A stretch of 64,000 nucleotides of DNA, taken from IMG/VR virus record IMGVR_UViG_3300031857_000014. One strand, given 5' to 3'. The notes under the pieces are model-generated. The model ran no database searches. It was not told where the DNA came from and saw nothing but the letters and a program-made list of their open reading frames with translations. This document shows, one piece after another, positions 1 to 64,000 of the stretch. Each line of letters begins with the position of its first letter. The first letter of the stretch is position 1. The position numbers and the translations under genes are program-made. The DNA comes from a virus (taxonomy: Duplodnaviria; Caudoviricetes).

Positions 1-672
1 AAAGGGGAAAATAACGGAAATATCGGGGGTAGAACGGATATTAACACAAGAATTGATAACACAGGAAGAAATATATACTCACCAAATAATCAATATTCAT
101 CAGTAAATACAAGGGCGTTATCTGATGGTGACGAACCAGGTAAGGGAGAAAATAACGGAAATATTGGTGGACAAACTGATATTCTAACAAGAATTGATAA
201 CACCGGTAGAAACATTTATAACTCTAACAATCAGTATTCAAGTATTAATACTCGAGCATTATCTGACGGTGATGAGCCAGGTAAAGGAGAGAACAATGGT
301 AGTATCGGAGGTCAAACCGACATATTGACTAGAATTGATAATACCGGAAGAAATATATATTCACCAAATAATCAATATTCTTCCATCAATACTCGTGCGT
401 TATCTGATGGTGACGAGCCAGGTAAAGGTGAGAACAATGGTAGTATTGGAGGACAAACTGATATTTTTACAAGAATTGATAATACTGGTAGAAATATTTA
501 TAACCCTAACAATCAATATTCATCAGTAAACACAAGGGCGTTATCTGATGGTGATGAACCAGGTAAAGGTGAGAACAATGGTAGTGTTGGTGGACAAACT
601 GATATTCTAACGAGAATCGATAATAGAGGTAGAAATTATTATGGAGAAACAAGACAATATCCTGACTTTTAA
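1..672 (+). CDS. 5'-truncated protein built of 47-aa tandem repeats (TRIDNTGRNIYSPNNQYSSINTRALSDGDEPGKGENNGSIGGQTDIL)
   Basis: Frame 1 is open from base 1 to TAA at 670-672. The ORF track only shows the part from 325. Confidence 0.85.
   Translation, partial: KGENNGNIGGRTDINTRIDNTGRNIYSPNNQYSSVNTRALSDGDEPGKGENNGNIGGQTDILTRIDNTGRNIYNSNNQYSSINTRALSDGDEPGKGENNGSIGGQTDILTRIDNTGRNIYSPNNQYSSINTRALSDGDEPGKGENNGSIGGQTDIFTRIDNTGRNIYNPNNQYSSVNTRALSDGDEPGKGENNGSVGGQTDILTRIDNRGRNYYGETRQYPDF
46..650 (+). repeat. 141-nt coding tandem repeat, about 4.5 units visible
   Basis: Units start at 46, 187, 328, 469 and 610. Differences are mostly synonymous. Confidence 0.95.
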
Positions 673-674
673 AA

Positions 675-1388
675 ATGAAAATTAATAATATTATTTTTGA
701 CATACTATTGGAACAACCAAGTTTTGATGCAAAATCAAAACCATTAGTGAATGCAATAAAAAATAGAAATCCGGTGACGTTTTATTATTCGGGACCAAGA
801 AACCCTAAAAAAGATAGTGTGGTTGCGGGTGGTAGATTTAGGGCTGAAATTGTTGCAATGGGTTTGAGTAAAAAAGGTAATTTAATTGTCAGGGCGTGGG
901 TCGAACCTCCATCAAGAACTAAAACAGGTTTTAATAAAGGAAATTGGAGAACATTTATTGTAAATAGAATGAGTAGTATTACTGTATTCGATGACAAGAC
1001 ATTTGATGTTAAAAGACCAGGATATAAAGAAGGTGACGATAAATCCATGACAGTAACATATGTCAAATCATCGTGGACTTCAACACCACCTGTCAAACCA
1101 AAAGAAACACCAAAACCAGTAGAACCTGTCAAACCAAAAGAAACACCAAAACAAACAAAACCGGAAGAACCGAAGAAAGATGAACCGGTAAAACCTGAAG
1201 AATTACCTCAACCAAAACCTGAAAAGAAACCTGAACCACCAAAAAAAGAGGTTGAACCAACTAAACCTGAACTTAAGGAACCAGAAAAAAAAGAGGAACC
1301 TAATTCTGAAGAAAACCCTGAAAAGGAAAAAAATAAATTACAAGAAGGAATAGTAAGATTTAAATCTTTAATTTCCTATAGTTTTTAA
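675..1388 (+). CDS. WYL-like domain protein with a Pro/Lys/Glu-rich C-terminal tail
   Basis: AIKNRNPVTFYY...R.EIVAMG...LIVRAW...WRTFIVNRMSSITV resembles a WYL fold and is followed by PKETPKP-type low complexity. Confidence 0.65.
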   Translation: MKINNIIFDILLEQPSFDAKSKPLVNAIKNRNPVTFYYSGPRNPKKDSVVAGGRFRAEIVAMGLSKKGNLIVRAWVEPPSRTKTGFNKGNWRTFIVNRMSSITVFDDKTFDVKRPGYKEGDDKSMTVTYVKSSWTSTPPVKPKETPKPVEPVKPKETPKQTKPEEPKKDEPVKPEELPQPKPEKKPEPPKKEVEPTKPELKEPEKKEEPNSEENPEKEKNKLQEGIVRFKSLISYSF

Positions 1389-1409
1389 TTATAATTAAAT
1401 AAAAATACT

Positions 1410-2003
1410 ATGTCAGGACAAGGAACAATATCGACTAATGATTTAATGATGAAATTAGTCCAAGCTAAAAAAGTAATGAATAAAGTTGACTCAGGAAATT
1501 TTGAAAGAGGTAATGTAAACGAAAGAATACTAACATCACCTCCAGAAGAAATTATGGAAATGCAATCACCATCAACAGTAACTAAACAAATACCAACACC
1601 AACTGTAGATAAAATACAAAATTCAAAATTACCTGATGCAATTAAAAAAGCGATGATTGAAAACCCAATTCCACAAATTTCTTTAAATGATAGTTTGGAC
1701 ATGAATTTTGTTAAAAATGCAAAAAGATTGATGGAACAAGAAGGTTTAACATCTAAAAAATCAGGGTCTTCAAATCAAGTAATCAAAACATATCTTTCAG
1801 AATCAAATACATCAGATATCGCGGAAAAATTAACACCAATTATTGAAAACATAATTAGGAAAACTTTAGATGAAATAGTTGACAGAAAACTAAATCAGAT
1901 TTTAACCGCACATCAAACCGCGTCTATCAATGAAAATCTTGTATTAAAAGTTGGTGATTCCGTGTTTAAAGGAAAAATAACAGGCGTAAATAAAGCTAAA
2001 TAA
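1410..2003 (+). CDS. hypothetical protein
   Basis: 197-aa ORF with an A-rich leader, co-oriented with neighbours. Confidence 0.8.
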   Translation: MSGQGTISTNDLMMKLVQAKKVMNKVDSGNFERGNVNERILTSPPEEIMEMQSPSTVTKQIPTPTVDKIQNSKLPDAIKKAMIENPIPQISLNDSLDMNFVKNAKRLMEQEGLTSKKSGSSNQVIKTYLSESNTSDIAEKLTPIIENIIRKTLDEIVDRKLNQILTAHQTASINENLVLKVGDSVFKGKITGVNKAK

Positions 2004-2010
2004 TTTCTTT

Positions 2011-2034
2011 TTTCAAAATTTTTGTTTATACTTT
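2011..2034 (+). promoter_or_regulatory. putative promoter TTTCAAA-N9-TATACTTT
   Basis: The same two-part motif recurs at 15680-15703(-), 30754-30778, 32976-33000 and 61923-61946. Confidence 0.55.
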
Positions 2035-2051
2035 AGACATATTCATTAGAT

Positions 2052-3278
2052 ATGTCAAAAATTAAAGTATTAGTAATCCCATCCGATACATTTGGTGTGG
2101 GTAAATTCAGAATCTTAGATCCATTTAAATACATTGGTGATAACTACTCAGATGAAATTCATGTTGATATAGCATTTAACACAGAAGATAATCATGATTT
2201 TTTTAAAAATTATGATATTGTTGTGTTTCATAGTTTTATACACAAATTACCTCACGAAGCGAATATCGCGAGAATTAATTGGTTAAAAAATCAAGGAATT
2301 AAAGTGATTATGGATATTGATGACCATTGGAAAGTTGATCAGAGACATCCAATGTATCATCAAATCCTTTTTAACAAAGTTAGTGAAAAGAAAGTTGAAT
2401 TGATGAGGTTATCGGATTATGTCACAACAACCACACCGGTTTTCGCAAACACAATAAAAACAAAGTTGGGTATAAAAAATGTGTTAGTTTTCCCGAATGC
2501 CGTTAACGATGAAGAACAACAATTTCAACCAAATAAAATTGAATCAGAAAAAATTAGATTTGGTTGGTTAGGTGGTTCATCTCACTTACACGATTTAGAA
2601 TTGTTAAGAAATGGTATCTCATCTGTTTATAGTGCTTACGGTGAAAAAATACAATTTGTTTTATGTGGGTTCGATACGAGAGGTTCGGTTAATGAAATAA
2701 ACAAAGAAACAAATCAAGTAACACAAAGACCAATTCAACCTATGGAAACTGTTTGGTACAAATACGAACAAATTTTCACAGATAATTACAATGTACTTGA
2801 TGAAGAATATAAAAATTATTTAATGACTTTTACAGAAGGTAATTATGTGGATAAAGATAAACCATACGTAAGAAGATGGACTAGAGAAGTTAGTAAATAC
2901 GCGAATAATTACAATTATTTTGACGTATCTTTAGCACCGATAGTTGATTCAGAATTTAACACTAATAAATCACAATTAAAAGTTATTGAAGCGGGATTTC
3001 ATAAAAAGGCATTAATTGCTAGTGAAATAAACCCGTACACTATAGATTTGATTTCAGGTGTTGATGATGGTAAATTTAATAGTAAGGGTAATGCGTTATT
3101 GGTTTCACCAAACAGAAACCATAAACAATGGACACAACACATGAAAAAATTATATGAAAATCCAAACATGATTGAAGATTTGGGTAATAGATTATATGAA
3201 ACAGTAAAAGACAAATATTCTTTACGTAAAGTTTGTAAAGATAGAGTTGAATTTATAAAATCAATTATTAATAAATAA
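2052..3278 (+). CDS. glycosyltransferase (GT-B/GT4-like)
   Basis: DIDDHW, VTTTTPVFA, PNAV, RFGWLGGSSHLHDL, FDVSLAPI, NKSQLKVIEAG...LIAS. Confidence 0.85.
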   Translation: MSKIKVLVIPSDTFGVGKFRILDPFKYIGDNYSDEIHVDIAFNTEDNHDFFKNYDIVVFHSFIHKLPHEANIARINWLKNQGIKVIMDIDDHWKVDQRHPMYHQILFNKVSEKKVELMRLSDYVTTTTPVFANTIKTKLGIKNVLVFPNAVNDEEQQFQPNKIESEKIRFGWLGGSSHLHDLELLRNGISSVYSAYGEKIQFVLCGFDTRGSVNEINKETNQVTQRPIQPMETVWYKYEQIFTDNYNVLDEEYKNYLMTFTEGNYVDKDKPYVRRWTREVSKYANNYNYFDVSLAPIVDSEFNTNKSQLKVIEAGFHKKALIASEINPYTIDLISGVDDGKFNSKGNALLVSPNRNHKQWTQHMKKLYENPNMIEDLGNRLYETVKDKYSLRKVCKDRVEFIKSIINK

Positions 3279-3290
3279 AAACAAAAAAAC

Positions 3291-3521
3291 ATGCATTATT
3301 TAGTAACTATCGGTTATGAAACCGAACAAATGGACAGAAACGGAAATCCTCGTTTACAAAAATTAAAGTACATCGTTGAAGCTGAAAGTGTTGAAGAAGC
3401 AACAATTGTTGCATCAAAATACAGAGCGGGAGACGTAAGGTCAAGTGAAAGTATTTCAATTGTTAAAATGCCAATTGAATGTATCATTGATAAAAAAAAC
3501 ACTCCGGAATATTATAAATAA
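3291..3521 (+). CDS. hypothetical protein
   Basis: 76-aa ORF, operon-like spacing. Confidence 0.75.
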   Translation: MHYLVTIGYETEQMDRNGNPRLQKLKYIVEAESVEEATIVASKYRAGDVRSSESISIVKMPIECIIDKKNTPEYYK

Positions 3522-3535
3522 TAAAAAGAAACACG

Positions 3536-3772
3536 ATGCAATTCCATAGTAGAGACATTCAAATTTTACGTCAGTCACAAAGTAAAATGGTTTTAGAGTA
3601 TCTTAATTCACTTAATGTTCAAGTAACTGTAGAAGAACTACAAAGAATTACCGACATTTTTGTTGAATGCTGTTTAAGACCATCAGACGATGATTTAAAA
3701 AAAAGAATCAAATCTTTAGATAAATGGATTAATGAAAAAATAGAAGAAAAAAAATCTATACCAAATGGATAA
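3536..3772 (+). CDS. hypothetical protein
   Basis: 78-aa ORF overlapping the dUTPase start. Confidence 0.75.
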   Translation: MQFHSRDIQILRQSQSKMVLEYLNSLNVQVTVEELQRITDIFVECCLRPSDDDLKKRIKSLDKWINEKIEEKKSIPNG

Positions 3773-4382
3773 GGAAAAAATTGACGATTATATCGAAAGA
3801 TTAAAAAAATTTGACTCAACTATGAGTGGTGATGATGAAAATTTTGACCCAACACTCATAAATGAATTGAATAATTTATTAAATGTACTTAATGATGATA
3901 TTGTAAAAACACAATCTCAACAAATCGATAAAACTGATTATGAAATGGATTTTTCACCATTAAGTGTAAAGATTAAAAAATTAAGGGAAAACGCTGTTAT
4001 TCCAAAATATTCTAAAGATGGTGACGCTGGTTTAGATTTAACTGTAACACATATTATTTCAGAAACCATGACCGATATTACATATGGTTTTGGAATTGCG
4101 CTTGAGATTCCAAAAGGATATGTAGGGTTAGTATTTCCAAGATCATCAATAAGAAAATATGACATGTTGTTAACGAACGCAGTTGGTGTTATAGATAGTG
4201 GATATAGAGGAGAAATACAAGCAACGTTCAAAAAGACTGAAGGTACTTTTAATTATTATGGTGCAAATGAGAGAGCTGCACAAATTATCGTTTTACCTTA
4301 CCCTAAAGTACAATTTATTGAATCTGACGAATTGTCAGATACAGAAAGAAATACTGGTGGATTTGGATCAACAGGTAATTAA
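3765..4382 (+). CDS. dut: trimeric dUTPase with an acidic N-terminal extension
   Basis: Motifs AGLDL, PRSS, GVIDSGYRGEI, ERAAQ and RNTGGFGSTG. Confidence 0.95.
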   Translation: MDKEKIDDYIERLKKFDSTMSGDDENFDPTLINELNNLLNVLNDDIVKTQSQQIDKTDYEMDFSPLSVKIKKLRENAVIPKYSKDGDAGLDLTVTHIISETMTDITYGFGIALEIPKGYVGLVFPRSSIRKYDMLLTNAVGVIDSGYRGEIQATFKKTEGTFNYYGANERAAQIIVLPYPKVQFIESDELSDTERNTGGFGSTGN

Positions 4383-4423
4383 AGATATTTATTAGAATAA
4401 TAAATGTTGTTAAATTTTAAATT

Positions 4424-5185
4424 TTGTTAAAAAGAAAACCAAAAACATCTGAACCTAAAAAAGGTAGACCCACAGTAGAAAAAAAAGCACCTATAACATT
4501 CGAAGAAAAAAAGATAAATAACAAACAAAGAATTCGTGAGGTCATAAAAAAACCAAAAGAAAAGTTCTTAACTAAATCTCAAGAAGAGTATTGGAACATT
4601 TTGGGTGATAATCAAATTACTTTATGTTTTGGACCTGCGGGTGTTGGTAAATCATACATTGCAATGAAAAAAGCGGTTGATTTACTTTGGGACGATAGTA
4701 ATAAGTACGAGAAAATTATTATTGTTAGACCGGCGGTTGAAGCTGAGGAAAAACTTGGTAGTTTACCAGGAGGTTTGGAAGAAAAACTAGACCCATACAT
4801 TTATCCTTCATATTATCTACTTAATAAAATAATTGGTAAAGAAGCCAGAGAAACTTTGAAAGATGAAGGGTTTATTGAAGTGGCTGCGTTGGCGTATATG
4901 CGTGGATGGAACGTTGATAATACGATATTAGTTTTTGAAGAAGCACAAAACGCAACTCCACAACAAATAAAGTTATTATTAACAAGAATAGGGTTTAATT
5001 CTAAATTTTTTATATCAGGTGATTTAGAACAATCAGATAAATACAAAGACAAAACAAAGTCTGGTTTATACGACGCTAAGAAAAGATTACACGGGTCACA
5101 CGATATTGGTATATTTGAATTTGGTAATGAAGACATTGTTAGAAATCCATTAATAAGTCATATCTTAAAAAGATATGAAGATTAA
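4424..5185 (+). CDS. phoH: PhoH-family ATPase
   Basis: GPAGVGKS, RPAVEAEEKLGSLPG, AYMRG, EEAQN, GDLEQSD, VRNPL. TTG start is uncertain. Confidence 0.95.
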   Translation: MLKRKPKTSEPKKGRPTVEKKAPITFEEKKINNKQRIREVIKKPKEKFLTKSQEEYWNILGDNQITLCFGPAGVGKSYIAMKKAVDLLWDDSNKYEKIIIVRPAVEAEEKLGSLPGGLEEKLDPYIYPSYYLLNKIIGKEARETLKDEGFIEVAALAYMRGWNVDNTILVFEEAQNATPQQIKLLLTRIGFNSKFFISGDLEQSDKYKDKTKSGLYDAKKRLHGSHDIGIFEFGNEDIVRNPLISHILKRYED

Positions 5186-5222
5186 GGTTTACTTATAATC
5201 AATCTAATAGTATATTTCTTTT

Positions 5223-5870
5223 ATGGAAATATTCGTTAGTATTGATGGTGTTTTAAGAAACACAATTCAAAAATTTGATTATCATTACAAAGACAGTTTT
5301 TTTGATTCTGAATTTGAGAGTGAAAATAATTTTGAATATGGAATAATAGAACCAATTCAAAATAATAATTTATTAGATTCATATAAATTTCAGTCAAAAG
5401 AAGAATTTGACTATTTTTTATTTATTGAATATCCAATAGAAATTTTTGGTCACGCCGGACTAAGTTACTCAACTGCCATTTCAGATTTAAATAATCTAAT
5501 ACATAATAATCCTGAACATAATTTTACTGTTGTTGGTTTAGATCAATTCGGAAAATCTAAACCGGCAACACTATTCTTTTTATCTAAAAATGGATTTTTA
5601 GGGAATGATATAAAGTTTATCAAATCAAATGAAATAAATAACATTTGGGAAAAATGTGATTTTTGGATTACCGATGATAAAAGAATTATTGATTCCTGTC
5701 CAAATGAAAAGTCAGTAATAAAATTTAATACAATTTATAATCAATTCTTTACTAATAAAAAAGAAATAACTAAATTATCAGAAATACAAGAACCATGGAA
5801 CTGTTTGGAAAAAACTACTACATTGACATTGACGGAATCACAGACAAATGCAGAACAACACAATCAGTAA
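5223..5870 (+). CDS. HAD-superfamily 5'-nucleotidase-like protein with degenerate motif I
   Basis: VSIDGVLRN at the N-terminus (SxD instead of DxD), a K-containing motif and WITDD. Confidence 0.55.
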   Translation: MEIFVSIDGVLRNTIQKFDYHYKDSFFDSEFESENNFEYGIIEPIQNNNLLDSYKFQSKEEFDYFLFIEYPIEIFGHAGLSYSTAISDLNNLIHNNPEHNFTVVGLDQFGKSKPATLFFLSKNGFLGNDIKFIKSNEINNIWEKCDFWITDDKRIIDSCPNEKSVIKFNTIYNQFFTNKKEITKLSEIQEPWNCLEKTTTLTLTESQTNAEQHNQ

Positions 5871-6097
5871 AAAACGATGACGATACTGATGAAACCGAAA
5901 ATTCTGAAGGGTCAATTGAAATAAACATTTTTAAGTACGAAATGATTAAAATGTGTATTGAAAGAGTTTTATCAGAGTACGAAGAAGATGATGAATCAAT
6001 GGGAGTTTTTGGAAAAGAAAAAACACCAATGTCATTTAAAATTGCGTTTAATACATTAATAAAATACGGAATAATAATCGAAGAAGAAGATGAATAA
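5795..6097 (+). CDS. acidic hypothetical protein
   Basis: 100-aa ORF overlapping the upstream gene by 76 nt and the downstream gene by 8 nt. Confidence 0.7.
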   Translation: MELFGKNYYIDIDGITDKCRTTQSVKNDDDTDETENSEGSIEINIFKYEMIKMCIERVLSEYEEDDESMGVFGKEKTPMSFKIAFNTLIKYGIIIEEEDE

Positions 6098-7154
6098 TCA
6101 AGAAAATTTAGAAAGACTAGAGTCTGCGATTGGTAGACTAGAAAACAAACAAAGTGTCATTTATTTTTTAACTTATGACACAAAAAATAATCCAAGAGCT
6201 GCGGTAAAACATATCTATGATATTGCGCTGACTCTTAAAAGAAATGGGTATAACTCTAAAATTTTAGTTGAAGATAGTAGTTATACCGGAGTAAAAGGAT
6301 GGTTAGGAGACACATATGATGAATTAAGTGTTGTATCAATTAAAACTGACAAAATTGAAATTAATGTTGATGACATTATGGTAGTACCTGAATTTTATTC
6401 GAATGTACTACAACAATTGGCAAACATTAGATGTACTAAAATTATGTTGATACAACAAAAAGAGTACATTTTTGAAACATTACCTATGGGTAGTAGATGG
6501 TCAGATTATGGATTTGATAGAGCTATTGTAACAACAGAAAAATTAAAAAAATACGTTCAAGAAATCTTTCCTGAAATGTTAACTTTTATTATCCCACCAA
6601 TTATTGGAGATAATTTTAGTCCTTCAGAAAAACCAGTCAAACCGTTTGTTTCAATTCATTGTAGAAATAGATCAGTACAAAAGAAAATTATCTCAGAATT
6701 TTATTTGAAATTTCCTCAATTACGTTGGATTACTTTTAGAGACATGGTACAAATGACATATGAAGATTTTTCAAATGGACTTAAAGAATCTATGGTTTCT
6801 TTATGGTTAGATGATGAATCTACTTTTGGAACATTTCCATTGGAATCTATGAAATGTGGTGTTCCTGTTGTTGGTAAAATACCAGATACTGAACCTGATT
6901 GGTTATCAGAAAATGGAATGTGGACATATGACGAATCTAAACTTGTTGAAATTTTAGGGACATATATTTTGGCTTGGTTAGAGGGTGTTGAACTTAATAT
7001 GGAAGTAAAAGATAAAATGAAAGAAACTCTTTTACCATATATGACATCAGTAACAGAAAATAACATAGAAAGAGTATTTAATAGTTTTGTTTCACAAAGA
7101 CTAATCTCGCTTAAACAAGCATCAGAAAAATTAAAAGAAGAACAAAAAATATGA
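6090..7154 (+). CDS. glycosyltransferase (GT-B-like)
   Basis: DESTFGTFPLESMKCGVPVVG matches the E-x-FG-x-x-x-LEAM-x-x-G-x-P-V-V GT4 signature. Confidence 0.8.
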   Translation: MNNQENLERLESAIGRLENKQSVIYFLTYDTKNNPRAAVKHIYDIALTLKRNGYNSKILVEDSSYTGVKGWLGDTYDELSVVSIKTDKIEINVDDIMVVPEFYSNVLQQLANIRCTKIMLIQQKEYIFETLPMGSRWSDYGFDRAIVTTEKLKKYVQEIFPEMLTFIIPPIIGDNFSPSEKPVKPFVSIHCRNRSVQKKIISEFYLKFPQLRWITFRDMVQMTYEDFSNGLKESMVSLWLDDESTFGTFPLESMKCGVPVVGKIPDTEPDWLSENGMWTYDESKLVEILGTYILAWLEGVELNMEVKDKMKETLLPYMTSVTENNIERVFNSFVSQRLISLKQASEKLKEEQKI

Positions 7155-7936
7155 AAGAAATGAATATTACAATTTTATTGCCAGTACATAAAATAGACGG
7201 TGATTATAAAGAAATGTTGGATAACGCTGTTAAATCAGTTGAACAATTTTATAACGATGTTAATTTAATGGTTATTTGTCCGGAATCAATTAGTAAAGAT
7301 TTGGATAATTTATCTGATAAATTAAATATTGAAGTAATACCAAATAAAGGTAAAACAGATTTCTGTTCTCAAATAAATTTGGGTATTGAAAATGTTAAAA
7401 CAAGTTGGTTTAGTATTTTAGAAATCGATGATGAATTTAGTTCAAATTGGTTAAAATCAATGACTGAATATGTTGTTGGTTTTCCTGAAGTTGACGTACT
7501 ATTACCAATCGTAAAAGATATTAATACAGAAGGTAAATTTTTAAGTTTTACTAATGAATCCGTGTGGGCGTATGGATTTTGTGAAACCCAAGGATTTTTA
7601 GATAATGAAACATTAATCGAATTTCAAAATTATCAAACTAGCGGAGGTTTATATAAAACCAGTGTAGTAAAAGAAAATGGAAAATTTAAAGAAAATATTA
7701 AACTAACATTCATTTATGAATTTTTATTAAGACTTACACATAATGGTACAAAAATTATGACAGTACCAAAAATTGGATATCAACACGTTAATTTCAGAGA
7801 AGATTCTTTGTTTTGGAATTATAAAGAAGATGAAAATAGTAAAATGGACGAATCAGAAATTAAATTTTGGGTAGATACCGCAAAAAAAGAATTTTTCTTT
7901 AAAAATAAACGAGATGTAACATATTCCCAAAATTAA
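7151..7936 (+). CDS. glycosyltransferase (GT-A/GT2-like)
   Basis: ITILLPVH, AVKSV, INLGIENVKTSWFSILEIDDE (DxD-like), YEFLLRL. Confidence 0.8.
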   Translation: MKEMNITILLPVHKIDGDYKEMLDNAVKSVEQFYNDVNLMVICPESISKDLDNLSDKLNIEVIPNKGKTDFCSQINLGIENVKTSWFSILEIDDEFSSNWLKSMTEYVVGFPEVDVLLPIVKDINTEGKFLSFTNESVWAYGFCETQGFLDNETLIEFQNYQTSGGLYKTSVVKENGKFKENIKLTFIYEFLLRLTHNGTKIMTVPKIGYQHVNFREDSLFWNYKEDENSKMDESEIKFWVDTAKKEFFFKNKRDVTYSQN

Positions 7937-8634
7937 TGCCAAGAAAGAGAACCCAAAAAATTTATTTTGGGGAGGCTCAAGAAGAAGCGGTAATAAGATA
8001 TCTACAATCTGAATCCGAGAACGAAAAGAATAAGATATTCAATGAATATTTAAGAGAACCCCTTAAAATAATGGTGGAAAGTATTATCCGCCGTTATAAA
8101 TTATACAGAAAAGATTTTGAGTACGAAGATGTGCATACTGATACTATGTCATTTTTGATAACCAAAATCAATAAGTTTGACCATACAAAAAACCATAAAG
8201 CATACTCTTACTTTGGTACAATATGTAAGAATTATCTTATGGGGGCGATTCAGAAAGATACAAAAGAAACAAATAGAAGTGTTTCATACGATGACATCTC
8301 ATCAGATTTAGAAGATAGACCCGATTTATCATACACTATTGAAGAAGATGTTTTAGATTATCGAGATGTGATAATCAAATTAAGTATCGAACTTGAAGAT
8401 TTTATAGAAAAGAAAGATTTATCAGACAATGAAAAGAAATTAGGTTATGCACTATTAGAAATCTTTAACAATTTTGAAAAAATATTTCAAAATGGTGAAG
8501 GTAATAAATTCAATAAAAACCTAATACTACTCTCACTAAGAGAAATGACTTCTCTATCAACAAAAGAAATCAGAGTTTCACTTAAAAAATACAAAAAACT
8601 ATACGAGGGTATATTAGGTAGATTTTTAGATTAA
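7936..8634 (+). CDS. phage sigma factor, T4 gp55-like (putative late sigma)
   Basis: KINKFDHTKNHKAYSYFGTICKNYL resembles the region-2 FDP..S.NPFAYFTQI motif of gp55-like sigmas. Confidence 0.65.
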   Translation: MPRKRTQKIYFGEAQEEAVIRYLQSESENEKNKIFNEYLREPLKIMVESIIRRYKLYRKDFEYEDVHTDTMSFLITKINKFDHTKNHKAYSYFGTICKNYLMGAIQKDTKETNRSVSYDDISSDLEDRPDLSYTIEEDVLDYRDVIIKLSIELEDFIEKKDLSDNEKKLGYALLEIFNNFEKIFQNGEGNKFNKNLILLSLREMTSLSTKEIRVSLKKYKKLYEGILGRFLD

Positions 8635-8648
8635 ATCTATTTATAGAT

Positions 8649-9029
8649 ATGAAAGATAAAAGAAACATAATCTCCTTAGATGTGGATTCCGCATTGGCTT
8701 TAATGCAAGAAATCTATAATGACATTGTTGAACAAAAAAACACAGCGTCTTTAATTACTAAAAAAATGTTGACTTTTATGAAAGACGCTGAGGATATGAG
8801 TGTCATTGGTCCGGTCATTAAAGAACAACAAAAAATTCTTAACGATTGTACTGAGAAAAAGATATCATTAGTGAAATTACAAGGAGCATTACTCAAGCAA
8901 ACTAGCGGAGGAGGTAAAGGAGCACCTATGGGTAAATTAAGTTTGTCTGATGAAGATAGAGAATTACTTGATAAATTAGTTAATGACGGTAATGATAACC
9001 AAGGTAGGTCAGAAAATTATTCGTTATAA
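8649..9029 (+). CDS. hypothetical helical protein
   Basis: 126-aa ORF; TATTTAT lies 4 nt upstream of the ATG. Confidence 0.8.
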   Translation: MKDKRNIISLDVDSALALMQEIYNDIVEQKNTASLITKKMLTFMKDAEDMSVIGPVIKEQQKILNDCTEKKISLVKLQGALLKQTSGGGKGAPMGKLSLSDEDRELLDKLVNDGNDNQGRSENYSL

Positions 9030-10933
9030 TGAGTAAAGTTAAGGATAAAAAGAAAAAAATTAAAGCCAAACTTGAGGCCATTAAAAAAATTAATGATGAC
9101 CCCAAAAAAGCTACGGATGATATATTTGACGCGTATTTGAAAGATTTACCAAGTACAGATAAACTATTTGGTAATAAACTCGACTCATTTTTAGAAAAAA
9201 GAAAAAGAAAAAAAGAAAACAAAAAAGATATTTTCAGCGAATTAATGGATATTGCTGAAGGGTTTTTAGGTTCAAATAATAGTAAAGTTGAAGGTTCGGA
9301 TAAATTATTTAGCAAAGGTAAAATTAAAAAATACGCAATTGATTCTTGTAGAATAACTTTAGAAAACGCCAAACCAATTATATTGGAAAGCGTTAAAAAA
9401 GTATTTTTTGAAGGTGAAGGTATTTGTGGTGCGAACAGTAGCATGCCAATTGACACTATCACAATAAAACCTAAGGAAATAGATTTTTTAAATATGTTGA
9501 CTTTGGACCCTTCAAGTAATAGTGGTAAAATAATGTACGAACCACAAAGTCCAAGTATTGGTAAACAAAAAGTCAATAGATCATTATACGATTCATTTAA
9601 TTCCGGTCCTTATCAATTTGACACGAACAATAATTTAACATTATTTACATCCACTTGGGATTCCGGAAGTCAACAATTTAATATAAGTGGATTAACTCAA
9701 GGTGGTTTAAACCCCGTTAAGGTTGAAGATTTTTTTAATGATTATTATTCCAATATAGAATTACCGGATATTACAGGAATCACAAAAACAGCCATGTTAA
9801 TGACAATACAAGGTGATGGTAGTGAAAGTGTTTTATTCAAAGATGGAATGAAAAATCTGAATAGATTATTACAAAAATTATTTGCATTGTGTAATTCAGA
9901 AACAAATAGAAACTCAGTAGCAAATCAAAACGCGGTTGACTTGTTTGACGAAAATGATGAAGTATTAGAGTTTTATTTTGATTTTAATGATGTTGAAGGT
10001 ATTGATTTAGATGATGAAGACGCGATAAGTAGAGGTGTGTTAAAATTTAGAGATTGTGATAATTTTGAAATACCTGTTAATACAGATAATATAGAAGATT
10101 TTGTATATCTATCCTCGACTAGTAATAATATAAACAATGTTGTTGATAATACATTAAGAAAAGCGGCAAAAGACGCCGCAGAACAATCTGATTTACCATT
10201 AATTAATTTGAATTTGTCATTATTAAACAATTTCATTTTACAATTACCAAAAGCACTAATAGGGAGTTTATTATCCCCAAAAATATTTTTACCGATAGTA
10301 ATAATATATAAATTATTTAAATCAGCATTAGCTCAACTTGACGTTAAAGAACTGATGAGAAAATTATCAAAGCTATTTGGGGTTATAGTAAAACAATTAT
10401 TTTGGAGATTTTTAAGAGAATTCTGGCAGTTTATTAAAAGAGATTTGATTAATTTTTTAAGAAAATTAGTTGCTAAAATATTGAAAAACAAATATAAAAG
10501 GTATGTGACAATCATAAAGTCACTTATTAATTTTTTAAGTAGACTTAGAACCATACCCAACTTTGATAACTGTTCAACATTATTTGAAGCAATAACCGCA
10601 GCAATCGAAGCGTCATTAGCAGGAACTAAGTCATTTAGTATACCAGGTATATTACTTGGGTTATCAGATACTGTATTACCCGGATATAGTCAGGATAGAG
10701 CACTATTAAACATAACAGAAAGATTAGAAAAGGCGGGAGTACCCATGGGACCAATATACGGTGATTCAAATGATTTAGTTAGTGTAATTAAAGGTATTAT
10801 TGATGGTCATACGGAAGAAATGGATACAAATGGTTTTGTTAAAGTTTCAAACAAAAAAATGACAATCCCCACACCTGTTGGACCAATTGTAATTCCACCG
10901 GGTTTATTAAATAGTTCAGGTAAAATACAATAA
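9029..10933 (+). CDS. large hypothetical protein, probably virion/baseplate-associated
   Basis: 634-aa ORF coupled to its neighbours and upstream of the gp5-like gene. Function inferred from context only. Confidence 0.75.
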   Translation: MSKVKDKKKKIKAKLEAIKKINDDPKKATDDIFDAYLKDLPSTDKLFGNKLDSFLEKRKRKKENKKDIFSELMDIAEGFLGSNNSKVEGSDKLFSKGKIKKYAIDSCRITLENAKPIILESVKKVFFEGEGICGANSSMPIDTITIKPKEIDFLNMLTLDPSSNSGKIMYEPQSPSIGKQKVNRSLYDSFNSGPYQFDTNNNLTLFTSTWDSGSQQFNISGLTQGGLNPVKVEDFFNDYYSNIELPDITGITKTAMLMTIQGDGSESVLFKDGMKNLNRLLQKLFALCNSETNRNSVANQNAVDLFDENDEVLEFYFDFNDVEGIDLDDEDAISRGVLKFRDCDNFEIPVNTDNIEDFVYLSSTSNNINNVVDNTLRKAAKDAAEQSDLPLINLNLSLLNNFILQLPKALIGSLLSPKIFLPIVIIYKLFKSALAQLDVKELMRKLSKLFGVIVKQLFWRFLREFWQFIKRDLINFLRKLVAKILKNKYKRYVTIIKSLINFLSRLRTIPNFDNCSTLFEAITAAIEASLAGTKSFSIPGILLGLSDTVLPGYSQDRALLNITERLEKAGVPMGPIYGDSNDLVSVIKGIIDGHTEEMDTNGFVKVSNKKMTIPTPVGPIVIPPGLLNSSGKIQ

Positions 10934-10934
10934 G

Positions 10935-11135
10935 ATGGACAAAGAAAAAATTATAGAAATTGTAAGTGAAGTAGAAAATAAATCAAATAAAGATTTGACT
11001 AAAGTTGTTAATTTTTTACACGAAGAATTTTATAAAACTAAAAATTTAATAATTGATTTAACTCGTCATTTAGATACAGTTGAAGAAATGTATAATAAAG
11101 CGAATAACGAATTAGAAAAGAGAAATATTAAGTAA
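10935..11135 (+). CDS. small coiled-coil hypothetical protein
   Basis: 66-aa ORF, translationally coupled. Confidence 0.7.
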   Translation: MDKEKIIEIVSEVENKSNKDLTKVVNFLHEEFYKTKNLIIDLTRHLDTVEEMYNKANNELEKRNIK

Positions 11136-12664
11136 TGAAAATAATTGATATTGGTGTTTGTGTCGATAACTTGGACCCCAAAGGAATAGGTAGAATTAGA
11201 TGTGTTAGATATTCTGATTATGTGGGCGAAAAAGAAAAGGCGGTGACATATGAAAAATGGGACGATAAAGATATGTTTATTGCTATTCCATTTTTACCAC
11301 CAAATATTAATTTTATTCCTGAAATTGGTCAAGCGGTAAAAATTATAAATTACAATTCAGACAAAGACCATGTAAACCAAGAGTACATTGCTGGTCCTTT
11401 TACAACAATGTTTGATTTTAATTCTCAAACATTCTCACAACAAGTTGAAAACACGTCATATGGTGTTCAATTTAAAAACACACCTGACATTTACAATAAA
11501 GAAACAGGAAAATTTATAGAGGATAAATCTGAAGGTGTCTTTGCAAAAGAAAAAGATTTTGCAATTTATGGTAAATCCGGTTCAGACATTGTGTTCACCG
11601 AAAATGGATTACAATTAAGAGGTGGTAAATTATTATCAAAACAAGCTGCAAGTGGAACTAACAGAAAAAAAATGTTAGTCTACCCACTAATGACGCAAAA
11701 ATCAAGTTCCATTTATTTAAAAAAGTTTCCAAAAAAATTAGTTAAAACACAGAAGTTAACAAAGAAAGAAATTATTGAAGTACAACCACTAAAATATGTT
11801 ATCGAATTTGAAATAGATTCTTTATCCTCACCAAGTAACATTAATTTTTTTGTATACAAAGTTGTAAAGTCAATAGGTAAAACATACCAATCTGATTTCT
11901 TCAATGAAAATACACCATTATCTTACGCAAATATTAAATTAATCAATACTGACGGTACCTCATCTACACCAACTTTTACAGTACCAATAACTGATATCAA
12001 TCAAGTCACAACCCAAATAAGAACAATTATATTTTCATTGCACGAAGATTATCTAATAGAAACTATTAGGAAACAAAATATAACTAATTTAGATTATACA
12101 AGTTATCCAAATGAAGACATTCACCCTTTCTATTTTAGACCCACACAACAGATGAAAAATTATATCCCCACAAACACTACACAAGAAGAAATTAAGGATA
12201 AAATTTTCAATTTTAAATTGGTTACGGGTATTGGTCCCGGTTCAGGATTGGTGTGGCAGAGTACTCAAATGAAAAATAAACCTAAACTTATTGATGTTAT
12301 TGTTGATGAATTAAAAGAACAATTTGACTCACCAGAACAAACTTTTGCGACGGTAAAATCAGATAAAATATATTTTCTATCCACCGATACTAATGATATT
12401 CAAAGAATAAAATTTGAAGAATTTGATAAGTATGAATTAACTCAAGACGACTATGTTCAAAAAATCGAAGATTTTACATTCGCGTCAGTTAGAGGTGAAA
12501 AATTAGTGGAGTTTTTAGAAGCGTTATATAATGCATTTTTAGGTCATAAACATAATATTAATAAAGTATACACAACAAACGGTTTTGACGAACATCAAGT
12601 TTTAAAACAAAAATTCGAAACACTAAAAAATGATATCCTTAATAATTCAATTAGAATCAACTAA
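11135..12664 (+). CDS. baseplate central spike/hub, gp5/VgrG-like
   Basis: N-terminal GVCVDNLDPKGIGRIRC (gp5 OB-fold-like). C-terminal VRGEKLVEFL...GHKH carries the HxH spike-apex motif. Confidence 0.65.
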   Translation: MKIIDIGVCVDNLDPKGIGRIRCVRYSDYVGEKEKAVTYEKWDDKDMFIAIPFLPPNINFIPEIGQAVKIINYNSDKDHVNQEYIAGPFTTMFDFNSQTFSQQVENTSYGVQFKNTPDIYNKETGKFIEDKSEGVFAKEKDFAIYGKSGSDIVFTENGLQLRGGKLLSKQAASGTNRKKMLVYPLMTQKSSSIYLKKFPKKLVKTQKLTKKEIIEVQPLKYVIEFEIDSLSSPSNINFFVYKVVKSIGKTYQSDFFNENTPLSYANIKLINTDGTSSTPTFTVPITDINQVTTQIRTIIFSLHEDYLIETIRKQNITNLDYTSYPNEDIHPFYFRPTQQMKNYIPTNTTQEEIKDKIFNFKLVTGIGPGSGLVWQSTQMKNKPKLIDVIVDELKEQFDSPEQTFATVKSDKIYFLSTDTNDIQRIKFEEFDKYELTQDDYVQKIEDFTFASVRGEKLVEFLEALYNAFLGHKHNINKVYTTNGFDEHQVLKQKFETLKNDILNNSIRIN

Positions 12665-12686
12665 TTGATATTTATTAAATAAAAAG

Positions 12687-14060
12687 ATGTCATATTACCG
12701 TTCATATTTCGAGAAGAATAATACTATAATTAAGAATTCTCACGCAAATAGTGCTAAAAACCCAAATACCGAAATTTACTATGGTTCAGGTTTTTCAAAA
12801 TTCATCTTCAAGGTAGATTTTACCGATTTAATCCAAAAATTAGATAATGGTGATTTAGTTGTGGATAATAACACAAGCCATTATCTCAACATGAAAAACA
12901 CCATATTTGGTGATGAGGCTCTTATGGGTATTCTCAAAAATAACGATAAGAGAAGAGCAACTTCATTTGACTTAATTTTATTTGAATTAGACCAAGATTG
13001 GGATGAAGGTGTTGGATTCGATTATGAAAGAAATGAGTACGATTTCAATTTAATGAATAAAATTTATGATGAAAGACCATCAAACTGGTTTAGTGCAACA
13101 ACATTAAATGCGTGGACGACTTCAGGTATATATTCAGGAACACCGATAATAATTGATACAATACATTTTGATAACGGAAACGAAGATTTAAAGGTTGATA
13201 TTACTGAATATGTAAATGGTATCATTGTTGATGGAAACACGAATTACGGACTTGGATTAGCGTTTGATATTCCTTATGAAACTGTTGTCGACTCCGTGTA
13301 TCAATCCGTGGCGTTTTTTACAAAATACACTCAAACCTTTTTTGAACCTTACGTCGAATCTTTCTTCGAAGATAGAATAAACGACAACAGACACAATTTT
13401 GTTGGTAATGTATACCAAAACCTCTACTTATACGTAACTAAAGGTGGTAATTACTACGATTTAGATATAGAACCTACAGTTGATATACTTGATCACACAA
13501 ACTCCATAATTCCGGGTTTAAATGACCTTACAACCACTAAAGTTAGAAAAGGTGTATACGTGGTTAATTTTGGTATAGATGGTACTTTATGTGACGGTAG
13601 AAGGTTCTTTTTTGATAAATGGAAGGGTATTGAAATAGATGGTGTATCATTAGCAGATGTAAAACAAAAATTTGTTCCCAAATTATTTAATACACAATAT
13701 ACAATAGGTGAAAATCCAACTGAATATCAAAGGTATATTGTTCAATATTATGGAATAAAATTGAATGAGAAAATAAAGAGAGGTGAACTCAGAAAAGTAG
13801 TTGTTAATTTGAAATCTATTGATGTTCAGAACATTGTTTTATTTGACCAAGTATATTATAGAATGTACATAAAAGAAGGTCGTACTGAGGTTAATATTCA
13901 CGATTGGACCCTATTAGATGTGACTAATGAGAACTCTTTTGTTTTAGACACGTCCTATATGATTCCAAGAGAATATTTTATCGAAATAAAAGCAAAAACT
14001 CACACAGAGGAAATTTTCCATAATGATATATTAAAATTTGAGATTGTATCAGAAAAGTAA
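12687..14060 (+). CDS. putative virion structural protein (beta-rich)
   Basis: 457-aa ORF after a TATTTAT motif, in baseplate context. Confidence 0.65.
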   Translation: MSYYRSYFEKNNTIIKNSHANSAKNPNTEIYYGSGFSKFIFKVDFTDLIQKLDNGDLVVDNNTSHYLNMKNTIFGDEALMGILKNNDKRRATSFDLILFELDQDWDEGVGFDYERNEYDFNLMNKIYDERPSNWFSATTLNAWTTSGIYSGTPIIIDTIHFDNGNEDLKVDITEYVNGIIVDGNTNYGLGLAFDIPYETVVDSVYQSVAFFTKYTQTFFEPYVESFFEDRINDNRHNFVGNVYQNLYLYVTKGGNYYDLDIEPTVDILDHTNSIIPGLNDLTTTKVRKGVYVVNFGIDGTLCDGRRFFFDKWKGIEIDGVSLADVKQKFVPKLFNTQYTIGENPTEYQRYIVQYYGIKLNEKIKRGELRKVVVNLKSIDVQNIVLFDQVYYRMYIKEGRTEVNIHDWTLLDVTNENSFVLDTSYMIPREYFIEIKAKTHTEEIFHNDILKFEIVSEK

Positions 14061-14073
14061 AATATTTATAGAT

Positions 14074-14550
14074 ATGAAAAATATAGAAGAAATTATTAAA
14101 AGACAATTAAGAAGTCTAACAGAAAATGAAGGTATGGAAAACTACATGTTTTTCAGTAATCTAGAACAAATTAAGAGACAATGTGAAATGTTACTTAAAA
14201 TGGACCCGAAGATGTTGGATTCTATTATTCAGGATGGTCACGATTGGGCTGATGACCATGTATCTGAAGCAAAGAATAACATGGATCAAGTATTCGATTT
14301 CTTTATGAACAAAACTAAAGAAATGGAAAAAGGTATAACTGACGTTAAATCAGATTTGAGTCAATTTAGTTTAAATGAAGAAGAACAAATTGATGAAAGT
14401 AAAAACAAACCAACAAATCCTAAACTATGGGCGAGAGCAAAATCTATGGCTAAATCCAAATTTAAGGTCTACCCTTCAGCTTATGCAAACGGATGGGCTG
14501 CTAAATGGTATAAAAAACATGGTGGTGGATGGAGAAAGTCAAAAAAGTAA
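14074..14550 (+). CDS. hypothetical, probable head-internal protein with a basic C-terminal module
   Basis: Start chosen at 14074 (TATTTAT+4 nt). LTE/LNE/IDE sites precede KPTNPKLWARAK...YPSAYANGWAAKWYKKHGGGW. Confidence 0.7.
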   Translation: MKNIEEIIKRQLRSLTENEGMENYMFFSNLEQIKRQCEMLLKMDPKMLDSIIQDGHDWADDHVSEAKNNMDQVFDFFMNKTKEMEKGITDVKSDLSQFSLNEEEQIDESKNKPTNPKLWARAKSMAKSKFKVYPSAYANGWAAKWYKKHGGGWRKSKK

Positions 14551-14553
14551 AAT

Positions 14554-15285
14554 ATGAAAATAAGATTAAGTGAAGAGGATTTAAAATACGTTCAAGAATC
14601 CATTCAAACCGGTGAAGTTTTACAAGAAGATTTAAGAAGATGGTTTAAAGAAAAATGGGTTGATGTTAGTAGAAAAGTTGATGGTAAACATCCTCCTTGT
14701 GGTAGAAAGAAAGCAACAGATAAAGGATACCCTAAATGTAGACCTAAAAAGAAAATATCCAAAGAAACACCTAAAACCGCTGGTTCGTATTCCGCAAAAG
14801 AAAAGAAAGCAATGACAACACAAAAGAGAAAAGCGGAGAAAACACATAATAAATCAGGAACAGGAAATAAACCAAAAATGACACATTATAACGAAGAAAG
14901 AATATCAAAACTAACTGATTTAGTTTTAGAAGAAATAAACAGTTTAAAACACACTAGTATTCTATATGAAGATGAATTCGGTTCTGTTGAAGAAACTGAA
15001 TTTATTGCAGACGATTTATTGAATGAAGCGGAATATCAAGGACGTAAAGTTCAGTTAGGTAAAATCATGCAAGGAGACATTAAGAAATTCAAAGTTTATG
15101 TTAAAAATGATAAAGGAAAAGTAGTTAAAGTAAACTTTGGGTTTGGTGGTAAATCCGCAAAAGGAAAAAGAATGGTTATTAAAAAGAATAACCCACAAAG
15201 AAGAAAATCATTTAGAGCAAGACACAATTGTGATAATCCGGGACCTCGTTGGAAACCGAGATATTGGGCATGTAGAACATGGTAA
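14554..15285 (+). CDS. hypothetical, probable head-internal protein with two basic modules
   Basis: LQE|DLRRWFKEKWVD...YPKCRP and LNE|AEYQGRKV...RRKSFRARHNC...RYWAC modules, of a type I recall from T4-like phages. Confidence 0.7.
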   Translation: MKIRLSEEDLKYVQESIQTGEVLQEDLRRWFKEKWVDVSRKVDGKHPPCGRKKATDKGYPKCRPKKKISKETPKTAGSYSAKEKKAMTTQKRKAEKTHNKSGTGNKPKMTHYNEERISKLTDLVLEEINSLKHTSILYEDEFGSVEETEFIADDLLNEAEYQGRKVQLGKIMQGDIKKFKVYVKNDKGKVVKVNFGFGGKSAKGKRMVIKKNNPQRRKSFRARHNCDNPGPRWKPRYWACRTW

Positions 15286-15317
15286 AATTATAGGCACACC
15301 TCGCACGCCACCCAGAC

Positions 15318-15346
15318 AAAAACCCACCGTAATTGGTGGGTTTGTT
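15318..15346. terminator. bidirectional intrinsic terminator
   Basis: AAACCCACC-GTAATT-GGTGGGTTT between convergent genes. Confidence 0.75.
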
Positions 15347-15348
15347 GT

Positions 15349-15675
15349 TTATAGTAATTTTTGATTTGACCAGTACTGTAATCTATTATCACAATACCTA
15401 TTTAATTTATACGCGTCCTTTTTCTCAATCAACTTAGAGATATCTGACATGTGTTTTTTATTATTAAAATCTATACCAATAATATATCCACCTTCACTTT
15501 TTTCATGTGTTGTTTCCCTTATATATTTCCCTTGGTCGTCTAAAAGTAAAAGTTCAATTATACCTTTTTTGGTGTCAGTGTCCTTTTTATAAACTTTGAA
15601 TGGTATTGAACGTATTTCAATCATTTGCTGAAGGACATCCAATCTTAACTTTTCGTAATCTGTAGTTTCATTCAT
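15349..15675 (-). CDS. hypothetical protein
   Basis: 108-aa ORF; TTTCAAA-N9-TATTTTTG ends 4 nt upstream of the ATG. Confidence 0.75.
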   Translation of the reverse strand: MNETTDYEKLRLDVLQQMIEIRSIPFKVYKKDTDTKKGIIELLLLDDQGKYIRETTHEKSEGGYIIGIDFNNKKHMSDISKLIEKKDAYKLNRYCDNRLQYWSNQKLL

Positions 15676-15711
15676 TATACAAAAATAGTAAAATGTTTTG
15701 AAATAACAAAA

Positions 15712-15861
15712 TTAATTTACTTTACATAACCAATATCTAACACCGTTAATTTTTACATATGTAGTGTTTGAAGACGGTTTTTCACAATATGTTTCTTTAG
15801 TACCGTTTTCAAATGTTAGTACAAAACCGGTCCTATTTAAATTCCATTTAATTGTATTCAT
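15712..15861 (-). CDS. small hypothetical protein (49 aa, MNTIKWNLNRTGFVLTFENG...), not in the ORF track
   Basis: Translated by hand from ATG (15861) to TAA (15712). Confidence 0.5.
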   Translation of the reverse strand: MNTIKWNLNRTGFVLTFENGTKETYCEKPSSNTTYVKINGVRYWLCKVN

Positions 15862-15907
15862 AAATTATATTTTAATTAATATAGATTTTAAAGGACAATA
15901 AGTAAAT

Positions 15908-15936
15908 AAAAAACCCCCGATTTCTCGAGGGTTTTT
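15908..15936 (-). terminator. intrinsic terminator after the major capsid gene
   Basis: AAAAACCC...GGGTTTTT hairpin 20 nt past the MCP stop. Confidence 0.75.
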
Positions 15937-15955
15937 ATATAGATAGTCGTAAAGA

Positions 15956-17704
15956 TTATCTTAAAGTGTTCAAATCAAATGTTTGAAGACCTCTCACATC
16001 GATAGTTGCGAAGTAACGGTTGTTAACCATTTTCTTTGCGTATCTTGTCATGATACCTTTAATCGGTGTCATGTTGAAAGGATTATACATTGTTGGAGTC
16101 AACTGTAATGGTACGTATGGTGCGTAAATGTAACCAGCGTCTAACAATGACTTACCTTTGTGTCCAATCAAGATTTTTCCTGCTGGGAAGTAAGGGTCAC
16201 GATATACTTGGTAACGACCTGCTAATGTACCAACTTTCTCAATACCCATGTTGTACTGATCTTGCTCAGGAGCAGCGTTTGATACGTGGAAATATTCCAA
16301 ATCATCGAATACTGCAGAAACTTCTGAAGAAACAACGATCCAGTTAGCACCACCTCTCAAAGTAGTTTTGTGGATTTGAGCAGACAATTGGTTAATTTTG
16401 GTTAACAATGTTTGGTTCCAATCTTTTTGAGTGTAACCCTGAAGAGTAGCACCTGCATTACCACCATATTTCCATTCGTTGTAATCCCACTTCAATGACC
16501 ATGCTGCACCTTTTCTAAGGTCACGTAAAATTTCACGGTCAACCTCAGCAGCGATTTGCTCAGATAACAACGCTGTTAACTCAGCTTCTGCATCGATGTT
16601 GTGGAACGCACTAACGTCTTGTGCTAATTCAGGAGACCAGCTAGCTCTCAATTTTCTTTCAGTTACAGAAACTGTTACTGACTCAAGATCGAAAGAAACT
16701 TCACCGATTTCATCTTCAAATTCCAAAGTAGCATATCTACGATAAGTAAAGATAAAGTCAGTACCATCTAAAGCACCACCTGCTACTGTGTAATTAGAGA
16801 AACCTGCAGTTGACGAATAAGTTTGTAAATCAACTTGGATGAATATAGTACCATTCTCATCGCAAATATCTTGATAACCAAGACCATTAGCAGAATCAAA
16901 TGCTTTAACACCGTAATTAACAATTCCTTTACCATATTTCTGTGTAACGATATTGAATGGTAAATTTCCTGTTGATATACCTGAAATACTAACCGCGTTA
17001 GTCACAACAGATAATGAAGCCAAGAATTCTTCTGTATCCATTTCGTTACCGTCTGGACCAGCTAATTTACCTTGACCTGGTCTAGAGAAACCACTAAGTG
17101 CAACAACTACACTTGATAAAGATGTATTAATTGGATAAGTTACACCATAAGTAACAGCTCCGTTAGAGAAAGTAACAAGACTATTACCTGTTAAACTAAC
17201 TGTAGTGAAACCTCCTTTAGAGTAATCATACAATCCTGAAGTTGCGTCATCGTTTGACTCATAGAAACGATCATAAAGGTTAATACCTGTGTATCCAGTA
17301 GATGCACTTGTACCACCTCCACCACCTGGAATACCATATGGTTGATAGTGACCATTTCCGCCAGTTCTATCTTGAATTTTTGGTACGAAATAGAATAATT
17401 TACCGATTGGTAAGTTCATAGCTTGTACAGACACGATGTCGTTAGCTAATAATTTAGAGAACACACGTCTGATGATAGGAAATACCACAGTCTCAAATGA
17501 ACCTGAAGCATCAGATACTGCTGCTTCGTTTATCAAATAAGACGCTTGGTTTTCATACAACTGCGCGATGTTATCTTTCATGTGACCGTCAAGACCCTCA
17601 AGGAATCCGAGGTCATCCCATTTTCTGATGGTATCTTCTTTGATAACACGAAGGTGCTTAAGACCGATGTTACCAACCATACCTGATTCTAATAATGCTC
17701 CCAT
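15956..17704 (-). CDS. gp23: major capsid protein, T4 gp23-like
   Basis: PIIRRVFSKLLANDIVSVQAMNLPIGKLFY, RKLRASWSPELAQD, AEAELTALLSEQIAAEVDREI, YAPYVPL, KGIMTRYA. Confidence 0.97.
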   Translation of the reverse strand: MGALLESGMVGNIGLKHLRVIKEDTIRKWDDLGFLEGLDGHMKDNIAQLYENQASYLINEAAVSDASGSFETVVFPIIRRVFSKLLANDIVSVQAMNLPIGKLFYFVPKIQDRTGGNGHYQPYGIPGGGGGTSASTGYTGINLYDRFYESNDDATSGLYDYSKGGFTTVSLTGNSLVTFSNGAVTYGVTYPINTSLSSVVVALSGFSRPGQGKLAGPDGNEMDTEEFLASLSVVTNAVSISGISTGNLPFNIVTQKYGKGIVNYGVKAFDSANGLGYQDICDENGTIFIQVDLQTYSSTAGFSNYTVAGGALDGTDFIFTYRRYATLEFEDEIGEVSFDLESVTVSVTERKLRASWSPELAQDVSAFHNIDAEAELTALLSEQIAAEVDREILRDLRKGAAWSLKWDYNEWKYGGNAGATLQGYTQKDWNQTLLTKINQLSAQIHKTTLRGGANWIVVSSEVSAVFDDLEYFHVSNAAPEQDQYNMGIEKVGTLAGRYQVYRDPYFPAGKILIGHKGKSLLDAGYIYAPYVPLQLTPTMYNPFNMTPIKGIMTRYAKKMVNNRYFATIDVRGLQTFDLNTLR

Positions 17705-17732
17705 TTTTAAATTGGTTTTATTTTTTTATTAT

Positions 17733-18950
<1,218 letters not shown>

Positions 18951-19038
18951 TTTTCTTTATTTAGTTTTATTATTCTATAAATACTATGAATTTTATAAAA
19001 AATTCAGTTTTATTATATGTTTATCGGGAAAAAATTGA

Positions 19039-19725
19039 TTATTTTGATAAGAAGTTATCAAGTCGACCCATTAGACTTTTCATTTTGTCAGTATCGACCT
19101 TTGGTTCTTCTATAGACTCTTGATACTGTTCTCTCTCTGATGGGTCACTAAATACATATGCACCAGGAGTAGACGGAGACGACACTAAATCAAAACAGAC
19201 CAATTCAAAATCTTCTTGTACAACGTTTTGACCTTTTATATTTTTTAAAGAACCAACTCCTCTAGATGAAATACCTAAAGTCGCACCATTCATTATTAAC
19301 ATTGCTGCTTGGTCACCTTTAGTACTGACTATTCCCATTTTTTTCCAACCGGGAGAAGTAAACAATTTGATTTTACCCATTAACATTTTACCATCCCACC
19401 ATGTTTCTAAAATTGAGTGAGAAACTCTGTCTAAGTCAATAAGAGAAGATGATGGGTGATTTAATTCATTTAATGCCCCACCTTTTTTTATAATTGTTTG
19501 ATATTTTTCGTTTTCTCTTTTTAAAATGGTTTCAGGATAAATTCTACCATTTTTGTTTGGTGTGTCGTATTTCTGTAAAACAGCATAAAGGATAAGGTCT
19601 TTTGAAAAGTCCATATCCTTCATTTCTGAAATTATTCCTTTATTATCTTCTGCGGAAACGTATCCTGCATCGTATTCGATGAGGTAACCTTTTACACCAA
19701 TATCATTGGGACCTAATATCTTCAT
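19039..19725 (-). CDS. gp21: prohead protease, T4 gp21-like
   Basis: NKNGRIYP, ELNHP, VSHSI, GISSRGVGS, FELVCFDLVSSPSTPGA. Confidence 0.95.
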   Translation of the reverse strand: MKILGPNDIGVKGYLIEYDAGYVSAEDNKGIISEMKDMDFSKDLILYAVLQKYDTPNKNGRIYPETILKRENEKYQTIIKKGGALNELNHPSSSLIDLDRVSHSILETWWDGKMLMGKIKLFTSPGWKKMGIVSTKGDQAAMLIMNGATLGISSRGVGSLKNIKGQNVVQEDFELVCFDLVSSPSTPGAYVFSDPSEREQYQESIEEPKVDTDKMKSLMGRLDNFLSK

Positions 19726-19761
19726 TTATAGCTATTAATACTATAAATACTTAGATATTTA

Positions 19762-20187
19762 CTAATTTTTACTTTTAGAGAAATTAAATAGATTTTTGTC
19801 AGATAAACCATTATCGATAATGGTTTCTGTAATATATTTTATAGTTGACTTTATTTCTTTTGATTTAACATCAAACTTTTTTTCTACGTATAAAGTAACC
19901 TCTAAATTCATAAAGGATTTTTTTTCTTTTTTAATTCCTTTTGTCCTTATGTCTAAATCAACTATAGATTGTGGTTTAAAATATTCTAATTTGAGATTAG
20001 AAATTATTTCTTTAATTAATCTTCTTGATTTCAAAATAGTAAAATCAAAATCTTCATTTTCGTTTTTTGGTTGAACCCAAGAATTAATTTTTAAATAAAT
20101 TGTTTTTAAATTTTTAGAATCTACTGTTCCATATCCAATTTTTACATCATTGTAAATTCCTAATGGAATAAACTTACCGGTTTTCAT
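19762..20187 (-). CDS. hypothetical protein
   Basis: 141-aa ORF in the head module. Confidence 0.75.
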   Translation of the reverse strand: MKTGKFIPLGIYNDVKIGYGTVDSKNLKTIYLKINSWVQPKNENEDFDFTILKSRRLIKEIISNLKLEYFKPQSIVDLDIRTKGIKKEKKSFMNLEVTLYVEKKFDVKSKEIKSTIKYITETIIDNGLSDKNLFNFSKSKN

Positions 20188-20287
20188 TAATTTTTCATGT
20201 TATAATATTTTTATGGTGTTAATAAAATATAATATAATTTTTAGTAAAAAACAAATTTTTTTATATTTTTTTCAAATACTTATTTTT

Positions 20288-20479
20288 ATGATTATTATTG
20301 ATGTAACAAAAGAAAAAAATATTGAAACCGCGTTGAAAAACTATAAAAACAAGGTGAATAGAATTAAACAAATTCAAAAATTGAAAGAGAGAAAAGAATA
20401 CGTGAAACCCTCTGTAGTTAAAAGAGAAATTATATTAAAAGCTAAATTTAAAAATAAAATGAAAAATGGTCTTAATTAA
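20288..20479 (+). CDS. rpsU: phage-encoded ribosomal protein bS21 (Bacteroidota type)
   Basis: MIIIDVTKEKNIETALKNYKNKV...ERKEYVKPSVVKREIILKAKF matches the bS21 pattern (I-x-x-AL-K-x-x-K-x-K ... R-x-x-F/Y-x-KPS). Start at 20288 rather than 20213. Confidence 0.9.
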   Translation: MIIIDVTKEKNIETALKNYKNKVNRIKQIQKLKERKEYVKPSVVKREIILKAKFKNKMKNGLN

Positions 20480-21219
20480 AGACCATTTTTTAATTCTTTA
20501 AGTTTGTAATAATTGTATTTTGAAATTTCCATAGAATCCACTTCTTTTTTAACAGATTCTAATTTTGATATAACATCTGATTGTATGTATTTTGACTCAG
20601 ATAAGATACCATTGATTTTTTGATTGATATCTTCTTTTAATTCTTTTGTTTTTTCTTTTAAATCTTCGTCATTAAATGATAAAATGTCCTTTAATTCTTT
20701 TCTCTGATTCTCATTTAATGAATCATTATATAAAACATTGAAATTATTGACAAGTACTGCATTTAATAAACCTAAATTTGGTATTAATGTTTCCGATTCC
20801 TCAAGTTTTACAGATTCTTTTTTAGTTGTTAAAAACTTAATTAAATTATCCTTCGCTAATACTTTTTTATCTATGTTTAACAAACTATCATCCTCTGATA
20901 AAATATCTAAGTATTCATATACTTGATTGTTATCACAGTTATAATCTTGAATATGTTCGTAAAGTGTTTTGTTAAATTTATATAATTCTTTAGTCTTATC
21001 TTTTAATAGATTAATTATACTTTCAACGTATACTTTCGCAACATTTTTATCTTCAAAATATTTGTTTTCTATTTCTTCATAAAATAGATATAATTCTTTG
21101 AAACTTTTATTCTCTTTTATGATTTCCATAATAGATTTTACATCTGTCATGTTTTTTTCAGAATACGATTCAGATATTCTTGTCAGTAATTTTGATTTTA
21201 ATTTACCAAAACTGTTCAT
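20476..21219 (-). CDS. hypothetical helical protein
   Basis: 247-aa ORF directly downstream of the portal gene. Confidence 0.8.
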   Translation of the reverse strand: MNSFGKLKSKLLTRISESYSEKNMTDVKSIMEIIKENKSFKELYLFYEEIENKYFEDKNVAKVYVESIINLLKDKTKELYKFNKTLYEHIQDYNCDNNQVYEYLDILSEDDSLLNIDKKVLAKDNLIKFLTTKKESVKLEESETLIPNLGLLNAVLVNNFNVLYNDSLNENQRKELKDILSFNDEDLKEKTKELKEDINQKINGILSESKYIQSDVISKLESVKKEVDSMEISKYNYYKLKELKNGL

Positions 21220-21221
21220 GT

Positions 21222-23018
21222 TTAATCGTTTAATATGTCTTTTAATTTATTTTCTATTTCATAAATATTCTCTTGCGCCTTATTAAAATCAAATTCTTCA
21301 TTTTCATCTAACATTTCTGTTATTTTTAATTTTTTTGATTCACTTAAAGGAGCTTCACCACCACCTGTTGGAGGTGGTGGAGGAGGAGAACCACCACCCA
21401 ATTCACCACCCATACCACCGGGAGATTCACCTGGAGCACCCGCACTTGCTTCTCTTTCTTTTTCGGGTATACCGTACTTATTGTCTACATTATCAAATAC
21501 TCCTGAACGTTTAATAACATTTTGTGTGTTAGTTAACTCAAAACCAATAGCTCTTTCAAGTCTTTGTTGCTGTAAATCAAGAATAACTTCATTATCACTC
21601 ATACCAAGAATATTTTTCTTAGCCCATGTATGAGAAACAGGTAAAATACCTATTTGAGATTGGTCAGATGTTGCATCCTTATAAAGAGTTATCTTTTCTT
21701 TCCATTGTTCAATCTTTAATAATTCTGATTGAGAAGATGGGTTAGTTAAAGATAATTGAAAATTATTTAATTCATCTTCTAAACCTAATAAGTATAAATG
21801 AATTAACGCAATTTTATTTAATTCCTGAATTAATGATTTTTGAATTCTATTAATTGTTCTCGCAAAACGTATATCCATTAGTGCAAGATTCTTACCGTCA
21901 CCCACAGCATCTTCAAACCCTAAAAAAGCTTTAGGTATTCTCAATGCAGCTAATAATTTCTTTTGAATATATTCTATATCGGCGATTTCACCTAAGTTTT
22001 GAGCACCTGCTAATGTTTCAATAGGGTTAGTCGCAGCTGGATCACGAACAGGAATAAAATAATCTTGGTCTACCGCCATTTGATTATATCTCATATCAAT
22101 TTGTCCATTCTTAGGGTCAGCAATAGGTTGTCTTTTAAATTTATTCGCAACCCTTTGTACGTAAGCTTCAATATCCTTATCATCCATATTACCAACAAAG
22201 ACTTTAAACACACGTCTCTCCGGTGCTCTTGATGTTCTATAAATTAACATAGCGTCTTCGGCTAAAAGTAGTTGTTTCCAAATTCTTCTAACTTTATCTA
22301 ACATTGATGTACCATAAGGTAATTTTCTATCATCACCTAATAATCTAAAATGTCCAATTTCCCATGATTGAAATTCCATGTCTTTATTTTTCCATTGAAA
22401 TCTCAATTCTCTAGTTGGCATTTTCATTTCAGGATTTTGATTGGGTGTTTTTGATGAAACACCTTCCAATCTTTCTATTTCAATATTTGGTAACTGTTGA
22501 CAACCAATAATTCCTTTTTCGGGATTTATTTTGAGATAGATAAAATTGTCACCATATTTACATAATCCTCTAGCCCACATTTGTAAATTTGTGTTTATGT
22601 CTAATCTGTTACTAAATAAATCTTCTAAAATATTTTTAACTCTGGTTGATTCTGAATATATCGTTAATATTTCACCTTTTTCTGACATTGTTGTTGATTC
22701 TTCAGCGTAAATGTCTAAAGCAGCAGATATCTCCGGAGTAAACTCCATAGATTCATAATCATAGTATGCTGCTAATCTATTTGGTTCATAATATACTGAT
22801 TGATTATATAGTGATTGATCTAATTTAGCCCATTTATCTGCGATATATGTACTTTGTTGTGCTTGAAGTAATGCGTTTTCGTATTCTTCTTTACTATCCG
22901 TTTTCAGTAACTCATCCTTACTAAATGTAAATGATTGTTTTTCTTCAGGTTTTGATTGACCCGGAAACCCAAACATCTTAGTGAGTTTCTGAAATACCGT
23001 TAAATTTTGATTATCCAT
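21222..23018 (-). CDS. gp20: portal protein, T4 gp20-like
   Basis: EDAMLIYRTSRAPERRVFKVFVGNM, DYFIPVR, IETLAG...LGEIADIEYIQKKLLAALRIP. Confidence 0.96.
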   Translation of the reverse strand: MDNQNLTVFQKLTKMFGFPGQSKPEEKQSFTFSKDELLKTDSKEEYENALLQAQQSTYIADKWAKLDQSLYNQSVYYEPNRLAAYYDYESMEFTPEISAALDIYAEESTTMSEKGEILTIYSESTRVKNILEDLFSNRLDINTNLQMWARGLCKYGDNFIYLKINPEKGIIGCQQLPNIEIERLEGVSSKTPNQNPEMKMPTRELRFQWKNKDMEFQSWEIGHFRLLGDDRKLPYGTSMLDKVRRIWKQLLLAEDAMLIYRTSRAPERRVFKVFVGNMDDKDIEAYVQRVANKFKRQPIADPKNGQIDMRYNQMAVDQDYFIPVRDPAATNPIETLAGAQNLGEIADIEYIQKKLLAALRIPKAFLGFEDAVGDGKNLALMDIRFARTINRIQKSLIQELNKIALIHLYLLGLEDELNNFQLSLTNPSSQSELLKIEQWKEKITLYKDATSDQSQIGILPVSHTWAKKNILGMSDNEVILDLQQQRLERAIGFELTNTQNVIKRSGVFDNVDNKYGIPEKEREASAGAPGESPGGMGGELGGGSPPPPPPTGGGEAPLSESKKLKITEMLDENEEFDFNKAQENIYEIENKLKDILND

Positions 23019-23069
23019 ATAAGTAAATACTTTTGTTTAAAATAAACTAAAATATCAATAGTTTAAAGG

Positions 23070-24848
23070 TTATTTCTTAGTACCAAATAACCACGAATAT
23101 TCTTGATATGCGTCTTTATTTGATGATATATTATTCATATTAGAATTTAATCCTGGATTATCCATTTGAGTTAAACCAACCGGATCAAAAGACGTTCCGT
23201 ATGAATAAAATGATTTATTAGGTTCATATGTTCTTTCACTTACTGTCCAAGACTCTAACATGGCTTTATTTGCCGATTCATTTCTTTGAAGTTGGTTAAA
23301 ACATATATCACCAGCATATAACGCCATAGATATACTCATAATTGCATCGTCATGAGCACCTTTCATGTGGTCAGGTCTACCATTAATATAAACAAACGTG
23401 TTTAATTCATTTAATAATCTATTCGATCTAATTAAGAATCCTTTTCTAACTTGTTCTTCAAATGCAGCAACAATTTGAGTTCTTTTGTTATTAAAATTTA
23501 TACCGGGAATTTTATCCATTACTTTTCTATTATATTCCCAAATATTTTGTGTATTAATACCTTCAATATATAAATTTTTATAATTCATTTCTTGAAGTTT
23601 TCTTGATGTAGCAATTCCCATACCACCAGTTATATCTGTAACAATAAATGAATTACCATAAAGAATACCCCATTTATATGCGATTGACGCCAAATCATCT
23701 GGAGGAATTTTTCCTATATATTCTAAAACTTGTTCTCTATCATCAAAATCAATTATATTGATTGCTGAAAAATCTTCACTATCACCTCTACTCACATCAA
23801 CACCCATAATATATCGGTGACCAACAATAGGTTCTTTCCATTGCCAAAGAGTACCTTGCATATACTTTTCAATCGGTTGTCTAACCATATTCTTTGCAAT
23901 ATTCTCTTGTATTTCACCTGGAATAACACCATCACCTGAACCTAAAAAGTCACATTCCAATTCCTGAGCAATCTTACGTCTATCATATTTGAATTTTTTA
24001 GACATAGATTCAAACCAAGAAGAAAAAGGTTTGTATCCTTGTTCTTCATACTCACGATATTTTTCAATATCAAAATCGTACATAACAACTTCATCATCAT
24101 TATATTGTTCTCTATTCAACATGTAATGACATATGTCAGCACATTTAATCCACCTTAAATCCTTAGTATATCTTGGGTCTTTAAACCATCTTAAATCAGT
24201 AATATGAAAATCATTTATACCACGTAGAGCCTGATCATAAACACCATAATAAATTGGGTCATATCCATTTGGTGTTGAAATAAGAATAATCTTACCACCG
24301 GTAGACAATGACGCCATAGACGCCGCCCAAAAATCTTCTCCTGCTTCAATATAAGCAGCCTCATCAAATACAAGTATTGTTGGAGTATAACCACGTAACG
24401 CATCCGCAGATGTTGCTACCGCTTTTACTTCACAACCATTGTTTAATCTAAATCTACTTTCTGAATTTTTATCCGGGTGAAAACCAACATTAATCCATTC
24501 AGGCCATTGGTCTAAGAAATGTCTAACCTTATTGGCCATTTCAATTGCGGTATCTCTCTTGTTTGCAATAATCAAAACCCTTTCAGGATTTTCGGGTTTT
24601 GCTGTCTGAAGTTTCTTTGATATCCATGCAGCGGTAACTGTTGACACACCCGCCTGTCTATATTTCCTTGTTATATTCTCATTATAAGTTTCGTAATCTT
24701 TAATTAACTGAACTTGGTCAGGGAATAATTCTAAAGGAACAAATTTCTTTTGTGTATTATCATAAGTTGTTAGATATGTTTTGAGAGCATATGGAGCATC
24801 TTTGATAATACGAGCATATTCTTTTAACTGCTCAATTTTACTATTCAT
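23070..24848 (-). CDS. gp17: terminase large subunit, T4 gp17-like
   Basis: RKYRQAGVST, LVFDEAA, ISTPNG, QELECDF, GVDVSRG..EDFS, HDDAIMS. Start placed at 24848 (TATTTAT+4 nt). Confidence 0.95.
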   Translation of the reverse strand: MNSKIEQLKEYARIIKDAPYALKTYLTTYDNTQKKFVPLELFPDQVQLIKDYETYNENITRKYRQAGVSTVTAAWISKKLQTAKPENPERVLIIANKRDTAIEMANKVRHFLDQWPEWINVGFHPDKNSESRFRLNNGCEVKAVATSADALRGYTPTILVFDEAAYIEAGEDFWAASMASLSTGGKIILISTPNGYDPIYYGVYDQALRGINDFHITDLRWFKDPRYTKDLRWIKCADICHYMLNREQYNDDEVVMYDFDIEKYREYEEQGYKPFSSWFESMSKKFKYDRRKIAQELECDFLGSGDGVIPGEIQENIAKNMVRQPIEKYMQGTLWQWKEPIVGHRYIMGVDVSRGDSEDFSAINIIDFDDREQVLEYIGKIPPDDLASIAYKWGILYGNSFIVTDITGGMGIATSRKLQEMNYKNLYIEGINTQNIWEYNRKVMDKIPGINFNNKRTQIVAAFEEQVRKGFLIRSNRLLNELNTFVYINGRPDHMKGAHDDAIMSISMALYAGDICFNQLQRNESANKAMLESWTVSERTYEPNKSFYSYGTSFDPVGLTQMDNPGLNSNMNNISSNKDAYQEYSWLFGTKK

Positions 24849-24863
24849 ACATATAAATACAAA

Positions 24864-24886
24864 AAAAGGTGGTAAAACCACCTTTT
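24864..24886 (-). terminator. intrinsic terminator
   Basis: AAAAGGTGG-TAAAA-CCACCTTTT with a U-tract on the minus strand. Confidence 0.7.
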
Positions 24887-24890
24887 CGTA

Positions 24891-26210
24891 TTAATTATCA
24901 CTTGGCATGTCTATACCTAAACCACCAAGAAAATCTCGTAAATCATCATCGTCAGTATCATCCGTGATATCGTCTAAATCACTTTCGAACTGTTGAACCG
25001 CTTGTTCAAATTCTTCGTCTTTTAACATTTTTTCAATACCATCCATTAACTCATTCATAAGTCTTTTACCTTTATCAGTACCACCTATGACCTCTTTAGC
25101 AAATACTAAGAAATTTCTTGCTGGTAGTTTGAATATTTCCGCAATTAAATAATTCTGTAATTCGTATTTATCCGTATCAGTTAAAATTTCTTCAGGGAAT
25201 TGTTGTCTAATTCTGTCCCAAATAGCTGGACCTAATCTTAAATCCCACATTTCTTTTTCTAATGTATCTTCAGACGCTTGTACCGCACTAAATGTTTCTT
25301 CATCACTTGGGTCACCATGATGCGACAATAATTCTAACCAACCTTTAATTAATTCATGAACTAATACAGGGAAGTTTATTGCTCTCACAGTAATCTTTGG
25401 TGGATCAGAATTTCTATCAACGGACTCTTTACCACCAACCATAGGTTCTCCACCTCCACCTCCCATCATCATCTGCATTTGGTCATCACCTAATTGCCAA
25501 TATAGAGTATCATTAATTGACATTAACACACCATATTGATTAATTAAATTTTCAGAACCGGTAATTTCTCTTATTTTATCAGCAACATAATGGTACATGT
25601 AATGACCCCTTTTTGATGCTCCTTGAATTATATTGTTTATTAATCTTCTTTTAGCCTTTTCTAAATCTAAATTTTGTAAATCGTTTGCTAAATCTTCTTC
25701 AACTTCTAAATTAACTTCAGGAGCGTTTTGTTGTCCTTGATTTTCTCTATTAAAATCACTAGCATCTATTTCTCCTAAACCAACAATTTTTGCATCAAAT
25801 TCAACAGCACCTTCAGGTATTGAAAATTCTTTCATAACTAATTCAATACCTAATTTTTCTAATGCGTCTCTGTGTGCTCTTTCAGTTTGAACAATTTGAT
25901 TATGAGCACCCATCATCATTTGAGTCAATGGACCTAAATCACCCATAGTTCTCAAAGGAGTATTAACACCAGTATATTGTCTAACTTTTTGAATTACTTG
26001 TTTATATCTTTCAGACGCTAGCAACTCCTGAAAGTTTTTGTTTGGTTCGTCACCTGTTTTAGGTAACGGTACCTTTTTTAAAGGAGTATCACCGGCAGCC
26101 AATTTTGCTTGGATGTCGGGACTTGGTCTATCTTCCGTATCAAAGTCCATTGCCATTTCTTCTATGTTTTCTTTGATGAAAGATAACAAATTTTTTTTAC
26201 TTATTTCCAT
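24891..26210 (-). CDS. hypothetical protein of the head module
   Basis: 439-aa ORF; IKE site near the N-terminus, acidic C-terminus. Confidence 0.8.
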   Translation of the reverse strand: MEISKKNLLSFIKENIEEMAMDFDTEDRPSPDIQAKLAAGDTPLKKVPLPKTGDEPNKNFQELLASERYKQVIQKVRQYTGVNTPLRTMGDLGPLTQMMMGAHNQIVQTERAHRDALEKLGIELVMKEFSIPEGAVEFDAKIVGLGEIDASDFNRENQGQQNAPEVNLEVEEDLANDLQNLDLEKAKRRLINNIIQGASKRGHYMYHYVADKIREITGSENLINQYGVLMSINDTLYWQLGDDQMQMMMGGGGGEPMVGGKESVDRNSDPPKITVRAINFPVLVHELIKGWLELLSHHGDPSDEETFSAVQASEDTLEKEMWDLRLGPAIWDRIRQQFPEEILTDTDKYELQNYLIAEIFKLPARNFLVFAKEVIGGTDKGKRLMNELMDGIEKMLKDEEFEQAVQQFESDLDDITDDTDDDDLRDFLGGLGIDMPSDN

Positions 26211-27393
26211 TTTTCAAACTTTTTTTCTCGGATAACGCTTTTGGTTTATGATCCGGTCCGGGACCTGGTATGTAAGACGGTTTTTTTGGTTTTTCTCCCG
26301 GAGTTGGTATAGGTTTTTCTCTTACAGGTGTTTCAGTTGGTGCCGGTTTTTCCTTTGTTTCACTTGAACTCATAATTGAGTCATATGTCATAAATTCAGG
26401 AACACCATTATGTCCTTTTTTAGCCTTAGTTGATGGCATTGGAATCGCAGCTGTTTCAACCTCGTTAAGTTTTGTTTTAATTAACTCCATAATTTCATTT
26501 TTAGATGTAAATGGATGATAATTATTTTCCACAATATCTTCAACCCAATTTCTAATTTCTTTAGTTTCTTTTAAATTTTTAAGTGTCTTTGCAAGTCTTG
26601 CTCTTTGACCTAATTTACCACCTTTTTTTGCAGCTGCTTTCAATTTACCTGCAGGAATTGTTTCGTCTTTTTTTACACCTAACGCCTTTTTTAATGAACC
26701 TTTTTTGGAAGGATGTAACGCTTTTTGAATCCATTTTTTATCATTTTCATTAACCACATTATCTTCATTTGATAATTTATAAGCGTTAAATTCAATACCT
26801 GATTTTCTGACAGCACCAACAATTACACCTTCTTCTTTCATCTCGTTCGCCATTTGATTCACAAGTTCTTCTGAAACTCCACGAAAACTAACTAATCCCG
26901 CATATTCGTATTTATATCCCGTTCCTTCAGATTTTGTAAAACCTCTAACACCTGTTGTAATTGTTTTATATGGTTTCAGTTCGTGTTTTTTAAAGATACG
27001 ATTAATCACTTTTTTGACAGGACTCATTTCACCTTCTTTCATTTCAGTTTTTTTACTTCTAAGTAATTTGAAATCTTCTTTATCTATTTTACCATTTTTA
27101 TTTTTGTCTAAAGCGGATAATTGTTTCTTTGTTGGTTTAGTTTTTTCTTCTTTTGTTACTTGTATATGACCTTGTTTAGAAATATCCGCAACTTTTTTTG
27201 GGTCATTAATTATTGTATTGATAGCCTCAGCGTCCTTTGGGTTATTCATGCTATAAACCTTAACTTGCTTAGTCAACTCCTCATTTAACATTCTTTCACA
27301 TAAAGAATTAAGTTGTTTATCTGTTAAATTTACTAATGTATTTCTGGAAAGACCTTCACCTAAAAGTCTTCTTACCATTTCAACTCTTGTCAT
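26197..27393 (-). CDS. mosaic hypothetical protein with EF-hand-like and basic modules
   Basis: LDKNKNGKIDKEDF (EF-hand-like) and KWIQKAL...KGGKLGQRARLAKTL, separated by LNE/MKE/VNE sites. Confidence 0.75.
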   Translation of the reverse strand: MTRVEMVRRLLGEGLSRNTLVNLTDKQLNSLCERMLNEELTKQVKVYSMNNPKDAEAINTIINDPKKVADISKQGHIQVTKEEKTKPTKKQLSALDKNKNGKIDKEDFKLLRSKKTEMKEGEMSPVKKVINRIFKKHELKPYKTITTGVRGFTKSEGTGYKYEYAGLVSFRGVSEELVNQMANEMKEEGVIVGAVRKSGIEFNAYKLSNEDNVVNENDKKWIQKALHPSKKGSLKKALGVKKDETIPAGKLKAAAKKGGKLGQRARLAKTLKNLKETKEIRNWVEDIVENNYHPFTSKNEIMELIKTKLNEVETAAIPMPSTKAKKGHNGVPEFMTYDSIMSSSETKEKPAPTETPVREKPIPTPGEKPKKPSYIPGPGPDHKPKALSEKKSLKNGNK

Positions 27394-27791
27394 ATTGTTT
27401 TGAATTTAATTTCTTCGTTAATAAGTAAGTAACCTCTTACTTTTAATTTTTTGGTTACGTTATCTAATGTCTCACCAAATTTAAATGTCAATCTTTCATC
27501 TTCGGAATCAATATCAAATTTTTCCCAAGCTAATGAAATTACACCATCTACAGCATCAATAACTCCGAAATAATCGGAGTTTTGAATCAGTTCTAAATTC
27601 AGGTTGGTATCTTTTAACAAACCAACCAAATCAATATATTCAACGTTTGGTGATTTTTGTCCTGTAGATAAAGATGCAGGAATTACAAACCATTCATCCA
27701 TGTCAAATTCTGAGCTCTTACTGAAAATGAACTCATATTGTTTCTGACCCTTGTAATCTGAACCAATTTCATTGACATAGATTAATTTCAT
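27390..27791 (-). CDS. hypothetical protein
   Basis: 133-aa coupled ORF. Confidence 0.75.
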   Translation of the reverse strand: MKLIYVNEIGSDYKGQKQYEFIFSKSSEFDMDEWFVIPASLSTGQKSPNVEYIDLVGLLKDTNLNLELIQNSDYFGVIDAVDGVISLAWEKFDIDSEDERLTFKFGETLDNVTKKLKVRGYLLINEEIKFKTI

Positions 27792-27793
27792 TA

Positions 27794-28801
27794 TTATTTG
27801 AAATATTTACTCAAAGTTTTATTTATCGAATCATTAATATCTCTCTTTATTTCATCCAAATCTAATTCTTGAATATCAGATTTACCTTCATTACCTAAAT
27901 CAGCGTACTTACTCAAATCAATTTCACCATAATTAGCAATTGGTGTATTAATAAAACTTTCTAGTTTGTCCATAGTTTCACCTAATTCAGATTCTTCGCC
28001 ACCCATTTCAGGTTCTTCTGACGGCATTTCTTCATCACCCATTTCAGGTTCTTCTGATGGGGATTCTTCACCTTCTTCTTTAGGTTCAAATTTTTTCGCA
28101 ATATCGTCTAAATCATCTTCTTCTAATTTCTCCAAATCAACCGCAGATATGACCATGTTTAAAACATATTTAATATCGTCACTTTCCATTTTTTGTTTTT
28201 GGTCTCTTAATTCTTGACCTAATTTACCTGCGAATTTTTGAATTTCAGCCATATAATCCGATGGTTTGGAACCTTCTTGACCACTCATTTCAGGTTCTTC
28301 TGATGGCATTTCTTCACCACCCATTTCTTCACTTGGTGGTGGCGGTGTCATTTCTTCACCTGATGGAGGTGGAGGAGGAGTCATTTCAGTAGAAGGTGCT
28401 GGAGGAGGAAAAGGAGGTACAGTTCCATCACTAGATGGTTCTTCAGAGGAACCTTCAGATTTTTGTTTTAATACATATTTGGTGGCTTCTTGTAATTCTT
28501 CTTGACCTTTTAATAATTCAAGTCTTTTCAACGCTTCCGCATATGAACTAAATTTATTTTTATTTTTCATGAATAATCCACCGATATAATCGAGTGAACT
28601 TTCATTCAAACCTTTCTTTACATAATATCCATCCTTCTCTTTTACGATTCCGTAAACACCATTATTAGATTCTTTTACTACTTGTACTTTAGAATCAGAT
28701 GGTTTATTATTGTTTGTTTTGTAGTATGTGAGTTCGAGGATTCTTTTTAATTTTTCGTCTCCTGCTAATTTCTCACTACCTAGTGGTTTGTATTCTCCCA
28801 T
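27794..28801 (-). CDS. acidic Pro-rich hypothetical protein
   Basis: 335-aa ORF after a TATTTAT motif; EEMxPPPPS and EEPEMG repeats. Confidence 0.8.
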   Translation of the reverse strand: MGEYKPLGSEKLAGDEKLKRILELTYYKTNNNKPSDSKVQVVKESNNGVYGIVKEKDGYYVKKGLNESSLDYIGGLFMKNKNKFSSYAEALKRLELLKGQEELQEATKYVLKQKSEGSSEEPSSDGTVPPFPPPAPSTEMTPPPPPSGEEMTPPPPSEEMGGEEMPSEEPEMSGQEGSKPSDYMAEIQKFAGKLGQELRDQKQKMESDDIKYVLNMVISAVDLEKLEEDDLDDIAKKFEPKEEGEESPSEEPEMGDEEMPSEEPEMGGEESELGETMDKLESFINTPIANYGEIDLSKYADLGNEGKSDIQELDLDEIKRDINDSINKTLSKYFK

Positions 28802-28871
28802 TTTTTAATAAAATTAAATTGGCTTATTCTTAACCTATAAATACAATGATAATTCAAAAAATTAACGTTAA

Positions 28872-29951
28872 TTATTGTGGTAGAGATAATTTTTTATCGA
28901 TTGCGGTACTTTTTAAATTAAGTAACTTCTCGATATATCCATTTCTTCTCAAAAGTTTGAATGTTAAATTTTCGTATGAATATTCACCACCATCCTCTAA
29001 ACCACTCTGTCTGAATTTTTTTATTTTATTTTTTAGGTCGTCTATTTTTTTAACTATGTCTTTATCATCACTATTTGAAACCAAATCATCTATCTGTTTA
29101 GCATATTCTTCACCTTTCTCTAGAATTTTCCTATCATCAATTTTAGTATTAACTTTTTGAGGTTCTACTAACCATTTATTGTGTAATATAGAATAAACTC
29201 CGGAGGAAATATGTTCTTCATCAATGTCTTGAACGTATAATTCAACATCAAATCCTTTTATTTTAATATTATGGTCTTTATTCCATACGTTCTTTTTACT
29301 ATTAAAAAATTCTTTTACGATATTATGAAGTATTTTTGAATCCGTTTTTTTACTATTATCAAATTCATCCATATCAAGAAGTATATGTAAGTCAACATCC
29401 GAGAATTCCGACCAATTAAAATTTGCTAATGAACCTGTTAAGATTATATCGTGTATAAAAAAATCAACATCTATAGATTCAATAAAATTATTAGCAATTT
29501 CTAATAATCTTTTTCTAATGTTTTCTTTCATTTCATAACCACTATCAACTCTACGGAATATATCATAACAAAGATGGTCTTTACTTTCAAATGAAGAAAT
29601 AATTTTTTTATCTAATTCTTTATCCTCTTCTAACTCACTTTCCTTACTTAAAATATGATTAATTAATTTAGTCATGTTTTCAGCGGTAAATCCTTGAGTT
29701 CCGATACTACCATTAGGTCTTCTTAAGATTTCTGTAGGTATTAATTTAAAATCACCATTTACAATTGAGGGGATTTTTTTAACATTTAACAGATTTAATA
29801 AATTCGCTCGATGATTACCATCATTTATCACATATGTATCATCTGGCATTTTAGAAATTTCAACAGGATTAGATATCACAAATTTTAATATTTTTTGGAT
29901 ATCCTGTTTATTATCTCTTAATTGATATATTAAATCTTTAAACTCACTCAT
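28872..29951 (-). CDS. ParB/Srx-like N-terminus fused to a Pol-beta-type nucleotidyltransferase
   Basis: YVINDGNHR (ParB/Srx-like). TGSLANFNWSEFSDVDLH plus VELYVQD give the GS...DxD...E NTase pattern. Confidence 0.7.
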   Translation of the reverse strand: MSEFKDLIYQLRDNKQDIQKILKFVISNPVEISKMPDDTYVINDGNHRANLLNLLNVKKIPSIVNGDFKLIPTEILRRPNGSIGTQGFTAENMTKLINHILSKESELEEDKELDKKIISSFESKDHLCYDIFRRVDSGYEMKENIRKRLLEIANNFIESIDVDFFIHDIILTGSLANFNWSEFSDVDLHILLDMDEFDNSKKTDSKILHNIVKEFFNSKKNVWNKDHNIKIKGFDVELYVQDIDEEHISSGVYSILHNKWLVEPQKVNTKIDDRKILEKGEEYAKQIDDLVSNSDDKDIVKKIDDLKNKIKKFRQSGLEDGGEYSYENLTFKLLRRNGYIEKLLNLKSTAIDKKLSLPQ

Positions 29952-30193
29952 TTTACTTTAGTGTATTTATAATTTTTTGATATATTCTGATTAAAAAACT
30001 TTCCCTGAGATTCCGCTAACCTTAATTTCGCAAACACTTCCCATGGAACTTTATTATACTCATAAATAGAGCCATTATTAAAAGTGATAGTTAAATCTTC
30101 TGATTCGGTATTAAATGATGCTGATTTAAGATTACTTGAATTGATTTCAACCATAATCATTTTACCTTCAATTTTTTCTGATGTAATTGCCAT
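29948..30193 (-). CDS. KTSC-domain protein
   Basis: SSNLKSASF...LTITFNNGSIYEY..VP...SQGKFFNQNI. Confidence 0.9.
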   Translation of the reverse strand: MAITSEKIEGKMIMVEINSSNLKSASFNTESEDLTITFNNGSIYEYNKVPWEVFAKLRLAESQGKFFNQNISKNYKYTKVK

Positions 30194-30233
30194 AATATTT
30201 CTTTTTAAAGAATATACTTAATAAATATCAAAT

Positions 30234-30259
30234 AAAAAACCCTCCGTAATAGGAGGGTT
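30234..30259 (-). terminator. intrinsic terminator after hsp20
   Basis: AACCCTCC-GTAATA-GGAGGGTT with a U-tract on the minus strand. Confidence 0.75.
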
Positions 30260-30265
30260 CAATTA

Positions 30266-30643
30266 TTAATTCAGAGAAATGAGTCGTTCAATTGACTTTC
30301 TCCTACTTCTTGGTAGAGTAATCTCTACTACCCCGTTTTCTACTTTACCCTTAATGTTTTTTTCATCAACATCTTCAGGTAAACGATAGGACTTTTTAAA
30401 AGAGTTCACAAAAGAATATGTTTTATCATCTGTTTCTTGTTTTTCATAAGACACAGTTAAAACATCATCTTTCAAAATAATCTTTATGTCCTCTTTTGAC
30501 AATCCGGGTACCGCTAAATTTATACGGTACTCGTTTTCGGTTGTTATTACATCTGATGACTTTTTGTTTTTTGATTGATAATTTCTGTCATCAAAGAAAG
30601 AATCAATCATCTCTTTGAATGGATCTCTGTAAGTTGTTAACAT
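30266..30643 (-). CDS. small heat-shock protein (Hsp20/alpha-crystallin)
   Basis: LAVPGLSKEDIKI, FKKSYRLPEDVDEKNIKGKVENGVVEITLP. Confidence 0.93.
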   Translation of the reverse strand: MLTTYRDPFKEMIDSFFDDRNYQSKNKKSSDVITTENEYRINLAVPGLSKEDIKIILKDDVLTVSYEKQETDDKTYSFVNSFKKSYRLPEDVDEKNIKGKVENGVVEITLPRSRRKSIERLISLN

Positions 30644-30798
30644 AATATATAAATTTTTGTAATAGAAAAATCAAATTTTGCACCTTTCAATATTATTATG
30701 ACATTTTTTCATATTTATCATAAATTAAGTGACATTTTGTCGATAATTTTTTATTTCAAATATTTTGAGTTATATTTTTTTGATAAAACTAAATTTTA

Positions 30799-32811
30799 AT
30801 GTCAGTAGATTTTTTTGAAGAAGGTCCAACTTCAAACCAAAAGAAAGTAAAAAAAGGTTCTAACACACCTATTTTAGATAATTTTTCAAGGGATTTGATA
30901 AAATTAGCTGAAGAGGGTAAAATAGATCCGGTAATTGGTAGAGATATTGAAGTAAAAAGAATTGCACAAATATTATCTCGTAAAAAGAAAAATAATGTGG
31001 TAATTGTTGGAGACGCGGGAGTTGGTAAATCTGCGTTAGTTGAAAAACTAGCACTTATGATTTATAAAAATCAATGTCCACCAAATCTTTTAGAAAAAAG
31101 AATTATGTCTTTAGATTTGACATCACTTGTCGCTGGTACTAAATATAGGGGTCAATTTGAAGAAAGGATTAAAGCAATTCTTAACGAACTACAAGAAGCA
31201 CCTAATGTAATTGTTTTTATAGATGAATTACATACCATGATTGGAGCAGGAAACGCAAGTGGTTCAATGGATGCTGCCAACATATTAAAACCAGCATTAG
31301 CTCGAGGTGAAATTCAATGTATTGGTGCAACCACATTTGATGAATTTAAGAAACATATCGAAAAAGATAGTGCCTTGGTAAGAAGATTTCAAAAAATAAT
31401 TCTAAAAGAACCAACACAATCTGAAACAGTTGAAATTCTTAATAATATAAAAAATTCTTATCAGAATTATCATAAAGTATCATATGAAGAAGGGGTTATA
31501 GAAACAATTGTAAAATTATCAGGTAGATACATTACAGATAGACAATTTCCGGATAAAGCAATTGATGTTATGGATGAACTTGGTTCCGAGAAAAAAGTTT
31601 CTGATAAAATACCTGATTCAATAGATAAGATAAAAAAACAAGCGGAAGAATTAAAAGAAAAAAAATTAGAAGTTGTTAAATCACAAAACTATGAATTAGC
31701 TGCAAAACTTAGAGATGAAGAAAGAAAAATTTTAACATCATTAGAAGAAGAAAAACAAAAATGGAACAACATTAAAAAAGAGAACAAAATCCCAATTTCT
31801 ATTGATGATGTTTATCAAATTATATCTCAAATGACGGGTGTTCCTATTGCAAAATTGGATAGTAAAGAAACTGAAAAACTTTTAAAATTAGAAGAAATAC
31901 TAAGTAATAAAGTTATTGGTCAAGATGAAGCAATTTCAATCATATCCAAATCAATTAGGAGAAATAGAGTTGGAATCAAAGACGCAAACAAACCAATTGG
32001 TTCTTTTATATTTTTAGGTTCCACTGGAGTAGGTAAAACATTTTTAGCAAAATCACTTGCGGAAGTTTTGTTTGGTAATCCTGAAAACATGATTAGAATT
32101 GATATGAGTGAATATATGGAAAAACATAATTTATCAAGACTAATAGGTTCTCCTCCCGGATATGTGGGTTATGATGAAGGTGGACAATTAACAGAAAAAG
32201 TTAAAAACAATCCATTTTCAGTTATTCTATTTGATGAAATAGAAAAAGCTCATAAAGATGTGTTTAATCTTTTACTTCAAATTTTAGATGAAGGACATTT
32301 GACTGATTCCTTTGGTAGGAAAGTTAATTTTACAAATTGTCTAATTATTATGACATCAAATGTAGGTGCAAGAAAAATATCTGATTTTGGTGATGGTGTT
32401 GGTTTCGCAACTAAATCTACTGAACAACAAAAATATGAAGTTAGAAAATCAATAATTCAGAAGTCATTAAAACAACAATTTTCACCTGAGTTTTTGAATA
32501 GAATTGACGATATTATCCTCTTCAATTCTTTGAATAATGAAACACTTAAAAAAATTATTGATATAGAATTAAAATTACTTTCTAACAGATTACTTGAAAA
32601 AAACTACAAAATCAATTACGATATCTCTGTTGTTAACAAAATTTTTGATTTAAATTCACAAGAAGAATATGGTGCAAGACCATTAAAAAGAATTATCCAA
32701 AATTTATTGGAAGACTTTTTAAGCGAAGAAATTTTAAAAGGAAATATTGTGGAAAATAAACAAGTAACATTGAGGTACAAAAACGATAATCTAAAAATTT
32801 TTAAAAAATAA
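30799..32811 (+). CDS. ClpC/ClpB-like AAA+ ATPase lacking the N-terminal Clp-repeat domain
   Basis: Two P-loops ([16 protein letters not shown]), IDELH, PDKAID, a UVR-like [12 protein letters not shown] linker, GYVGYDEGG and GARPL. Confidence 0.93.
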
Positions 32812-32855
32812 TTTGGTAAATATTTGTTTTTTTGTAAAAACATATATATTTATAT

Positions 32856-32963
32856 TCTTGGAGGTTCTCTTTGTCGATTACCTTTTCGTTTTTTTTCATA
32901 AGTAAGTGGAGTTGAACCCACCGAAAGACCTTCTAACCCCGACATCTCGTTGGGGTTTTTTTA
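32856..32963 (+). ncRNA. candidate small RNA ending in an intrinsic terminator
   Basis: Intergenic segment richer in GC than its surroundings, after TATTTATA. Contains a GTGG/CCAC hairpin and the AACCCC...GGGGTT+U-tract terminator. Confidence 0.35.
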
Positions 32964-33005
32964 TAACATTTTTTTTTTCAAATCATTTTTGTTATATTTA
33001 ACAAT

Positions 33006-33197
33006 ATGAGAAAATATATTTTAATTTTTGTCGCATTTGCACTTGTTGCAATTGCTTCTTGTGGAACAGGGTCAACCACATCCGACACAACAGAAACAAC
33101 GGACTCAACAGTAGTCACAACTGACACAGTAATAAGTGAAAGTGTTGATACTACTAAAACAGAAGCTAAAAACTGTGCTGATAGCTGCAGTAAATAA
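33006..33197 (+). CDS. small Thr-rich lipoprotein
   Basis: MRK + hydrophobic stretch + IAS-C lipobox; mature part TTSDTTETTDST. Confidence 0.75.
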   Translation: MRKYILIFVAFALVAIASCGTGSTTSDTTETTDSTVVTTDTVISESVDTTKTEAKNCADSCSK

Positions 33198-33211
33198 TTT
33201 CTGAACCGATT

Positions 33212-33240
33212 AATAAGGCCGGTCAAACGGCCTTATTTTC
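33212..33240 (+). terminator. intrinsic terminator
   Basis: AATAAGGCCG-GTCAAA-CGGCCTTATT followed by TTC. Confidence 0.65.
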
Positions 33241-33276
33241 TTTCTCATTATTAACTAACCTTTTTATACTATAACT

Positions 33277-33699
33277 ATGACTAACACTAACTACGTGGGG
33301 GACTTAATCCTACTAAGAGGACTACCAGGTTCCGGTAAATCAACACTTGGTGAAATCATACTAACAAATTTTATAGATAAACCTGATGTTTTATCTGCTG
33401 ACGATTATTTTATAAATTCTGAAGGTAACTATGAATTTGATGGGTCGAAATTAAAAGAAGCTCACAATGATTGTCAACAAAGGTGCGCAAACAAAATGAG
33501 AAATGAGATTTTAAAGATAGTTGTTGCAAATACTTTTACTGAAGAATGGGAAATGGAAACATATTTTGAAATGGCTGAAAGATACAGATATAGGGTACAT
33601 ACCGTAATTGTGGAAAATAGACATGGTAATAAAAACATACATGATTGTCCCGAGGAAAAAGTATCACAAATGAAAAATCGATTTAACATAAAACTGTGA
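33277..33699 (+). CDS. P-loop polynucleotide-kinase-like protein (AAA_33/N4BP2-like)
   Basis: RGLPGSGKST, SADDYF, VVANTFT..WEM..Y, ENRHG..NIH.CP. Confidence 0.85.
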   Translation: MTNTNYVGDLILLRGLPGSGKSTLGEIILTNFIDKPDVLSADDYFINSEGNYEFDGSKLKEAHNDCQQRCANKMRNEILKIVVANTFTEEWEMETYFEMAERYRYRVHTVIVENRHGNKNIHDCPEEKVSQMKNRFNIKL

Positions 33700-33890
33700 A
33701 TAAATTTTTTTATCAAAAAGTTATCAACAAGTGGATTTTTAACATAATCCCGACCTTACATTTGTATTTCGAGTCACATTCTCCACTTGAACATAGACGA
33801 TTACTAAAAGACGGTATTACCGGGATTTTTTTAACCTTCTCTTGGGGTAAATGGGAATTCATTTTTGGGTACACAAAGAATTATGGATAA
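33696..33890 (+). CDS. small hypothetical protein
   Basis: 64-aa ORF with a GTG start, overlapping both neighbours. Confidence 0.5.
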   Translation: MNKFFYQKVINKWIFNIIPTLHLYFESHSPLEHRRLLKDGITGIFLTFSWGKWEFIFGYTKNYG

Positions 33891-34296
33891 AATAAGAATA
33901 TACTTAGATGATGTACGTACACCTAAACAGGATACTTGGGTAATTGCTAGAAATTATGATGAATTTGTAAAAATAGTAAATGAAAATGGGTTATCCTCAA
34001 TTGACTTCATTTCATTAGACCATGATTTAGGTGAAAGTGCAATGAAAGAATATTTCACAAACGTAAGCCCAAATTATAAATTGGATTACAATAATATTTC
34101 TGAAAAAACAGGATATGATTGTGCAAAATTTTTAGTTGATAAATCGATTCAAGATAACGTCCCTTTACCTCTAATATATGTACACTCCGCCAATCCAATA
34201 GGTTCTGCGAATATTATGGGGTACGTTAACAATTACTTAAAAAACTGTAGACTACCACAGACATGTGTTAGAATAAGAATAGATCATACAATATAA
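33883..34296 (+). CDS. cyclic-phosphate-processing receiver-domain protein
   Basis: IYLDDVR.P, ISLDHDLG, KTGYDCAKFL, VHSANPIG. Start at 33883. Confidence 0.8.
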   Translation: MDKIRIYLDDVRTPKQDTWVIARNYDEFVKIVNENGLSSIDFISLDHDLGESAMKEYFTNVSPNYKLDYNNISEKTGYDCAKFLVDKSIQDNVPLPLIYVHSANPIGSANIMGYVNNYLKNCRLPQTCVRIRIDHTI

Positions 34297-34314
34297 AATA
34301 ATAGACTAATTTAA

Positions 34315-34629
34315 ATGGCAAAGAAAAACTACTACAAAATTTTAGAATCAAAAGAAAAATTTGAAGATTTTACTGATTTTTATGATAAAAATAGACCTTA
34401 TATATTGAAAACAATAATTGAAGTTTTTGACGAATTTTTGAAAACAAAAAAACAAAAATTATCAATTCTTGTGGTTGGTAACATTCAAGGATTAGAATGG
34501 GATACTGAATTTCATTTTACAAGAAAAGATACAATTGTACTTAAAAGAGATGTGTTATCCTATTTTGAAGAAATTGAAGATTATGATACCTGTTGTATAG
34601 TAAGAGATTTATACAAAAAATTAACATAA
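34315..34629 (+). CDS. hypothetical protein
   Basis: 104-aa ORF. Confidence 0.75.
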   Translation: MAKKNYYKILESKEKFEDFTDFYDKNRPYILKTIIEVFDEFLKTKKQKLSILVVGNIQGLEWDTEFHFTRKDTIVLKRDVLSYFEEIEDYDTCCIVRDLYKKLT

Positions 34630-34630
34630 A

Positions 34631-34657
34631 AAAAAGTCGGATAATTTCCGACTTTTT
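34631..34657. terminator. bidirectional terminator
   Basis: AAAAAGTCGGA-TAATT-TCCGACTTTTT between convergent genes. Confidence 0.8.
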
Positions 34658-34665
34658 AATTATAT

Positions 34666-34944
34666 CTAAACTATTGGTTCTTCGGGGGTTTCAGAAATTA
34701 TAGTTGGTTCTTCTTTCTTTTTATGTGAAAATTTATCCAAACTATCAGCACCCATACCAATTGCGGTGATAATCATAACAGCATCGACTAATGAATCTGA
34801 TGGTTTTATGTCACCATGGGTAAATGAGTTTATTAACATTGTACCACATAGAAATATTGCACCTAAAAATGCAATTACCGGTTTAATTGATGTAGAACCT
34901 CTCTCGTCTTTAAAAAGTTCAATAATCCATTTTTTGAAAGTCAT
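34666..34944 (-). CDS. small two-TM membrane protein (holin-like topology)
   Basis: Two hydrophobic helices and a charged C-terminus. The holin role is a guess. Confidence 0.55.
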   Translation of the reverse strand: MTFKKWIIELFKDERGSTSIKPVIAFLGAIFLCGTMLINSFTHGDIKPSDSLVDAVMIITAIGMGADSLDKFSHKKKEEPTIISETPEEPIV

Positions 34945-34969
34945 TGTGTAAGTTTTTATTTGTGTTTAT

Positions 34970-35581
34970 TTATGATACTTTATATGCATCTCGTATTTTT
35001 TGAACCATAACTAAATCTCCCTTATTTGGTCCTGTTATAAATTCATAATATCTAATTTCACCTGTATTTGTTGGTTTTGACGCTTTACCTCTAAGTTGCA
35101 TATCATTTAATATCTTATTTTCGAAAGTACTTTTCACTAAATAACCTAAAGACGGTATATCTTTTTGTACATCATGAAATAATACAACCTTATTATTACG
35201 TTGAGTAGGTTGAGTTAATTTTATTGCTTCTGTATTTGAATTCTTTGCAATGGTATTAGTTTCTTCTGAAATTTTATTATCTACTATTTTAAAACCTAAT
35301 TCGTTAATAAAAGGTAATTTATACCCGGTTGAAATAATTGATTTTGATCCGGTATTTGGGTCAATTTTTTCTTCAAACGATTCAAATCTATTACCACTTT
35401 TTTTAAAATACATATATCCTGGTTCTTCAATTAATGGGTCATCTGAATAAAGTTGTAAATAGTATTCGTATGTATTATCAGGTTTAGTTGATTTCATTTC
35501 TTGAGGTACTTCAGCCTCTTTTAACATATACAATTTTTTTATGTGATTTCTGTCATTTTCGTTTAAAATAAATCTATTCAT
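34970..35581 (-). CDS. hypothetical protein
   Basis: 203 aa; N-terminal ILNENDRNHIKKLYMLKE pattern. Confidence 0.75.
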   Translation of the reverse strand: MNRFILNENDRNHIKKLYMLKEAEVPQEMKSTKPDNTYEYYLQLYSDDPLIEEPGYMYFKKSGNRFESFEEKIDPNTGSKSIISTGYKLPFINELGFKIVDNKISEETNTIAKNSNTEAIKLTQPTQRNNKVVLFHDVQKDIPSLGYLVKSTFENKILNDMQLRGKASKPTNTGEIRYYEFITGPNKGDLVMVQKIRDAYKVS

Positions 35582-35661
35582 GTAAAATATTTTTAAATAA
35601 ATATTTGGTTATTTGGAAACAAACCCCTAATTTTGATATTAGAATCAAAAAAACCATTATT

Positions 35662-36024
35662 ATGAAAAAGTCATTACTAACGATTTTTGTGTTTATTTTT
35701 TCTTTGGTTAAAATGAACGCTCAAAATTTACGCAGTGAAATGACACCAGAGTCGTATCAAAAATTGACAGAAAGTCAAAAAGAATTGTATAAACAGTGTT
35801 TATCTGAATCGGGATTAGATGAAAAAGATATAATTTGGTTAAAAGATAGTACCTATGAAAATCTTATTTCAGATTATAAATATTATAGTACAAAAGTCAT
35901 CATAAAAAACAAAAATGATAAGAAAAATCAAACACATGTAATTTGTGGTAGGTATGAATTAAAAACCCCACAATGTTTGTATTTTGTAAATGATAATGAA
36001 GTTATTTTACAGATTTATTTTTAA
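35662..36024 (+). CDS. exported hypothetical protein
   Basis: MKKSLLTIFVFIFSLVKMNA-Q signal peptide of Bacteroidota style. Confidence 0.7.
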   Translation: MKKSLLTIFVFIFSLVKMNAQNLRSEMTPESYQKLTESQKELYKQCLSESGLDEKDIIWLKDSTYENLISDYKYYSTKVIIKNKNDKKNQTHVICGRYELKTPQCLYFVNDNEVILQIYF

Positions 36025-36101
36025 ATAAAAAAATATTATTTTTTCTCTTTTGATTTTGTTTGTGTTATTTATTATTAGATAAATTTCACAAACAATTTTT
36101 T

Positions 36102-37163
36102 ATGCCCAAACCAAAAGTACTCTTCATTTTAAAGAGAAGACATGATTACAATTCAGAAAAACATTCAAATGTTAATATGAGCACCGGTTTATATAATTCG
36201 GCGTTTTTTATGAATGAAATGATAAATGAATTGGGAATAAAATCTGAAATTGTTGTGGTAGTAGATAACAATTGTATTGATAAAGAAGTAACAAAATACA
36301 AACCTACTCATGTAATAATAGAAGCATTATGGGTTGTTCCTGATAAATTTTATGTTCTCACAAAACTACATCCTAATGTTAAATGGATTATTAGACTGCA
36401 CAGTGAAATTCCATTTTTAGCAAATGAAGGTTCTGCTTTTAATTGGTTAGGTGACTACATGACTTATAAAAATGTGATAATTGCAACAAATGCACCAAGA
36501 ACTTATAAGGAAATGAAGTTTTATCTTAAACACAAATTAAATTGTAATAGTGAAATTGTTGAAAACAAAGTAACGTATCTCCCAAATTATTATCCACAAC
36601 AATACATTGACAAAAAATTCAATAGAAACAAAGAATATATTGATATCTGTTCTTTTGGTGCAATTAGACCATTAAAAAATCAACTTTTACAAGCAATTGC
36701 TGCTGTTAAGTTTGCGGAAAAAATAGGTAAAAAATTAAGATTTCATATCAATTCAGGTAGGGTTGAACAAAAAGGTAATTCTGTTTTAAAAAATATGATG
36801 AGTTTATTTGAACATTTATATGACGAAGGTCATGAATTAATTAATCATGAATGGATGCCAAGAGAAGAATTTTTAGAATTATGTTCAAAAATGGATATTG
36901 GTATGCAAGTTTCATTATCTGAAACATTTAATATAGTTGGTGCAGACTTAGTAAGTCAAGGAATTCCATTAGTGGCGTCTCACGAAATCCCTTGGGCCAA
37001 TTCTTGGTTTTGTTCTAACCCTGTAGATAGTGAAGATATGGTACGAAAATTAATGTTTAGTTATAATTTTCCAAAATTAAATGTACTAACTAATCAATAT
37101 TTTTTAAAAAGTTACACAAATAAAACAAAAAAGATTTGGAAAAACTATTTATTAAAAAAGTAA
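36102..37163 (+). CDS. glycosyltransferase (GT4-like)
   Basis: FGAIRPLKNQ, MDIGMQVSLSETFNIVGAD..SQGIPLV. Start placed at 36102. Confidence 0.8.
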   Translation: MPKPKVLFILKRRHDYNSEKHSNVNMSTGLYNSAFFMNEMINELGIKSEIVVVVDNNCIDKEVTKYKPTHVIIEALWVVPDKFYVLTKLHPNVKWIIRLHSEIPFLANEGSAFNWLGDYMTYKNVIIATNAPRTYKEMKFYLKHKLNCNSEIVENKVTYLPNYYPQQYIDKKFNRNKEYIDICSFGAIRPLKNQLLQAIAAVKFAEKIGKKLRFHINSGRVEQKGNSVLKNMMSLFEHLYDEGHELINHEWMPREEFLELCSKMDIGMQVSLSETFNIVGADLVSQGIPLVASHEIPWANSWFCSNPVDSEDMVRKLMFSYNFPKLNVLTNQYFLKSYTNKTKKIWKNYLLKK

Positions 37164-37164
37164 A

Positions 37165-37374
37165 ATGAAAGAAAATAAAAAATTTAGAATAGAAGTTTTT
37201 ATTTGGAAAGACGGTAGATTAAAAAAATTGGTTCATTATTTTTTAAATGAGAATAGAGCAGTTAGATACGCTAAAAGATTATTACACAAAACCAAAGTTT
37301 ACGATGAAAACGGTGAAATGATTTGTCAATATTATGGTGGAGAAATTATGGATTCAGATGAATCTTATTCATAA
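37165..37374 (+). CDS. hypothetical protein
   Basis: 69-aa ORF. Confidence 0.65.
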   Translation: MKENKKFRIEVFIWKDGRLKKLVHYFLNENRAVRYAKRLLHKTKVYDENGEMICQYYGGEIMDSDESYS

Positions 37375-37384
37375 ATTTATGTTG

Positions 37385-37999
37385 TTAAGGTATACTACAT
37401 AAATTTTGATTAGATAATGTCGAAGAATTAACTGTCCATACGTTTATACCATCAGAATAGTAACCGTTACTCACTTGTGTAGTTAATTCCATATCAGTAA
37501 ATATTGTTACACCGTTTGATAGTAATGATGAACTTGAATAATATGCATTAGTTGTGGGATATATTGTACATGCATCGTTTTCGGTGACATCACTAAAAGA
37601 TAAGTCAAAAACATAAAAAACAGTTGTTGGTGTTGGTGTAGATGTTGGACTAAGTGTTGGTGTAGGCGTTGGAGTAGGATTAGGTACCCAAGGTAATGGT
37701 AAATTAATAATTGGAGGATTTATTAAATCCTCTATTTTTTTGTTTAATATTGATTGTAATTGATTGACATTTGTACTTGTATTTAACCAATAATCCGCAA
37801 TATTTTTTGTTATACTTTCATAAGGTACATAAGTATCACTATTAACTTCAGAACTAAATTCAGTGTATCCTTTAATTGTTGAGGTATAACCACTTTCATT
37901 ATCCGCCAAATAATCCCAATATATTATATAAACAAAATTTTCTAAACCTTCAAAAACCGGTTTAACATCAATTTTATTTATTATCCATTCGTATTTCAT
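37385..37999 (-). CDS. fibre-associated hypothetical protein with a PT-repeat linker
   Basis: MKYEWIINKIDV...LPLPW domain, then PTPTPTPT, then a second domain. Downstream of the fibre genes. Confidence 0.65.
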   Translation of the reverse strand: MKYEWIINKIDVKPVFEGLENFVYIIYWDYLADNESGYTSTIKGYTEFSSEVNSDTYVPYESITKNIADYWLNTSTNVNQLQSILNKKIEDLINPPIINLPLPWVPNPTPTPTPTLSPTSTPTPTTVFYVFDLSFSDVTENDACTIYPTTNAYYSSSSLLSNGVTIFTDMELTTQVSNGYYSDGINVWTVNSSTLSNQNLCSIP

Positions 38000-38020
38000 T
38001 TAAATTGTTTTTAATAAATA

Positions 38021-39022
38021 TTACCAAGTATAAACCCTAACTTCACCTCTACCACCATTACCTCCGTTACCACCATTACCTGTACCCGTCGCGGCACCAC
38101 CACCACCTCCTCCACCACCACATGCGCCACCATTACCACCTACGGCACCTGAAACGTTTCCGGTACCAGTACCTGCACCTCCACCACCACCACCGGAACC
38201 ACATTTTAAAGAATTTCCGTCTGAACCCGTACTACCTGATGTTGGTGCGGTTGAACTATTAGTTCCCACTGCACCACCACCACCATTTGTGTAAGATTGT
38301 GAACTACCACCAGCACTCCCAACTAATCCTCCATTACCTGTACCCACAAGACCACCATAACCACCACCACCTGCGCCATATATTGATGAACCTCCGGGAG
38401 AGGATACCGAAATTGTATTATTAGTTCTACCACCACCAGCACCACCACCATATTCACCATTCCCTGTCGTAGTGGCACCTTGACTACTCGCACCTTGACC
38501 TCCAATCGCTGTTAGTATTGATGTTCCGGGTAAACCTCCACCACGTACAGTTGATACCGCCGTTCCTGTTAATCCCGAACTACCTGTGCCACCACCTCCA
38601 CCTCCACCATGTGCGGTAGCAGTTACTTGTCCACCACTACCACCTCCACCACCATACGCAATAGTTTGAGTTAAACCTGTACTAAATGATGATGATTCAC
38701 CCGTATTTCCACTAATTCCTACAGTATTTGTAGTAGTTGAACCAGCACCGCCAGTACCGCCAGCACCAACATAAACAGATTCAGTTGAATTTAATAATGA
38801 CGCTAAATATGTTCTTGTTGATATTGCACCACCACCACCACCAGCACCACCTAATCTGTTAGTACCTGCGTTATTTTTTGCTCCTCCACCACCTCCACCA
38901 CCAGCGCCAACACAAACCACATACACAACTTTTGCACCTGTCGGTTTTGTCCAAGTGTTTATACCTGTTCCTGTAAAAATTTGAACATTAGGTACTGAAT
39001 TTATTGAGTTATTAAATGACAT
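38021..39022 (-). CDS. glycine-rich protein, paralogue 3 (fibre-associated)
   Basis: TWTKPTG..VYVVCVGAGGGGGG...GGRGEVRVYTW. Confidence 0.85.
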   Translation of the reverse strand: MSFNNSINSVPNVQIFTGTGINTWTKPTGAKVVYVVCVGAGGGGGGGAKNNAGTNRLGGAGGGGGAISTRTYLASLLNSTESVYVGAGGTGGAGSTTTNTVGISGNTGESSSFSTGLTQTIAYGGGGGSGGQVTATAHGGGGGGGTGSSGLTGTAVSTVRGGGLPGTSILTAIGGQGASSQGATTTGNGEYGGGAGGGRTNNTISVSSPGGSSIYGAGGGGYGGLVGTGNGGLVGSAGGSSQSYTNGGGGAVGTNSSTAPTSGSTGSDGNSLKCGSGGGGGGAGTGTGNVSGAVGGNGGACGGGGGGGGAATGTGNGGNGGNGGRGEVRVYTW

Positions 39023-39028
39023 AAAAAT

Positions 39029-40024
39029 TTACCAACTATATACAATTATTTTACCATTTCCACCTTTTCCACCATCGCCACCTCTCGCACCGAAACCAAA
39101 ACCACCACCTCCACCACCTCCTCCCGGATATCCACCATCACCACCATTTGCACCTCTTGTTGTTGTGTTTGTTGAACCACCTCCACCACCACCACCATTT
39201 CCACAATAAATACCAGTATCACTTGTCGTTCCCGATGTACCAACAGTACCTATAGCACCATTCGTACCGGCAGAACCACCGTTACCTGCTGTGTATGATG
39301 ATGAAGAACCACCATTAGTAGGTGCAAAAGATGAACCACCTGACCTTGATCCACCATTCCCACCACCACCACCACCAAATAATGAACTTCCTCCGTTATA
39401 TTGAACATATAATGCACTATGACCTCCACCACCAGCACCACCGTACTCGGCGGTACCACCATTTGAATTTGTTTGTGAGTTACCTCCTTGACCGGAATTA
39501 GCAACATTTGATGTTGCTCCCGGAAGACCTCCTGAAAGACTAGATGCTGAAGAGGAATTACCTGCACTTCCACTACCACCACCAGAACCACCTGACAATG
39601 CGGATGCAATAATGTCACTGAATCCACCACCAGCACCACCACCAAAAGCAGTTAAGTAAACTGTTGAACCTGTACCAAATGTTGAGTTTCCACCAACAGT
39701 CGCGGCGGTAATTGGATTTAATCCGCCACCATGTAATCCACCTCCACCACCAGTACCTCCAGATGCCACAAAAATTGGTACTACCGATGGTAAATCAGAC
39801 GCAGTAAACATTTTAAAACAAACTGCACCACCACCTCCTCCAGTACCACCAGCTTGGTTATCTGTAGATGTGGTTGAAGCATAACCACCACCACCACCAC
39901 CACCTCCACCAATACAAACAACAAATACAAATTGAACACCCGTAGGTTTTGTCCAAGTTGTGAAACCTGTTGTTGTGTATATATCTACACTTCTTGCACT
40001 ATTTATTACGTTATTTATTGACAT
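39029..40024 (-). CDS. glycine-rich protein, paralogue 2
   Basis: TWTKPTG..VFVVCIGGGGGGGG...GGNGKIIVYSW. Confidence 0.85.
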   Translation of the reverse strand: MSINNVINSARSVDIYTTTGFTTWTKPTGVQFVFVVCIGGGGGGGGGYASTTSTDNQAGGTGGGGGAVCFKMFTASDLPSVVPIFVASGGTGGGGGLHGGGLNPITAATVGGNSTFGTGSTVYLTAFGGGAGGGFSDIIASALSGGSGGGSGSAGNSSSASSLSGGLPGATSNVANSGQGGNSQTNSNGGTAEYGGAGGGGHSALYVQYNGGSSLFGGGGGGNGGSRSGGSSFAPTNGGSSSSYTAGNGGSAGTNGAIGTVGTSGTTSDTGIYCGNGGGGGGGSTNTTTRGANGGDGGYPGGGGGGGGFGFGARGGDGGKGGNGKIIVYSW

Positions 40025-40035
40025 TTTATTTTAAT

Positions 40036-41031
40036 TTACCAAGAATAAACTCTAATCTCACCAATTCCACCGGTTCCTCCGGCACCCCCAATGGCACCTC
40101 CTGAATTACCGCCGCCACCACCTCCTCCGCCACCTCCGCCAGGCGTACCACCATTACCACCTCTTCCTCCTGATACAGTTGTTGATGTAGAACAACCACC
40201 ACCCCCACCGCCATCACCAGCAGCAATACCAACACGACTAGTTCCTGTTGAACCTGAAGTTGGTGGATTACCAGTTGTTCCACTTAACCCTCCTGTACCA
40301 CCAGTATAAATACCTGACGCACCTCCTGAACTTGGTTGTCTTGTATAACTAATACCACCAAAACCACCACATCCTCCGCCACCGCCACCAAATAAAGAAC
40401 ACCCTCCTTGAAATACTGTTACTCCACTGGCAGTGTATGCTCCCCCACCGGCACCACCATATTCAGCAGATGCTCCACCAAATGTTGAGTTTGATGCACC
40501 TCCTGTACCACCGATTGAAAGAGAAGTTGATGCTGACGATTGTGGGTTACCTCCAGCAACACTTGTTGAGTTTGACGCAGCATTCGTACCAACACTAGCG
40601 GTACCACCACCTCCACCACCACATGCTGCCGACTGAACAGTAACAAATCCACCTCCTCCACCACCGCCACCATATGCAACTAATAAAGTTGAACCTGAAC
40701 TAAATCTTGAATTACCACCACCAGTACCCGCATTTCCATTACCCGTTGTCCCTGCACCACCTGTACCTCCTGATGCTACAATTACAGTTTCTGATGAGGA
40801 TAATTCAGATGCGGTGTAGAGTCTTGAAACAAAAGCACCACCGCCGCCTCCTTTACCTGATTGTCTAATACCATTAGATGCGTTACCTCCACCACTTCCA
40901 CCACCACCACCGCCGCCTATACAAACAACATATACAAACTTAACACCTGTAGGTTTTGTCCAAGTTGTTGTTCCTACACCTGAAAATATTTGAGTATCTA
41001 TTATTTCGTTTATAGAATTATTAAATGACAT
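40036..41031 (-). CDS. glycine-rich protein, paralogue 1
   Basis: TWTKPTG..VYVVCIGGGGGGG...GGIGEIRVYSW. Confidence 0.85.
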   Translation of the reverse strand: MSFNNSINEIIDTQIFSGVGTTTWTKPTGVKFVYVVCIGGGGGGGSGGGNASNGIRQSGKGGGGGAFVSRLYTASELSSSETVIVASGGTGGAGTTGNGNAGTGGGNSRFSSGSTLLVAYGGGGGGGGFVTVQSAACGGGGGGTASVGTNAASNSTSVAGGNPQSSASTSLSIGGTGGASNSTFGGASAEYGGAGGGAYTASGVTVFQGGCSLFGGGGGGCGGFGGISYTRQPSSGGASGIYTGGTGGLSGTTGNPPTSGSTGTSRVGIAAGDGGGGGGCSTSTTVSGGRGGNGGTPGGGGGGGGGGGNSGGAIGGAGGTGGIGEIRVYSW

Positions 41032-41035
41032 ATTT

Positions 41036-44000
41036 TTAGTTTATATCGATATTACCAATTGCAGATAATACGGTGTATTCGTTATTTGTTGTTGTACACA
41101 ATAATTTAATTGCGTCATATGTTTGTGTTGATTGTACGTATCCTGTTGCACCTGAAGTAGAATTAACAATACCAAAATGAATTTGATGATTAGATTCTTG
41201 TGCAATTTTCCAACCTCCGGCACCAATACCAACAACTTCAATTATCGACCCAACTGATGCTGTAGAAGGTAATGTAATAATCACTTGTGACCCTGAATTA
41301 GTTATATACCCATTGTTTGTCACACCTGTTTGAGAAGATGTAATTGTTGACCAAGTAATAATACCCACACTATTTAAACTTCTTGTGTGTAAAACACCAG
41401 TGCCGTCTGTGGTAATAATATCAGTATCTGTTGATGGTTGTAATCCAACAAATTGAACAGGGTTTGTTGTTGCTGTGACAACTAAAGTATTAGCGGTCAA
41501 CCCCGCAGCAAAATATGTTTCACCCGGAACAGTTCCACCAGTAAACGTTCCACCTGAACCAGTCGTACCAGTAAAATTTACACCAAAATTTGGATATGTA
41601 CCAGTAATTTGAATGTTTGTCCCACCAGATATTGTTACTGTTTGGTCTGGCGATGTGTTGATTAATGTTATGTTACCATTAGTTGATGAACCAGATAAAC
41701 CTGTACTAGTCGTTATTGAATTAACAACATTTGTTAAATTGGAACCATCACCATATATTGTTCCACCACTTATTGTATTTGCGGTTAAACCTGCATTAAA
41801 TATTTGTCCTGATGTGAAAGTGTTTGATACATTTTCATACGCAACGTTATTATATTCTGACGATGTTAGGTGATAATATTCGCCACCGGTCCCACCTTGT
41901 ATTCCTGTTAGATCATTGTGAGATTGTACTGTTGATGGTTGAAATACTTGAGCAAACGCACTCTCAACAGTACCTGTCAAAGCCGACACTTGAACAATAA
42001 TTCTACCAGTTAAAAACGCATGTGATGTGATTAATTCGGGTAAATTAGGTTCTAACGATAATTGTGCTTCAGACACGTTATCATATTCGTCATTACCCCA
42101 AACTTCATATAAATGGTCATTTATTTCTTGACCTCTAAAATACCAGTTAACAAGATATTTTCCTGCGGTACCAGCGATTCTATCCGTTCCATTATCGTAA
42201 AATAAATTATTCAGTGTATTTGATGTTGTTGTATATGTCCATGTACCACCACTGTGAAAACTTTGAAAAAATACATCATCTGTACTATTAACCGCAACCA
42301 ATGTTTGTCTATTTGTACCATTCCATGCAACACCTGAAGATAAAGTCACAACACCCGTTGTCCCACTTAAACCCAAAGAAAAACCGTCTTCTCTTGCAAA
42401 CCTATCTGTGTAAATGATTCTATCGTTTAATTTATTTGGAAGACCAGCACCTTCGTTACCAAAATCTAATACGTGAACAAAATTATTTGCCCTATAAACT
42501 ATTAGGTACAATACTATATTACTACTATTGATTGTTGAGTCGTCTGTGAGAACATCGTACACCGGAGTTCCATTATTATAATCTATAACAATGTAGTTAG
42601 TATCTTCATTTGATAATGCAGGTATTCCTACACCTGTAGTTTGACCTGACACAGTGTATACTTCAACACTACCAGTAAACGCGGTATTACTATATAATGC
42701 AACTTGTGTGGTAGGGAATGTCATTGTACCATCATTATTGTTAATCCATAAGTCAGAATTAACAATCACTCCGGAATTATAATTAGATATATTATAATAA
42801 GTTGAAGCACTTATTGTATTTGCGGTTAATCCATTTGTAAAATTTGTTGCACCTGTTACTGTCCCACCCGTAAATGAAGTACCTGTCGAACCTGTAAAAT
42901 TTACACCAAAGTTTGGATATGCACTAACTATTTGAATTCCTGTCCCTCCGGATATTGTGATAGTTTGGTCCGGTGATGTATTAGTAATTGTTACAACACC
43001 ATTGTTTGTTGATGCCGAAATTCCTGTTCCGCCAGTCACAGAACTTACTGGTAAATTACTGTATGTCGATGCGCTTATTGTATTTGCCGTTAAACCACCA
43101 GTAAAATTCGTTGGACCTGATACAGTACCACCTGTGAATGTTCCACTTGATGTACCACCAGTTAATCCGGATAAAGGATATGTGTGAACAACACCAGTCG
43201 AGTCAATACTCAAAATCAAATTATCTGTAGTACTTCCAGTTAATCCTTGAATCCTAATAGGATTTGTACTACCTGAAATGTGTAATTTATTTGTTGGATT
43301 TCTTACACCAATACCTATTGTTTGTCCTGAAGTCAAAACTAATAAATTAGAATTAGCATCCCAATTATCATTTTGTGGTGTAACACCAAAAATTAATGGC
43401 CACCCCTCAGCACTAACGTTAGTTGAGTCGGTATGAATATAATGTGCTTTAGTTAAGTTATCTCCAACAAAAAGTAATGAATTCGCTATGTTATTTGCAG
43501 CAAATTGAAACGCATATCCATAACCAGAAGGATTTCCATTAGGTGTAAGTGCAACCGATACTCCGTAATTGGTTTCTTTTGATATTACTGTCAAATAATC
43601 TATGAATCCAGATGAAGTAGAACTTAATGTTGTATATTGTAAATCGAATGTATTACCACTTATAAAAGGTGCGTTCAAATTACCAAACACATTTACTTCA
43701 TTTTGGTTTACATTTAAAATATCACTTCTATTAAAATCGTCAGTACCATTACCGATTACAAATAATGAATTAGTATTACCTGTGAGATTATATTTTCCGG
43801 AAGCATGTTGACCTTCACCATCCGCATGTGTACCAATACCTTCAGAATGAGAATAATTACCATTAGCTCGTGTAGATAAACCTTCAGAATGTGAACCTAT
43901 ACCGTTAGATATATTTGTACAACCAGTAACAGAACTTAATATAACACCACTCCAATTATTCGTAAAAATAACATTTGATTCACCTGCTCCGGAATCGAAA

Positions 44001-47000
44001 ATTGCTTTGTCTATATAGTATGGTCCATAATAACATAAATTAACATCAAAAGAATTAAATATTAACCTACTTACTATCGAACCATCGGGTATTGATGACC
44101 AATCACCAATTATTCTAATTGTCGATTCATCTAACCAATCACCACTATATGATTCATAAGTGACACCTGAAACATCAATTCTAAAATATGTTAAAGGATT
44201 ATTCACTAATGGTTCAAAAGTATTTGAACCGTCAATAAAATATCCCGCACCTTCGGAATGTGAATATAAACCCACTGAATTTGTATAATAACCCTCTGAA
44301 TGAGAATATTCACCATTAGAATCAGTATTAAAACCTTCGGCATGTGAATAATTACCATTAGAATCATTATATGAACCTTCAGCATGTGAATGAGAACCTG
44401 GTGATCTTGAGAAATGACCTTCAGAATGTGAATATGAGCCGTTAGATTGTGTTTGTTCACCTTCACTATGTGAATAAGAACCATTTGCTATAGTACTATT
44501 CCCTTCAGAATGAGATCCGGTACCAAAAGCGGTAGACGAACCTTCCGCGTGAGAATAAATACCAATCGCACCTGAACTTACACCTTCTGAATGAGAATAA
44601 GCACCACTAGCAGTTGTACTTAATCCTTGTGCATGTGATAAAATACCACTTGGATTATTACTAGGTGCCCCTTGTTTAAATTTTTCAAGTATTGATAATG
44701 TTGATGCTGTTGTTCCTGTAAATGTTAATGATAATTCATTTTGATTTACTGTTCTAGGACTTGACAAAGTACCGTTACCGGTATATAAAGTATTTGGTAA
44801 ATTATTGTAAGTCGATGCACTTATTGTATTTGCAATTAAACCACCAGTAAAACTTGTTGACCCTGTAACAGTACCTCCACTTAATGGAAGATAAGGGAAT
44901 GATGTTTGACCTGTGTAGTTTACCCCAAAATTTGGATATGTTCCTGCAATCTGAATATTTGTTCCACCTGTAATTGTTACAGTTCTATCCGGAGATGTGT
45001 TTGTAACTGTTACAACACCATTACTTGTTGATGCTGAAATTCCTGTCCCACCAGTAACAGAACTTACTGGTAAATTACTGTATGTCGATGCAGATATTGT
45101 TGTTGCAGTTAAACCTTGTAATGACGTGTTACCACCAATATTCAAAGTGTTTCCGAATATAGATGTTCCTGAAAACGCACCATCCGCCCTTATGAATGAG
45201 GTAACAACATTACTTGAATTAACACCCTCTATTAAATTCGTTACCGAATCACCTGATATTGTACCATTTTTTATTGATAAACCATCTAATGTTGAATTAA
45301 TTGTGATTTCAGGATTAGATGAGTTATTATACGCTTGTTGTAAAGTTGTTGTTGATGTTCCACCCGCAGCGCCAATTAATTCACCAAATTTTGATACTGA
45401 GAAAAATTGAGCCTTACTTGTATCATTTAATTCAGTACAACTGCTTAAAACAGAAAGAATACCAATTAAAATACCATTATCTCTAAAATTGGGGAATGTA
45501 ACAAATGTTTCGTTTTGTAGTGCAGCAACAGCAGCCGCCAATTGGTTATACTCCTGTTGTCCGTATTGAATTCTTATTTGACCGTTTTGTAATAAATAAA
45601 TTCTTTGATTTGTTGCCTTTACACCAGTTATTGGTGTAATTACACCATTAACATCCTTATTTGATGGGTCAATTACTGTCGTATTCGACGCCGTTCCACC
45701 TGTTCGAGTTCTGTATTGAAAGGTTGTTGGACTTTGACTATTAATTGTTAAACTATTCGGATTTAATTTGTTTGTAATGTATCCAATACCAAGACCATAT
45801 AATGTACCTGCAGAAGTATTAAATGTTAAATTGGCACCATTATCGGATGGTATAACACCATCATTAATCAATTTAATCGAGGTAAACATATCCCTTAATT
45901 GGGATAGTGGTGATAATACAGAATCAGGTTCGTTAAATGTATTAATTAAAAACTGTTTATTTCCGTGACCAAACTTTCCAAGATATATGTTTTGTCTTCT
46001 TTGTTGTGGCGTTGGAAAACTTGTTTGTTGTGTTATTGTTGATGCACTTGTAAGTAATACATATGTTTCTGTTGCAGTAGAATAATATAATGAGGTGTTA
46101 CCTGTAGAACCAGAATATATAATAAGTTGAATTGTTGGATTTGCTGGTGCTGTCACATTATCAATTATCCAACCCTCAACCTCACCGACACTAAATGTTG
46201 TTCCTGATGGGTTATCAATACTAAGTCCACCGAATTGGAAAACACCGGTGGAACTATTATTAGCAGCCAATATATTATTTTCTTGAGTCGTAATAATTGT
46301 TCCCTCAATTTCATTTAATATTGTAACTTGTAATTTACCATTAGATGAATTATCTAAAACGTGACCGACTTCACAAGTTCTGCCTGTATAAAATAGGTCG
46401 GAATAACTCGCGAATCCACCCGCAACATGTTGAGATAAATAAACCTGTTCACCAATACTAAATCCTGTTAAATTAATATCTCTAACGACACCAAAAACAG
46501 TCATAAAACCAAATGAACCATTTGGTATATCATGAGTTGCAATACCTGATATTTGAAATTGTACCGCATCTCCACCCGTTCCGATTGCTAATGATACGGT
46601 TGGTGTACCTGAAATTGCACCTGTTATATGTAATGCCTGTCCATTATTTATTTGAACCCCTAAATTATTATAAATTCTAACTAAACTTTCTTGACCTAAA
46701 TTAACAGTTACATCATTACTTGGTGTTATTGGTTTGTATGATAAAGCATTTTCATTTGAGTCGTAATATAGTGTTCCTCCTGTTGGTGACGGTACGGTTG
46801 GTGTAGTATCAAAATCAATATAATTCACTGATAACCCACTCGTAAAAGTTGTGTTACCAAATACAGTTCCTCCAGAAAGTGAAAGAAAGTTTCCTGACGC
46901 ACCAGAAACAGGACCCCAATTAGCATTACCATTTGAATCACATGTTAATACGTAACCATTTATTTCTGTTCCGTTAGAATAAGTAAAACCACTGTTTATA

Positions 47001-47131
47001 GTTAACCCTGATAAAAAAGTTGGGTTAATTGGTATATCACCACCAATTCTATAAACAATTCCCGTACTTAAATCTGATTGAAGAACATAATCGAAACTAT
47101 CTTTAATTAACTGATTCCTAATATCTGACAT
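41036..47131 (-). CDS. 2031-aa tail fibre/adhesin with YadA-head-like and internal repeats
   Basis: More than 10 G-x-x-SH-[AS]-EG repeats, the LFVIGNG neck motif, repeated GGTV.G.T.F..GLTANTISASTY and TSPD.TVTI.GGT.IQI. Confidence 0.8.
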   Translation of the reverse strand: MSDIRNQLIKDSFDYVLQSDLSTGIVYRIGGDIPINPTFLSGLTINSGFTYSNGTEINGYVLTCDSNGNANWGPVSGASGNFLSLSGGTVFGNTTFTSGLSVNYIDFDTTPTVPSPTGGTLYYDSNENALSYKPITPSNDVTVNLGQESLVRIYNNLGVQINNGQALHITGAISGTPTVSLAIGTGGDAVQFQISGIATHDIPNGSFGFMTVFGVVRDINLTGFSIGEQVYLSQHVAGGFASYSDLFYTGRTCEVGHVLDNSSNGKLQVTILNEIEGTIITTQENNILAANNSSTGVFQFGGLSIDNPSGTTFSVGEVEGWIIDNVTAPANPTIQLIIYSGSTGNTSLYYSTATETYVLLTSASTITQQTSFPTPQQRRQNIYLGKFGHGNKQFLINTFNEPDSVLSPLSQLRDMFTSIKLINDGVIPSDNGANLTFNTSAGTLYGLGIGYITNKLNPNSLTINSQSPTTFQYRTRTGGTASNTTVIDPSNKDVNGVITPITGVKATNQRIYLLQNGQIRIQYGQQEYNQLAAAVAALQNETFVTFPNFRDNGILIGILSVLSSCTELNDTSKAQFFSVSKFGELIGAAGGTSTTTLQQAYNNSSNPEITINSTLDGLSIKNGTISGDSVTNLIEGVNSSNVVTSFIRADGAFSGTSIFGNTLNIGGNTSLQGLTATTISASTYSNLPVSSVTGGTGISASTSNGVVTVTNTSPDRTVTITGGTNIQIAGTYPNFGVNYTGQTSFPYLPLSGGTVTGSTSFTGGLIANTISASTYNNLPNTLYTGNGTLSSPRTVNQNELSLTFTGTTASTLSILEKFKQGAPSNNPSGILSHAQGLSTTASGAYSHSEGVSSGAIGIYSHAEGSSTAFGTGSHSEGNSTIANGSYSHSEGEQTQSNGSYSHSEGHFSRSPGSHSHAEGSYNDSNGNYSHAEGFNTDSNGEYSHSEGYYTNSVGLYSHSEGAGYFIDGSNTFEPLVNNPLTYFRIDVSGVTYESYSGDWLDESTIRIIGDWSSIPDGSIVSRLIFNSFDVNLCYYGPYYIDKAIFDSGAGESNVIFTNNWSGVILSSVTGCTNISNGIGSHSEGLSTRANGNYSHSEGIGTHADGEGQHASGKYNLTGNTNSLFVIGNGTDDFNRSDILNVNQNEVNVFGNLNAPFISGNTFDLQYTTLSSTSSGFIDYLTVISKETNYGVSVALTPNGNPSGYGYAFQFAANNIANSLLFVGDNLTKAHYIHTDSTNVSAEGWPLIFGVTPQNDNWDANSNLLVLTSGQTIGIGVRNPTNKLHISGSTNPIRIQGLTGSTTDNLILSIDSTGVVHTYPLSGLTGGTSSGTFTGGTVSGPTNFTGGLTANTISASTYSNLPVSSVTGGTGISASTNNGVVTITNTSPDQTITISGGTGIQIVSAYPNFGVNFTGSTGTSFTGGTVTGATNFTNGLTANTISASTYYNISNYNSGVIVNSDLWINNNDGTMTFPTTQVALYSNTAFTGSVEVYTVSGQTTGVGIPALSNEDTNYIVIDYNNGTPVYDVLTDDSTINSSNIVLYLIVYRANNFVHVLDFGNEGAGLPNKLNDRIIYTDRFAREDGFSLGLSGTTGVVTLSSGVAWNGTNRQTLVAVNSTDDVFFQSFHSGGTWTYTTTSNTLNNLFYDNGTDRIAGTAGKYLVNWYFRGQEINDHLYEVWGNDEYDNVSEAQLSLEPNLPELITSHAFLTGRIIVQVSALTGTVESAFAQVFQPSTVQSHNDLTGIQGGTGGEYYHLTSSEYNNVAYENVSNTFTSGQIFNAGLTANTISGGTIYGDGSNLTNVVNSITTSTGLSGSSTNGNITLINTSPDQTVTISGGTNIQITGTYPNFGVNFTGTTGSGGTFTGGTVPGETYFAAGLTANTLVVTATTNPVQFVGLQPSTDTDIITTDGTGVLHTRSLNSVGIITWSTITSSQTGVTNNGYITNSGSQVIITLPSTASVGSIIEVVGIGAGGWKIAQESNHQIHFGIVNSTSGATGYVQSTQTYDAIKLLCTTTNNEYTVLSAIGNIDIN

Positions 47132-47170
47132 GTCATAATTTTAAGCATATTTATCTATATAGTAAATATT

Positions 47171-47503
47171 ATGCAAACTATTTGTTACTCTTGGGATGAT
47201 ACACCTTTTGCTTGGGTCGACACACCGTTCACATGGGCCGAAGGTTGTATAATCAAAAAAATCATTTCAAATGTAATCGGACCACCAAGAAGAGGAATAA
47301 AAAAAAGGGTTCGAGAACTTGAGGAAAAAGAAAAACAAATACTAATTGAACTATTTGTTAGGTTACAAGTTGATGAATTAGTTTTTGAAACAAGGATTAA
47401 CAAACATAAAAATGAAACGGTCAAAATAAAATTGAAAGATGTGAAAATGGCGATGACCGAACCAAAAAATATTAATGTTAACGTAAAATTTAATAACAAT
47501 TAA
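47171..47503 (+). CDS. hypothetical protein
   Basis: 110-aa ORF divergent from the fibre gene. Confidence 0.7.
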   Translation: MQTICYSWDDTPFAWVDTPFTWAEGCIIKKIISNVIGPPRRGIKKRVRELEEKEKQILIELFVRLQVDELVFETRINKHKNETVKIKLKDVKMAMTEPKNINVNVKFNNN

Positions 47504-47517
47504 GATATTTATACGAT

Positions 47518-47991
47518 ATGGCGTACAATTTATATACAGACAAACCAACAAAATTTAATTGTAATATTGATATTGAAGGAACTTCTTTATCAAAATCTAA
47601 AGCAAGAGTTGTTGTTGAAACAGAAGATATGTCCTACATGTTTAATGGGACAATCCAAAGTAATGGTTTATGCGAAGTTCATATACCAAAAACTAAAAAC
47701 TTTTTAAATGAAGGAACAAAAGGTAATATAAGATTAGAAGTTATCGCTGATGATGTGTATTTTGAACCATGGAGTACAGATTTTCAAGTTAAAACCAACA
47801 AGAAAGTTCAGGTTATGGTTCAAGAACAAGAAGAAGAAAGACCAAAACTTAAAGTACAAGTGTTTGAACAACCAGAAGAACCGGTAAAACCAAAAATTGT
47901 TGAGTCTAAAGTTAAAACACCGGTAGTCAAAAAAGAGAAATCTACACTTTCTAAACAAGATTTTATCAAACAATTATTGAGTAAAAAATAA
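47518..47991 (+). CDS. hypothetical protein
   Basis: 157 aa; TATTTAT 5 nt upstream of the ATG. Confidence 0.75.
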   Translation: MAYNLYTDKPTKFNCNIDIEGTSLSKSKARVVVETEDMSYMFNGTIQSNGLCEVHIPKTKNFLNEGTKGNIRLEVIADDVYFEPWSTDFQVKTNKKVQVMVQEQEEERPKLKVQVFEQPEEPVKPKIVESKVKTPVVKKEKSTLSKQDFIKQLLSKK

Positions 47992-48049
47992 TTTCACTTG
48001 ATTTTGTAATAATAAAAAATATATTTTATTATTATAAAAACATAACAAC

Positions 48050-48268
48050 ATGAAATGTATTCAATCAATTAGAGCAACAAAAAACACTGAAGTAGGTGTA
48101 ATCAAAAGAATTAACGATAAAGAAGCGGAATCAGAAGTTAAAAGTGGTTATTGGAAATATATCCCAAAATCAGAATGGAAATCAAATAAAAAACCTATCA
48201 CAACCGAAGTTAATCCACAGATTACGGATGCTGTAACTACACCCAAAAAGAAAAAAACTAAAAAGTAA
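48050..48268 (+). CDS. small basic hypothetical protein
   Basis: 72-aa ORF. Confidence 0.7.
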   Translation: MKCIQSIRATKNTEVGVIKRINDKEAESEVKSGYWKYIPKSEWKSNKKPITTEVNPQITDAVTTPKKKKTKK

Positions 48269-48483
48269 TGGAAGGAACTTTACATTTATCCGGTAATCAA
48301 TGGAAAGTTGTATACGATGGAGGTACATTACCATTGTGGTATGGTGATTATATGAATGGTTTAACCGAAGGGACAAAAATTGATTTTTTTATTTATACAC
48401 ATCAAGATCCACCAAATCCAATTTACCCACATATAGTTAATGAAACTATTGAATACGCAACAATAAATTCTTTTTTGGATTAA
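48268..48483 (+). CDS. hypothetical protein
   Basis: 71-aa coupled ORF. Confidence 0.6.
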   Translation: MEGTLHLSGNQWKVVYDGGTLPLWYGDYMNGLTEGTKIDFFIYTHQDPPNPIYPHIVNETIEYATINSFLD

Positions 48484-48506
48484 TTTCGAATACCATATTT
48501 ATTAGT

Positions 48507-49037
48507 ATGGTAAAATATTTTTCAGAAATTTTAGGTAAAATTAATAAAACACAAAGAATTCTTGCGTTAGTAATTTTATCTTTGACTGTTGTCTTATTAG
48601 TACTGGGTTCCTCTATTATTAAAACTTTGAGACCTGACGATACCGCACTAAGAAATCAAATACAAATACAAACCCAAACAATAGAAACATTAAGGGGAGA
48701 ACAAAAAATACAAAGTAAAAGATTAAGTGAACTAAATTTGTTATTGATTCAAAATCAAACAGAATGTACTGATAGAGTTATAAAAAGAGAATTAGAAATA
48801 ACCAAAGAAATCGATAACCTTATTTTGTTGATTAGTAAAAACAAAACGACTAAACAAACAATAAAATCCACAACATCAAATGTTGAATATCCAATAGTAT
48901 ATGATGAAAATGGTAATGAAATTCATGTTCTAAGGAATCAAGTTGACCCAATCCCAATAATTGAAAATAATTCTTCAGATGAACTGTATATCAAACAGTT
49001 AAATAAAATAAAAAAGAAAATACAAAAAAATAAGTAG
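48507..49037 (+). CDS. membrane-anchored coiled-coil protein
   Basis: N-terminal TM (ILALVILSLTVVLLVLG) followed by a coiled coil; TATTTAT+4 nt. Confidence 0.7.
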   Translation: MVKYFSEILGKINKTQRILALVILSLTVVLLVLGSSIIKTLRPDDTALRNQIQIQTQTIETLRGEQKIQSKRLSELNLLLIQNQTECTDRVIKRELEITKEIDNLILLISKNKTTKQTIKSTTSNVEYPIVYDENGNEIHVLRNQVDPIPIIENNSSDELYIKQLNKIKKKIQKNK

Positions 49038-49127
49038 TAAGATTTTTTATTTTTAAAATTTATTTCCTATATTTTTATTAGTTCTTTGAAATGCCTGGGT
49101 GGTGAAATAGGTATACACGCAAGACTT

Positions 49128-49822
49128 TAATCTTTTTTGTGTTCTGTTTATACTTATAATATATGAATATAAAATACACAAAAGAATTTTTGGAACCAAT
49201 AGTTAAGGAATGTGGTTCAATTAGACAAGTTTTAATAAAACTAGGGTTGAGAGAAGCAGGAGGAAATTATGAAAATATCAAAACTAGAATTCAATTATTC
49301 GGTATTGATACATCACATTTTCACGGAATGGTTTGGAATAAAGGTAAAGAGTGGTCAAAAGTTAAGGATTTAACTCCTAAATTAATAGAACACTCAACTT
49401 ACACTACAGGATTACCAACCTCAACAAATAGATTGAGAAAACAATTATTAAAACTTGGATATAAAAACCACATTTGTGAATTATGTGAATTAACTGAATG
49501 GAGAGGAGAAAAAATCCCATTGGAGTTACATCACATAAATGGTAATAGGTTTGATAATAGGATAGAAAACTTACAATTTTTATGTCCGAATTGTCACTCA
49601 TTTACTGACAACTATAGGAAACGAAAAAATTGAGTGCACAAAGAGAAATCTTTGATGTAGAACTCCGTAAATTCGGTGAACCCTTTAAGATGGGAATACC
49701 GAGCCAAACTCGTAAGAGAAGGTGTAGAGACTAGACACGGAGCACCTAAATCGTAAGATATGGTGAAGGTATAGTCCAGACCACAAACAACTTTAGTTGG
49801 TAGTGAAAACTATAGTGGTAAG
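49128..49822 (+). mobile_element. group I intron (IC3-like, tRNA-Leu type) with an ORF in the P1 loop
   Basis: IGS GAGT (49632-49635) pairs with exon ACTT with a terminal U.G. P AAATTCGGTGAA, Q GGGAATACCGAGCC, R GTAGAGACTAGAC, S ATAGTCC; P3 CTCCGT/ACGGAG; terminal G at 49822. Confidence 0.92.
49163..49633 (+). CDS. intron-encoded HNH homing endonuclease
   Basis: CELC...LELHHINGNRFDNRIENLQFLCPNCH. Its TGA stop overlaps the intron IGS. Confidence 0.92.
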   Translation: MNIKYTKEFLEPIVKECGSIRQVLIKLGLREAGGNYENIKTRIQLFGIDTSHFHGMVWNKGKEWSKVKDLTPKLIEHSTYTTGLPTSTNRLRKQLLKLGYKNHICELCELTEWRGEKIPLELHHINGNRFDNRIENLQFLCPNCHSFTDNYRKRKN

Positions 49823-49913
49823 AAAATCTTGTGACCAGCAATGGTCGTGCGGGTTCGACCCCCGCCCCAGGTACAAACACTATTGTTCTTTGACATATAA
49901 GGAGAAACAAATT

Positions 49914-50222
49914 ATGGAAACACTTTCATTCGTTTTAGGAATTGCTTCTGTGGTGGTTATTGCTAACGTAATAGTCACTGTAGTAAGTATTGTTAAGGTG
50001 ATTAAAGTCACAAGAGAGTTCAATGATTATGCTAATAATATGTCACATGAACTTGATATTAAAACAAAAGATATTCACGATCAGATATCACGTGAAATAG
50101 ATATCCTTAATCGTAGAATTGATAACTTAGATAGAGAAATCTTTTCCCAATTAGATTCTCGACTAGATAAATTGGATGGTAAATGGTCTTCACTTGTTAA
50201 AAGTAAACAAGTAATAAACTAA
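49914..50222 (+). CDS. membrane-anchored coiled-coil protein embedded in the tRNA operon
   Basis: METLSFVLGIASVVVIANVIV TM segment; AAGGAG Shine-Dalgarno upstream. The longer ORF-track start lies inside the intron. Confidence 0.75.
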   Translation: METLSFVLGIASVVVIANVIVTVVSIVKVIKVTREFNDYANNMSHELDIKTKDIHDQISREIDILNRRIDNLDREIFSQLDSRLDKLDGKWSSLVKSKQVIN

Positions 50223-50255
50223 ACTAAAAATTAGTTGAAGAACAATAGTGTTTTT

Positions 50256-50327
50256 GGTCCTGTAATTTAATGGATAAAATATCTGCCTTCTAAGCAGACT
50301 ATGGTAGTTCGATTCTACCCGGGACTA
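50256..50327 (+). tRNA. trnR: tRNA-Arg(UCU)
   Basis: GGTCCTG/CGGGACT acceptor, TCTGC-CTTCTAA-GCAGA, GGTAG-TTCGATT-CTACC. Confidence 0.9.
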
Positions 50328-50342
50328 CTAAAAGAATTAATT

Positions 50343-50534
50343 ATGAAAAATTTAGAAAACATCTTTATGATAATTGCAACGGTAGGTGCGTTATTATCAA
50401 TGATTGCATGTATATATACCGGACAATCATGGACATGGCAATTATCAACCATTTTGTGGATTTTTGTTGCGTATATGAAACAAAAAACAATAACAAGACA
50501 AGAAAATTTAATCAAAAAAATAACTTCAAAATGA
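50343..50534 (+). CDS. small two-TM membrane protein
   Basis: Start MKNLENIF at 50343; two hydrophobic segments. Confidence 0.65.
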   Translation: MKNLENIFMIIATVGALLSMIACIYTGQSWTWQLSTILWIFVAYMKQKTITRQENLIKKITSK

Positions 50535-51073
50535 AATACAAAATTACATTAGGAGGTCGTGGAGCAGATATTTGGGTACACAGACTAAATGAAGAACAAC
50601 ACAAGAGACTTAAAGAAGTTGAATCGTCACTGAATAGTATGGATTTAGATGACATTGCAAAACTGATTGATAGAGATTATGTTGATGATGTAGATGATGT
50701 CTTTTTTGGTGTTTACGACAATACGGGAGATTTTGTAATCCAAACGTTTAATGAAAAAGATGAAATGATTTTCGATTCATTATCTGACGATGATTGGTAT
50801 TTCGATGATGAAACAAGAAATGAGTATGAAAATTATGATTCTGTTTTTGAAGGTGACGACCCTACATTATTTGTTGAATCATATTCAAAAGGAACTTTTT
50901 TTGAGTTTGAACTTGAGACAGAAGAAGAATTTGACCCAACAAAATTGTCACCCATAATTCTTGAAGTTGGCGAAAGATTTGAAATGATTACAGGTCTAGC
51001 ATACAATGGTGAAGAACTTGAAAAAGAAATTGGTGATTATTGGGGTAAGGGTTATTATTTCCATTTAATATAA
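50531..51073 (+). CDS. very acidic hypothetical protein
   Basis: Start MKYKITLGGRG at 50531 (ATGA overlap); D/E-rich. Confidence 0.75.
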   Translation: MKYKITLGGRGADIWVHRLNEEQHKRLKEVESSLNSMDLDDIAKLIDRDYVDDVDDVFFGVYDNTGDFVIQTFNEKDEMIFDSLSDDDWYFDDETRNEYENYDSVFEGDDPTLFVESYSKGTFFEFELETEEEFDPTKLSPIILEVGERFEMITGLAYNGEELEKEIGDYWGKGYYFHLI

Positions 51074-51078
51074 TTAAG

Positions 51079-51212
51079 TAAGGGTTGAACGGGGAATGAA
51101 GATAATATAGATACCTGTTGGTGGGTGGGCTATATCTTCGGAGTTGAAACTAACGTTAGTAATGCCGTTCATAAAAGAAGTTGTCCACTCGACCATCCTC
51201 TTCTTTCCCTTA
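51079..51212 (+). ncRNA. unassigned structured RNA (~134 nt)
   Basis: Nested helices TAAGGG/CCCTTA, TGAACGG/CCGTTCA, GAAGAT..ATAG/CTATATCTTC, AAAGAAG/CTTCTTT. Confidence 0.6.
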
Positions 51213-51217
51213 TTTTT

Positions 51218-51289
51218 GGTCTTGTAGTTAATCGGCTATAATATCCCCCTGTCACGGGGAAGTGCCGGGTTCGATTCCCGGTGAGACCG
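51218..51289 (+). tRNA. trnD: tRNA-Asp(GUC)
   Basis: TCCCC-CTGTCAC-GGGGA, CCGGG-TTCGATT-CCCGG, G discriminator. Confidence 0.93.
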
Positions 51290-51419
51290 CAAAAATGTAT
51301 CCGCAGGCCACGGAGTCGTAGTTCCTCTTCCTCCTCTGATATAAAAATCATGAAAGAGTCAGATCGTAAGCTGAATAGGTTGGCAACTTTCCTACTGACA
51401 TAGAATAAAAGTTGCAAAC

Positions 51420-51539
51420 AGTCAGGTGGCGGAATTTCTAAGCATGACGAATAGTTTTATACTACGAGGATGATTGCAGAGAATTGGTTATGGCCCGCTC
51501 AGTAATGAGAAAGCACAGGTTCGAATCCTGTCCTGACTA
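51420..51539 (+). ncRNA. tRNA-shaped RNA with an expanded D arm and no anticodon loop
   Basis: AGTCAGG/CCTGACT+A acceptor, ACAGG-TTCGAAT-CCTGT T arm, GCGG/CCGC D stem around a 62-nt loop, and a GTAA-capped mini hairpin in place of the anticodon arm. Confidence 0.75.
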
Positions 51540-51657
51540 CTGATTCAGTTTGCCCGGGGTAACGGATTGATAGGGAAACCTTACAATCTTCTGTAATCAA
51601 AATCCAAACATTGTCTCACTGGTGTTTGGGCTAAATGTGAGAAAAAAACGGGAACAT

Positions 51658-51729
51658 GCCGCCATGGTCAAGGGGTTAAGACGTGTCCCTTTCACGGACA
51701 AATCACGGGTTCGATTCCCGTTGGTGGTA
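51658..51729 (+). tRNA. trnE: tRNA-Glu(UUC)
   Basis: TGTCC-CTTTCAC-GGACA, ACGGG-TTCGATT-CCCGT. Confidence 0.92.
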
Positions 51730-51735
51730 CTTTCC

Positions 51736-51835
51736 GGTGAGCAGAAGACGAAAGACAACACATCGTATATGTGGCCACATTGCGATTGAATCAAGTAGAC
51801 ATACAGAAAGGATTAGCTACCCTTTCCGCTCACCA
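51736..51835 (+). ncRNA. unassigned 100-nt RNA closed by a 7-bp acceptor-like stem
   Basis: GGTGAGC/GCTCACC+A, internal GAAAGG...CCTTTC hairpin, no TTCRA loop. Confidence 0.5.
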
Positions 51836-51839
51836 ATAT

Positions 51840-51913
51840 GGACCTATAGCTCAGCAGGTTAGAGCAATTGACTCATAATCAATAGGTGCTTGGTTCGAAC
51901 CCAAGTGGGTCCA
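51840..51913 (+). tRNA. tRNA with CAU anticodon, Ile2 (lysidine type) or elongator Met
   Basis: GGACCTA/TGGGTCC, ATTGA-CTCATAA-TCAAT. G1-C72 paired, so not an initiator; the acceptor resembles Ile2 tRNAs. Confidence 0.9.
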
Positions 51914-51949
51914 CAACTTTTTAAGTATTTATTTAAAAAGAAGGTCATT

Positions 51950-52411
51950 ATGAAAAAATTCACAACACTTCATGGTGTACCAATTGATAATCTTATTGGT
52001 TACATAAAAGAGTATATTTCAACTAAAGAAAATGTTGAAATTTTAATTGGTTCAGATTCACAATGTTTCAGAAATACAAAAACAACATATGGTGTTGTAA
52101 TTGCACTTTATTCAAAAGGAAAAGGGTGTCATGTATTATGTAGTAAAGAAACAACTCCAATTGAAAGAAATACTGCGACAAGATTATTAACGGAAGTTTG
52201 GAAATCAGTAGAAATTGCTGAGTATCTTAGAAGCAACGATTTACCAAAACCAACATGGATTGATATTGACTTGAATCCGGATCCAAGATATAAATCAAAT
52301 CAAGTATTAAGACAAGCAATCGGATTAGTTGAAGGTATGGGTTATAATGTTAGATATAAACATAATGGTGCAATTATGACCTATGCTGCTAACAATCTTG
52401 TTAGATTGTGA
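51950..52411 (+). CDS. RNase H-like YkuK-family protein
   Basis: ILIGSDSQ, YGVVIALY..GKGCHV, RLLTEVWKSVE, IDIDLN, AANNLVR. Start at 51950. Confidence 0.8.
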   Translation: MKKFTTLHGVPIDNLIGYIKEYISTKENVEILIGSDSQCFRNTKTTYGVVIALYSKGKGCHVLCSKETTPIERNTATRLLTEVWKSVEIAEYLRSNDLPKPTWIDIDLNPDPRYKSNQVLRQAIGLVEGMGYNVRYKHNGAIMTYAANNLVRL

Positions 52412-52442
52412 ATAACATGTGGATAACTAAAACAAAAAAAAT

Positions 52443-52510
52443 TTTGTTTGTAAAAAATCCCATCGTATATTTGTGAAACAATTCGGAATTAAACCACCGA
52501 AAAAGTTCTT
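52443..52510 (+). promoter_or_regulatory. Bacteroidota sigma70-type promoter P1 with hairpin and boxA-like element
   Basis: TTTG(52443)-N19-TATATTTG(52466), TTCGG/CCGAA hairpin, AAGTTCTT. Confidence 0.75.
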
Positions 52511-52542
52511 AAAAAAAAAGTTTAAAAAAAGTTTTACAAAAA

Positions 52543-52605
52543 TTTGGTTTTTTAAAAATTCCATCGTATCTTTGTAAAACAATCGGAAACGATAAAGTTC
52601 TTTGA
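52543..52605 (+). promoter_or_regulatory. Bacteroidota sigma70-type promoter P2 with hairpin and boxA-like element
   Basis: TTTG(52543)-N20-TATCTTTG(52567), ATCG-GAAA-CGAT, AAGTTCTTTGA. Confidence 0.8.
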
Positions 52606-52609
52606 ATAA

Positions 52610-53515
52610 AAATATTATCCATTTAGGATTCACAGTTTTAATCTTCGGATTATTTCTGAAGTTCTAATAAAAGATAATTGGGCGGTCTATAGTCCATTCA
52701 CCTTCGGGTGACAGATACCTTCGGGTATTTGAAAATAAACTATGAAAGTAGTATAAAGTGACTTACTTTGGTTGAAGTAGGTTGCGGTTCTCGAAAGAGA
52801 ACTCGAGTAGACAAGCGAGATATCATTTAATCTTGAGTACTGAGGGTGACACTGTAGGGAAAGTGGTTGAATGACTTGGCGATGTGGGTCGTCAGGTTGA
52901 GGTGGGAACACCAATAAGAATAACTCGTAGAATACATGCAAGAAATAAGGTCATCCTACTTTATAATTGCGTTGTTCAATATTAGAGTTGATTTAAAACC
53001 GAAAGGTATGATGATGTACAGATGGTGCTGTTATTATCCTTAATCTTTGTCCTACCAAGGACTTGATTATGAAGTTGACTTGAAATATGGAGACAGGGAT
53101 GTTTCAGAGGGTAGTTCAGTATTTTCTCGTTCAAAAGATGGGAGAACTGGTGACGGACCACTACCTTCAAAATCCACAAACCAAAACTTTTTGATTGTAT
53201 TCAAAAATATTAAATCAATAAAGAAAAAGTGTCCGTCAGTTGTCAGAAACAGGTGACTACACAGTCGTGAGGGGTTCACGGCCACAAAGGGTCTCAAGCC
53301 CGATGTGATTTTTAAGAAAGTTCTCTAATCCCGCAAGGATGAGTTGGGGTGGCAACCTCGAAGAGCAGCAAGTATTAAGAGAGTATTTGACAACTTTAGG
53401 ATTGGTTAATCTAATTGACCGTCACTGATTGGTACTACTCAAAAGGTAGTGGATAAGGGAAGAACAAATAATGTCCCCAAGTCAATCAATAGAACTTGTA
53501 ATCTCAGAGTTTCTT
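52610..53515 (+). ncRNA. large ornate non-coding RNA (~0.9 kb), GOLLD-like candidate
   Basis: No credible CDS, higher GC, cUUCGg hairpins (52698-52711, 52715-52728), GAAA/GCAA tetraloops, and 5'/3' end pairing AAGTTCTA(52659)/TAGAACTT(53490). Adjacent to the tRNA cluster. Family assignment untested. Confidence 0.75.
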
Positions 53516-53595
53516 TTAAAAAATTTGTTTCCTAGTTTAGTAAAACTATGGTGGTGGAGATAATGACTTCTTTATGCGGTCAGCCTCAAAATATG

Positions 53596-53623
53596 AAAGG
53601 ACTAGTAAACTAGTCCTTTTTTT
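53596..53623 (+). terminator. intrinsic terminator closing the ncRNA unit
   Basis: AAAGGACTAG-TAAA-CTAGTCCTTT followed by a T-tract. Confidence 0.85.
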
Positions 53624-53711
53624 ATTATACCACTTTTTTTTACCGGAAATTTTACTTATATTTATATTCAGTTAACGATTTTGTTAACTATAAACTAAAT
53701 AAAAATAAAAT

Positions 53712-54236
53712 ATGAAAAAAACAGTTTTCTTATTAGTTGCAACAATGTTAGCATTTACAACATTGTACGCACAAAAACAATCTGACATGTTTGTTAGTGG
53801 AACAGTATCGTTCACTAAAACTACAGATGTAGACGCATCTTATCAATTAAAACCAACTATCGGTTATTTTGTTACAAACAAACTTGCTGTTGGTGTACTT
53901 GGTGAAGTATCAAAATCAAGCACAGAAGAAGTATTGAATATCGGTGCTTTCGGAAGGTATCACTTTTTAACTGTTGGTAAAAATTGTCAAGTATTCTCAC
54001 AATTGAGTTTGGCTAACAATTCTACAACAGTTGCTGGTGTAAAAACATCCGGATTTGGTGCTAATTTAGGTCTTGGTTCAAACTATTTTGTTACCAAAAG
54101 ACTCGGTCTTACTATGGATTTAACCAATCTAATTACCTATTCAAATGTTGATTCTAAATCAACAATTAATATTGGTTTTGATGGTGTGGTAAACCCATTT
54201 GCAATTCCAAAATTTGGTGTTATTTATAATTTCTAA
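53712..54236 (+). CDS. small outer-membrane beta-barrel protein (Bacteroidota type, about 8 strands)
   Basis: Signal peptide ending LYA-Q, alternating amphipathic strands (IGYFVTNKLAVGV, GSNYFVTKRLGL), C-terminal Phe (GVIYNF). Confidence 0.85.
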   Translation: MKKTVFLLVATMLAFTTLYAQKQSDMFVSGTVSFTKTTDVDASYQLKPTIGYFVTNKLAVGVLGEVSKSSTEEVLNIGAFGRYHFLTVGKNCQVFSQLSLANNSTTVAGVKTSGFGANLGLGSNYFVTKRLGLTMDLTNLITYSNVDSKSTINIGFDGVVNPFAIPKFGVIYNF

Positions 54237-54257
54237 AAAAAATAACAAATATTATTT

Positions 54258-54286
54258 AATCCCCACAATAGTGGGGATTTTTTTTT
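54258..54286 (+). terminator. intrinsic terminator
   Basis: AATCCCCAC-AATA-GTGGGGATT followed by a T-tract. Confidence 0.85.
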
Positions 54287-54390
54287 GTCTAAACTTTTTG
54301 AGATTATTTTGAATAAAATAAAAATTGGTTCAAAATTTGATATAATTAAAATATTTAATATCTTGTTAACCTATTTATAATAAAGAACAT

Positions 54391-54942
54391 ATGAAAAATA
54401 TAACATTATTTTTATTTTTTTTAATAGGTTTTTTAAGTGTGAATGCACAAACCCCTGATACTGTTTGTTATCGTTCAAATAACTCAACATATCAAGTAAC
54501 AAATACACCGGGAAACACATATACTTGGACAGTCGCGTCACCTGGTGTTATTACAGGAGGACAAGGTACAAATGTGATTACAGTTAACTGGGGTTCAGCA
54601 AATCCTGGTTTAATTACAAATGCGGTTACAGTATTTCCAACAAGTGCTGAAGGTTGCGTAGGACCAACAGTATTATTAGATGTTTTTGTTTTAAACATTA
54701 TACCTACAGTAACACCGGTAGTGTTATGTGCAGATGCTGGTTGTGTTCCTTTAATTGGTTCACCATCGGGAGGAGTTTGGAGTGGATCCGGTGTTAGTGG
54801 TAATCAGTTCTGTCCTAATTTAGTTACTGCGGGTCAATACACCATAACATACACATATAGTTTGGCTGGATGTACGTTTACAGGTACGGGTACCGCAACT
54901 GTAAATCCATTACCAACAATAAGTCCTATACAACATGATTAA
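54391..54942 (+). CDS. exported Ig/PKD-like domain protein
   Basis: Signal peptide ending VNA-Q; TYTWTV...GGQGTNVITVNW; G.PSGGVWSG.GV..F.P...G.YTITYTY. Confidence 0.8.
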   Translation: MKNITLFLFFLIGFLSVNAQTPDTVCYRSNNSTYQVTNTPGNTYTWTVASPGVITGGQGTNVITVNWGSANPGLITNAVTVFPTSAEGCVGPTVLLDVFVLNIIPTVTPVVLCADAGCVPLIGSPSGGVWSGSGVSGNQFCPNLVTAGQYTITYTYSLAGCTFTGTGTATVNPLPTISPIQHD

Positions 54943-55502
54943 TGAAATGGATATTTTGTTTAATATATGTTTTACTGGGTTATGTCACATACGGACAACA
55001 AGAAATTGAATTATGTCCAGGTAATAGAAATACATTTACCTATTGGAGTAATTCATCTACATCAAATGGGGGTTGGTTATGGTTATTAAACCTTGACACA
55101 ATCTCAATAAACAGTAGTGTTAAAATAACATATCGAGACACCGGATTTTTTTTAATTACTGTTCATTATAAAGATGAATGTGGAGAACCTATTCGTTTTT
55201 ACAGAGTAAAAGTTAAAAAATGTCCCGAATCTGCAATATTTTTTCCAAACGCCTTTACACCAAATGGGGATGGATTAAATGATGGTTGGTCACCAATACC
55301 ATTTAAAATAATTGAAATGAAATGGAATGTGTGGAATCGTTATGGTCAAAAAGTATACGAAAGTAAATACATTGAAGACAAGTGGAATGGGTTATACAAA
55401 GAAACACCACAACCAATTGGTGGATATGTTTTTCAATGTTGGTGGAAAGGAATTGATGGTAAAACTGGATATAAAAAAGGAAATTTAATATTAATAAGAT
55501 GA
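54942..55502 (+). CDS. exported protein with a T9SS type B C-terminal domain (gliding-motility-associated CTD/CHU_C)
   Basis: IFFPNAFTPNGDGLNDGW...WNRYGQKVYES...WNG...G.YVF...KGNLILIR, the hallmark type B CTD. Confidence 0.92.
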   Translation: MKWIFCLIYVLLGYVTYGQQEIELCPGNRNTFTYWSNSSTSNGGWLWLLNLDTISINSSVKITYRDTGFFLITVHYKDECGEPIRFYRVKVKKCPESAIFFPNAFTPNGDGLNDGWSPIPFKIIEMKWNVWNRYGQKVYESKYIEDKWNGLYKETPQPIGGYVFQCWWKGIDGKTGYKKGNLILIR

Positions 55503-55645
55503 AAAAATATATAACACGAGCAATATTTTTAATTATTATTTTTTTCTTAGTGATGGTGTTTTCTGGATGTACAAAATATTATTCACCTGAAAAATATGCT
55601 AACCCAAAAAGAAAATATGAGGTAGAAAGGAGAAAAGTATATTAA
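55499..55645 (+). CDS. 48-aa lipoprotein, not in the ORF track
   Basis: Hand translation MKKYITRAIFLIIIFFLVMVFSG-CTKYYSPEKY...; lipobox FSG-C; fills the gap between coupled genes. Confidence 0.7.
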   Translation: MKKYITRAIFLIIIFFLVMVFSGCTKYYSPEKYANPKRKYEVERRKVY

Positions 55646-55646
55646 A

Positions 55647-57017
55647 ATGAGACAAATTATCACATTATTATTTACAATATTTTCAATTGCAGGTTATTCT
55701 CAATGTGGTAATACTGATTTTGAAACAGGGACATTTACTGGTTGGTCCGGTAAATTAGGAACTTGTTGTCCAATTAATCTTCCAAATAATGGTATTGTAA
55801 ATGGGAGACAAACAATAATGACACAAGGAATTGATCCTCACTCATGCGGTGGTTTAAGAACTGTTTATCAAGGTACATATTCCGCTAGATTAGGTAATGA
55901 TAGAATTGGTGCACAAGCTGAAGGGTTGTCATATACATTAACAATAACACCAGCATCAACAATAATAAGGTATGCGTATGCTGTTATATTTCAAGATCCG
56001 AACCACGCAACTGCAGACCAACCCCGGTTTCAATCGAGAGTTAGATTAGCAAATGGTTCGATAATACCTTGTACTGATTATACTGTTACCGCAGCATCAG
56101 ATTTACCTGGATTTCAATATTGCTCACCAACACCACCTGATACGACATTTATCGCGTGGAGAGATTGGACTGAAGTTGCTGTTGATTTAAGTGCATATGT
56201 TGGACAAACAGTTACACTTGAATTTGAAACTGGTGATTGTAGATTAAGAGGTCATTATGGTTATGCGTATATCGACGCAGTACAATGTGGTCAATCAAAT
56301 ACACATGTGACTTATTGTGAAGGTGATGACTCATTAACTATAAATGCAATGGGTGGATTTGCAAATTATGAATGGGAAACAGGTGATACCACACAACAAA
56401 TAACAATAAATCCAAACTTATATGATACTATAACGTGTACTGTAACAACATTTTTAGGTTGTGAATTAACATTATATTATATATTAGACATGGCACCAGG
56501 GTACCCTAATTTTATTTACAGTCCAAATTGTTCGGGATTAGTTCAATTCACAAATACAAGTACCGCATCATATACACCAATAAATTATTTGTGGACATTT
56601 CCTGATGGTACAACATCAACTTTAGAAAACCCAACACACATTTTTAGTCCAGGTATTCATAGTGTTAACTTACAAATTTCTTCTAATTTAGGTTGTGGTA
56701 GAGATACCACTATTTTGATAGAAATATATCCAACACCTGTACCTAATTTTTCCGCACCTAATGTTTGTTTAGGTGTTCCAACACCGTTTACAAATTTATC
56801 AACTCAAACCCTTGGGTATCCGGTAAGTTATTTGTGGGGTTTTGGTGATAATTCCACATCAACAAATACAAATCCAATTCACCTTTATAATAACTCTGGC
56901 ACATATTTGGTTACATTATATGCTGCAACAACAGGAACAGGATGTATGGATAGTATAACAGGACAAATAACTGTTTATCAAAATCCAATCATTATTGGTC
57001 CAATAATATCAAATTAA
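55647..57017 (+). CDS. exported protein with an N-terminal beta-sandwich domain and two PKD domains
   Basis: Signal peptide ending GYS-Q; DFETGTFTGW, SARLGN, YAYAVIFQDP.H; YLWTFPDGTTSTLENPTH.F and YLWGFGD..ST.TNPIH.Y..SGTY.V.L. Confidence 0.85.
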   Translation: MRQIITLLFTIFSIAGYSQCGNTDFETGTFTGWSGKLGTCCPINLPNNGIVNGRQTIMTQGIDPHSCGGLRTVYQGTYSARLGNDRIGAQAEGLSYTLTITPASTIIRYAYAVIFQDPNHATADQPRFQSRVRLANGSIIPCTDYTVTAASDLPGFQYCSPTPPDTTFIAWRDWTEVAVDLSAYVGQTVTLEFETGDCRLRGHYGYAYIDAVQCGQSNTHVTYCEGDDSLTINAMGGFANYEWETGDTTQQITINPNLYDTITCTVTTFLGCELTLYYILDMAPGYPNFIYSPNCSGLVQFTNTSTASYTPINYLWTFPDGTTSTLENPTHIFSPGIHSVNLQISSNLGCGRDTTILIEIYPTPVPNFSAPNVCLGVPTPFTNLSTQTLGYPVSYLWGFGDNSTSTNTNPIHLYNNSGTYLVTLYAATTGTGCMDSITGQITVYQNPIIIGPIISN

Positions 57018-58015
57018 TGAAACAATACTTAATAATTTTCTTTTTACTGTTTTCTAACTTTTTATATTCTCAATGTAAAGATGTGTATAGTGTTCAAATA
57101 GATTGTCCAACAGAACAGGATAGTTTAGTACTATACAATAACGCATTGAAAGTGTATGATTTTTATGATAATAATAAATCATATGAAAAAACAAGAACAA
57201 GAGAATTAACATCAGATTTTGATAAAAGAAACATATTTGAAGATTTAACAACGGCTAGAAGATTATTTTTTGTTATAAGAAGAGAAGTCGCTAAAATAAA
57301 AGAAACAGAAAAAAAATTTATTGCGGGTAAAACAAGCCCAAAATATGTTGACATTAATTACAAAGAATATTATCAAGAAGTTGATGAATATAGATTCTAT
57401 CAAAGAGAAATAGAAAGTCAAATAGTGAATAAATCCGCACCAATTGCAATTTATGATAATAGAATTGCACCAATTATTGTAAATGAATATCACTGTATTG
57501 ACTCAACAAGCCCTTATTTTGGTGATTTAGTAAACATACCATTATATATTCCTGTGACTGTTAAACCTTTTATGTTATTAACAGAATCAGAGTTAATTAT
57601 TCGTAATGATATTTTAAAAAAAATTGACCCTAACTACATACCAAAAAATATGAACAAACCACTAATAGATACAATGACTATTAGAGAAACAATAACCAAA
57701 ATAACAAATACTGAAGACAATAAAAAAAGAGTAATTATTAAAGATACAGTAATTAAAAAAGACAATATAAGAATAAAACAACCAGAAATACAATTAAGTT
57801 GTACATTCCCTATTCCTGTTTATGCATTTAATCCTATGAGAGGGGGAACGTTGGTTGGATTTGTTTGCGATAAATATTTTATAAAAATAAAACCATCACA
57901 ATACAACTATTATGCTGTACCTAAATGGGCTCAAGACATATTAGAAAATAAAAAAGATTTAAATAATCTCCTAAAAAACAAATTTGGTGATTATTTATTA
58001 GGCGTGATAGAATAA
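57017..58015 (+). CDS. exported hypothetical protein
   Basis: Signal peptide ending LYS-Q; 332 aa. Confidence 0.75.
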   Translation: MKQYLIIFFLLFSNFLYSQCKDVYSVQIDCPTEQDSLVLYNNALKVYDFYDNNKSYEKTRTRELTSDFDKRNIFEDLTTARRLFFVIRREVAKIKETEKKFIAGKTSPKYVDINYKEYYQEVDEYRFYQREIESQIVNKSAPIAIYDNRIAPIIVNEYHCIDSTSPYFGDLVNIPLYIPVTVKPFMLLTESELIIRNDILKKIDPNYIPKNMNKPLIDTMTIRETITKITNTEDNKKRVIIKDTVIKKDNIRIKQPEIQLSCTFPIPVYAFNPMRGGTLVGFVCDKYFIKIKPSQYNYYAVPKWAQDILENKKDLNNLLKNKFGDYLLGVIE

Positions 58016-58025
58016 AATAAAAATT

Positions 58026-60305
58026 ATGAAAAAAATATCAATCATTTTAATTTTAACAATAATCTTTTCTTCAGCAAATGCAAGAAAATTTTACTTTAGT
58101 AGTTCTACAGGTAGTGATACCTACACTACAACTCAAGCACAAAATCAATCAACTCCATGGGCGAGTCTTAAAAAAATGGAACAAGTGTCACGAACTGCGA
58201 ATGTTTTTCAAGCGGGTGACACATTAGCATTTAAACGTGGTGATGTTTTTGCGAACGGGTACATCAATACTTTTGCAAGTATGCAATGGAGAAATGATGG
58301 TGGTACTTATTGGATTGCACCAAGTGGTACTCCAGATAGACCTATTGTAATCACAAATTACGGAGACCAAACTTTACCATTACCAAATTGGTTATGGCCA
58401 ACAACCACATCTCCTGTTAACGCTTGGCCAAACACAAGGCCGGCAAGACATGTTGTTTGTTTTACAGGTGTTGCGAATATAGTGATTGATGGTATTCAAT
58501 CCAATGATTTCAGATTTCCCGAGAATGATAAAATTACACCCGCATATACAGGTGGATGGTTAATTGGAGAATGGACAAATTCTAGAACTGTCAATGGAGT
58601 TTATGTTCAAGGTGCGAATAACCCCAATAATAGAAAATATATGGTTACAAACTTCAAGGTTCGTAACTGTGTGTTTAATAACATTCAATATGGTTTTGGT
58701 GGGATAGCTGCAATTAATAGCGAATTTAGTTATAATAGAATAACAAATTTAAAGGCTACGACAGATACTGCTGGTGTGAATGATGTGATGGCAGGTGCTT
58801 TCGAAGCTTTAAGTGGGTTTTATGTCAATATACATCACAACTATATAAAAGGGGCTTGGGCTAAAAGTGGACGAATAAGTTCAACAAATGGACTCGGCGG
58901 TGTTGGTTTTGATATTCTTAACTTAAAAAATAGTAAAATTGCATATAATACAGTGATTGATTGTTCGGGTATGTGGGAAATTGGTAATCTGGACAGATTA
59001 GACTCTACTTCAGGTGCACAATACGATACCTTCGCATTTAACAAAGTAATTAACTGTGGTAATTTCGGTTATTTACATGGTTCGACAGGATCATTTATTG
59101 GTAATAATCATCATTTATCTTTTTGGAACAATGTAATAATATCTAATAACAAAGACAGACAAAATGGATTAGGTTTTGGAAAAGACGTTTATGGGGATGG
59201 ACAAGGATTTGCACCAGGGACACCTAATGCTTGGTGGATGTGTAGAAACCCTTTGAGTACATGGAATCAATCACCATATATCCCTTCAACAACTACAACA
59301 GCTGGTTCAAACATAGTTACCGTGAGTAATGTAACAGGAATACGAATAGGTAGTGTAGCATTCGCAAACAATGATAGTCTTTTAGGTACAACATATCAAA
59401 CAGTTACTGTAACATCAATAAACGGAAATCAACTCACATTGAGTGTAAACTGTACTCGTTCTACTATCACTACGAATGTGGCTTATTACCTACCTGTATC
59501 TGATACCACATGGAGTACTCCACTCAATTCATCATTTGCTAATTACGGTGGTACAAGAGCTTTTATTCAGTATGCTTCTGACAATACCACTTTTGGTTCA
59601 TATATTGATACAATGATTGATAGTAGAAATAATATCATGTATTGGACCACAGGTATACAAGGAGTTTATGATAGAACAAGATTCAAAAGAAATAGTAATA
59701 TATACACACCTATTGGTGGTGCTAGATTTACAACTTCGGTCGGTAGTCCATTAAGAACTTCTGAAAGAGTTATCACAACCAAACTATTCAGGGACACTAC
59801 CGCCTTATATCCCGAGGATTGGGACTTACATCCTGTGGATACAAGTTACGCTTATGCGACAGGGTCACCAACACCAGGGTTTACCGTAGACTTTGAAGGT
59901 AAACCAATAACGACACCTTTTATCGGATTATTTTCAAAGTTAAATGTCGTTACTATAGATACTTGTAGATTCACATATGGACAGTGGAGTTCTTGTAATG
60001 GAAGTTTTCAAACAAGACCATATACCTCATTTCCCTCGGGTTGTGTTGGCGTCCCACCACTTGATAGTATTCAAAGAAGTTGTGTCGTTGTTTCACCGGT
60101 TAGATATTTTTATTATAGTCCAAGTAGAGTTAGTATTAGAATTGAATCATCTACTTCAGGAGTAATTACAATTACAAATACTTTAGGTCAAGTAATTCGT
60201 AATATAAATTATTCTGCAGGAGGTTCTTGGAAAAGTGTTAATTTTTTACCTTCCGGAACATATACTGCAAGAACTTATGATAAATCATTTTTGTTTATAA
60301 GATGA
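58026..60305 (+). CDS. exported right-handed beta-helix protein with a T9SS type A C-terminal domain
   Basis: Signal peptide; YFSSSTGSD...PWASL...GDTLAFKRG (beta-helix N-cap); Asn ladders; C-terminal ITNTLGQVI...FLPSGTY. Confidence 0.8.
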   Translation: MKKISIILILTIIFSSANARKFYFSSSTGSDTYTTTQAQNQSTPWASLKKMEQVSRTANVFQAGDTLAFKRGDVFANGYINTFASMQWRNDGGTYWIAPSGTPDRPIVITNYGDQTLPLPNWLWPTTTSPVNAWPNTRPARHVVCFTGVANIVIDGIQSNDFRFPENDKITPAYTGGWLIGEWTNSRTVNGVYVQGANNPNNRKYMVTNFKVRNCVFNNIQYGFGGIAAINSEFSYNRITNLKATTDTAGVNDVMAGAFEALSGFYVNIHHNYIKGAWAKSGRISSTNGLGGVGFDILNLKNSKIAYNTVIDCSGMWEIGNLDRLDSTSGAQYDTFAFNKVINCGNFGYLHGSTGSFIGNNHHLSFWNNVIISNNKDRQNGLGFGKDVYGDGQGFAPGTPNAWWMCRNPLSTWNQSPYIPSTTTTAGSNIVTVSNVTGIRIGSVAFANNDSLLGTTYQTVTVTSINGNQLTLSVNCTRSTITTNVAYYLPVSDTTWSTPLNSSFANYGGTRAFIQYASDNTTFGSYIDTMIDSRNNIMYWTTGIQGVYDRTRFKRNSNIYTPIGGARFTTSVGSPLRTSERVITTKLFRDTTALYPEDWDLHPVDTSYAYATGSPTPGFTVDFEGKPITTPFIGLFSKLNVVTIDTCRFTYGQWSSCNGSFQTRPYTSFPSGCVGVPPLDSIQRSCVVVSPVRYFYYSPSRVSIRIESSTSGVITITNTLGQVIRNINYSAGGSWKSVNFLPSGTYTARTYDKSFLFIR

Positions 60306-60946
60306 GAATAATTTTAATGTTATTAATTTTATTTAGTCCTAATTTACAGGTTTATCAAGAAAATCTTGTAACAGAAAATGAACATGTTTTAATACGAATT
60401 TTTAAATATGAACAAGAACTTGAAGTTTGGGTGAATAACTCAGAAAAAAAAGAATACTATTTGTATAAAAAGTATTCCATTTGTAAAATAAGTGGAACTC
60501 TCGGACCAAAAAGAAAAGAAGGTGATTATCAAGTTCCAGAAGGGTTTTATTACATAAACGATTTTAACCCTAAAAGTAAATATAAAAAAAGTTTAGGTAT
60601 AAATTATCCAAATGAATCTGATAAAATACTAAGTACATATAAAAAATTAGGTGGAAACATATACATACATGGTGATTGTGTTTCAGTTGGGTGTATTGCT
60701 ATTGGTAATAAATTTATTGAAGAGTTATTTTTAATTTGTATAAGAACAAAAAATCCGATTCCGGTTCACATTTTCCCAATTAACTTTAACAATAATAAAT
60801 CTAAAAATTCATTACTATATTACAATTATGTTTATGAAAACAAAAATTTTGAAACTAATTTAAAAAATGGTTTTAACTTTTTTGAAGAAAAAAAATATCC
60901 GCCAAAAATAAAAGTAGACAGTTTGGGATATTACCAATTTTTTTAG
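60302..60946 (+). CDS. L,D-transpeptidase (YkuD) family protein, YafK/DpaA-like
   Basis: GPKRKEGDYQVPEGFY, SLGINYPN, GGNIYIHGDCVSVGC (HxxxxSxGC catalytic motif). Confidence 0.88.
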   Translation: MRIILMLLILFSPNLQVYQENLVTENEHVLIRIFKYEQELEVWVNNSEKKEYYLYKKYSICKISGTLGPKRKEGDYQVPEGFYYINDFNPKSKYKKSLGINYPNESDKILSTYKKLGGNIYIHGDCVSVGCIAIGNKFIEELFLICIRTKNPIPVHIFPINFNNNKSKNSLLYYNYVYENKNFETNLKNGFNFFEEKKYPPKIKVDSLGYYQFF

Positions 60947-60960
60947 TTATATTTACAAAT

Positions 60961-61644
60961 ATGAAAATAGTATTAATTTCAGACACTCACGGTTTACATG
61001 AAAAAATGTTGTATAACTTACCTGAAGGTGATATGATAATCTGTGCTGGAGATATAAGTAATGTCGGTAGTATATTTGAAATTAATCAATTTACACAATG
61101 GTTTTCTAAATTGCAGTATAAATACAAAATTTTTATTGCGGGTAACCATGATTTTGGTTTTGAAAAAATTAGAAAATCTAATGAAATAGGTATTAGTATT
61201 CCACATGGTGTGATATATCTTGAAGATGAAATGGTTGAAATTGAAGGATTAAAAATATATGGTAGTCCTTGGCAACCCGAATTTCATAATTGGGCATTTA
61301 ATTTACCAAGAAACGGTGATCAAATAAAATTCAAATGGGATTCAATACCTGATGATACAGATATATTAATTACTCACGGACCACCTTTTGAATGTTTAGA
61401 TATTACACCAACAAATCAAAGAGTTGGTTGTGAATTATTAAAAATTAGATTAGATGATTTGAAACCAAAACTTCATGTGTTTGGTCATATACATGACAGT
61501 TATGGAATAAAATATACAAGTGACACATTATCTGTAAATGCGTCTATTTGTAATGAAAGATATCAACCGATAAATAAACCAATTGTTGTTGAGGTGTCTG
61601 AAGTTTATGGTGAAAAAGTCATAACTTATGTTGATAATGGTTGA
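60961..61644 (+). CDS. calcineurin-like metallophosphoesterase
   Basis: ISDTH, AGD, AGNHD, THGPP, FGHIH. Confidence 0.92.
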   Translation: MKIVLISDTHGLHEKMLYNLPEGDMIICAGDISNVGSIFEINQFTQWFSKLQYKYKIFIAGNHDFGFEKIRKSNEIGISIPHGVIYLEDEMVEIEGLKIYGSPWQPEFHNWAFNLPRNGDQIKFKWDSIPDDTDILITHGPPFECLDITPTNQRVGCELLKIRLDDLKPKLHVFGHIHDSYGIKYTSDTLSVNASICNERYQPINKPIVVEVSEVYGEKVITYVDNG

Positions 61645-61694
61645 TAAGATATTTAATATTTTTCATAGATATTTATATAGTACAACTAAATAAC

Positions 61695-61922
61695 ATGAAA
61701 AAAATCGTAAACTTTTTTAAGTCTATTTTTACTACTCTTGGTTTAGACACTCAAATTGAAGAAATAAAAAAAGAGATAAAAGAAGAGGTTAAAGAAACCG
61801 TTGAAGAAGTAAAAACAAAGACTAGAAAACAAGTTAAAACCGCAAAAGAAAAAGTTTTAGGTAAGGAGGAAAAATCCACCAAAAAACAACCAGTCAAAAA
61901 AACTTCAGCAAAAAAGAAATAA
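61695..61922 (+). CDS. small Lys/Glu-rich protein
   Basis: Start MKKIV at 61695 after a TATTTAT motif. Confidence 0.6.
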   Translation: MKKIVNFFKSIFTTLGLDTQIEEIKKEIKEEVKETVEEVKTKTRKQVKTAKEKVLGKEEKSTKKQPVKKTSAKKK

Positions 61923-61966
61923 TTTCAAATTATTTTATTATCTTTGTATTAGTTCTTTAAAATTAT

Positions 61967-62384
61967 GGGCCTGCCTTGGTTTTGACGGACATTTGTATGG
62001 TAAATGGGCATGTAGTCGGATGTCATCTACGACTTAAATCTACGGTGGTAAAATTCAAACGGCAACGTTTACAACAACATGGAAATTGCAGGTCTTCTTG
62101 CAACTTCTAAAGTAGCTGCTTAATTAAGTACCTACTCTCGGGTCGGTTAGGACATATAACCTAGGAACAGAAGTCCATGAGGTTTAACACCTACCACGTG
62201 ATTCAGTTCAGAAAAGTGTGTTGGAGCAAATCAGACGGCTCCTTAAATCCGGTTTGGGGATTGTTGGAAGTAGTTATCTAAATCTATAACTTCCTATTTG
62301 TTGATTATGAATAATCAAATAAACATGTAGTCCATTTATTGTTCGGTGTTTCGGACAGCGGTTCGACTCCGCTCAGGTCCACCA
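61967..62384 (+). ncRNA. ssrA: tmRNA; predicted tag (A)GNVYNNMEIAGLLATSKVAA at 62061-62123
   Basis: GGGCCTG/CAGGTCC-ACCA acceptor with G3.U70, TTGACGG near the 5' end, GCGG-TTCGACT-CCGC T arm, internal ORF ending AA-stop. Confidence 0.95.
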
Positions 62385-62391
62385 CAAATAA

Positions 62392-62418
62392 AATTCCCCT
62401 CATTTGAGGGGTTTTTTG
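62392..62418. terminator. intrinsic terminator after tmRNA
   Basis: CCCCTCA-TT-TGAGGGG followed by a T-tract. Confidence 0.75.
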
Positions 62419-62585
62419 TTTCAAGGACACATTGTCCTTGATAATGTCTTTGAGAGGTCTATAAACGAACAAGAGAGGTCTTTAGGACCCCTCTGTCGAG
62501 ATTTTAGAATACCTCCTTTTCGTTTTTTAAAGGTTATCATCTAATGGCGACCAAACCGATTAGACTCTATTAATAAATATCTTAA

Positions 62586-63548
62586 TTAAACACTTTGTGC
62601 TAACATTTTTAACATATTTAACCCCATTGCGTTTGATAAAACTGAAGATTGTCCCGCAGCAGGTGCACCTGCTTGTGCAGACATACTTTCTATTTGTGAT
62701 AACTCTTGCGGTGTCGTAGACTGATTTATCAATTGTGAAAATCTTGGGTCATTAGCAAGTTGTTCCCTAAATTTTTCATCTGATTTAAACTTATCTGAAA
62801 ATGCTTCAAAACTCGGTAGACCAAACATATCCAATAAATTATTAGATATTACAAAATATTTGACCATATCCCTTCTACCTTTTCTAGCAGGCATTACAAC
62901 ATTCCACCAATTAGATAACCATGTTTTGGGTTCATGTCCGCGCTTTGTAACATATTGAGATAGTTTTTCATCCTGAAAAAACTTTTTATATCCTGAACTA
63001 AAAGATTTACCCGCAGATATTTCTTTTCCTATTGTTTTACCGACATGAGCGGGTCTAGTTTTACCTAAACTCTCTCCAATTTTTTGTATTGCGGTTTTAT
63101 GTTCAGTAATTGATTTAGTTAGTCCATTTGCCGCTTTTGTTCCAACAACAGGTATATTGTCTAATTGACTAATTGTTTTTCCTATTAACGGGTTGTTCAA
63201 GTGTTGACCTAATTTTACATACTCCTTTGCAAATTGTGGGTTTGTTGCAGCAAATCTTACCATATCATCACCACTCTTTAATGCCACTTTACCCGCAACT
63301 CCGGAACCTTTTAATAAACTAATTATTGGTTTTGCAATAAAGTCACCCACAGTTGGAATCAATGCAATTAACATCAAACCGGCGTATAGGTATTCTTTTT
63401 TATAGATATATCTGATTATTAATATGATATCAAAGACTTCACCGATTACCGGAATAAAACCTCCAACCATTAATGCGTTCTCAATAAAGTCTTCATTGAG
63501 AACTTTTTTTGATTCTAAAATTTCTTTTTTTGTGTATTCTTTTCTCAT
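62586..63548 (-). CDS. hypothetical protein with a pre-toxin-TG-like hydrophobic hairpin
   Basis: VLNE|DFIENALMVGGFIPVIGEVFD...YLYAGLMLIALIPTVGD. Confidence 0.7.
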   Translation of the reverse strand: MRKEYTKKEILESKKVLNEDFIENALMVGGFIPVIGEVFDIILIIRYIYKKEYLYAGLMLIALIPTVGDFIAKPIISLLKGSGVAGKVALKSGDDMVRFAATNPQFAKEYVKLGQHLNNPLIGKTISQLDNIPVVGTKAANGLTKSITEHKTAIQKIGESLGKTRPAHVGKTIGKEISAGKSFSSGYKKFFQDEKLSQYVTKRGHEPKTWLSNWWNVVMPARKGRRDMVKYFVISNNLLDMFGLPSFEAFSDKFKSDEKFREQLANDPRFSQLINQSTTPQELSQIESMSAQAGAPAAGQSSVLSNAMGLNMLKMLAQSV

Positions 63549-64000
63549 TTGTGTATTGCTTTACAAAATAAATCTGCGACTGTCTCACCAAAATTAGATT
63601 TTCTTAATGCTTCACCAAACATATTACCGACATAAGTAGAACCCACACCAGACCAGTCGTAATCATTACTATTTACTTTGGTAACACTTCCACCCAATTG
63701 TCTGATTACAACTTCACCTACAGCATCAAATACATTTGGTGCTCCTGCCATACAAGATGACTTATCTTTAAACATTCTAATTATATCTAAAGGACTTTTC
63801 ACATAATCCGCTAATCCTTGTGCTAATTTAGTTGAAAGACTATCACTAAGACCTAAAGCGGCAAGAATATATTTTATTGCGAATTCTCTTGCTCCGGAAT
63901 AAAGACTTTCTTTTGCCATTCCACCCCAATCAATTTTTTCTAAAGGGTTTTCGAATTCATTTAATTGAATTAGTATTTCTTTTTCAGTATAACCTTCAGA
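63545..64000 (-). CDS. hypothetical protein, 5'-truncated by the window end
   Basis: The frame stays open from 64000 (SEGYTEKEILIQLNEFEN...) into the ORF-track sequence MAKESLY. Confidence 0.75.
   Translation of the reverse strand, partial: SEGYTEKEILIQLNEFENPLEKIDWGGMAKESLYSGAREFAIKYILAALGLSDSLSTKLAQGLADYVKSPLDIIRMFKDKSSCMAGAPNVFDAVGEVVIRQLGGSVTKVNSNDYDWSGVGSTYVGNMFGEALRKSNFGETVADLFCKAIHK

Follow-up and report, generated by a model that had tools for sequence, protein, structure and literature searches.

A phage tRNA-Leu(UAA) gene split by a group I intron that carries an HNH gene in its P1 loop

Introduction

The group I intron of the tRNA-Leu(UAA) gene is the textbook 'ancient' intron of bacteria and plastids, and is usually called ORF-less and immobile. 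The catalogue of Williams (2020) holds 5,292 group I introns from bacterial tRNA genes, including Leu.3Ug, and remarks that tRNA introns longer than ~400 bp 'may contain' genes, with nothing further on them. A tRNA group I intron with an intron-encoded endonuclease is known from the tRNA-fMet gene of Synechocystis (Bonocora & Shub, 2001, cited as ref. 105 in PMC3984707), the enzyme being, according to the account in PMC4853749 of Zhao et al. (2007), of the PD-(D/E)XK type and not HNH. In phages, HNH genes occur in group I introns of protein-coding genes (I-HmuI-type, I-TevIII, I-PfoP3I; PMC3428280, PMC3984707), and a 2014 review noted that all phage introns known at that time lay in protein-coding genes, despite the many tRNA genes of phages (PMC3984707). 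The tRNA region of phage T4 does house a free-standing homing endonuclease, SegB (PMC13096335, PMC2988022). Our literature search, whose coverage was incomplete, returned no paper on group I introns in phage tRNA genes and none on HNH genes in tRNA-Leu introns.

Here we analyse a 64,000-nucleotide stretch of DNA from a virus (Duplodnaviria; Caudoviricetes; IMG/VR record IMGVR_UViG_3300031857_000014), hereafter the window, in which a tRNA-Leu(UAA) gene at 49093–49873 is split after U34 by an intron of 695 nt (49128–49822).

Results

A split tRNA-Leu(UAA) gene overlooked by default scans

Default ARAGORN and Rfam scans of the window reported four tRNAs, one tmRNA and one GOLLD RNA, and nothing at 49093–49873. 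With introns allowed, ARAGORN called a tRNA-Leu(taa) at 49093–49874, its 695-nt intron lying between U34 (49127) and A35 (49823) and its junction reading gactt-intron-aaaat. Joined in silico, exons 49093–49127 and 49823–49873 gave in ARAGORN an 87-nt class II cloverleaf (junction CAAGACTT/AAAATCTTG) with a G1·U72 pair, a long variable arm, the anticodon loop CUUAAAA and A73, CCA not being encoded. This cloverleaf places the insertion between U34 and A35, with a terminal G (49822, omega-G) as the final intron base. The initial annotation had proposed an intron at just this classical site of tRNA-Leu(UAA), and its coordinates hold, 49127 being the final base of the 5' exon and 49823 the initial base of the 3' exon. 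At the 5' splice site, read directly, U49127 at position –1 wobbles with G49632 of the internal guide sequence; this U·G wobble and the omega-G are unchanged in all relatives compared. The gene is made up as follows.

49093–49127, plus strand: 5' exon of tRNA-Leu(UAA), with acceptor, D arm, 5' strand of the anticodon stem and C32 U33 U34 (ARAGORN with introns allowed)
49124–49127, plus strand: ACTT, the last 4 nt of the 5' exon and the exon strand of P1, invariant in all relatives
49128–49822, plus strand: group I intron, IC3-like, 695 nt, with omega-G end (ARAGORN, Rfam, covariation)
49823–49873, plus strand: 3' exon, with A35 A36, 3' strand of the anticodon stem, long variable arm, T arm, acceptor and A73

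A covarying group I core of the IC3 type

When a 1.2-kb stretch was searched with Rfam covariance models, Intron_gpI matched 49570–49799 (44.3 bits, E 1e-9), in agreement with the group I assignment made initially; for this tRNA-Leu intron the score falls under the gathering score of 50. Only the 1.2-kb scan reported the intron, which in whole-window scans (at gathering score and at E 0.01) was lost to filters. The gathering score is a weak criterion here, since bacterial introns are absent from the Rfam group I seed and Williams (2020) used a cut-off of 18–20 bits for tRNA introns.

We drew the P2–P9 structure by hand from homology with IC3 introns and then tested it on an alignment (A2) of 31 distinct intron sequences running from the guide sequence to the 3' end of the tRNA. 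Its elements are listed below.

49632–49635, plus strand: internal guide sequence GAGT, pairing with exon ACTT (U49127·G49632 wobble) and overlapped by the TGA of the ORF
49638–49655, plus strand: P2 with GAAA tetraloop, compensatory changes in 7 of 7 pairs
49663–49742, plus strand: P3 (49663–49667 with 49738–49742), covarying, enclosing P4, P5, P6 and the 5' strand of P7
49672–49677/49698–49703, plus strand: P4, within P3, at least one compensatory pair
49681–49683/49692–49694, plus strand: P5, within P3, at least one compensatory pair
49709–49711/49716–49718, plus strand: P6, within P3, at least one compensatory pair
49727–49733, plus strand: 5' strand of P7, within P3, pairing with 49772–49777
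49743–49765, plus strand: P8 with GTAA loop and an 11-nt-type tetraloop receptor (CCTAAA...TATGG), receptor assigned by sequence inspection, helices covarying
49772–49777, plus strand: 3' strand of P7, TAGTCC, forming a pseudoknot with 49727–49733, near-invariant with one compensatory case
49780–49819, plus strand: P9 (ACCAC/GTGGT) with inner hairpins P9a and P9b, the P9b loop being GAAA, covarying

Across the 31 introns 98.6% of the 1,700 cells in helices P2–P9 hold standard pairs, against 32–43% in controls in which the 3' partners were slid by 1–3 columns. Double-sided changes occur in 31 of the 55 pairs, with at least one compensatory pair in each of P2, P3, P4, P5, P6, P7, P8, P9 and P9b, and none of 500 shuffles reached the observed values of pairing or covariation. 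The variable arm and T stem of the tRNA, which serve as an internal control in the same alignment, also covary. The group I arrangement is far beyond chance: dozens of diverged contigs share it, and each of its helices shows compensatory changes. GAGTGC, the guide with the nucleotides next to it, is invariant in the 31 relatives. Inspection of the aligned sequences over 49638–49819 identified a compact IC3 periphery (GAAA in P2, the P8 receptor, GAAA in P9b, P5abc absent), in line with the IC3 type named in the initial annotation, in which docking of the P2 GAAA into the P8 receptor and other tertiary contacts may be expected. P10 amounts to at most 2 bp in the tRNA-Leu intron, a point that we count against the explanation preferred below.

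An HNH gene enlarges loop L1

The sole long ORF of the intron lies between the exon and guide strands of P1, preceded by a short motif.

49128–49631, plus strand: loop L1, 504 nt, enlarged by the ORF cassette (8–10 nt in ORF-less sisters)
49151–49157, plus strand: TACTTAT, separated from the ORF start by 5 nt; a possible internal promoter or initiation signal
49163–49633, plus strand: HNH endonuclease gene, 156 aa, with CxxC...CxxC zinc ligands, an HH...N...H motif and a conserved N-terminal helical domain

Its product matches Pfam HNH_3 (26 bits, cut-off 24.8) and phrog_10822 'HNH endonuclease' (E 8e-45). Residues C105, C108, H124, N136, C141, C144 and H145 are invariant in 19 homologues, in which the N-terminal 60 residues are also largely invariant, and dN/dS against nine relatives is 0.07–0.22, with dS ranging up to saturation. 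In these comparisons ribozyme, tRNA and ORF all show purifying selection. In the AlphaFold model (pLDDT 82.6) a helical domain makes up the N-terminal part and an HNH fold the C-terminal part. Foldseek found no match to the model in the PDB at E ≤0.001, its top weak matches being HNH nucleases, and the HNH profile, searched against PDB sequences, yielded spurious matches to cap-binding proteins and a weak one to McrA only; neither the sequence nor the fold searches of the PDB turned up a solved or characterised close homologue.

In nine ORF-less sisters the exon sequence ...ACTT is followed by 8–10 nt (e.g. TAACTATTT) and then by GAGTGC and P2; in ORF-bearing introns ~500 nt fill the same interval between ACTT and GAGTGC. 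Because the sisters keep the short L1 and the same GAGTGC guide, the HNH cassette is an insertion into L1, and both the location and the length of ~500 nt that had been proposed for it stand. Several distinct flanks surround the cassette among relatives. In three other lineages the first 20–30 nt of the intron pair with the last codons of the ORF (z ~ –4 against shuffles), which convincingly predicts an extended P1 closing L1 around the ORF there; in the window's own lineage the A/U-rich pairing that would close L1 (–12.1 kcal/mol) does not stand out from shuffled sequences (z –0.8).

The stop codon TGA (49631–49633) overlaps the guide GAGT (49632–49635), as read directly at the outset. It lies within TTGAGT in the window and its nearest relative, and in most relatives the frame continues past the guide into P2 (...KNMSAR). 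The end of the ORF thus either overlaps the guide or runs into P2, and under either stop arrangement a single RNA molecule cannot be translated and form P1/P2 at once.

The 5' end of the intron had also been taken to mimic the 3' exon, as if an endonuclease had invaded a target-like site. We dropped this idea: changes in the 3' exon stem go together with those in its 5' partner and the start of the intron does not follow, and the L1 of ORF-less sisters is unrelated in sequence. As the intron 5' end fails to track the 3' exon across relatives, with no covariation between them, the claim of target mimicry is unfounded.

Presence and absence of intron and ORF among related phages

The protein collection contains more than 2,000 relatives of the HNH protein. 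Among homologues of at least 67% identity whose DNA was examined, 14 of 14 lie in a tRNA-Leu(UAA) intron of 686–695 nt at the same site, on contigs of up to 464 kb. A 20-nt word from the core retrieved 54 viral contigs, mostly with intron-bearing tRNA-Leu(UAA) genes, the introns measuring 553–756 nt with an ORF and 195–220 nt without. Intron-less tRNA-Leu(UAA) genes with the window's exact anticodon arm were found in 85 viral contigs, several of which share the neighbouring GOLLD region at ~75% identity. Both the ORF and the intron show presence/absence polymorphism: the element is patchy among related genomes, ORF-bearing and ORF-less cores being interleaved and intron-less alleles occurring in related phages. 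As a sign of mobility this polymorphism is indirect; it would fit homing.

The closest relative found, L260, has no intron and is 98% identical in the upstream flank and 87% in the downstream region; identity changes abruptly at the tRNA, where a recombination boundary may therefore lie. Its tRNA holds a 26-nt insert of unexplained origin between A36 and A37 and is not a clean intron-less site. The insert had no match in viral contigs or in local BLAST against all fetched loci, and a scan of these loci for short tRNA inserts returned mostly ARAGORN noise. A metagenome scan with the upstream flank and exon retrieved one contig only, L260. A contig of run X2 had a joint and spacing fitting the L260 allele, and in run X13 ORF-less intron alleles appeared as joints.

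In a tree of intron cores, those with and those without the ORF are intermixed. A clade with 96–97% support unites L014 and L016, which have the ORF, with L055, L046 and L057, which do not, on branches of ~0.005, and the window groups with L001, their neighbours being the ORF-less L063 and L094. A second tree, of 92 introns, is unrooted and based on 220 usable columns, so that deeper relations are beyond its resolution; in it the phage introns form a cluster of their own, classical cyanobacterial introns a separate clade (100% support) on a long branch, and Bacteroidota chromosomal introns a third clade. As these three stand apart, the window intron, by this tree, is of the tRNA-Leu kind and not a recent offshoot of the cyanobacterial intron. 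The initial link to the tRNA-Leu intron lineage holds as to kind; in this tree the phage introns are not nested in the cyanobacterial clade.

The HNH family inside introns and beside tRNA-Leu genes

Many phages and bacterial phyla have members of this HNH family in their tRNA-Leu(UAA) introns, where the ORF takes three positions or orientations. Viral relatives of 30–48% identity are free-standing, lying in tRNA arrays 10–60 nt from intron-less tRNA-Leu genes with anticodon UAA, UAG, GAG or CAA. Contigs from bacteria, one genome per species, contain more than 500 stretches encoding HNH relatives, and among the best 80 of these most are within chromosomal tRNA-Leu(UAA) introns. The bacterial arrangements are the following.

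Bacteroidota, tRNA-Leu introns: HNH ORF in sense orientation, in L1
Acidobacteriota and others, tRNA-Leu introns: HNH ORF in sense orientation, in a downstream loop
Gammaproteobacteria (in a Gly-Cys-Leu tRNA cluster), Acidobacteriota and one cyanobacterium: HNH ORF in antisense orientation
Hymenobacter and candidate-phyla bacteria: HNH gene free-standing just upstream of an intron-less tRNA-Leu(UAA)

The statement that tRNA-Leu introns are generally ORF-less holds for the 13 classical cyanobacterial introns sampled, yet HNH-bearing ones are common in other bacteria and in phages. In a protein tree, the window enzyme falls in a viral L1 clade with 99% support, free-standing viral relatives branch just outside it, and the family as a whole has switched several times between the intronic and free-standing states. 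At least one GenBank phage record labels a related core, without comment, as a 286-nt 'tRNA-Arg'.

Upstream motif and phage context

The window belongs to a phage: it encodes a major head protein, a portal, a large terminase and a Clp-type ATPase. Public runs that contain this phage are lake, river and other freshwater metagenomes, and none of them is recorded as RNA. The initial annotation had placed the element in a Bacteroidota phage, a possible host. The nearest terminases, from Microcystis and Flavobacterium phages, are 28–29% identical, and a host assignment from the terminase was dropped on account of these low values. The Bacteroidota –7 motif TAnnTTTG is not enriched in the window, nor are Shine-Dalgarno-like words, the lack of which fits Bacteroidota and other hosts as well.

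TACTTAT ahead of the HNH gene had been described as a late-type motif of the ORF. What stands is its recurrence: TA[CT]TTAT is found within 30 nt upstream of 14 of the 61 ORF starts in the window, compared with 1.6% of random 30-mers, and of its 77 occurrences 34% stand ahead of an ORF start, compared with ~11% of random positions, at variable spacing. TATTTAT is kept ahead of the HNH ORF in relatives. TA[CT]TTAT is a real recurrent upstream signal of the window phage.

Discussion

The explanation that we prefer, and consider probable on comparative grounds, is a self-splicing homing intron whose P1 loop owes its expansion to a functional gene for an HNH homing endonuclease. We infer its self-splicing, the specificity of the endonuclease, homing and the use of the internal start signal. 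In such an element the pre-tRNA would be transcribed, exon ACUU would pair with the guide GAGU to form P1 with the U·G wobble at the splice site, and the compact P2–P9 core would fold, the L9 GAAA loop and the docking of the L2 GAAA in the P8 receptor both lending it stability. Guanosine-initiated splicing would excise 49128–49822, and exon ligation would restore the anticodon loop CUUAAAA, with CAAGACUU/AAAAUCUUG as the predicted ligated-exon junction. The HNH protein would be made from the excised intron or via the internal start signal TACTTAT, 5 nt before the ATG, and in a mixed infection might cut or nick an intron-less tRNA-Leu(UAA) gene, whose repair would copy in the intron or the ORF cassette. 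Against this explanation we count, besides the short P10, the Rfam score under the gathering value, the weak L1-closing helix of the window's own lineage and the 26-nt insert of L260.

The free-standing relatives beside intron-less tRNA-Leu genes (UAA, UAG, GAG, CAA) in phage arrays, and the three positions or orientations of HNH relatives in bacterial introns, indicate that the histories of ORF and ribozyme are partly separate. They lend some weight to an alternative that we nevertheless judge unlikely, in which the intron splices and the HNH protein is a nuclease directed at tRNA-Leu genes and not the intron's homing enzyme, the loop being a harmless parking place; the protein would then act to the benefit of the phage or of itself, be it through marker exclusion directed at co-infecting phages, say, or through an attack on the tRNA-Leu locus of the host. 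However, homing is known in both guises, intron-borne and free-standing, which makes the two readings hard to separate, and the clade of the window is tightly and exclusively tied to one intron site, as fits ordinary intron homing.

A second alternative, that the HNH protein has lost DNA cutting and now acts mainly as a maturase, the intron having to form its P1 over a distance of 500 nt, could draw on the weak L1-closing helix of the window's lineage (z –0.8) and on the strong purifying selection on the whole protein, the non-catalytic N-terminal domain included. We find it very improbable: the catalytic and zinc-binding residues, with which a pure maturase could dispense, are invariant without exception, and near-identical cores exist in ORF-less sisters, so that the core is independent of the HNH protein. 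That the locus is a tRNA pseudogene in decay, and its intron a dead remnant, as the Rfam score below the gathering threshold and the failure of standard scans to detect the tRNA-Leu gene might suggest, is scarcely credible against the compensatory changes that keep every ribozyme helix and the variable and T arms of the tRNA across 31 diverged sequences, the invariant U·G wobble, omega-G and guide, and the dN/dS of 0.07–0.22 of the ORF.

From the locus and its many relatives it is clear that group I introns do occur in phage tRNA genes and that some forms of the tRNA-Leu intron bear an endonuclease and are apparently mobile, the endonuclease family also standing free beside its presumed target gene. 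Phage tRNA inventories are undercounted, because default tRNA and Rfam scans overlook the intron-split gene. More broadly and tentatively, it is possible that a single lineage of HNH endonucleases specific to tRNA-Leu genes has alternated several times between two kinds of site, one of them free-standing beside tRNA-Leu genes, in phages and in bacterial chromosomes of many phyla. If so, phage tRNA arrays would carry the 'ancient' tRNA-Leu intron from one bacterial phylum to another, whether or not its endonuclease travels along, and the HNH family would offer a natural series of intermediates for the joining of an endonuclease and a ribozyme into a mobile intron. What the single window adds is modest, being one further member of a family common in public data; the family as such offers a natural system in which ideas on how mobile introns arose, and on the horizontal spread of the tRNA-Leu intron, can be tested.

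Comparison with known systems

The element combines two known kinds, the tRNA-Leu intron and the phage HNH intron, in a form that is common in public data and seemingly undescribed in papers. With the cyanobacterial and plastid tRNA-Leu(UAA) intron it shares the gene and insertion site (CUU/intron/AAAA), and with the cyanobacterial one a short P1 with a U·G wobble, a guide starting with GAG, the P2 GAAA, a compact P3–P9 and the omega-G; the 5' layout is that of the 13 cyanobacterial introns, AAAnnAATTGAGCC. It differs in size and content (695 nt with an HNH gene in L1, whereas the 13 cyanobacterial introns have 212–300 nt and are ORF-less), in the guide (GAGU with a 4-bp exon pairing, against GAGC) and in the carrier, a phage and not a cell or plastid.

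The Synechocystis tRNA-fMet intron is likewise a group I intron in the anticodon loop of a bacterial tRNA, with an endonuclease aimed at the anticodon region, but it occupies another tRNA and insertion site and is chromosomal, not phage-borne. Phage introns of the I-HmuI type and those of I-TevIII and I-PfoP3I are also group I introns with an HNH gene in a peripheral loop, and the mechanism would be expected to be shared, the intron-less allele being nicked or cut and repair copying the intron in; they lie, however, in protein-coding genes and belong to IA subgroups, whereas the window intron is IC3-like and in a tRNA gene. Endonucleases of the T4 SegB type resemble the window enzyme in that their genes lie between phage tRNA genes, and they promote inheritance of the tRNA region; SegB is a GIY-YIG enzyme that is never intron-borne, unlike the HNH enzyme inside this intron.

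The HNH-bearing tRNA-Leu(UAA) introns of bacterial chromosomes have the same HNH family (40–51% identity), tRNA and insertion site, and differ in that their cores fall in other clades and are not phage-borne. Those of Gammaproteobacteria, Acidobacteriota and one cyanobacterium depart further, with the ORF antisense or in a downstream loop, whereas the Bacteroidota chromosomal introns carry it, as the window does, in sense orientation in L1.

Alleles and bacterial relatives of the split tRNA-Leu

The closest relative found at the tRNA-Leu locus, contig L260, is without the group I intron. Its tRNA-Leu (reverse complement, 87-200), the counterpart of window 49093-49873, instead has 26 extra nucleotides, placed between A36 and A37, that lengthen the anticodon stem (AACCG...CGGTT). 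This insert showed no likeness to the intron or to any other fetched sequence, and could represent a footprint, a gene that is dead or an insert of some other type. In a contig from the public sequencing run X2, the joint and spacing fit the L260-type allele.

Relatives of the intron-encoded HNH endonuclease occur at bacterial tRNA-Leu(UAA) genes. The chromosomal tRNA-Leu(UAA) of Gammaproteobacteria, located in a Gly-Cys-Leu tRNA cluster, bears a group I intron with a gene of this HNH family on the opposite strand in a downstream loop, and the same arrangement was found in Acidobacteriota and one cyanobacterium. Free-standing copies lie 10-35 nt upstream of a chromosomal tRNA-Leu(UAA) lacking an intron, a layout kept throughout a genus. 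The loci concerned are:

Opposite-strand HNH within the intron: L111, L112, L114, L119, L137, L146 and others (bacterial genome contigs); L100 (Alkalinema)
Free-standing HNH upstream of intron-less tRNA-Leu(UAA): L097-L099, L104, L105, L122 (Hymenobacter)
Free-standing HNH upstream of intron-less tRNA-Leu(UAA): L140, L156, L158, L163, L174 (candidate-phyla bacteria)

Genomic setting in the phage

The following features surround the split gene in the window:

41036-47131, minus strand: ORF of 2,031 aa, directly upstream of the tRNA region
50256-51914, plus strand: loose tRNA array (Arg-UCU, Asp-GUC, Glu-UUC, Met-CAU)
53107-53510, plus strand: full-length GOLLD RNA (Rfam RF02032, 326 bits, E 1e-92)
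61967-62384, plus strand: phage-encoded tmRNA (RF00023, 102.5 bits)
both strands, for example 47148, 47506, 48496, 51926, 54372: recurrent motif (A/G)TATTTAT(A/T)

The array, downstream of the split tRNA-Leu, has small ORFs scattered among its tRNAs. GOLLD RNA lies 3.2 kb downstream of tRNA-Leu, in a region common to several related phage contigs at 71-78% identity. The tmRNA, for which ARAGORN gave no call, has an apparent tag reading frame that is unusually long and ends in ...VAA.

On both strands, the motif recurs ahead of many ORF starts, at a distance of 0-35 nt (14 of the 61 window ORFs, versus a 1.6% background); Shine-Dalgarno-like words showed no enrichment. The motif may act as a promoter or initiation signal of the phage, and the transcripts are possibly near-leaderless.

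Inserts in other phage tRNA genes

Anticodon-loop inserts of ~200 nt were also found in phage tRNA-Arg-UCU genes:

L004 566-848, minus strand: tRNA-Arg-UCU with insert
L291 1013-1298 (Microcoleus phage OR578706): tRNA-Arg-UCU with insert

In the Microcoleus phage record, a 286-nt 'tRNA-Arg' is annotated over a core matching the P7-P9 region of the window intron's ribozyme. Given these inserts and the P7-P9-like core, it seems that other tRNA species of phages contain group I introns as well.

Follow-up and report, generated by a model that had tools for sequence, protein, structure and literature searches.

A covarying terminal RNA helix containing boxA encloses a gene for a predicted small membrane protein in freshwater phages of Bacteroidota

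A family of small genes that occurs in many freshwater phages of Bacteroidota is enclosed by a long-range RNA helix, which joins the leader of the gene to its trailer, covaries across the family, and contains a boxA as the inner part of its 5' strand. This terminal helix, here called the clamp, is specific to the gene. In addition, the boxA is constrained, a second covarying hairpin lies within the coding region (CDS), and the ribosome-binding site is left free between the two structures. The window, which is the whole 64-kb stretch of viral DNA analysed here, belongs to a T4-like jumbo phage, for which major capsid, prohead protease, portal, and terminase genes were found, and related genome records (G001-G004) served for the genome-level comparisons. 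The first-pass annotation had described a message with paired ends at this position (Table 1); the identity of the inner 5' arm with the host rRNA boxA and the hairpin in the CDS were absent from it.

Table 1. Features of the clamp gene and its surroundings in the window
Feature	Position	Strand	Remarks
tRNA-Leu(UAA)	49093..49873	+	5' exon 49093-49127; intron 49128-49822; 3' exon 49823-49873 (read from sequence)
HNH ORF in tRNA-Leu intron	49163-49633	+	HNH_3 match over cut-off
boxA heading tRNA-Leu transcription unit (unpaired type)	49081..49092	+	exact pattern match; fits host rRNA consensus
Clamp 5' arm	49875..49894	+	outer covarying part 49875-49884, boxA inward of that
boxA GTTCTTTGACAT	49885..49896	+	same as rRNA spacer boxA of several Bacteroidota
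Shine-Dalgarno	49899..49904	+	9 nt before ATG, outside stem
Clamp gene, 102 aa	49914..50222	+	predicted transmembrane helix at about residues 4-29, then coiled coil, conserved DSR-DK end
RNA hairpin in transmembrane-coding region	49930..50001	+	core CDS nt 19-86, loop 49964-49967
Clamp 3' arm	50234..50253	+	anti-boxA plus outer part; begins 11 nt past stop codon
tRNA-Arg(UCU)	50256..50328	+	2 nt past clamp; in closest relatives only

The 20-bp stem that had been claimed for the window is present, with 16 Watson-Crick pairs between 49875-49890 and 50238-50253, followed by U.G, G.U, A-U, and C-G. It is the sole perfect inverted repeat of at least 14 bp with arms less than 1 kb apart in the 64-kb window, and when both spacers were shuffled (n=5000) the longest helix obtained had 12 bp. 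Folding of the 391-nt stretch gives a z of -3.96, a stability that none of 100 shuffles reached, and the pair probabilities are 0.9-1.0 at clamp pairs 2-16. Among 780 ORFs of three phage genomes, a helix between the two untranslated regions of -19 kcal/mol or lower was found only at the clamp gene, once per genome.

The helix between leader and trailer is present in each of the 75 distinct loci that make up a first set and in 65 of the 70 loci found by protein alone, where all counts refer to loci or sequences, not to independent events, and the two sets overlap. The first set was partly chosen by the boxA+GGAG pattern, and the frequencies of boxA and Shine-Dalgarno (SD) sequences are therefore taken from the protein-found set. 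In the first set the helix is far stabler with the cognate trailer than with non-cognate trailers. Of five distant homologues four have the clamp, the one without it being L387. In an alignment of 33 copies the 16 core columns (columns 7-22) are paired at 100%, compared with 30-56% in slid controls, and double changes are found in 101 cells, where shuffles give 39.4 +/- 7.1. The outer columns change freely between U-A and C-G, and the outer arms have no sequence in common between lineages; pairing drops to background more than about 8 nt outside boxA. Because G.U combinations exceed A.C combinations in the fixed columns (32 vs 5), the pairing is that of the RNA of the plus strand and not that of a DNA repeat. 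The double changes are spread across every branch of the family tree, which is a quick and poorly resolved protein tree showing only that the stem is spread across all branches. Of the ten strongest covarying pairs over the entire element, seven belong to the clamp and the other three to the CDS hairpin. Unbulged stems are 14-21 bp long in 63 of 64 cases, the conserved length being given as 16-21 bp, and in some lineages the boxA half of the stem is bulged or weakly paired. A comparison of the arms in relatives had been proposed together with the stem; they are conserved and covarying, so that the refuting outcome named there did not occur. An mRNA with paired ends is the best reading.

Nus factors and boxA are familiar from rRNA, from lambdoid phages, and from a few autoregulated gamma-proteobacterial mRNAs, and we know of no demonstration of Nus regulation of mRNAs outside the gamma-proteobacteria. 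The leaders and spacers of 81 Bacteroidota rRNA operons bear the pattern GWTCWTTGAMA(T/A), several of them exactly in the phage version. Exact copies in the window are confined to the heads of stable-RNA units and the leader of the clamp gene. With at most one mismatch, boxA is present in 60 of the 70 protein-found loci; most variants in the family remain within the known consensus, and in most loci it sits 28-34 nt upstream of the AUG. At boxA columns 2, 5, and 6 the entropy of the 5' strand is zero while the partner drifts (U.G in up to 21 of 64 unbulged copies). Since the 5' strand is fixed while its partner drifts between A and G, the boxA strand is apparently both read and paired, and the simplest reading is that it would serve as a sequence signal and as a helix strand at different times. 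It is this asymmetric conservation that suggests that NusB-NusE may bind the boxA of the clamp gene and affect its translation. Of the 62 further boxA copies in these phages, 61 lack a partner of this kind, the exception being a truncated family member; given these unpartnered copies and the single clamped gene per genome, a general clamp for tRNA-array genes or for every boxA is ruled out. The boxA stays with the clamp gene where no tRNA follows, and also where another boxA lies 120 nt upstream. It has lost its consensus, with the stem kept, in one lineage (L356, L359, L361, L370, L378-380) and in two distant homologues, and in this lineage the stem has been rebuilt by compensatory changes. 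When the boxA of host Bacteroidota was compared with the rRNA trailers (45 leader and spacer tests), the best helices had 4-11 bp and were G.U-rich. The host boxA is therefore not paired with the trailer of 16S or 23S rRNA, so the clamp has no host processing stem as its model, and mimicry of such a stem is ruled out.

The position between two tRNAs, which the first-pass annotation had put forward, holds for the window, where the gaps are 1 nt and 2 nt and the 5' arm begins 1 nt beyond the tRNA-Leu discriminator (49873), but it does not define the element. An upstream tRNA or tmRNA, of many identities, abuts the 5' arm in 57 of 75 and 65 of 70 loci, mostly at 0-2 nt, and a downstream tRNA is present in 21 of 75 and 19 of 70 loci (about 27%). 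Neither flank has a tRNA in 17 of the 75 loci, which rules out a need for two flanking tRNAs. In L146, one of these 17 and a 73%-identical homologue, the stem starts just after a promoter-like motif, and transcription may start at the stem itself. From these comparisons we take the conserved trait to be a paired end whose 5' overhang is close to nil rather than the pair of tRNAs; the adjacency to a tRNA 3' end could come partly from the tight packing of the arrays. The tRNA-Leu(UAA) is split after U34 by a putative group I intron and is unseen by ARAGORN (default) and Rfam; ARAGORN misses it because the intron with its HNH ORF splits the tRNA. In L001, L011, L014-L016, and L019-L022 the clamp is preceded by similar tRNA-like 3' ends that went undetected, and a tRNA-like element with acceptor and T arms, uncalled by ARAGORN or Rfam, lies at 51420-51540 (+) of the window.

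The tRNA arrays of these phages hold further elements. An unannotated ncRNA family of about 110-170 nt, at 51076-51214 (+) in the window, is also found at L011, L013-L016, L018-L026, L031, and many more, in total at dozens of loci, with no Rfam match. It comprises two helices, one terminal and one with a variable insert, together with an A-rich linker and a conserved hairpin, and at several loci it directly follows the clamp; the variant in the window has compensatory changes and is not antisense to the clamped mRNA. A full-length GOLLD RNA (53107-53510, +; 326 bits) is preceded in the window by tandem Bacteroidota-type promoters and a boxA (52597), and GOLLD is also present in L146. The tRNA region of the window contains an RNaseH_like (PF04308) gene at 51950-52411 (+) over the cut-off. 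ARAGORN identified phage tmRNAs with unusually long (22-24 aa) acidic tags in L001, L004-L009, L014, L018, L023, and L024, and, in one carrier phage, a tRNA with the ochre suppressor-like anticodon UUA (L013:4039-4109). In L277-L278 (G003 139166-140608, -) the same 20-nt palindrome is found on both sides of a gene and might be an operator or promoter repeat.

The second structure, in the CDS, was first suggested by RNAalifold. In the first 38 codons of 81 dereplicated copies the three strongest covarying pairs fall on one antidiagonal and all join a third position with a third position, i.e. synonymous sites, and a run of 14 columns is paired at 75% or more. Compared with synonymous shuffles the mean z is -3.2, against -0.3 for a C-terminal control; the hairpin of the window has a z of -3.4 and about 33 bp. 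As the inner end of the clamp is 18-19 nt from the AUG in 59 of 64 copies and the hairpin begins at about +19 relative to the AUG, the two structures leave a single-stranded gap about as wide as the footprint of one initiating ribosome. The SD and the AUG are outside the stem in every copy, and the SD takes part in no covarying pair. Even in L315 and L319, where the stem is shifted inward, the SD and start codon have moved downstream along with it and the SD is still free. Sequestration of the SD is ruled out because the stem stops 18-19 nt before the AUG. On the other side, 1-17 nt (mostly 4-12) separate the stop codon from the clamp's inner end.

The SD had been called clear and unusual, and it is indeed the strongest among the 67 ORFs of the window (-8.2 kcal/mol; 6 bp), whose leaders are A-rich and SD-less, an SD 4-mer being found in only two of them. 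In three related genomes, with ORFs called by a simple script, 4 of 361, 6 of 203, and 6 of 216 ORFs reach -7 kcal/mol, and the clamp gene is included each time. The SD is kept in 61 of the 70 protein-found loci and lost in one lineage (L309-313, L322, L325-328). That the GGAG run is a mere extension of boxA is disfavoured, as boxA at non-coding units is followed by TTGG and the family has an SD-type run at SD spacing; we therefore favour an SD, with one lineage lacking it. Since one lineage has kept the stem without boxA and another without SD, neither is strictly required, and judged from sequence the stem is the core of the element, boxA and SD being common yet dispensable.

The setting of the phage bears on the use of SD sequences. 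Its bS21 gene (20288-20479, +), which has no SD, is located among TerL, portal, prohead protease, and capsid genes, on the strand opposite to the flanking portal and prohead protease genes, and has Phe54 at the Tyr54 position (counted from the Met at 20288). The same arrangement is described for freshwater Bacteroidetes myoviruses by Chen et al. 2022 (PMC9723584), in passages that make no mention of the clamp gene or RNA. The clamp module is also present in 174-181-kb phages without detectable bS21. Ribosomes of Bacteroidia without bS21 enhance SD-led translation, and bS21 autoregulation needs an extended SD (PMC9976891). Since the SD of the clamp gene has 6 bp, and since no bS21 is detected in some of the phages that carry the gene, a link to bS21 is kept to a speculative reading below. 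A small HSP20-like gene (L286:5254-5694, -; G002), whose extended SD (-13.5 kcal/mol) stands out in a genome poor in SD sequences, is a candidate for bS21-sensitive translation.

The ORF of the clamp gene shows substitutions that favour third positions, and the proteins of the family have 80-130 aa. One search yielded 309 relatives and another 153 clusters (50% identity, E <=1e-10); those with genomic context are phage-like. The proposed membrane-anchored coiled coil agrees with the hydrophobic N-terminus and with the AlphaFold model, which is one continuous helix (pLDDT 92.6). A homotrimer is predicted: the three-copy model, which is the state that was modelled, scores 0.76 compared with 0.00 for the best control, with contacts agreeing at 97% or more and a pLDDT of at least 85. 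Solved pairs came up to the mark in 20 of 30 cases and single chains in 1 of 23, counts that apply only approximately to three copies. The family consensus RLDKLE fits the trimer motif R-h-x-x-h-E. Basic residues follow the hydrophobic stretch, which suggests an N-out anchor with a cytoplasmic coiled coil. Our best guess is an action at the host envelope during infection, in lysis control or exclusion. Searches of Pfam, PHROGs, NCBIfam, and PDB sequences gave only weak coiled-coil or transmembrane noise below the cut-off, the ESM Atlas only unnamed viral clusters, and the GenBank phages no match. The Mu-like releasin DUF2730 and the holin BhlA also combine an N-terminal transmembrane helix with a coiled coil, but their feature scores are only 0.81 and 0.78, which shuffled proteins often reach, and there is no HMM match over the cut-off.

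From the terminal helix, the constrained boxA, the CDS hairpin, and the free ribosome-binding gap we infer a pre-rRNA-like, Nus-looped, end-protected mRNA module, in which a Nus tether would delay translation and help the clamp to close, a reading that we give about an even chance of being right. Judging from the sequence match and work in E. coli, the host NusB-NusE/NusA/NusG/SuhB complex would bind boxA and tether it to the RNA polymerase. The nascent mRNA would thereby be looped out and coupled translation held off as in suhB, where a boxA 6 nt from the SD represses translation via Nus factors (10.1101/091223). The 3' arm would emerge 275-360 nt later, nucleate on the outer arm, and zip through boxA, displacing or excluding the Nus factors and freeing the message; the pairing itself is shown by the covariation, and its timing is our proposal. 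The tether may keep the 5' arm near the polymerase such that the long-range helix can form as in pre-16S rRNA, for which looping by the rrnTAC is known to chaperone the formation of 5'-3' helices (10.64898/2026.03.17.712431). The 5' end, with 0-2 unpaired nt, would then come from tRNA 3' processing or from a promoter at the stem, and the 3' end would be set at the stem by RNase P cleavage or by trimming. With both ends buried in the stem the RNA should resist end-dependent decay, as RppH and RNase E require single-stranded 5' ends (PMC3997798). The long-lived message would finally be translated after transcription from the free gap, whose geometry is observed, usually with the help of an SD, to give an inner-membrane-anchored coiled-coil trimer. 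The selected 3' arm argues that it is the full-length RNA that would matter. It is distinctly unlikely, in our estimate, that the element represents a new class of bacterial mRNA, pre-rRNA-like, Nus-looped, end-clamped, and stably stored, that is read in a closed loop or solely by ribosomes whose anti-SD has become exposed through loss or exchange of bS21. If this were true, the phage would sense the state of the host ribosomes and time a membrane effector accordingly.

Cleavage offers another account of the same helix. On this view RNase III would act on the clamp, or on the CDS hairpin, as it does on an rRNA leader-trailer helix; Nus looping would aid the helix, and cleavage would excise the mRNA from the operon, take it out of the Nus complex, and set its activation or decay. 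We consider this unlikely. The likeness to rRNA RNase III stems noted at first extends to the covarying complementary flanks but not to what they enclose, which is a protein gene, nor to their length, as 63 of 64 unbulged stems have at most 21 bp, whereas 22 bp is cited as the minimum for E. coli RNase III. The duplex is nevertheless long and near-perfect, at least 17 bp are the functional minimum in the E. coli 16S leader-trailer helix (PMC11404451), the rrnTAC boosts RNase III cleavage (10.64898/2026.03.17.712431), and the length of the window's CDS hairpin fits as well. RNase III was found in Bacteroides, as a control of the phage-genome search, and the host enzyme might still cut a 16-21-bp duplex and shorten the life of the mRNA. 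However, none is encoded in the four phage genomes, the host's own boxA lies outside any processing helix, and two flanking tRNAs, where present, already free the RNA by tRNA processing. A purely passive stabiliser we likewise think improbable: the stem would protect the ends, boxA would be a generic antitermination signal for downstream stable-RNA genes, and its pairing would be incidental or turn antitermination off at the end of the unit. Such a role would suit the boxA at the head of each stable-RNA unit in these phages, the lineages that keep the stem without boxA, and the terminator that directly follows the 3' arm at several loci. It does not account for the distance between boxA and AUG, which is fixed at 28-29 nt even where nothing non-coding lies downstream (54 of 75), for boxA being kept behind another boxA 120 nt away, for the selection that holds the 3' arm complementary to boxA itself, or for the CDS hairpin.

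The remaining explanations have less in their favour. In an inert mRNA of the type I toxin kind, the 5'-3' pairing and the CDS hairpin would silence a membrane-toxic protein, and 3' processing or an altered ribosome (for instance one that has lost or exchanged bS21) would turn it on, making the element a timer or an abortive switch. The small transmembrane product, the long-distance pairing, and the in-ORF structure are as in aapA3 (PMC6733600), SD-led translation in Bacteroidia is enhanced without bS21 (PMC9976891), and the phage encodes bS21. We rate this reading low because the SD is free, with SD and AUG outside the stem in every copy, and because neither a promoter motif nor complementarity revealed an antisense RNA: an antisense promoter motif is present in only 33 of 145, and the complementarity of the neighbouring ncRNA to the clamped mRNA is at chance level (9-13 nt), which rules it out as an antitoxin. 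In addition, the SD of 6 bp (about -8 kcal/mol) falls short of the extended SD needed for bS21 autoregulation, some phages with the gene have no bS21 that could be detected, and one lineage has no SD. It is very unlikely that the message works as a closed loop or circle, with the stop codon brought beside the ribosome-binding site for re-initiation or the paired ends ligated. That both the stop codon (1-17 nt) and the AUG (18-19 nt) lie close to the clamp's inner end would suit the loop, and an Rnl2-type ligase (PF09414) is present in two of four carrier genomes, only one of them over the cut-off. However, the other two genomes have no ligase, RtcB is found in none of the four, the stem contains no bulge-helix-bulge or other ligation signal, and our literature search yielded no precedent for either form; the circularisable mRNA suggested earlier thus gains no support. 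Inverted repeats acting at the DNA level, as ends of a mobile or invertible cassette, and chance are largely refuted and retain next to no probability. The module does sit behind many different tRNAs in the style of an integrative element, but the strand bias of the G.U pairs, the lack of common sequence in the outer arms, and the absence of an adjoining recombinase or target duplication speak against a DNA repeat, and chance is excluded by the covariation in the 33 copies and the 5000 spacer shuffles.

The packaging or control of a bacterial message by an end stem that hides boxA is apparently undescribed. Rfam gave no match on the element (best 20 bits vs a cut-off of 59), and a literature search, with most subscription papers outside its reach, found no description of it. 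From a boxA with a complementary strand past the stop codon one would expect a Nus switch that releases itself, and a stable mRNA that the rRNA machinery produces. With less than 400 nt, the module would test whether Nus looping folds RNAs other than rRNA, bears on how SD sequences are used where, as in this phylum, the ribosomes hide the anti-SD, and might serve as a portable mRNA-stabilising cassette. It also draws attention to an unannotated protein that appears to be expressed under careful control in many unrelated phage lineages.

Each part of the element has a precedent; none was found for the combination. With the rRNA leader-trailer helix formed under the boxA/Nus complex (PMC10250234, PMC11404451, 10.64898/2026.03.17.712431) the clamp has in common a boxA close to its 5' end, complementary flanks (about 17 bp or more) that close a large RNA, and co-transcription with tRNAs. 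It differs by enclosing a protein gene and not an rRNA, by being shorter than typical RNase III substrates, and, compared with E. coli and the tested Bacteroidota operons, by using boxA itself as one strand of the helix. In Bacillus, boxA is one strand of the rRNA leader-trailer helix. The boxA-regulated mRNAs of E. coli suhB, of a Citrobacter parE-like gene, and of the lambda N leader (10.1101/091223) carry boxA a few nt before the SD; the gap is 6 nt in suhB and 2-3 nt in the clamp gene, for which a Nus-dependent block of coupled translation is predicted. These three have no anti-boxA after the stop codon, whereas the clamp family has one, and while the suhB-type outcome is repression with Rho termination, it is the full-length clamped mRNA that appears to be selected in the clamp family. 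The type I toxin mRNAs aapA3 and hok (PMC6733600) also combine a small membrane protein with paired ends and RNA structure inside the ORF, and their translation is uncoupled from transcription, as we propose for the clamped mRNA. The clamp gene differs from them in its free SD, in lacking a detectable antisense antitoxin, in its coiled-coil product of 80-130 aa, and in the involvement of boxA.

Follow-up and report, generated by a model that had tools for sequence, protein, structure and literature searches.

Positions 52443–53627 of the window, by which we mean the whole 64,000-nucleotide stretch of viral DNA analyzed here, very likely hold a self-contained gene for a canonical GOLLD RNA, carried by a T4-like phage of Bacteroidota and preceded by a leader in the style of rRNA operons. 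The RNA itself adds nothing new, and what is new here are the signals for its expression. The assignment of the phage follows from its genes: they include those for a capsid protein of the gp23 type, a portal of the gp20 type and the large subunit of terminase, as well as type IX secretion (T9SS) CHU_C and PKD cargo proteins, and with its TAnnTTTG promoters the window represents a T4-like phage with a Bacteroidota host. GOLLD is also present among Bacteroidota phages that are T4-like and among very large ones of more than 600 kb. Among the papers searched, we found none noting a hairpin–boxA leader at GOLLD.

Promoters, leader and ends of the gene

The two promoters were identified from the sequence and the alignment of relatives. 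They lie in modules at 52437–52482 and 52538–52583 that are 87% identical, spaced by 101 nt and equipped with Bacteroidota-type signals of the form TTTG-N19/20-TAnnTTTG. Promoter P1 (52443–52473, plus strand), apparent in the sequence, in a 46-nt repeat (D1) and in a pattern scan, consists of a −33 TTTG at 52443–52446 and the −7 box TATATTTG at 52466–52473, while P2 (52543–52574, plus strand), apparent in the same three ways, has its −33 TTTG at 52543–52546, a 20-nt spacer and the −7 box TATCTTTG at 52567–52574. In the alignment, the P2 module corresponds to the promoters of 40 related GOLLD loci. Neither promoter was called by an E. coli-type promoter scan, which misses them because Bacteroidota promoters follow another consensus.

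Each promoter is followed by a small hairpin and a boxA-like motif on the plus strand. The P1 leader (52482–52511) contains the hairpin TTCGG/CCGAA at 52482–52501 and then a weak boxA-like GTTCTTA at 52505–52511; the full motif, AAGTTCTTAAAAAA at 52503, is degenerate and reaches 10.3 bits with our position-weight matrix. Behind P2, the minimum-energy fold places a boxB-like hairpin, AUCG-GAAA-CGAU, at 52582–52593, and the boxA-like element AAGTTCTTTGAATA follows at 52595–52608 with its core GTTCTTTGA at 52597–52605. This second motif is strong (19.2 bits) and was recognized from its conservation in related loci and from 16S leaders. The elements come in the order −7 box, 7–8 nt, hairpin, 3 nt and motif. 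Between the motif and the core of the RNA, alignment and folding revealed a variable stem-loop (52614–52677, plus strand) with the closing pairs AUUAUC/GAUAAU, which is missing in four relatives (L090, L115, L040 and L014); the distance from motif to core is 72 nt in the window and about 10 nt in L090 and L115.

At the other end, the core is followed by a trailer (53515–53594, plus strand), longer in the alignment than that of most relatives, and by an intrinsic terminator (53595–53627, plus strand) with an 11-bp stem, a 4-nt loop and a T run, called as strong at 53595–53620 by a terminator scan. Most relatives have an equivalent terminator 30–90 nt past the core. An earlier note on this DNA had described two near-duplicate host promoters, a hairpin and a boxA-like motif after each, and a strong terminator behind the RNA, and all of these were recovered, the first motif as a weak and the second as a strong one. 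The same note had the ends of the region pairing with each other, and this did not hold: in the minimum-energy fold of 52580–53625, the ends are joined only by five A–U pairs that use the U tail of the terminator, and a 12-nt complementarity between 52736–52747 and 53528–53539 is absent from that fold and has a 3′ arm that is not conserved in relatives. Across 40 related loci, leader–trailer duplexes had no energetic advantage over those formed after shuffling of the trailers (z averaged +0.36 and never fell below −2), the window's own duplex having z = −0.18, and by eye we saw no complement to the motif in the trailers of the aligned relatives.

Metatranscriptome contigs from four freshwater studies matched only 52631–53526; several are mismatch-free and some derive from related variants, and contigs of this kind give no ends, strand or level. 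The same four studies had no RNA contigs on the YkuK or OMP genes, on the promoters or on the trailer region 53527–53700.

The leader motif in related loci and before 16S rRNA genes

The motif is a regular part of related loci. The sequence GTTCTTTGA(A) stands at a fixed upstream position in all 52 window-type loci that have enough upstream DNA, and the position-weight matrix detected it in 52/52 window-type loci, in 7/14 loci with other 5′ domains and in 1/29 control loci, the controls being chance pattern matches among the viral pattern hits (about a third of which are chance). As the matrix was built from GOLLD loci themselves, the 52/52 figure is partly circular; this does not apply to the fixed position, to the control loci or to the count with a strict regular expression. 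In that count, the motif G[TC]TCTTT[GA]A occurred 780–1150 nt upstream of the 3′ marker in 62 of the 98 loci with a pattern hit, a set that includes roughly a third chance matches, and this position accounts for 64 of the 122 plus-strand matches to the strict motif in 1.13 Mb, concentrated in a single 200-nt bin, the minus strand having 31. A second match of at least 8 bits within the upstream 900 nt was seen in only 11/50 relatives.

The succession of −7 box, hairpin and motif is conserved among relatives as well, and the stems of the hairpin covary, its variants TCGGA/TCCGA, TCAGGA/TCCTGA and TTCGG/CCGAA all keeping the pairing. In three loci (L001, L020 and L087), the hairpin and motif follow a tRNA with no promoter in between, so that the module accompanies GOLLD at the level of RNA. 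Its placement after a tRNA in some relatives resembles that of the boxA in the spacer of rRNA operons.

In rRNA operons, boxA binds NusB–S10. For a comparison with the host side, we used 16S leaders from named Bacteroidota genomes with chance GOLLD-pattern matches; these come from a pattern scan of genome contigs in which only 3 of 120 matches were confirmed by nhmmer and almost all were chance. When scored with the GOLLD-derived matrix, 31 distinct leaders had a mean of 12 bits in sense orientation, compared with 0.1 in antisense and −1 after shuffling, and 22 of the 31 exceeded the 99th percentile of the shuffles. Their motif is located 85–160 nt upstream of the 16S gene, preceded by a hairpin and often by tandem promoters, and it is the same sequence as that of the GOLLD leader, AAGTTCTTTGAA in the latter corresponding to (A/G)GTTCTTTGAAA in the former. 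The GTTCATTGA variant of three named Flavobacteriales genomes occurs in no related GOLLD leader, and a matching of motif variants between host and phage is not demonstrable because all related leaders carry GTTCTTTGA. The presence of boxA in Bacteroidota itself we infer from conservation. The E. coli boxA consensus is GYTCTTTAANA (PMC5725501), from which the motif differs by a single substitution, G for A at position 8. In E. coli, boxA is necessary and sufficient to form the rRNA antitermination complex, which comprises NusA, NusB, NusE, NusG, SuhB and S4 (PMC10250234).

The locus thus shares with bacterial rRNA operon leaders the tandem promoters and the promoter-proximal hairpin followed by a boxA-type sequence. 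It differs from them in having no boxC or leader–trailer helix and in that its product is a phage RNA, and whereas host rRNA promoters have CACCCGC after the −7 box, those of GOLLD have the AT-rich TAAAACAAA. The view that the region is expressed like an rRNA operon, put forward in the earlier note, gains from these comparisons, as the module of promoter, hairpin and GTTCTTTGAA is conserved upstream of relatives and matches Bacteroidota 16S leaders. The nut sites of phage lambda, where boxA and boxB act with protein N, are a further parallel in that a phage transcript there uses a host boxA to recruit Nus factors, as the GOLLD transcript would; in lambda, however, the order is boxA–boxB and the client is an early operon, whereas the GOLLD leader has the hairpin before boxA, as rRNA operons do, and its client is a noncoding RNA gene.

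On these comparisons of sequence and position, we consider it probable that the leader acts as a Nus-dependent boxA. The main competing explanation accepts the RNA as GOLLD and takes GTTCTTTGAA to be a processing or stability signal, such as an RNase site or a site of 5′-end maturation, or the binding site of another factor, of host or phage, that stable-RNA genes have in common; GOLLD and rRNA leaders would then resemble each other because they are matured alike and not because of antitermination. The motif comes without an accompanying leader–trailer helix, and the RNA contigs start at 52631, ~26 nt downstream of the motif, with none covering it, which fits removal of the leader; contigs, however, cannot define RNA ends. 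In the window, the same motif also abuts two other RNAs at their mature 5′ ends, the tmRNA (61952) and an intron-bearing tRNA-Leu (49081), and there processing is as plausible as antitermination. Against a processing signal stand the near identity with the E. coli consensus, the location after a promoter-proximal hairpin where the boxA of rRNA operons sits, shared with the motifs of 16S leaders, and the recurrence between tRNA and GOLLD in the manner of a spacer boxA. We regard this alternative as rather unlikely and favor a boxA. We also considered whether each phage tRNA is preceded by a boxA and rejected this, the motif being found at only 4/153 tRNAs.

Neighboring genes and identity of the RNA

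The gene is located downstream of a tRNA cluster, with four tRNAs 0.8–2.4 kb upstream of the GOLLD core. The last of them is a tRNA-Met (CAU) at 51840–51914 on the plus strand, predicted by ARAGORN and matched by the Rfam tRNA model with 68 bits. Between it and the promoters lies a plus-strand ORF of 153 aa (51950–52411) that resembles YkuK, an RNase H-like protein (PF04308; Pfam E = 3.8e-16). The earlier note had correctly placed this gene immediately upstream and had proposed it as a partner or processing enzyme of the RNA, with co-occurrence as a check. A dedicated RNase H-fold partner would agree with the gap of only 32 nt between the end of the ORF and the promoter module, with their common orientation and with the preservation of the arrangement in the two closest relatives, L090 and L115, where the protein is 74% identical in amino acids. 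These two are, however, the only loci where the gene adjoins GOLLD: among 119 pattern-hit loci (~86 of them confirmed GOLLD), tblastn detected a homologue within the available DNA in 7 and in the same position in 2. Homologues do exist somewhere in three huge GOLLD phages (LR745206, LR756502 and G097) but at more than 90 kb from GOLLD, and a search of the whole of G096, a 321-kb GOLLD phage record rated 100% complete by IMG/VR, gave no YkuK match. The gene is thus not a conserved partner, and a dedicated role in GOLLD biology is very improbable. As GOLLD has its own promoters, it is independent of read-through from the YkuK gene.

The RNA itself is almost certainly a canonical, full-length GOLLD with two domains and hence a member of a known family, as judged from homology and covariation. 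The Rfam GOLLD covariance model (RF02032) matches 53107–53510 with 326.2 bits (E = 1e-92), more than twice the gathering cut-off of 150 bits, and the match is not truncated, covering model positions 1–416 of 416. This segment is the 3′ domain (53107–53510, plus strand), supported by both the model match and compensatory pairs. Novelty of the 5′ half was conceivable, as the Rfam model spans the 3′ half only, but homology and covariation connect the 5′ half with ~40 nonredundant lake-type GOLLD RNAs. The 5′ domain (52678–53106, plus strand), by homology the cap domain of env-38, was delimited using BLASTN, the consensus fold and the start of the env-38 cryo-EM construct; the core start coincides with the latter, and the two share the hairpin GGCCG-UAUGGUC at the start. 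The core as a whole extends over 837 nt (52678–53514), and its whole 790-nt body has alignable counterparts in at least 25 viral loci, BLASTN giving 72–80% identity over 52732–53520. The consensus fold of 40 nonredundant relatives contains 204 pairs with compensatory changes in 151 of them (82 of the 111 pairs in the 5′ domain and 68 of the 89 in the 3′ domain), and 97% of its cells are paired, compared with ~43% in a control where the partners were slid by 1–2 columns.

These results leave hardly any room for the two options that the earlier note had entertained, a divergent form of GOLLD and a new class of ornate RNA; the note had itself stated that a strong GOLLD match would confirm the feature while reducing its novelty. 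In their favor one could cite a 35-nt insertion private to the window at 52697–52731, which forms two CCUUCGGG hairpins (UUCG) inside the 5′ domain, and the length of the core, the longest among the 40 compared. Both domains are nevertheless canonical: the match of the 3′ domain spans the complete model at more than twice the score that the family requires, the 5′ domain can be aligned to 25 or more loci whose covarying structure it shares, and the start hairpin is that of env-38. The suggestion that size, phage origin and tRNA adjacency fit GOLLD proved right, given the whole-model match, the T4-like genes and the tRNA-Met. Of the Rfam models named for checking, only GOLLD matched; with E up to 1, 52300–53750 gave no match to ROOL, OLE or group I/II introns, and the sole other Rfam match was a chance sRNA match on the terminator. 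The region is also noncoding and tetraloop-rich as described, UUCG and GNRA hairpins being abundant, and a protein-coding region or a chance ORF-poor spacer, for which one could point to short ORFs of 65–84 aa on both strands, is refuted by the compensatory changes, the covariance-model match and the confinement of RNA contigs to the body of the RNA.

A model for expression and its implications

GOLLD is among the largest bacterial and phage RNAs without known function, and it builds an RNA-only cage. The cryo-EM structure of env-38 GOLLD (PDB 9MEE) is a 14-subunit RNA-only cage with D7 symmetry (Kretsch et al. 2025, PMC12286853). Both env-38 and the RNA of the window are phage-borne, come from freshwater, measure ~830 nt and lie downstream of a tRNA-Met within a tRNA cluster; the latter adds only its private insertion with the two UUCG hairpins and a longer trailer. 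The boxA-like GTTCTTTGA lies upstream of the env-38 construct start and thus outside the solved RNA. ROOL is likewise a large phage RNA found near tRNAs, and the literature describes an RNA-only cage for it as well, but its sequence and fold are unrelated to those of GOLLD, and the Rfam ROOL model has no match in the window.

Taken as a sequence of events, host RNA polymerase would start at the two tandem host-type promoters, and the first 20–30 nt of the transcript would present a small hairpin and then GTTCTTTGAA, the module of host rRNA operons. The leader may convert the polymerase to the Nus-modified, Rho-resistant and fast form that transcribes rRNA, such that the untranslated 0.84-kb RNA would be made in full and in quantity and would fold while emerging. 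Transcription would stop at the intrinsic terminator (53595–53620), the leader and trailer would probably be trimmed, and the mature RNA, by homology with env-38, may assemble into a 14-subunit RNA-only cage. Nus binding, antitermination, trimming and cage assembly are the steps of this scheme that we infer.

For the family, we lean slightly toward a broader proposal: the GOLLD genes of Bacteroidota phages may be regular clients of host rRNA antitermination, with the leader as a NusB–S10 loading site for making and folding the cage RNA, and together with the motifs at the tmRNA and tRNA-Leu they may make up a stable-RNA regulon of the phage whose transcription proceeds in rRNA mode. Should the module act like boxA, it would explain how large amounts of a long untranslated phage RNA are made without Rho cutting it short, and it would tie the synthesis of GOLLD to the machinery that chaperones rRNA folding. 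For the expression of GOLLD in cells, the leader also indicates which natural 5′ context a construct should contain. If true, a stable-RNA regulon would offer a new handle on GOLLD biology and could be connected with the report that ribosomes are pulled down together with GOLLD.

Identity of the GOLLD RNA and its two domains

The Rfam covariance model for GOLLD (RF02032; gathering cut-off 150 bits) matches the plus strand of the window at 53107–53510 with 326.2 bits (E 1e-92), spanning 416 of 416 model positions without truncation, and the earlier note's guess of GOLLD was thus right. Searching 52300–53750 against Rfam with E up to 1 gave no other family, save a chance sRNA match on the terminator. 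As RF02032 represents the conserved 3′ domain only, the 5′ half was tested separately. A degenerate GOLLD pattern identified 119 loci on viral contigs, of which about 86 were confirmed as GOLLD by nhmmer, the remaining chance matches serving as negative controls; 61 of the confirmed loci have a 5′ domain like that of the window. With BLASTN, window 52732–53520 aligns unbroken to at least 25 of these viral loci at 72–80% identity. We aligned 40 non-redundant GOLLD cores (774–837 nt, the window's being the longest) and obtained a consensus fold of 204 base pairs with RNAalifold. Compensatory double changes were found in 151 of these pairs, among them 82 of the 111 pairs in the 5′ domain and 68 of the 89 in the 3′ domain, and 97.3% of the cells were paired; when the 3′ partners were slid by 1–2 columns as a control, this dropped to 37–44%. 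The T7 construct of env-38, the source of the published cage structure, starts with ATGGCCGCTATGGTCGTC (Supplementary Table 4, PMC12286853), and the counterpart of this start is found at 52680–52697. From the Rfam match, the BLASTN alignment, the covariation and the env-38 start, it follows that 52678–53514 is the core of a canonical two-domain GOLLD. The RNA of this core is one more member of an established family, and a new class of RNA, the alternative considered earlier, is excluded because the match is full-length and the 5′ half is homologous as well. The only private feature of the core is an insertion of approximately 35 nt in the 5′ domain (52697–52731), consisting of two near-identical CCUUCGGG hairpins; it is missing from all 39 other aligned non-redundant cores but found in metatranscriptome contigs.

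The earlier claim that the ends of the region pair does not hold: in the minimum-energy fold they are linked through five A–U pairs only. A 12-nt end complementarity is absent from that fold and not conserved in relatives, and in 40 related loci the best leader–trailer duplexes gained nothing over shuffled trailers (mean z +0.36; no locus below −2). The minimum-energy fold also has some 20 nt of the trailer, which is unusually long, paired with conserved 5′-domain sequence (52842–52869 with 53561–53587), perhaps as an alternative fold or by chance; a similar trailer was found only in L014, another of the viral loci.

Promoters and the hairpin-boxA leader

The two promoter modules ahead of the core are real and form a direct repeat of 46 nt (P1, 52437–52482; P2, 52538–52583; plus strand) with 87% identity at a distance of 101 nt. 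Each copy contains TTTG, a spacer of 19–20 nt and TAnnTTTG, the promoter consensus of Bacteroidota; a scan for the E. coli-type consensus called neither. The hairpins reported downstream of each promoter are present (52482–52501 and 52582–52593), as is the strong terminator at 53595–53620 (plus strand), with an 11-bp stem and a T run. Of the boxA-like motifs said to follow each hairpin, GTTCTTTGA at 52597 is strong (19.2 bits) but GTTCTTA at 52505 is weak (10.3 bits), the two having GTTCTT in common. A third copy of the promoter repeat (53504–53549, 61% identical), in which TAGTTTAG replaces TAnnTTTG, overlaps the GOLLD 3′ end and is probably chance or decayed.

The leader is conserved together with GOLLD. 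Of the 98 pattern-hit loci with enough upstream DNA, a set that includes some chance pattern matches, 62 have the strict motif G[TC]TCTTT[GA]A at 780–1150 nt ahead of the 3′ marker. Across 1.13 Mb, the plus strand contains 122 occurrences, 64 of them within two adjacent 100-nt bins, and the entire minus strand 31. A position-weight matrix detected the motif in every one of the 52 window-type loci that have 1300 nt or more of upstream sequence, in 7 of the 14 loci with other 5′ domains and in 1 of the 29 chance-pattern controls. In the alignment, the leader reads as an A-rich tract, TTG(AC), TAACTTTG, TAAAACAAA, the hairpin, 2–4 nt and (A/C)GTTCTTTGAAA, and the hairpin stem varies yet stays paired (TCGGA/TCCGA, TCAGGA/TCCTGA, TTCGG/CCGAA, AUCG/CGAU). 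The core starts within about 10 nt after the motif in four viral loci (L090, L115, L040 and L014), while other leaders, including the window's, have a variable stem-loop of 60–110 nt in between.

Residue 1 of the solved env-38 RNA lies downstream of the motif, which is therefore outside the known GOLLD fold. In three loci (L020, L087 and, at 2281–2913, L001 from the 635-kb phage LR745206), the hairpin-motif module directly follows a tRNA 3′ end with no −7 box between, and the module thus belongs to the RNA and not to the promoter. Its position there, after a tRNA and before GOLLD without a promoter of its own, resembles the spacer boxA of rRNA operons. A further promoter-hairpin-boxA module heads the tRNA unit of L001.

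The phage, its neighbourhood and the rRNA leaders of Bacteroidota

Among the genes of the window are those for a T4-type major capsid protein (gp23 family, E 8e-73), a gp20-type portal (E 6e-78) and a large terminase subunit, together with four tRNA genes. Only two similar records, uncultured phages of 635 and 642 kb, were found in the phage collection, each with GOLLD adjoining tRNAs; the closest relatives of the window locus are L090 and L115, on viral contigs 98 and 334 kb long. GOLLD is followed by an envelope-directed gene run (53712–60946). Its first four ORFs have matches to an OMP beta-barrel, to PKD domains and to a CHU_C type IX secretion signal, the last of which points to a Bacteroidota host. 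A phage with cargo for the type IX secretion system of its host is, to our knowledge, unusual. The YkuK-like ORF upstream (51950–52411; PF04308, YkuK-type RNase H-like family, E 4e-16) had been put forward as a partner of the RNA. Homologues occur in 7 of the 119 pattern-hit loci, in the same upstream position only in L090 and L115 (74% amino-acid identity); in LR745206, LR756502 and a 483-kb viral record, over 90 kb separate the gene from GOLLD, and no YkuK match was found in a 321-kb GOLLD phage record with a completeness rating of 100%. The partnership is thus not borne out, and the gene is a neighbour in this lineage rather than a conserved partner.

We took 16S genes, together with the DNA ahead of them, from a sample of Bacteroidota and from four named genomes of the phylum. 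Their leaders contain between one and three TAnnTTTG promoters in tandem; a hairpin comes after each, and (A/G)GTTCTTTGAAA after the hairpin, 85–160 nt ahead of the 16S gene. Scored with the GOLLD-derived matrix, 31 distinct 16S leaders averaged 12.0 bits in sense, 0.1 in antisense and −1.0 in shuffles, and 22 of them exceeded the 99th percentile of the shuffles. The GOLLD leader shares the design of the host rRNA leader but lacks boxC and the leader–trailer helix, both of which were tested and not found, and has TAAAACAAA right after the −7 box where many of the sampled 16S promoters have a GC-rich CACCCGC. In place of the GTTCTTTGA of the GOLLD leaders and of most other leaders sampled, the three named Flavobacteriales genomes have GTTCATTGA or GTTCATTAA, which hints weakly that the phage hosts may not be Flavobacteriales.

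Similar motifs occur at other RNA genes of the phage. Its tmRNA (61967–62384, Rfam 102 bits; region 61939–62384) has a −7 box TATCTTTG and, immediately 5′ of its start, TATTAGTTCTTTAAAATTAT, the GOLLD-leader motif without the hairpin. A tRNA-Leu(UAA) missed by ARAGORN (49081–49875; exon 1 about 49094–49133, exon 2 about 49827–49875) is split by a group I intron bearing an HNH endonuclease ORF (49163–49633); Rfam Intron_gpI scores 44.3 bits on 49570–49799 (E 7e-10), below its cut-off of 50. The boxA-like TATATTTT-TATTAGTTCTTTGAAAT lies directly ahead of its 5′ end. At 10 nt past its 3′ end there is another GTTCTTTGA (49885–49893), and an ATG with an AAGGAG-like site follows this copy at a distance of about 20 nt.

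Presence of the RNA and a model for its expression

Freshwater and riverine metagenomes contain the GOLLD stretch or near-identical sequence, and so do six runs of freshwater metatranscriptomes, which belong to five studies. Metatranscriptome contigs from four of these studies, some of them related variants, were mapped on 51700–54300 and are confined to 52631–53526, several pieces having no mismatch (e.g., 53023–53279, 53083–53292 and 52684–52764). In the four studies, no contig covers the YkuK gene, either promoter, the leader up to 52630, the trailer, the terminator or the OMP gene; tRNA-Met has a low-depth contig in one run. As contaminating DNA would cover the flanks too, the GOLLD body is present as RNA, well above its neighbours, the contigs giving no ends, strand or level.

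The GOLLD motif is one position off the gammaproteobacterial boxA consensus GYTCTTTAANA (PMC5725501). In E. coli, boxA is necessary and sufficient for the rRNA antitermination complex of NusB–S10, NusA, NusG, SuhB and S4, which resists Rho and may chaperone RNA folding (PMC10250234). We infer that the host polymerase would start at P2, and probably at P1 too, and that the nascent hairpin-boxA leader would load NusB–S10 and other Nus factors. The main rival, that the motif serves processing or binds another factor instead, seems to us rather unlikely. With Nus binding, the modified polymerase would make the untranslated 0.84-kb RNA without Rho-dependent loss, the RNA folding meanwhile, and would stop at the intrinsic terminator. 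After end trimming, the RNA would assemble into a 14-subunit cage, as env-38 does (PMC12286853).

Within the searchable literature, to which the 2009 discovery paper does not belong, we found no paper that names GOLLD alongside boxA, antitermination or NusB, and none of the three is mentioned in the Nature paper on GOLLD. To the known family, the present analysis adds the test of the leader over approximately 50 loci, its comparison with host 16S leaders, its position relative to the solved RNA, and the evidence of the RNA itself.

Follow-up and report, generated by a model that had tools for sequence, protein, structure and literature searches.

A conserved block of eight exported-protein genes with predicted T9SS cargo in a T4-like phage of freshwater Bacteroidota

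Eight consecutive open reading frames, all on the + strand, occupy positions 53712-60946 of the window, a stretch of 64,000 nucleotides that stems from a large T4-like freshwater phage of Bacteroidota. Each of the eight (g1 to g8) starts with a basic n-region followed by a hydrophobic h-region, and in five of them the likely signal peptidase I site is directly followed by glutamine (YA↓QKQ, NA↓QTP, YG↓QQE, YS↓QCG and YS↓QCK), a feature known as the Bacteroidetes Q-rule (PMC5837995). A crude hydrophobicity scan across the 61 genes of the window flagged nine, namely exactly the eight genes of the block plus the terminase, whose GTG start is doubtful, and by this sequence measure g1 to g8 are the sole credible signal-bearing genes among the 61. 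The original prediction, made from the DNA letters, of eight consecutive envelope-targeted genes in a T4-like phage of Bacteroidota is borne out by the reading frames and their signal peptides, and most of its family assignments (g1 as outer-membrane protein, g2 and g5 as PKD proteins, g3 as type B cargo, g4 as lipoprotein, g6 as exported orphan) proved right. The host is probably a member of the Chitinophagaceae, judging from homologues in Chitinophagaceae MAGs; since the host is placed only through these homologues, we likewise infer, rather than observe, its T9SS.

On its left side the block is delimited by a terminator-like hairpin at 53595..53620 (+ strand; 11-bp stem followed by a T run), which closes the upstream unit of the GOLLD RNA (53107-53510), and on its right side by a bidirectional terminator-like hairpin at 62396..62411, located after the tmRNA gene (61967-62384). 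The promoter-like motif nTATTTAT[AT], which among the AT-only 8-mers of the window is the most start-proximal one, is found upstream of g1, g2 and g10 as well as of head genes. Its copy ATATTTATA at 53658..53666 (+ strand) lies 46 nt upstream of g1, which is monocistronic and is followed by a terminator-like hairpin at 54258..54279 (+ strand; 9-bp stem with five GC pairs, then T7), while the g2-g10 operon opens with the copy CTATTTATA at 54371..54379 (+ strand), which precedes g2 by 12 nt. Beyond g8, this densely packed operon continues with two + strand genes that lack a signal peptide: g9 (60961..61644), a metallophosphoesterase that is not an envelope protein, and g10 (61692..61922), a small Lys/Glu-rich protein with the ATATTTATA motif upstream and the last reading frame of the block. 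A scan for sigma-70 promoters performed no better than on shuffled sequence (60 found versus 56 expected).

The clearest link to the T9SS is provided by g3 (54942..55502, + strand), a minimal type B cargo protein of 186 amino acids that comprises a signal peptide, one PKD-like domain and a CHU_C/TIGR04131 C-terminal sorting domain (CTD). Its N-terminus, MKWIFCLIYVLLGYVTYG↓QQE, is a Sec signal peptide with a Q-rule site. Both profiles of the type B CTD that the original prediction had proposed score above their curated cut-offs, PF13585 with 44.6 bits (cut-off 27) and TIGR04131 with 45.4 bits (cut-off 35), the latter covering residues 101-185 and thus the extreme C-terminus. In terms of sequence, g3 is therefore a clear type B CTD protein, its export by the T9SS being predicted. 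Type B cargo usually has a cognate PorP/SprF-like outer-membrane partner encoded nearby. The PorP_SprF profile matched none of the ten proteins of the block and its flank, the barrel encoded by g1 being of the 8-strand PF13505 type, and as type B cargo g3 would need a PorP/SprF-type partner from the host. Orthologues of g3 that are 43-55% identical are present in the phages L001, L011 and L019.

Upstream of g3, g1 (53712..54236, + strand) encodes a small outer-membrane beta-barrel of 174 amino acids with a signal peptide and a C-terminal phenylalanine. It matches PF13505 (OMP_b-brl) with 24.4 bits, below the gathering cut-off of 28.7; based on an Atlas feature score of 0.98, structural TM values of 0.76-0.82 to PF13505 clusters and the C-terminal phenylalanine, we accept it as a divergent member of this family. 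An orthologue with 49% identity occurs in L001. The neighbouring g2 (54391..54942, + strand) is an exported PKD-like protein of 183 amino acids (PKD_6, 37.6 bits versus a cut-off of 25) that carries no CTD and ends in PLPTISPIQHD. A conserved C-terminal tail is shared between g2 and the likewise CTD-less g5 (55647..57017, + strand; 456 amino acids), an exported protein in which an N-terminal domain of a kind occurring in cellular CHU_C-associated proteins precedes two PKD_4 domains (85 bits). The orthologues of g5 are 66-73% identical and in every case adjoin g3, and L019 contains a g2/g3-like fusion. Between g3 and g5 lies g4 (55499..55645, + strand), a lipoprotein of 48 amino acids with the lipobox VFSG↓C, whose orthologue in L019 has the lipobox FNGC.

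The largest protein of the block, g7 (58026..60305, + strand), is an exported right-handed beta-helix protein of 759 amino acids. Its AF2 model (pLDDT 86.9) matches structures of PL9, PL31, PL6 and GH28 enzymes as well as phage tailspikes at Z 20-25 (VIA; 24.9 to 6kfn, 24.1 to 1ru4, 20-23 to GH28, PL6 and tailspikes), with an rmsd of about 3 Å over about 300 residues, and g7 may accordingly be regarded, from its model, as a candidate polysaccharide lyase or hydrolase. Because this fold is common to many enzyme classes, the substrate cannot be read from it, and a profile of the g7 family searched against PDB sequences matched no solved structure. Tailspikes and PL6, PL9, PL31, GH28 and GH136 enzymes have the right-handed beta-helix in common with g7; tailspikes, however, carry a virion-attachment domain, in place of which g7 combines a Sec signal with a probable C-terminal sorting domain. 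The signal peptide is kept in nearly all of about 120 g7 homologues, and we rejected the possibility of a virion protein on the grounds of this family-wide conservation.

The original prediction had assigned a type A CTD to g7, an assignment that its own scores do not sustain, as TIGR04183 reaches 16.9 bits (cut-off 23) and PF18962 does not match g7 itself. The family as a whole argues for it: the C-termini of 14 out of 24 g7 orthologues match PF18962 (best E 3.9e-6), and the C-terminus of g7 aligns in the right register with one bona fide CTD (hhalign, E 0.011). Furthermore, residues 690-759 of the AF2 model form a C-terminal sandwich of seven strands (located between residues 692 and 758, pLDDT about 88-92), in agreement with the compact, Ig-like beta-sandwich of seven strands that type A cargo bears at its C-terminus (PMC11285876). 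A type A CTD is probable for g7 on the evidence of its family, not of its own score. The family comprises more than 185 homologues with interchangeable C-terminal sorting tails.

The conserved neighbour of g7, g6 (57017..58015, + strand), is an exported orphan of 332 amino acids with more than 150 homologues, for which Pfam, NCBIfam and PHROG searches returned no match. Comparison of folds was equally uninformative, with a VIA Z of at most 3.1 across the PDB, E values above 0.08 against AFDB clusters and no usable match in the Atlas. The g6-g7 pair is present in L001, L004, L005, L009, L011, L019 and L028. As Foldseek had placed the GH136 enzyme LnbX first for g7, an LnbY-like chaperone function was considered for g6; since re-ranking of the g7 matches with VIA put generic lyases on top, the GH136 link was dropped as not specific, which reduces the chaperone to speculation.

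The last gene of the block, g8 (60302..60946, + strand), encodes an exported protein with a YkuD fold that belongs to the YafK/DpaA amidase subtype (PF03734, 38.2 bits versus a cut-off of 23.4), which aligns with E. coli DpaA (8IKR) over about 190 residues (E 2.8e-31). Its loop IHGDCVSVGC corresponds to the catalytic loop of DpaA, with catalytic histidine and cysteine present, and equivalents of the DpaA histidine, Cys143, Ala145 and Lys83 (the lysine in GPK) are kept. L,D-transpeptidases feature a conserved arginine two residues after the catalytic cysteine, exposed in a two-entrance groove (PMC10653827). In g8 this position is occupied by alanine (C-I-A), as in DpaA with its Ala145. Of the predicted label 'L,D-transpeptidase' the YkuD superfamily therefore stands, whereas a transpeptidase proper is ruled out by the alanine where the arginine is expected, and g8 likely belongs, by its sequence, to the DpaA/YafK hydrolases as a predicted amidase. 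Judged by the NF040599 profile (DpaA/LdtF/YafK equivalog; 123 bits versus a cut-off of 365) it is not a DpaA equivalog. It resembles E. coli DpaA/YafK (LdtF; 8IKR; PMC8263019, PMC10653827) in the HG..C..GC loop, the alanine, the Lys83 equivalent and the signal peptide. The two differ in that DpaA acts on Lpp-peptidoglycan, a substrate not known in Bacteroidota, whereas g8 is phage-borne and matches phrog_17304, which is without known function.

Read depth over the block equals that of the flanking phage DNA in two independent metagenomes, long contigs from independent samples cover it, and at least 13 runs contain it. Its GC content resembles that of the remaining phage DNA. Versions of the module are also present in L001, whose 170-kb phage genome is complete and bears terminal repeats, as well as in L004, L011 and L019, with g6, g7 and g8 occurring together in the latter three; G001 carries the module without g8, and in the close relative L004 a secreted-type Peptidase_C1 adjoins g6 and g7. 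At dN/dS values of roughly 0.07-0.4, the block genes are, by this sequence criterion, under purifying selection. The read depth and the relatives identify the block as genuine, conserved phage DNA, and a chimeric host insert was rejected owing to the equal depth, the GC content, the phage promoter-like motif and the modules in other phages. The block may nevertheless be a loose gene collection rather than one machine, since most loci with g7 homologues lack the other genes of the island. Matches to known phages are sparse. PHROGs returned none for g1 to g7, and searches of 50,697 GenBank phage records yielded none for the island at the nucleotide level and none for g1, g6 and g7 by tblastn, only domain-level matches in two huge metagenomic phages for g3 and g5, and only two short records for g8. 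Two small metatranscriptomes contained only one 247-nt contig within g7 (depth 2.2) that may derive from DNA; these runs are dominated by GOLLD and tmRNA and hence uninformative for the block.

That the phage uses the T9SS of its host is a reasonable proposition from sequence, as the Sec-exported set includes one clear type B and one probable type A CTD protein. From the genes, signals, folds, conservation and phage origin described above we infer the following export route, timing, substrates and purpose. The module would probably share its promoter class with the head genes, and all eight proteins would cross the inner membrane via Sec. While g1 would insert into the outer membrane and g4 become lipid-anchored, the host T9SS would deliver g3 and g7 to the cell surface or into the medium through their type B and type A CTDs, respectively; g2, g5, g6 and g8 would remain periplasmic or ride along. 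The conserved core would consist of the secreted beta-helix g7 and its partner g6, with g7 acting like a depolymerase on a surface polysaccharide or glycan of the host, and g8, as a DpaA-like amidase, would cut tethers between proteins and peptidoglycan. The adhesin-like Ig/PKD proteins g3, g5 and g2 would take surface or T9SS sites normally held by host adhesins. T9SS-secreted adhesins are thought to serve as phage receptors, and T9SS and gliding mutants are phage-resistant (PMC9804748). The net effect would be that the surface recognized by phages is stripped or masked and the envelope loosened, by which superinfection would be blocked, progeny would not stick to infected cells or debris, and release would be eased.

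We favor, at a probability of about 45%, the interpretation of the block as an accessory (moron-type) module that remodels the envelope of the infected cell by masking or stripping the surface and loosening the envelope. Most likely, the module would alter glycans and adhesins of the cell surface as well as outer-membrane tethers, serving exclusion or the release of progeny. The lack of a CTD in g2 and g5, of a recognizable fold in g6 and of a PorP/SprF partner in the island speaks against such remodelling, as does the sub-threshold CTD score of g7 itself. A bolder version, which we regard as doubtful, holds that a lytic T4-like jumbo phage supplies the host T9SS with cargo of its own during infection to create a coat that both masks and destroys receptors, and that is horizontally exchanged among freshwater Bacteroidota phages. 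In that case g3, together with g2 and g5, would be a miniature type B CTD adhesin decoy competing with receptor adhesins, the T9SS-secreted depolymerase g7 and its dedicated partner g6 would strip glycans, and the amidase g8 would loosen the outer membrane.

It is unlikely that the block instead aids lysis and egress by late disassembly of the envelope from the periplasmic side, with g8 detaching outer-membrane proteins from peptidoglycan, g1 and g4 as outer-membrane or spanin-type parts, and g7 clearing capsule or EPS. The hydrolase subtype of g8, the late-type motif shared with head genes, the o-spanin-like size of g4 and the grouping of g6, g7 and g8 in three relatives are consistent with this role; however, the Pfam and PHROG matches in the block include no holin, endolysin or i-spanin, the module of G001 lacks g8, and the T9SS-tagged Ig-type g3 has no obvious part in lysis. 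To our knowledge, covalent tethers between outer membrane and peptidoglycan have not been established in Bacteroidota, which also counts against lysis. Quite improbable is an auxiliary metabolic or 'public goods' module, through which the host would secrete g7 and the binders g2, g3 and g5 and gain extra carbon during a long latency. Such a module would suit the CAZyme-like fold of g7, the harvesting of carbon by Bacteroidota with T9SS-secreted glycanases, the endoglucanase and GH39 enzyme with type A CTDs in the phage of Bellas et al. (2020; PMC7468147) and the Peptidase_C1 beside g6/g7 in L004. Yet an outer-membrane protein, a lipoprotein and a DpaA-like enzyme are ill-suited to nutrient harvesting, neighbouring cells would gain as much from secreted enzymes as the doomed cell, and no transporter or SusC/D partner was found in the block. 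Finally, a mis-assembled host fragment or recently captured host genes idle in infection, suggested by cellular Bacteroidota as nearest named relatives of g1, g3, g5 and g6 and by the fact that 0/8 genes have homologues in cultured GenBank phages beyond domain-level matches, is largely refuted by the depth and contig continuity in independent samples, the phage-like GC and promoter-like motif, the orthologous modules in the complete L001 genome and other viral contigs, and purifying selection.

Envelope remodelling by phage-encoded exported proteins is familiar from lambda Lom and Bor, T5 Llp and Cor, outer-membrane proteins or lipoproteins that use host export and alter the surface or block receptors. 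They differ from the block in being single genes of mostly temperate or T5-type enterobacterial phages with no involvement of the T9SS, and show no sequence similarity to it, as far as the absence of PHROG matches for g1 to g7 can tell. The original prediction, which held up regarding the phage DNA and the Sec-exported set and failed on the transpeptidase label, was also wrong on the point that it knew of no description of such a system, as phage-borne T9SS cargo had been reported in silico by Bellas et al. (2020) and de Jonge et al. (2019). The former described three type A CTD cargo genes in a 76-kb Bacteroidetes 'Cryophage' and proposed, purely in silico, hijacking of the T9SS and superinfection exclusion (Nat Commun 11:4403; PMC7468147), the same logic as in the interpretation favored here. 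Like the phage analysed here, Cryophage is an uncultured Bacteroidetes phage in which proteins with carbohydrate-active or -binding modules bear T9SS sorting domains and the genes are flexible between variants; unlike it, Cryophage is not T4-like, its three type A genes, encoding an endoglucanase, a GH39 enzyme and a PA14 protein, lie scattered in a 76-kb genome, and it contains no type B CTD, outer-membrane protein, lipoprotein, YafK-like gene or operon. T9SS sorting-domain proteins were also found in crAss-like phages (de Jonge et al., 2019; PMC6949934), Bacteroidota phages that likewise combine them with Ig-like or carbohydrate-binding (BACON) repeats; their genes, however, adjoin those for head and tail and could have a structural role, and neither a signal-peptide operon nor envelope enzymes have been described for them. 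Genes with Q-rule signal peptides occur in Porphyromonas phages (Matrishin et al., 2023; PMC10367356).

The conserved operon is a good test case for phage-borne T9SS cargo, an idea founded on sequences since 2019-2020. As reagents it offers g3 as a compact carrier of a type B CTD (186 amino acids), a large, previously unnoticed family of secreted beta-helix proteins (g7) and the orphan partner protein g6, and g8, as a phage-borne predicted DpaA-like amidase, hints at covalent outer-membrane tethers in Bacteroidota. If the envelope-remodelling interpretation is true, a virulent phage rebuilds the surface of its host by means of a secretion machine specific to one phylum, and this would add a new layer of phage-host and phage-phage competition in freshwater Bacteroidota, major degraders of polysaccharides.

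The eight consecutive ORFs g1 to g8 (53712-60946, + strand) are present as the original prediction had claimed, and its anatomy of this island proved largely correct. Each of the eight proteins carries a signal peptide, and in a crude scan these contiguous genes were the sole credible signal-bearing ones among the 61 genes of the window. The Bacteroidetes Q-rule, by which Gln occupies position +1 of the signal peptidase I cleavage site (PMC5837995), is obeyed by five of the eight. All eight proteins very likely leave the cytoplasm through Sec. Outside the island, an ORF at 35605-36024 (+) has an internal start (MKKSLLTIFVFIF...) that resembles a signal or membrane-anchor sequence, and its product may be an additional exported protein.

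The window has a GC content of ~30%, lies on a parent contig of ~205 kb (row P0001 of the g7 homologues) and encodes a T4-type portal with 36% identity to that of Flavobacterium phage immuto, together with a major head protein, prohead protease, large terminase, dUTPase, PhoH, a glycosyltransferase and four tRNAs. At 30799-32811 (+) the phage has a gene for an AAA+ 'ATP-dependent protease' of 670 aa (phrog_4871, E 3e-240). The region 38021-47131 (-), with a GC content of 41-46% vs ~30% elsewhere and a strong negative GC skew, holds three paralogues of ~331 aa with a Gly_rich_2 domain adjoining a 2031-aa ORF, for which a Pfam search returned zero matches; this is probably a tail-fibre region. 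The island itself is located in a stable-RNA region. Directly upstream lies a full-length GOLLD RNA (53107-53510, +; Rfam RF02032, 326 bits), related copies of which are dominant in two freshwater metatranscriptomes (contig depth >1000), and directly after the operon follows a phage-encoded tmRNA (61967-62384, +; Rfam RF00023, 102.5 bits, full model), which was missed by ARAGORN and is present in contigs from the RNA runs.

The island is phage DNA, as shown by the modules of its relatives, the even depth, the GC content and a shared sequence motif. With respect to contig continuity, in each of two independent metagenomes the contigs of the island are as deep as those of the phage DNA on either side, the span 53428-59363 is covered by single contigs, and at least 13 lake and river runs contain most of the island; its GC is unremarkable. 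Conservation and synteny, which the original prediction had likewise proposed to check, are borne out by versions of the module in related phages. One relative, L001/G001, is a complete phage genome of 170 kb that has terminal repeats and encodes a related portal (39% identity); it contains orthologues of g1, g3, g5, g7 and g6, and in addition a lipoprotein of 514 aa and an OmpA-like protein. The gene order is g3-g5-g7-g8-g6 on a 167-kb contig (L011) and Peptidase_C1-g6-g7-g8 in locus L004, while locus L019 contains a run of ten signal-peptide genes that includes g2/g3, g4, g5, an extra type-A-like cargo, g7, g8, g6 and an OmpA-like protein. Approximate dN/dS estimates (0.07-0.4) point to purifying selection. 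Similarity of the island is discordant with that of the phage core: in genome G004 the major capsid protein is 69% identical and g7 merely 45%, whereas in G001 the capsid protein is ~45% identical, yet g7 reaches 58% and g5 66%, which suggests that the module moves between phages. The genes g1, g6 and g7 are absent from cultured phages in GenBank. The major capsid genes of G001 (C1:52953-54533) and of a further related genome, G005 (C1:120111-121955), match the window capsid in two separated pieces, one with an in-frame TAA; an intron or intein may account for the split.

Terminator-like hairpins at 53595-53620, 54258-54279 and 62396-62411, together with intergenic gaps of 0-14 nt from g2 to g10, indicate that g1 is monocistronic and that g2 to g10 form one operon (54391-61922), the last two genes of which, the metallophosphoesterase g9 and the small protein g10, are without signal peptide. 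The most start-proximal AT-only 8-mer of the window, nTATTTAT[AT], occurs before at least 15 start codons at a distance of 4-46 nt (for example at 8637, 18976, 19742, 28836, 47505, 53658, 54371 and 61669). Among the genes that follow it are g1, g2, g10, the protease and others of the head module. The motif is a candidate phage (late) promoter.

The first gene, g1, encodes a small outer membrane barrel of Bacteroidota type; its Pfam score is just below the cut-off, and in the Atlas it has strong matches by both feature and structure. [quoted passage not shown] The PKD proteins g2 and g5 are without a T9SS C-terminal sorting domain (CTD), and the N-terminal domain of g5 is similar to that of cellular 'CHU_C-associated' proteins. 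The C-termini of such CTD-less PKD proteins share a conserved tail, P-L-P-T-I-[TS]-P-I-[IQ]-H-[ND], found at 54907-54942 (g2) and 56982-57017 (g5) and in relatives at L001:9956-9991, L011:1936-1971 and L019:6408-6443, always with a mini type B CTD protein adjacent; it could serve in docking, as a signal, or be a domain linker left behind. For g8, predicted as a YkuD-family L,D-transpeptidase, the YkuD fold was upheld and the subtype had to be revised: g8 matches E. coli DpaA (8IKR) with E 2.8e-31 and retains the catalytic Cys, the DpaA-specific Lys83 and the Ala replacing the transpeptidase Arg, and is probably of YafK/DpaA type.

The predicted fold of g7 (pLDDT 86.9) is a right-handed beta-helix followed by a C-terminal 7-strand sandwich. 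At Z 20-25, this helix is similar in structure to polysaccharide lyases, epimerases, GH28 and GH136 enzymes and phage tailspikes, none of which stands out as the best match. The putative type A CTD of g7 itself scores 16.9 bits, below the cut-off of 23; PF18962 is matched by 14 of 24 orthologue tails, and the tail alignment displays the typical ...LG..v....Y.a.G.w..v..L..G.Y.a.....f.R pattern. More than 185 metagenomic proteins, nearly all with signal peptide and on contigs of 8 kb to 320 kb, belong to the family, and its C-terminal tails are interchangeable, with at least four kinds among rows P0001-P0120: the type A CTD, an SprB repeat with a basic Cys tail (...RRNRNC or ...SVTCP), ...KSRLKFKN and ...RKKFINKN. 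In a 45-kb phage, four g7-like helices occur in tandem within one protein of 2246 aa (L009:8981-15721), whose gene directly follows a g6 homologue. The exported orphan g6, with at least 13 invariant polar residues and >150 homologues, gave no recognisable fold in a fold search. One homologue is a lone opposite-strand gene in the 31-kb siphovirus-like phage UFOVP778; cellular copies reside on chromosomes of freshwater Chitinophagaceae MAGs, which points to this family as host. Cellular homologues on MAG contigs L036, L038, L040 and L041 (38-45% identity) neighbour ordinary chromosomal genes (ppk/ppx, efflux, TonB-type receptors, ars) and are at times tandem duplicates; one adjoins a 1581-aa PKD_6 cargo with type A CTD.

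The island is thus a real feature. The statement that no such system had been described was overstated, since the concept of phage-encoded T9SS cargo has an earlier instance in Bellas et al. (PMC7468147) and T9SS sorting domains were seen in crAss-like phages (de Jonge et al., 2019; PMC6949934). Q-rule exported proteins were also seen in Porphyromonas phages (Matrishin et al., 2023; PMC10367356). On sequence grounds, the novelty lies in a module that is organised as an operon and shared horizontally among T4-like jumbo phages, in the joint presence of both CTD types, an outer membrane protein, a lipoprotein and a DpaA-like enzyme, and in the large g6 and g7 families.

Given a host T9SS, export through it is likely for g3 and probable for g7; as no PorP/SprF-type partner for g3 is encoded in the island, the host would need to supply one. 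The original interpretation, that the phage remodels the surface of its host, is plausible but unproven, and the content of two RNA libraries is mainly GOLLD and tmRNA of related phages. Rival readings are that the module helps lysis or serves nutrient harvesting. Flavobacterium phage receptors are thought to be T9SS-secreted adhesins, and mutants defective in the T9SS or in gliding resist phages (PMC9804748), which makes surface remodelling the most economical reading. On this reading, a secreted enzyme resembling a depolymerase would act together with decoy adhesins to strip receptors or mask them, and the putative DpaA-like amidase would loosen outer-membrane tethers, so that other phages would be excluded and progeny release favoured.
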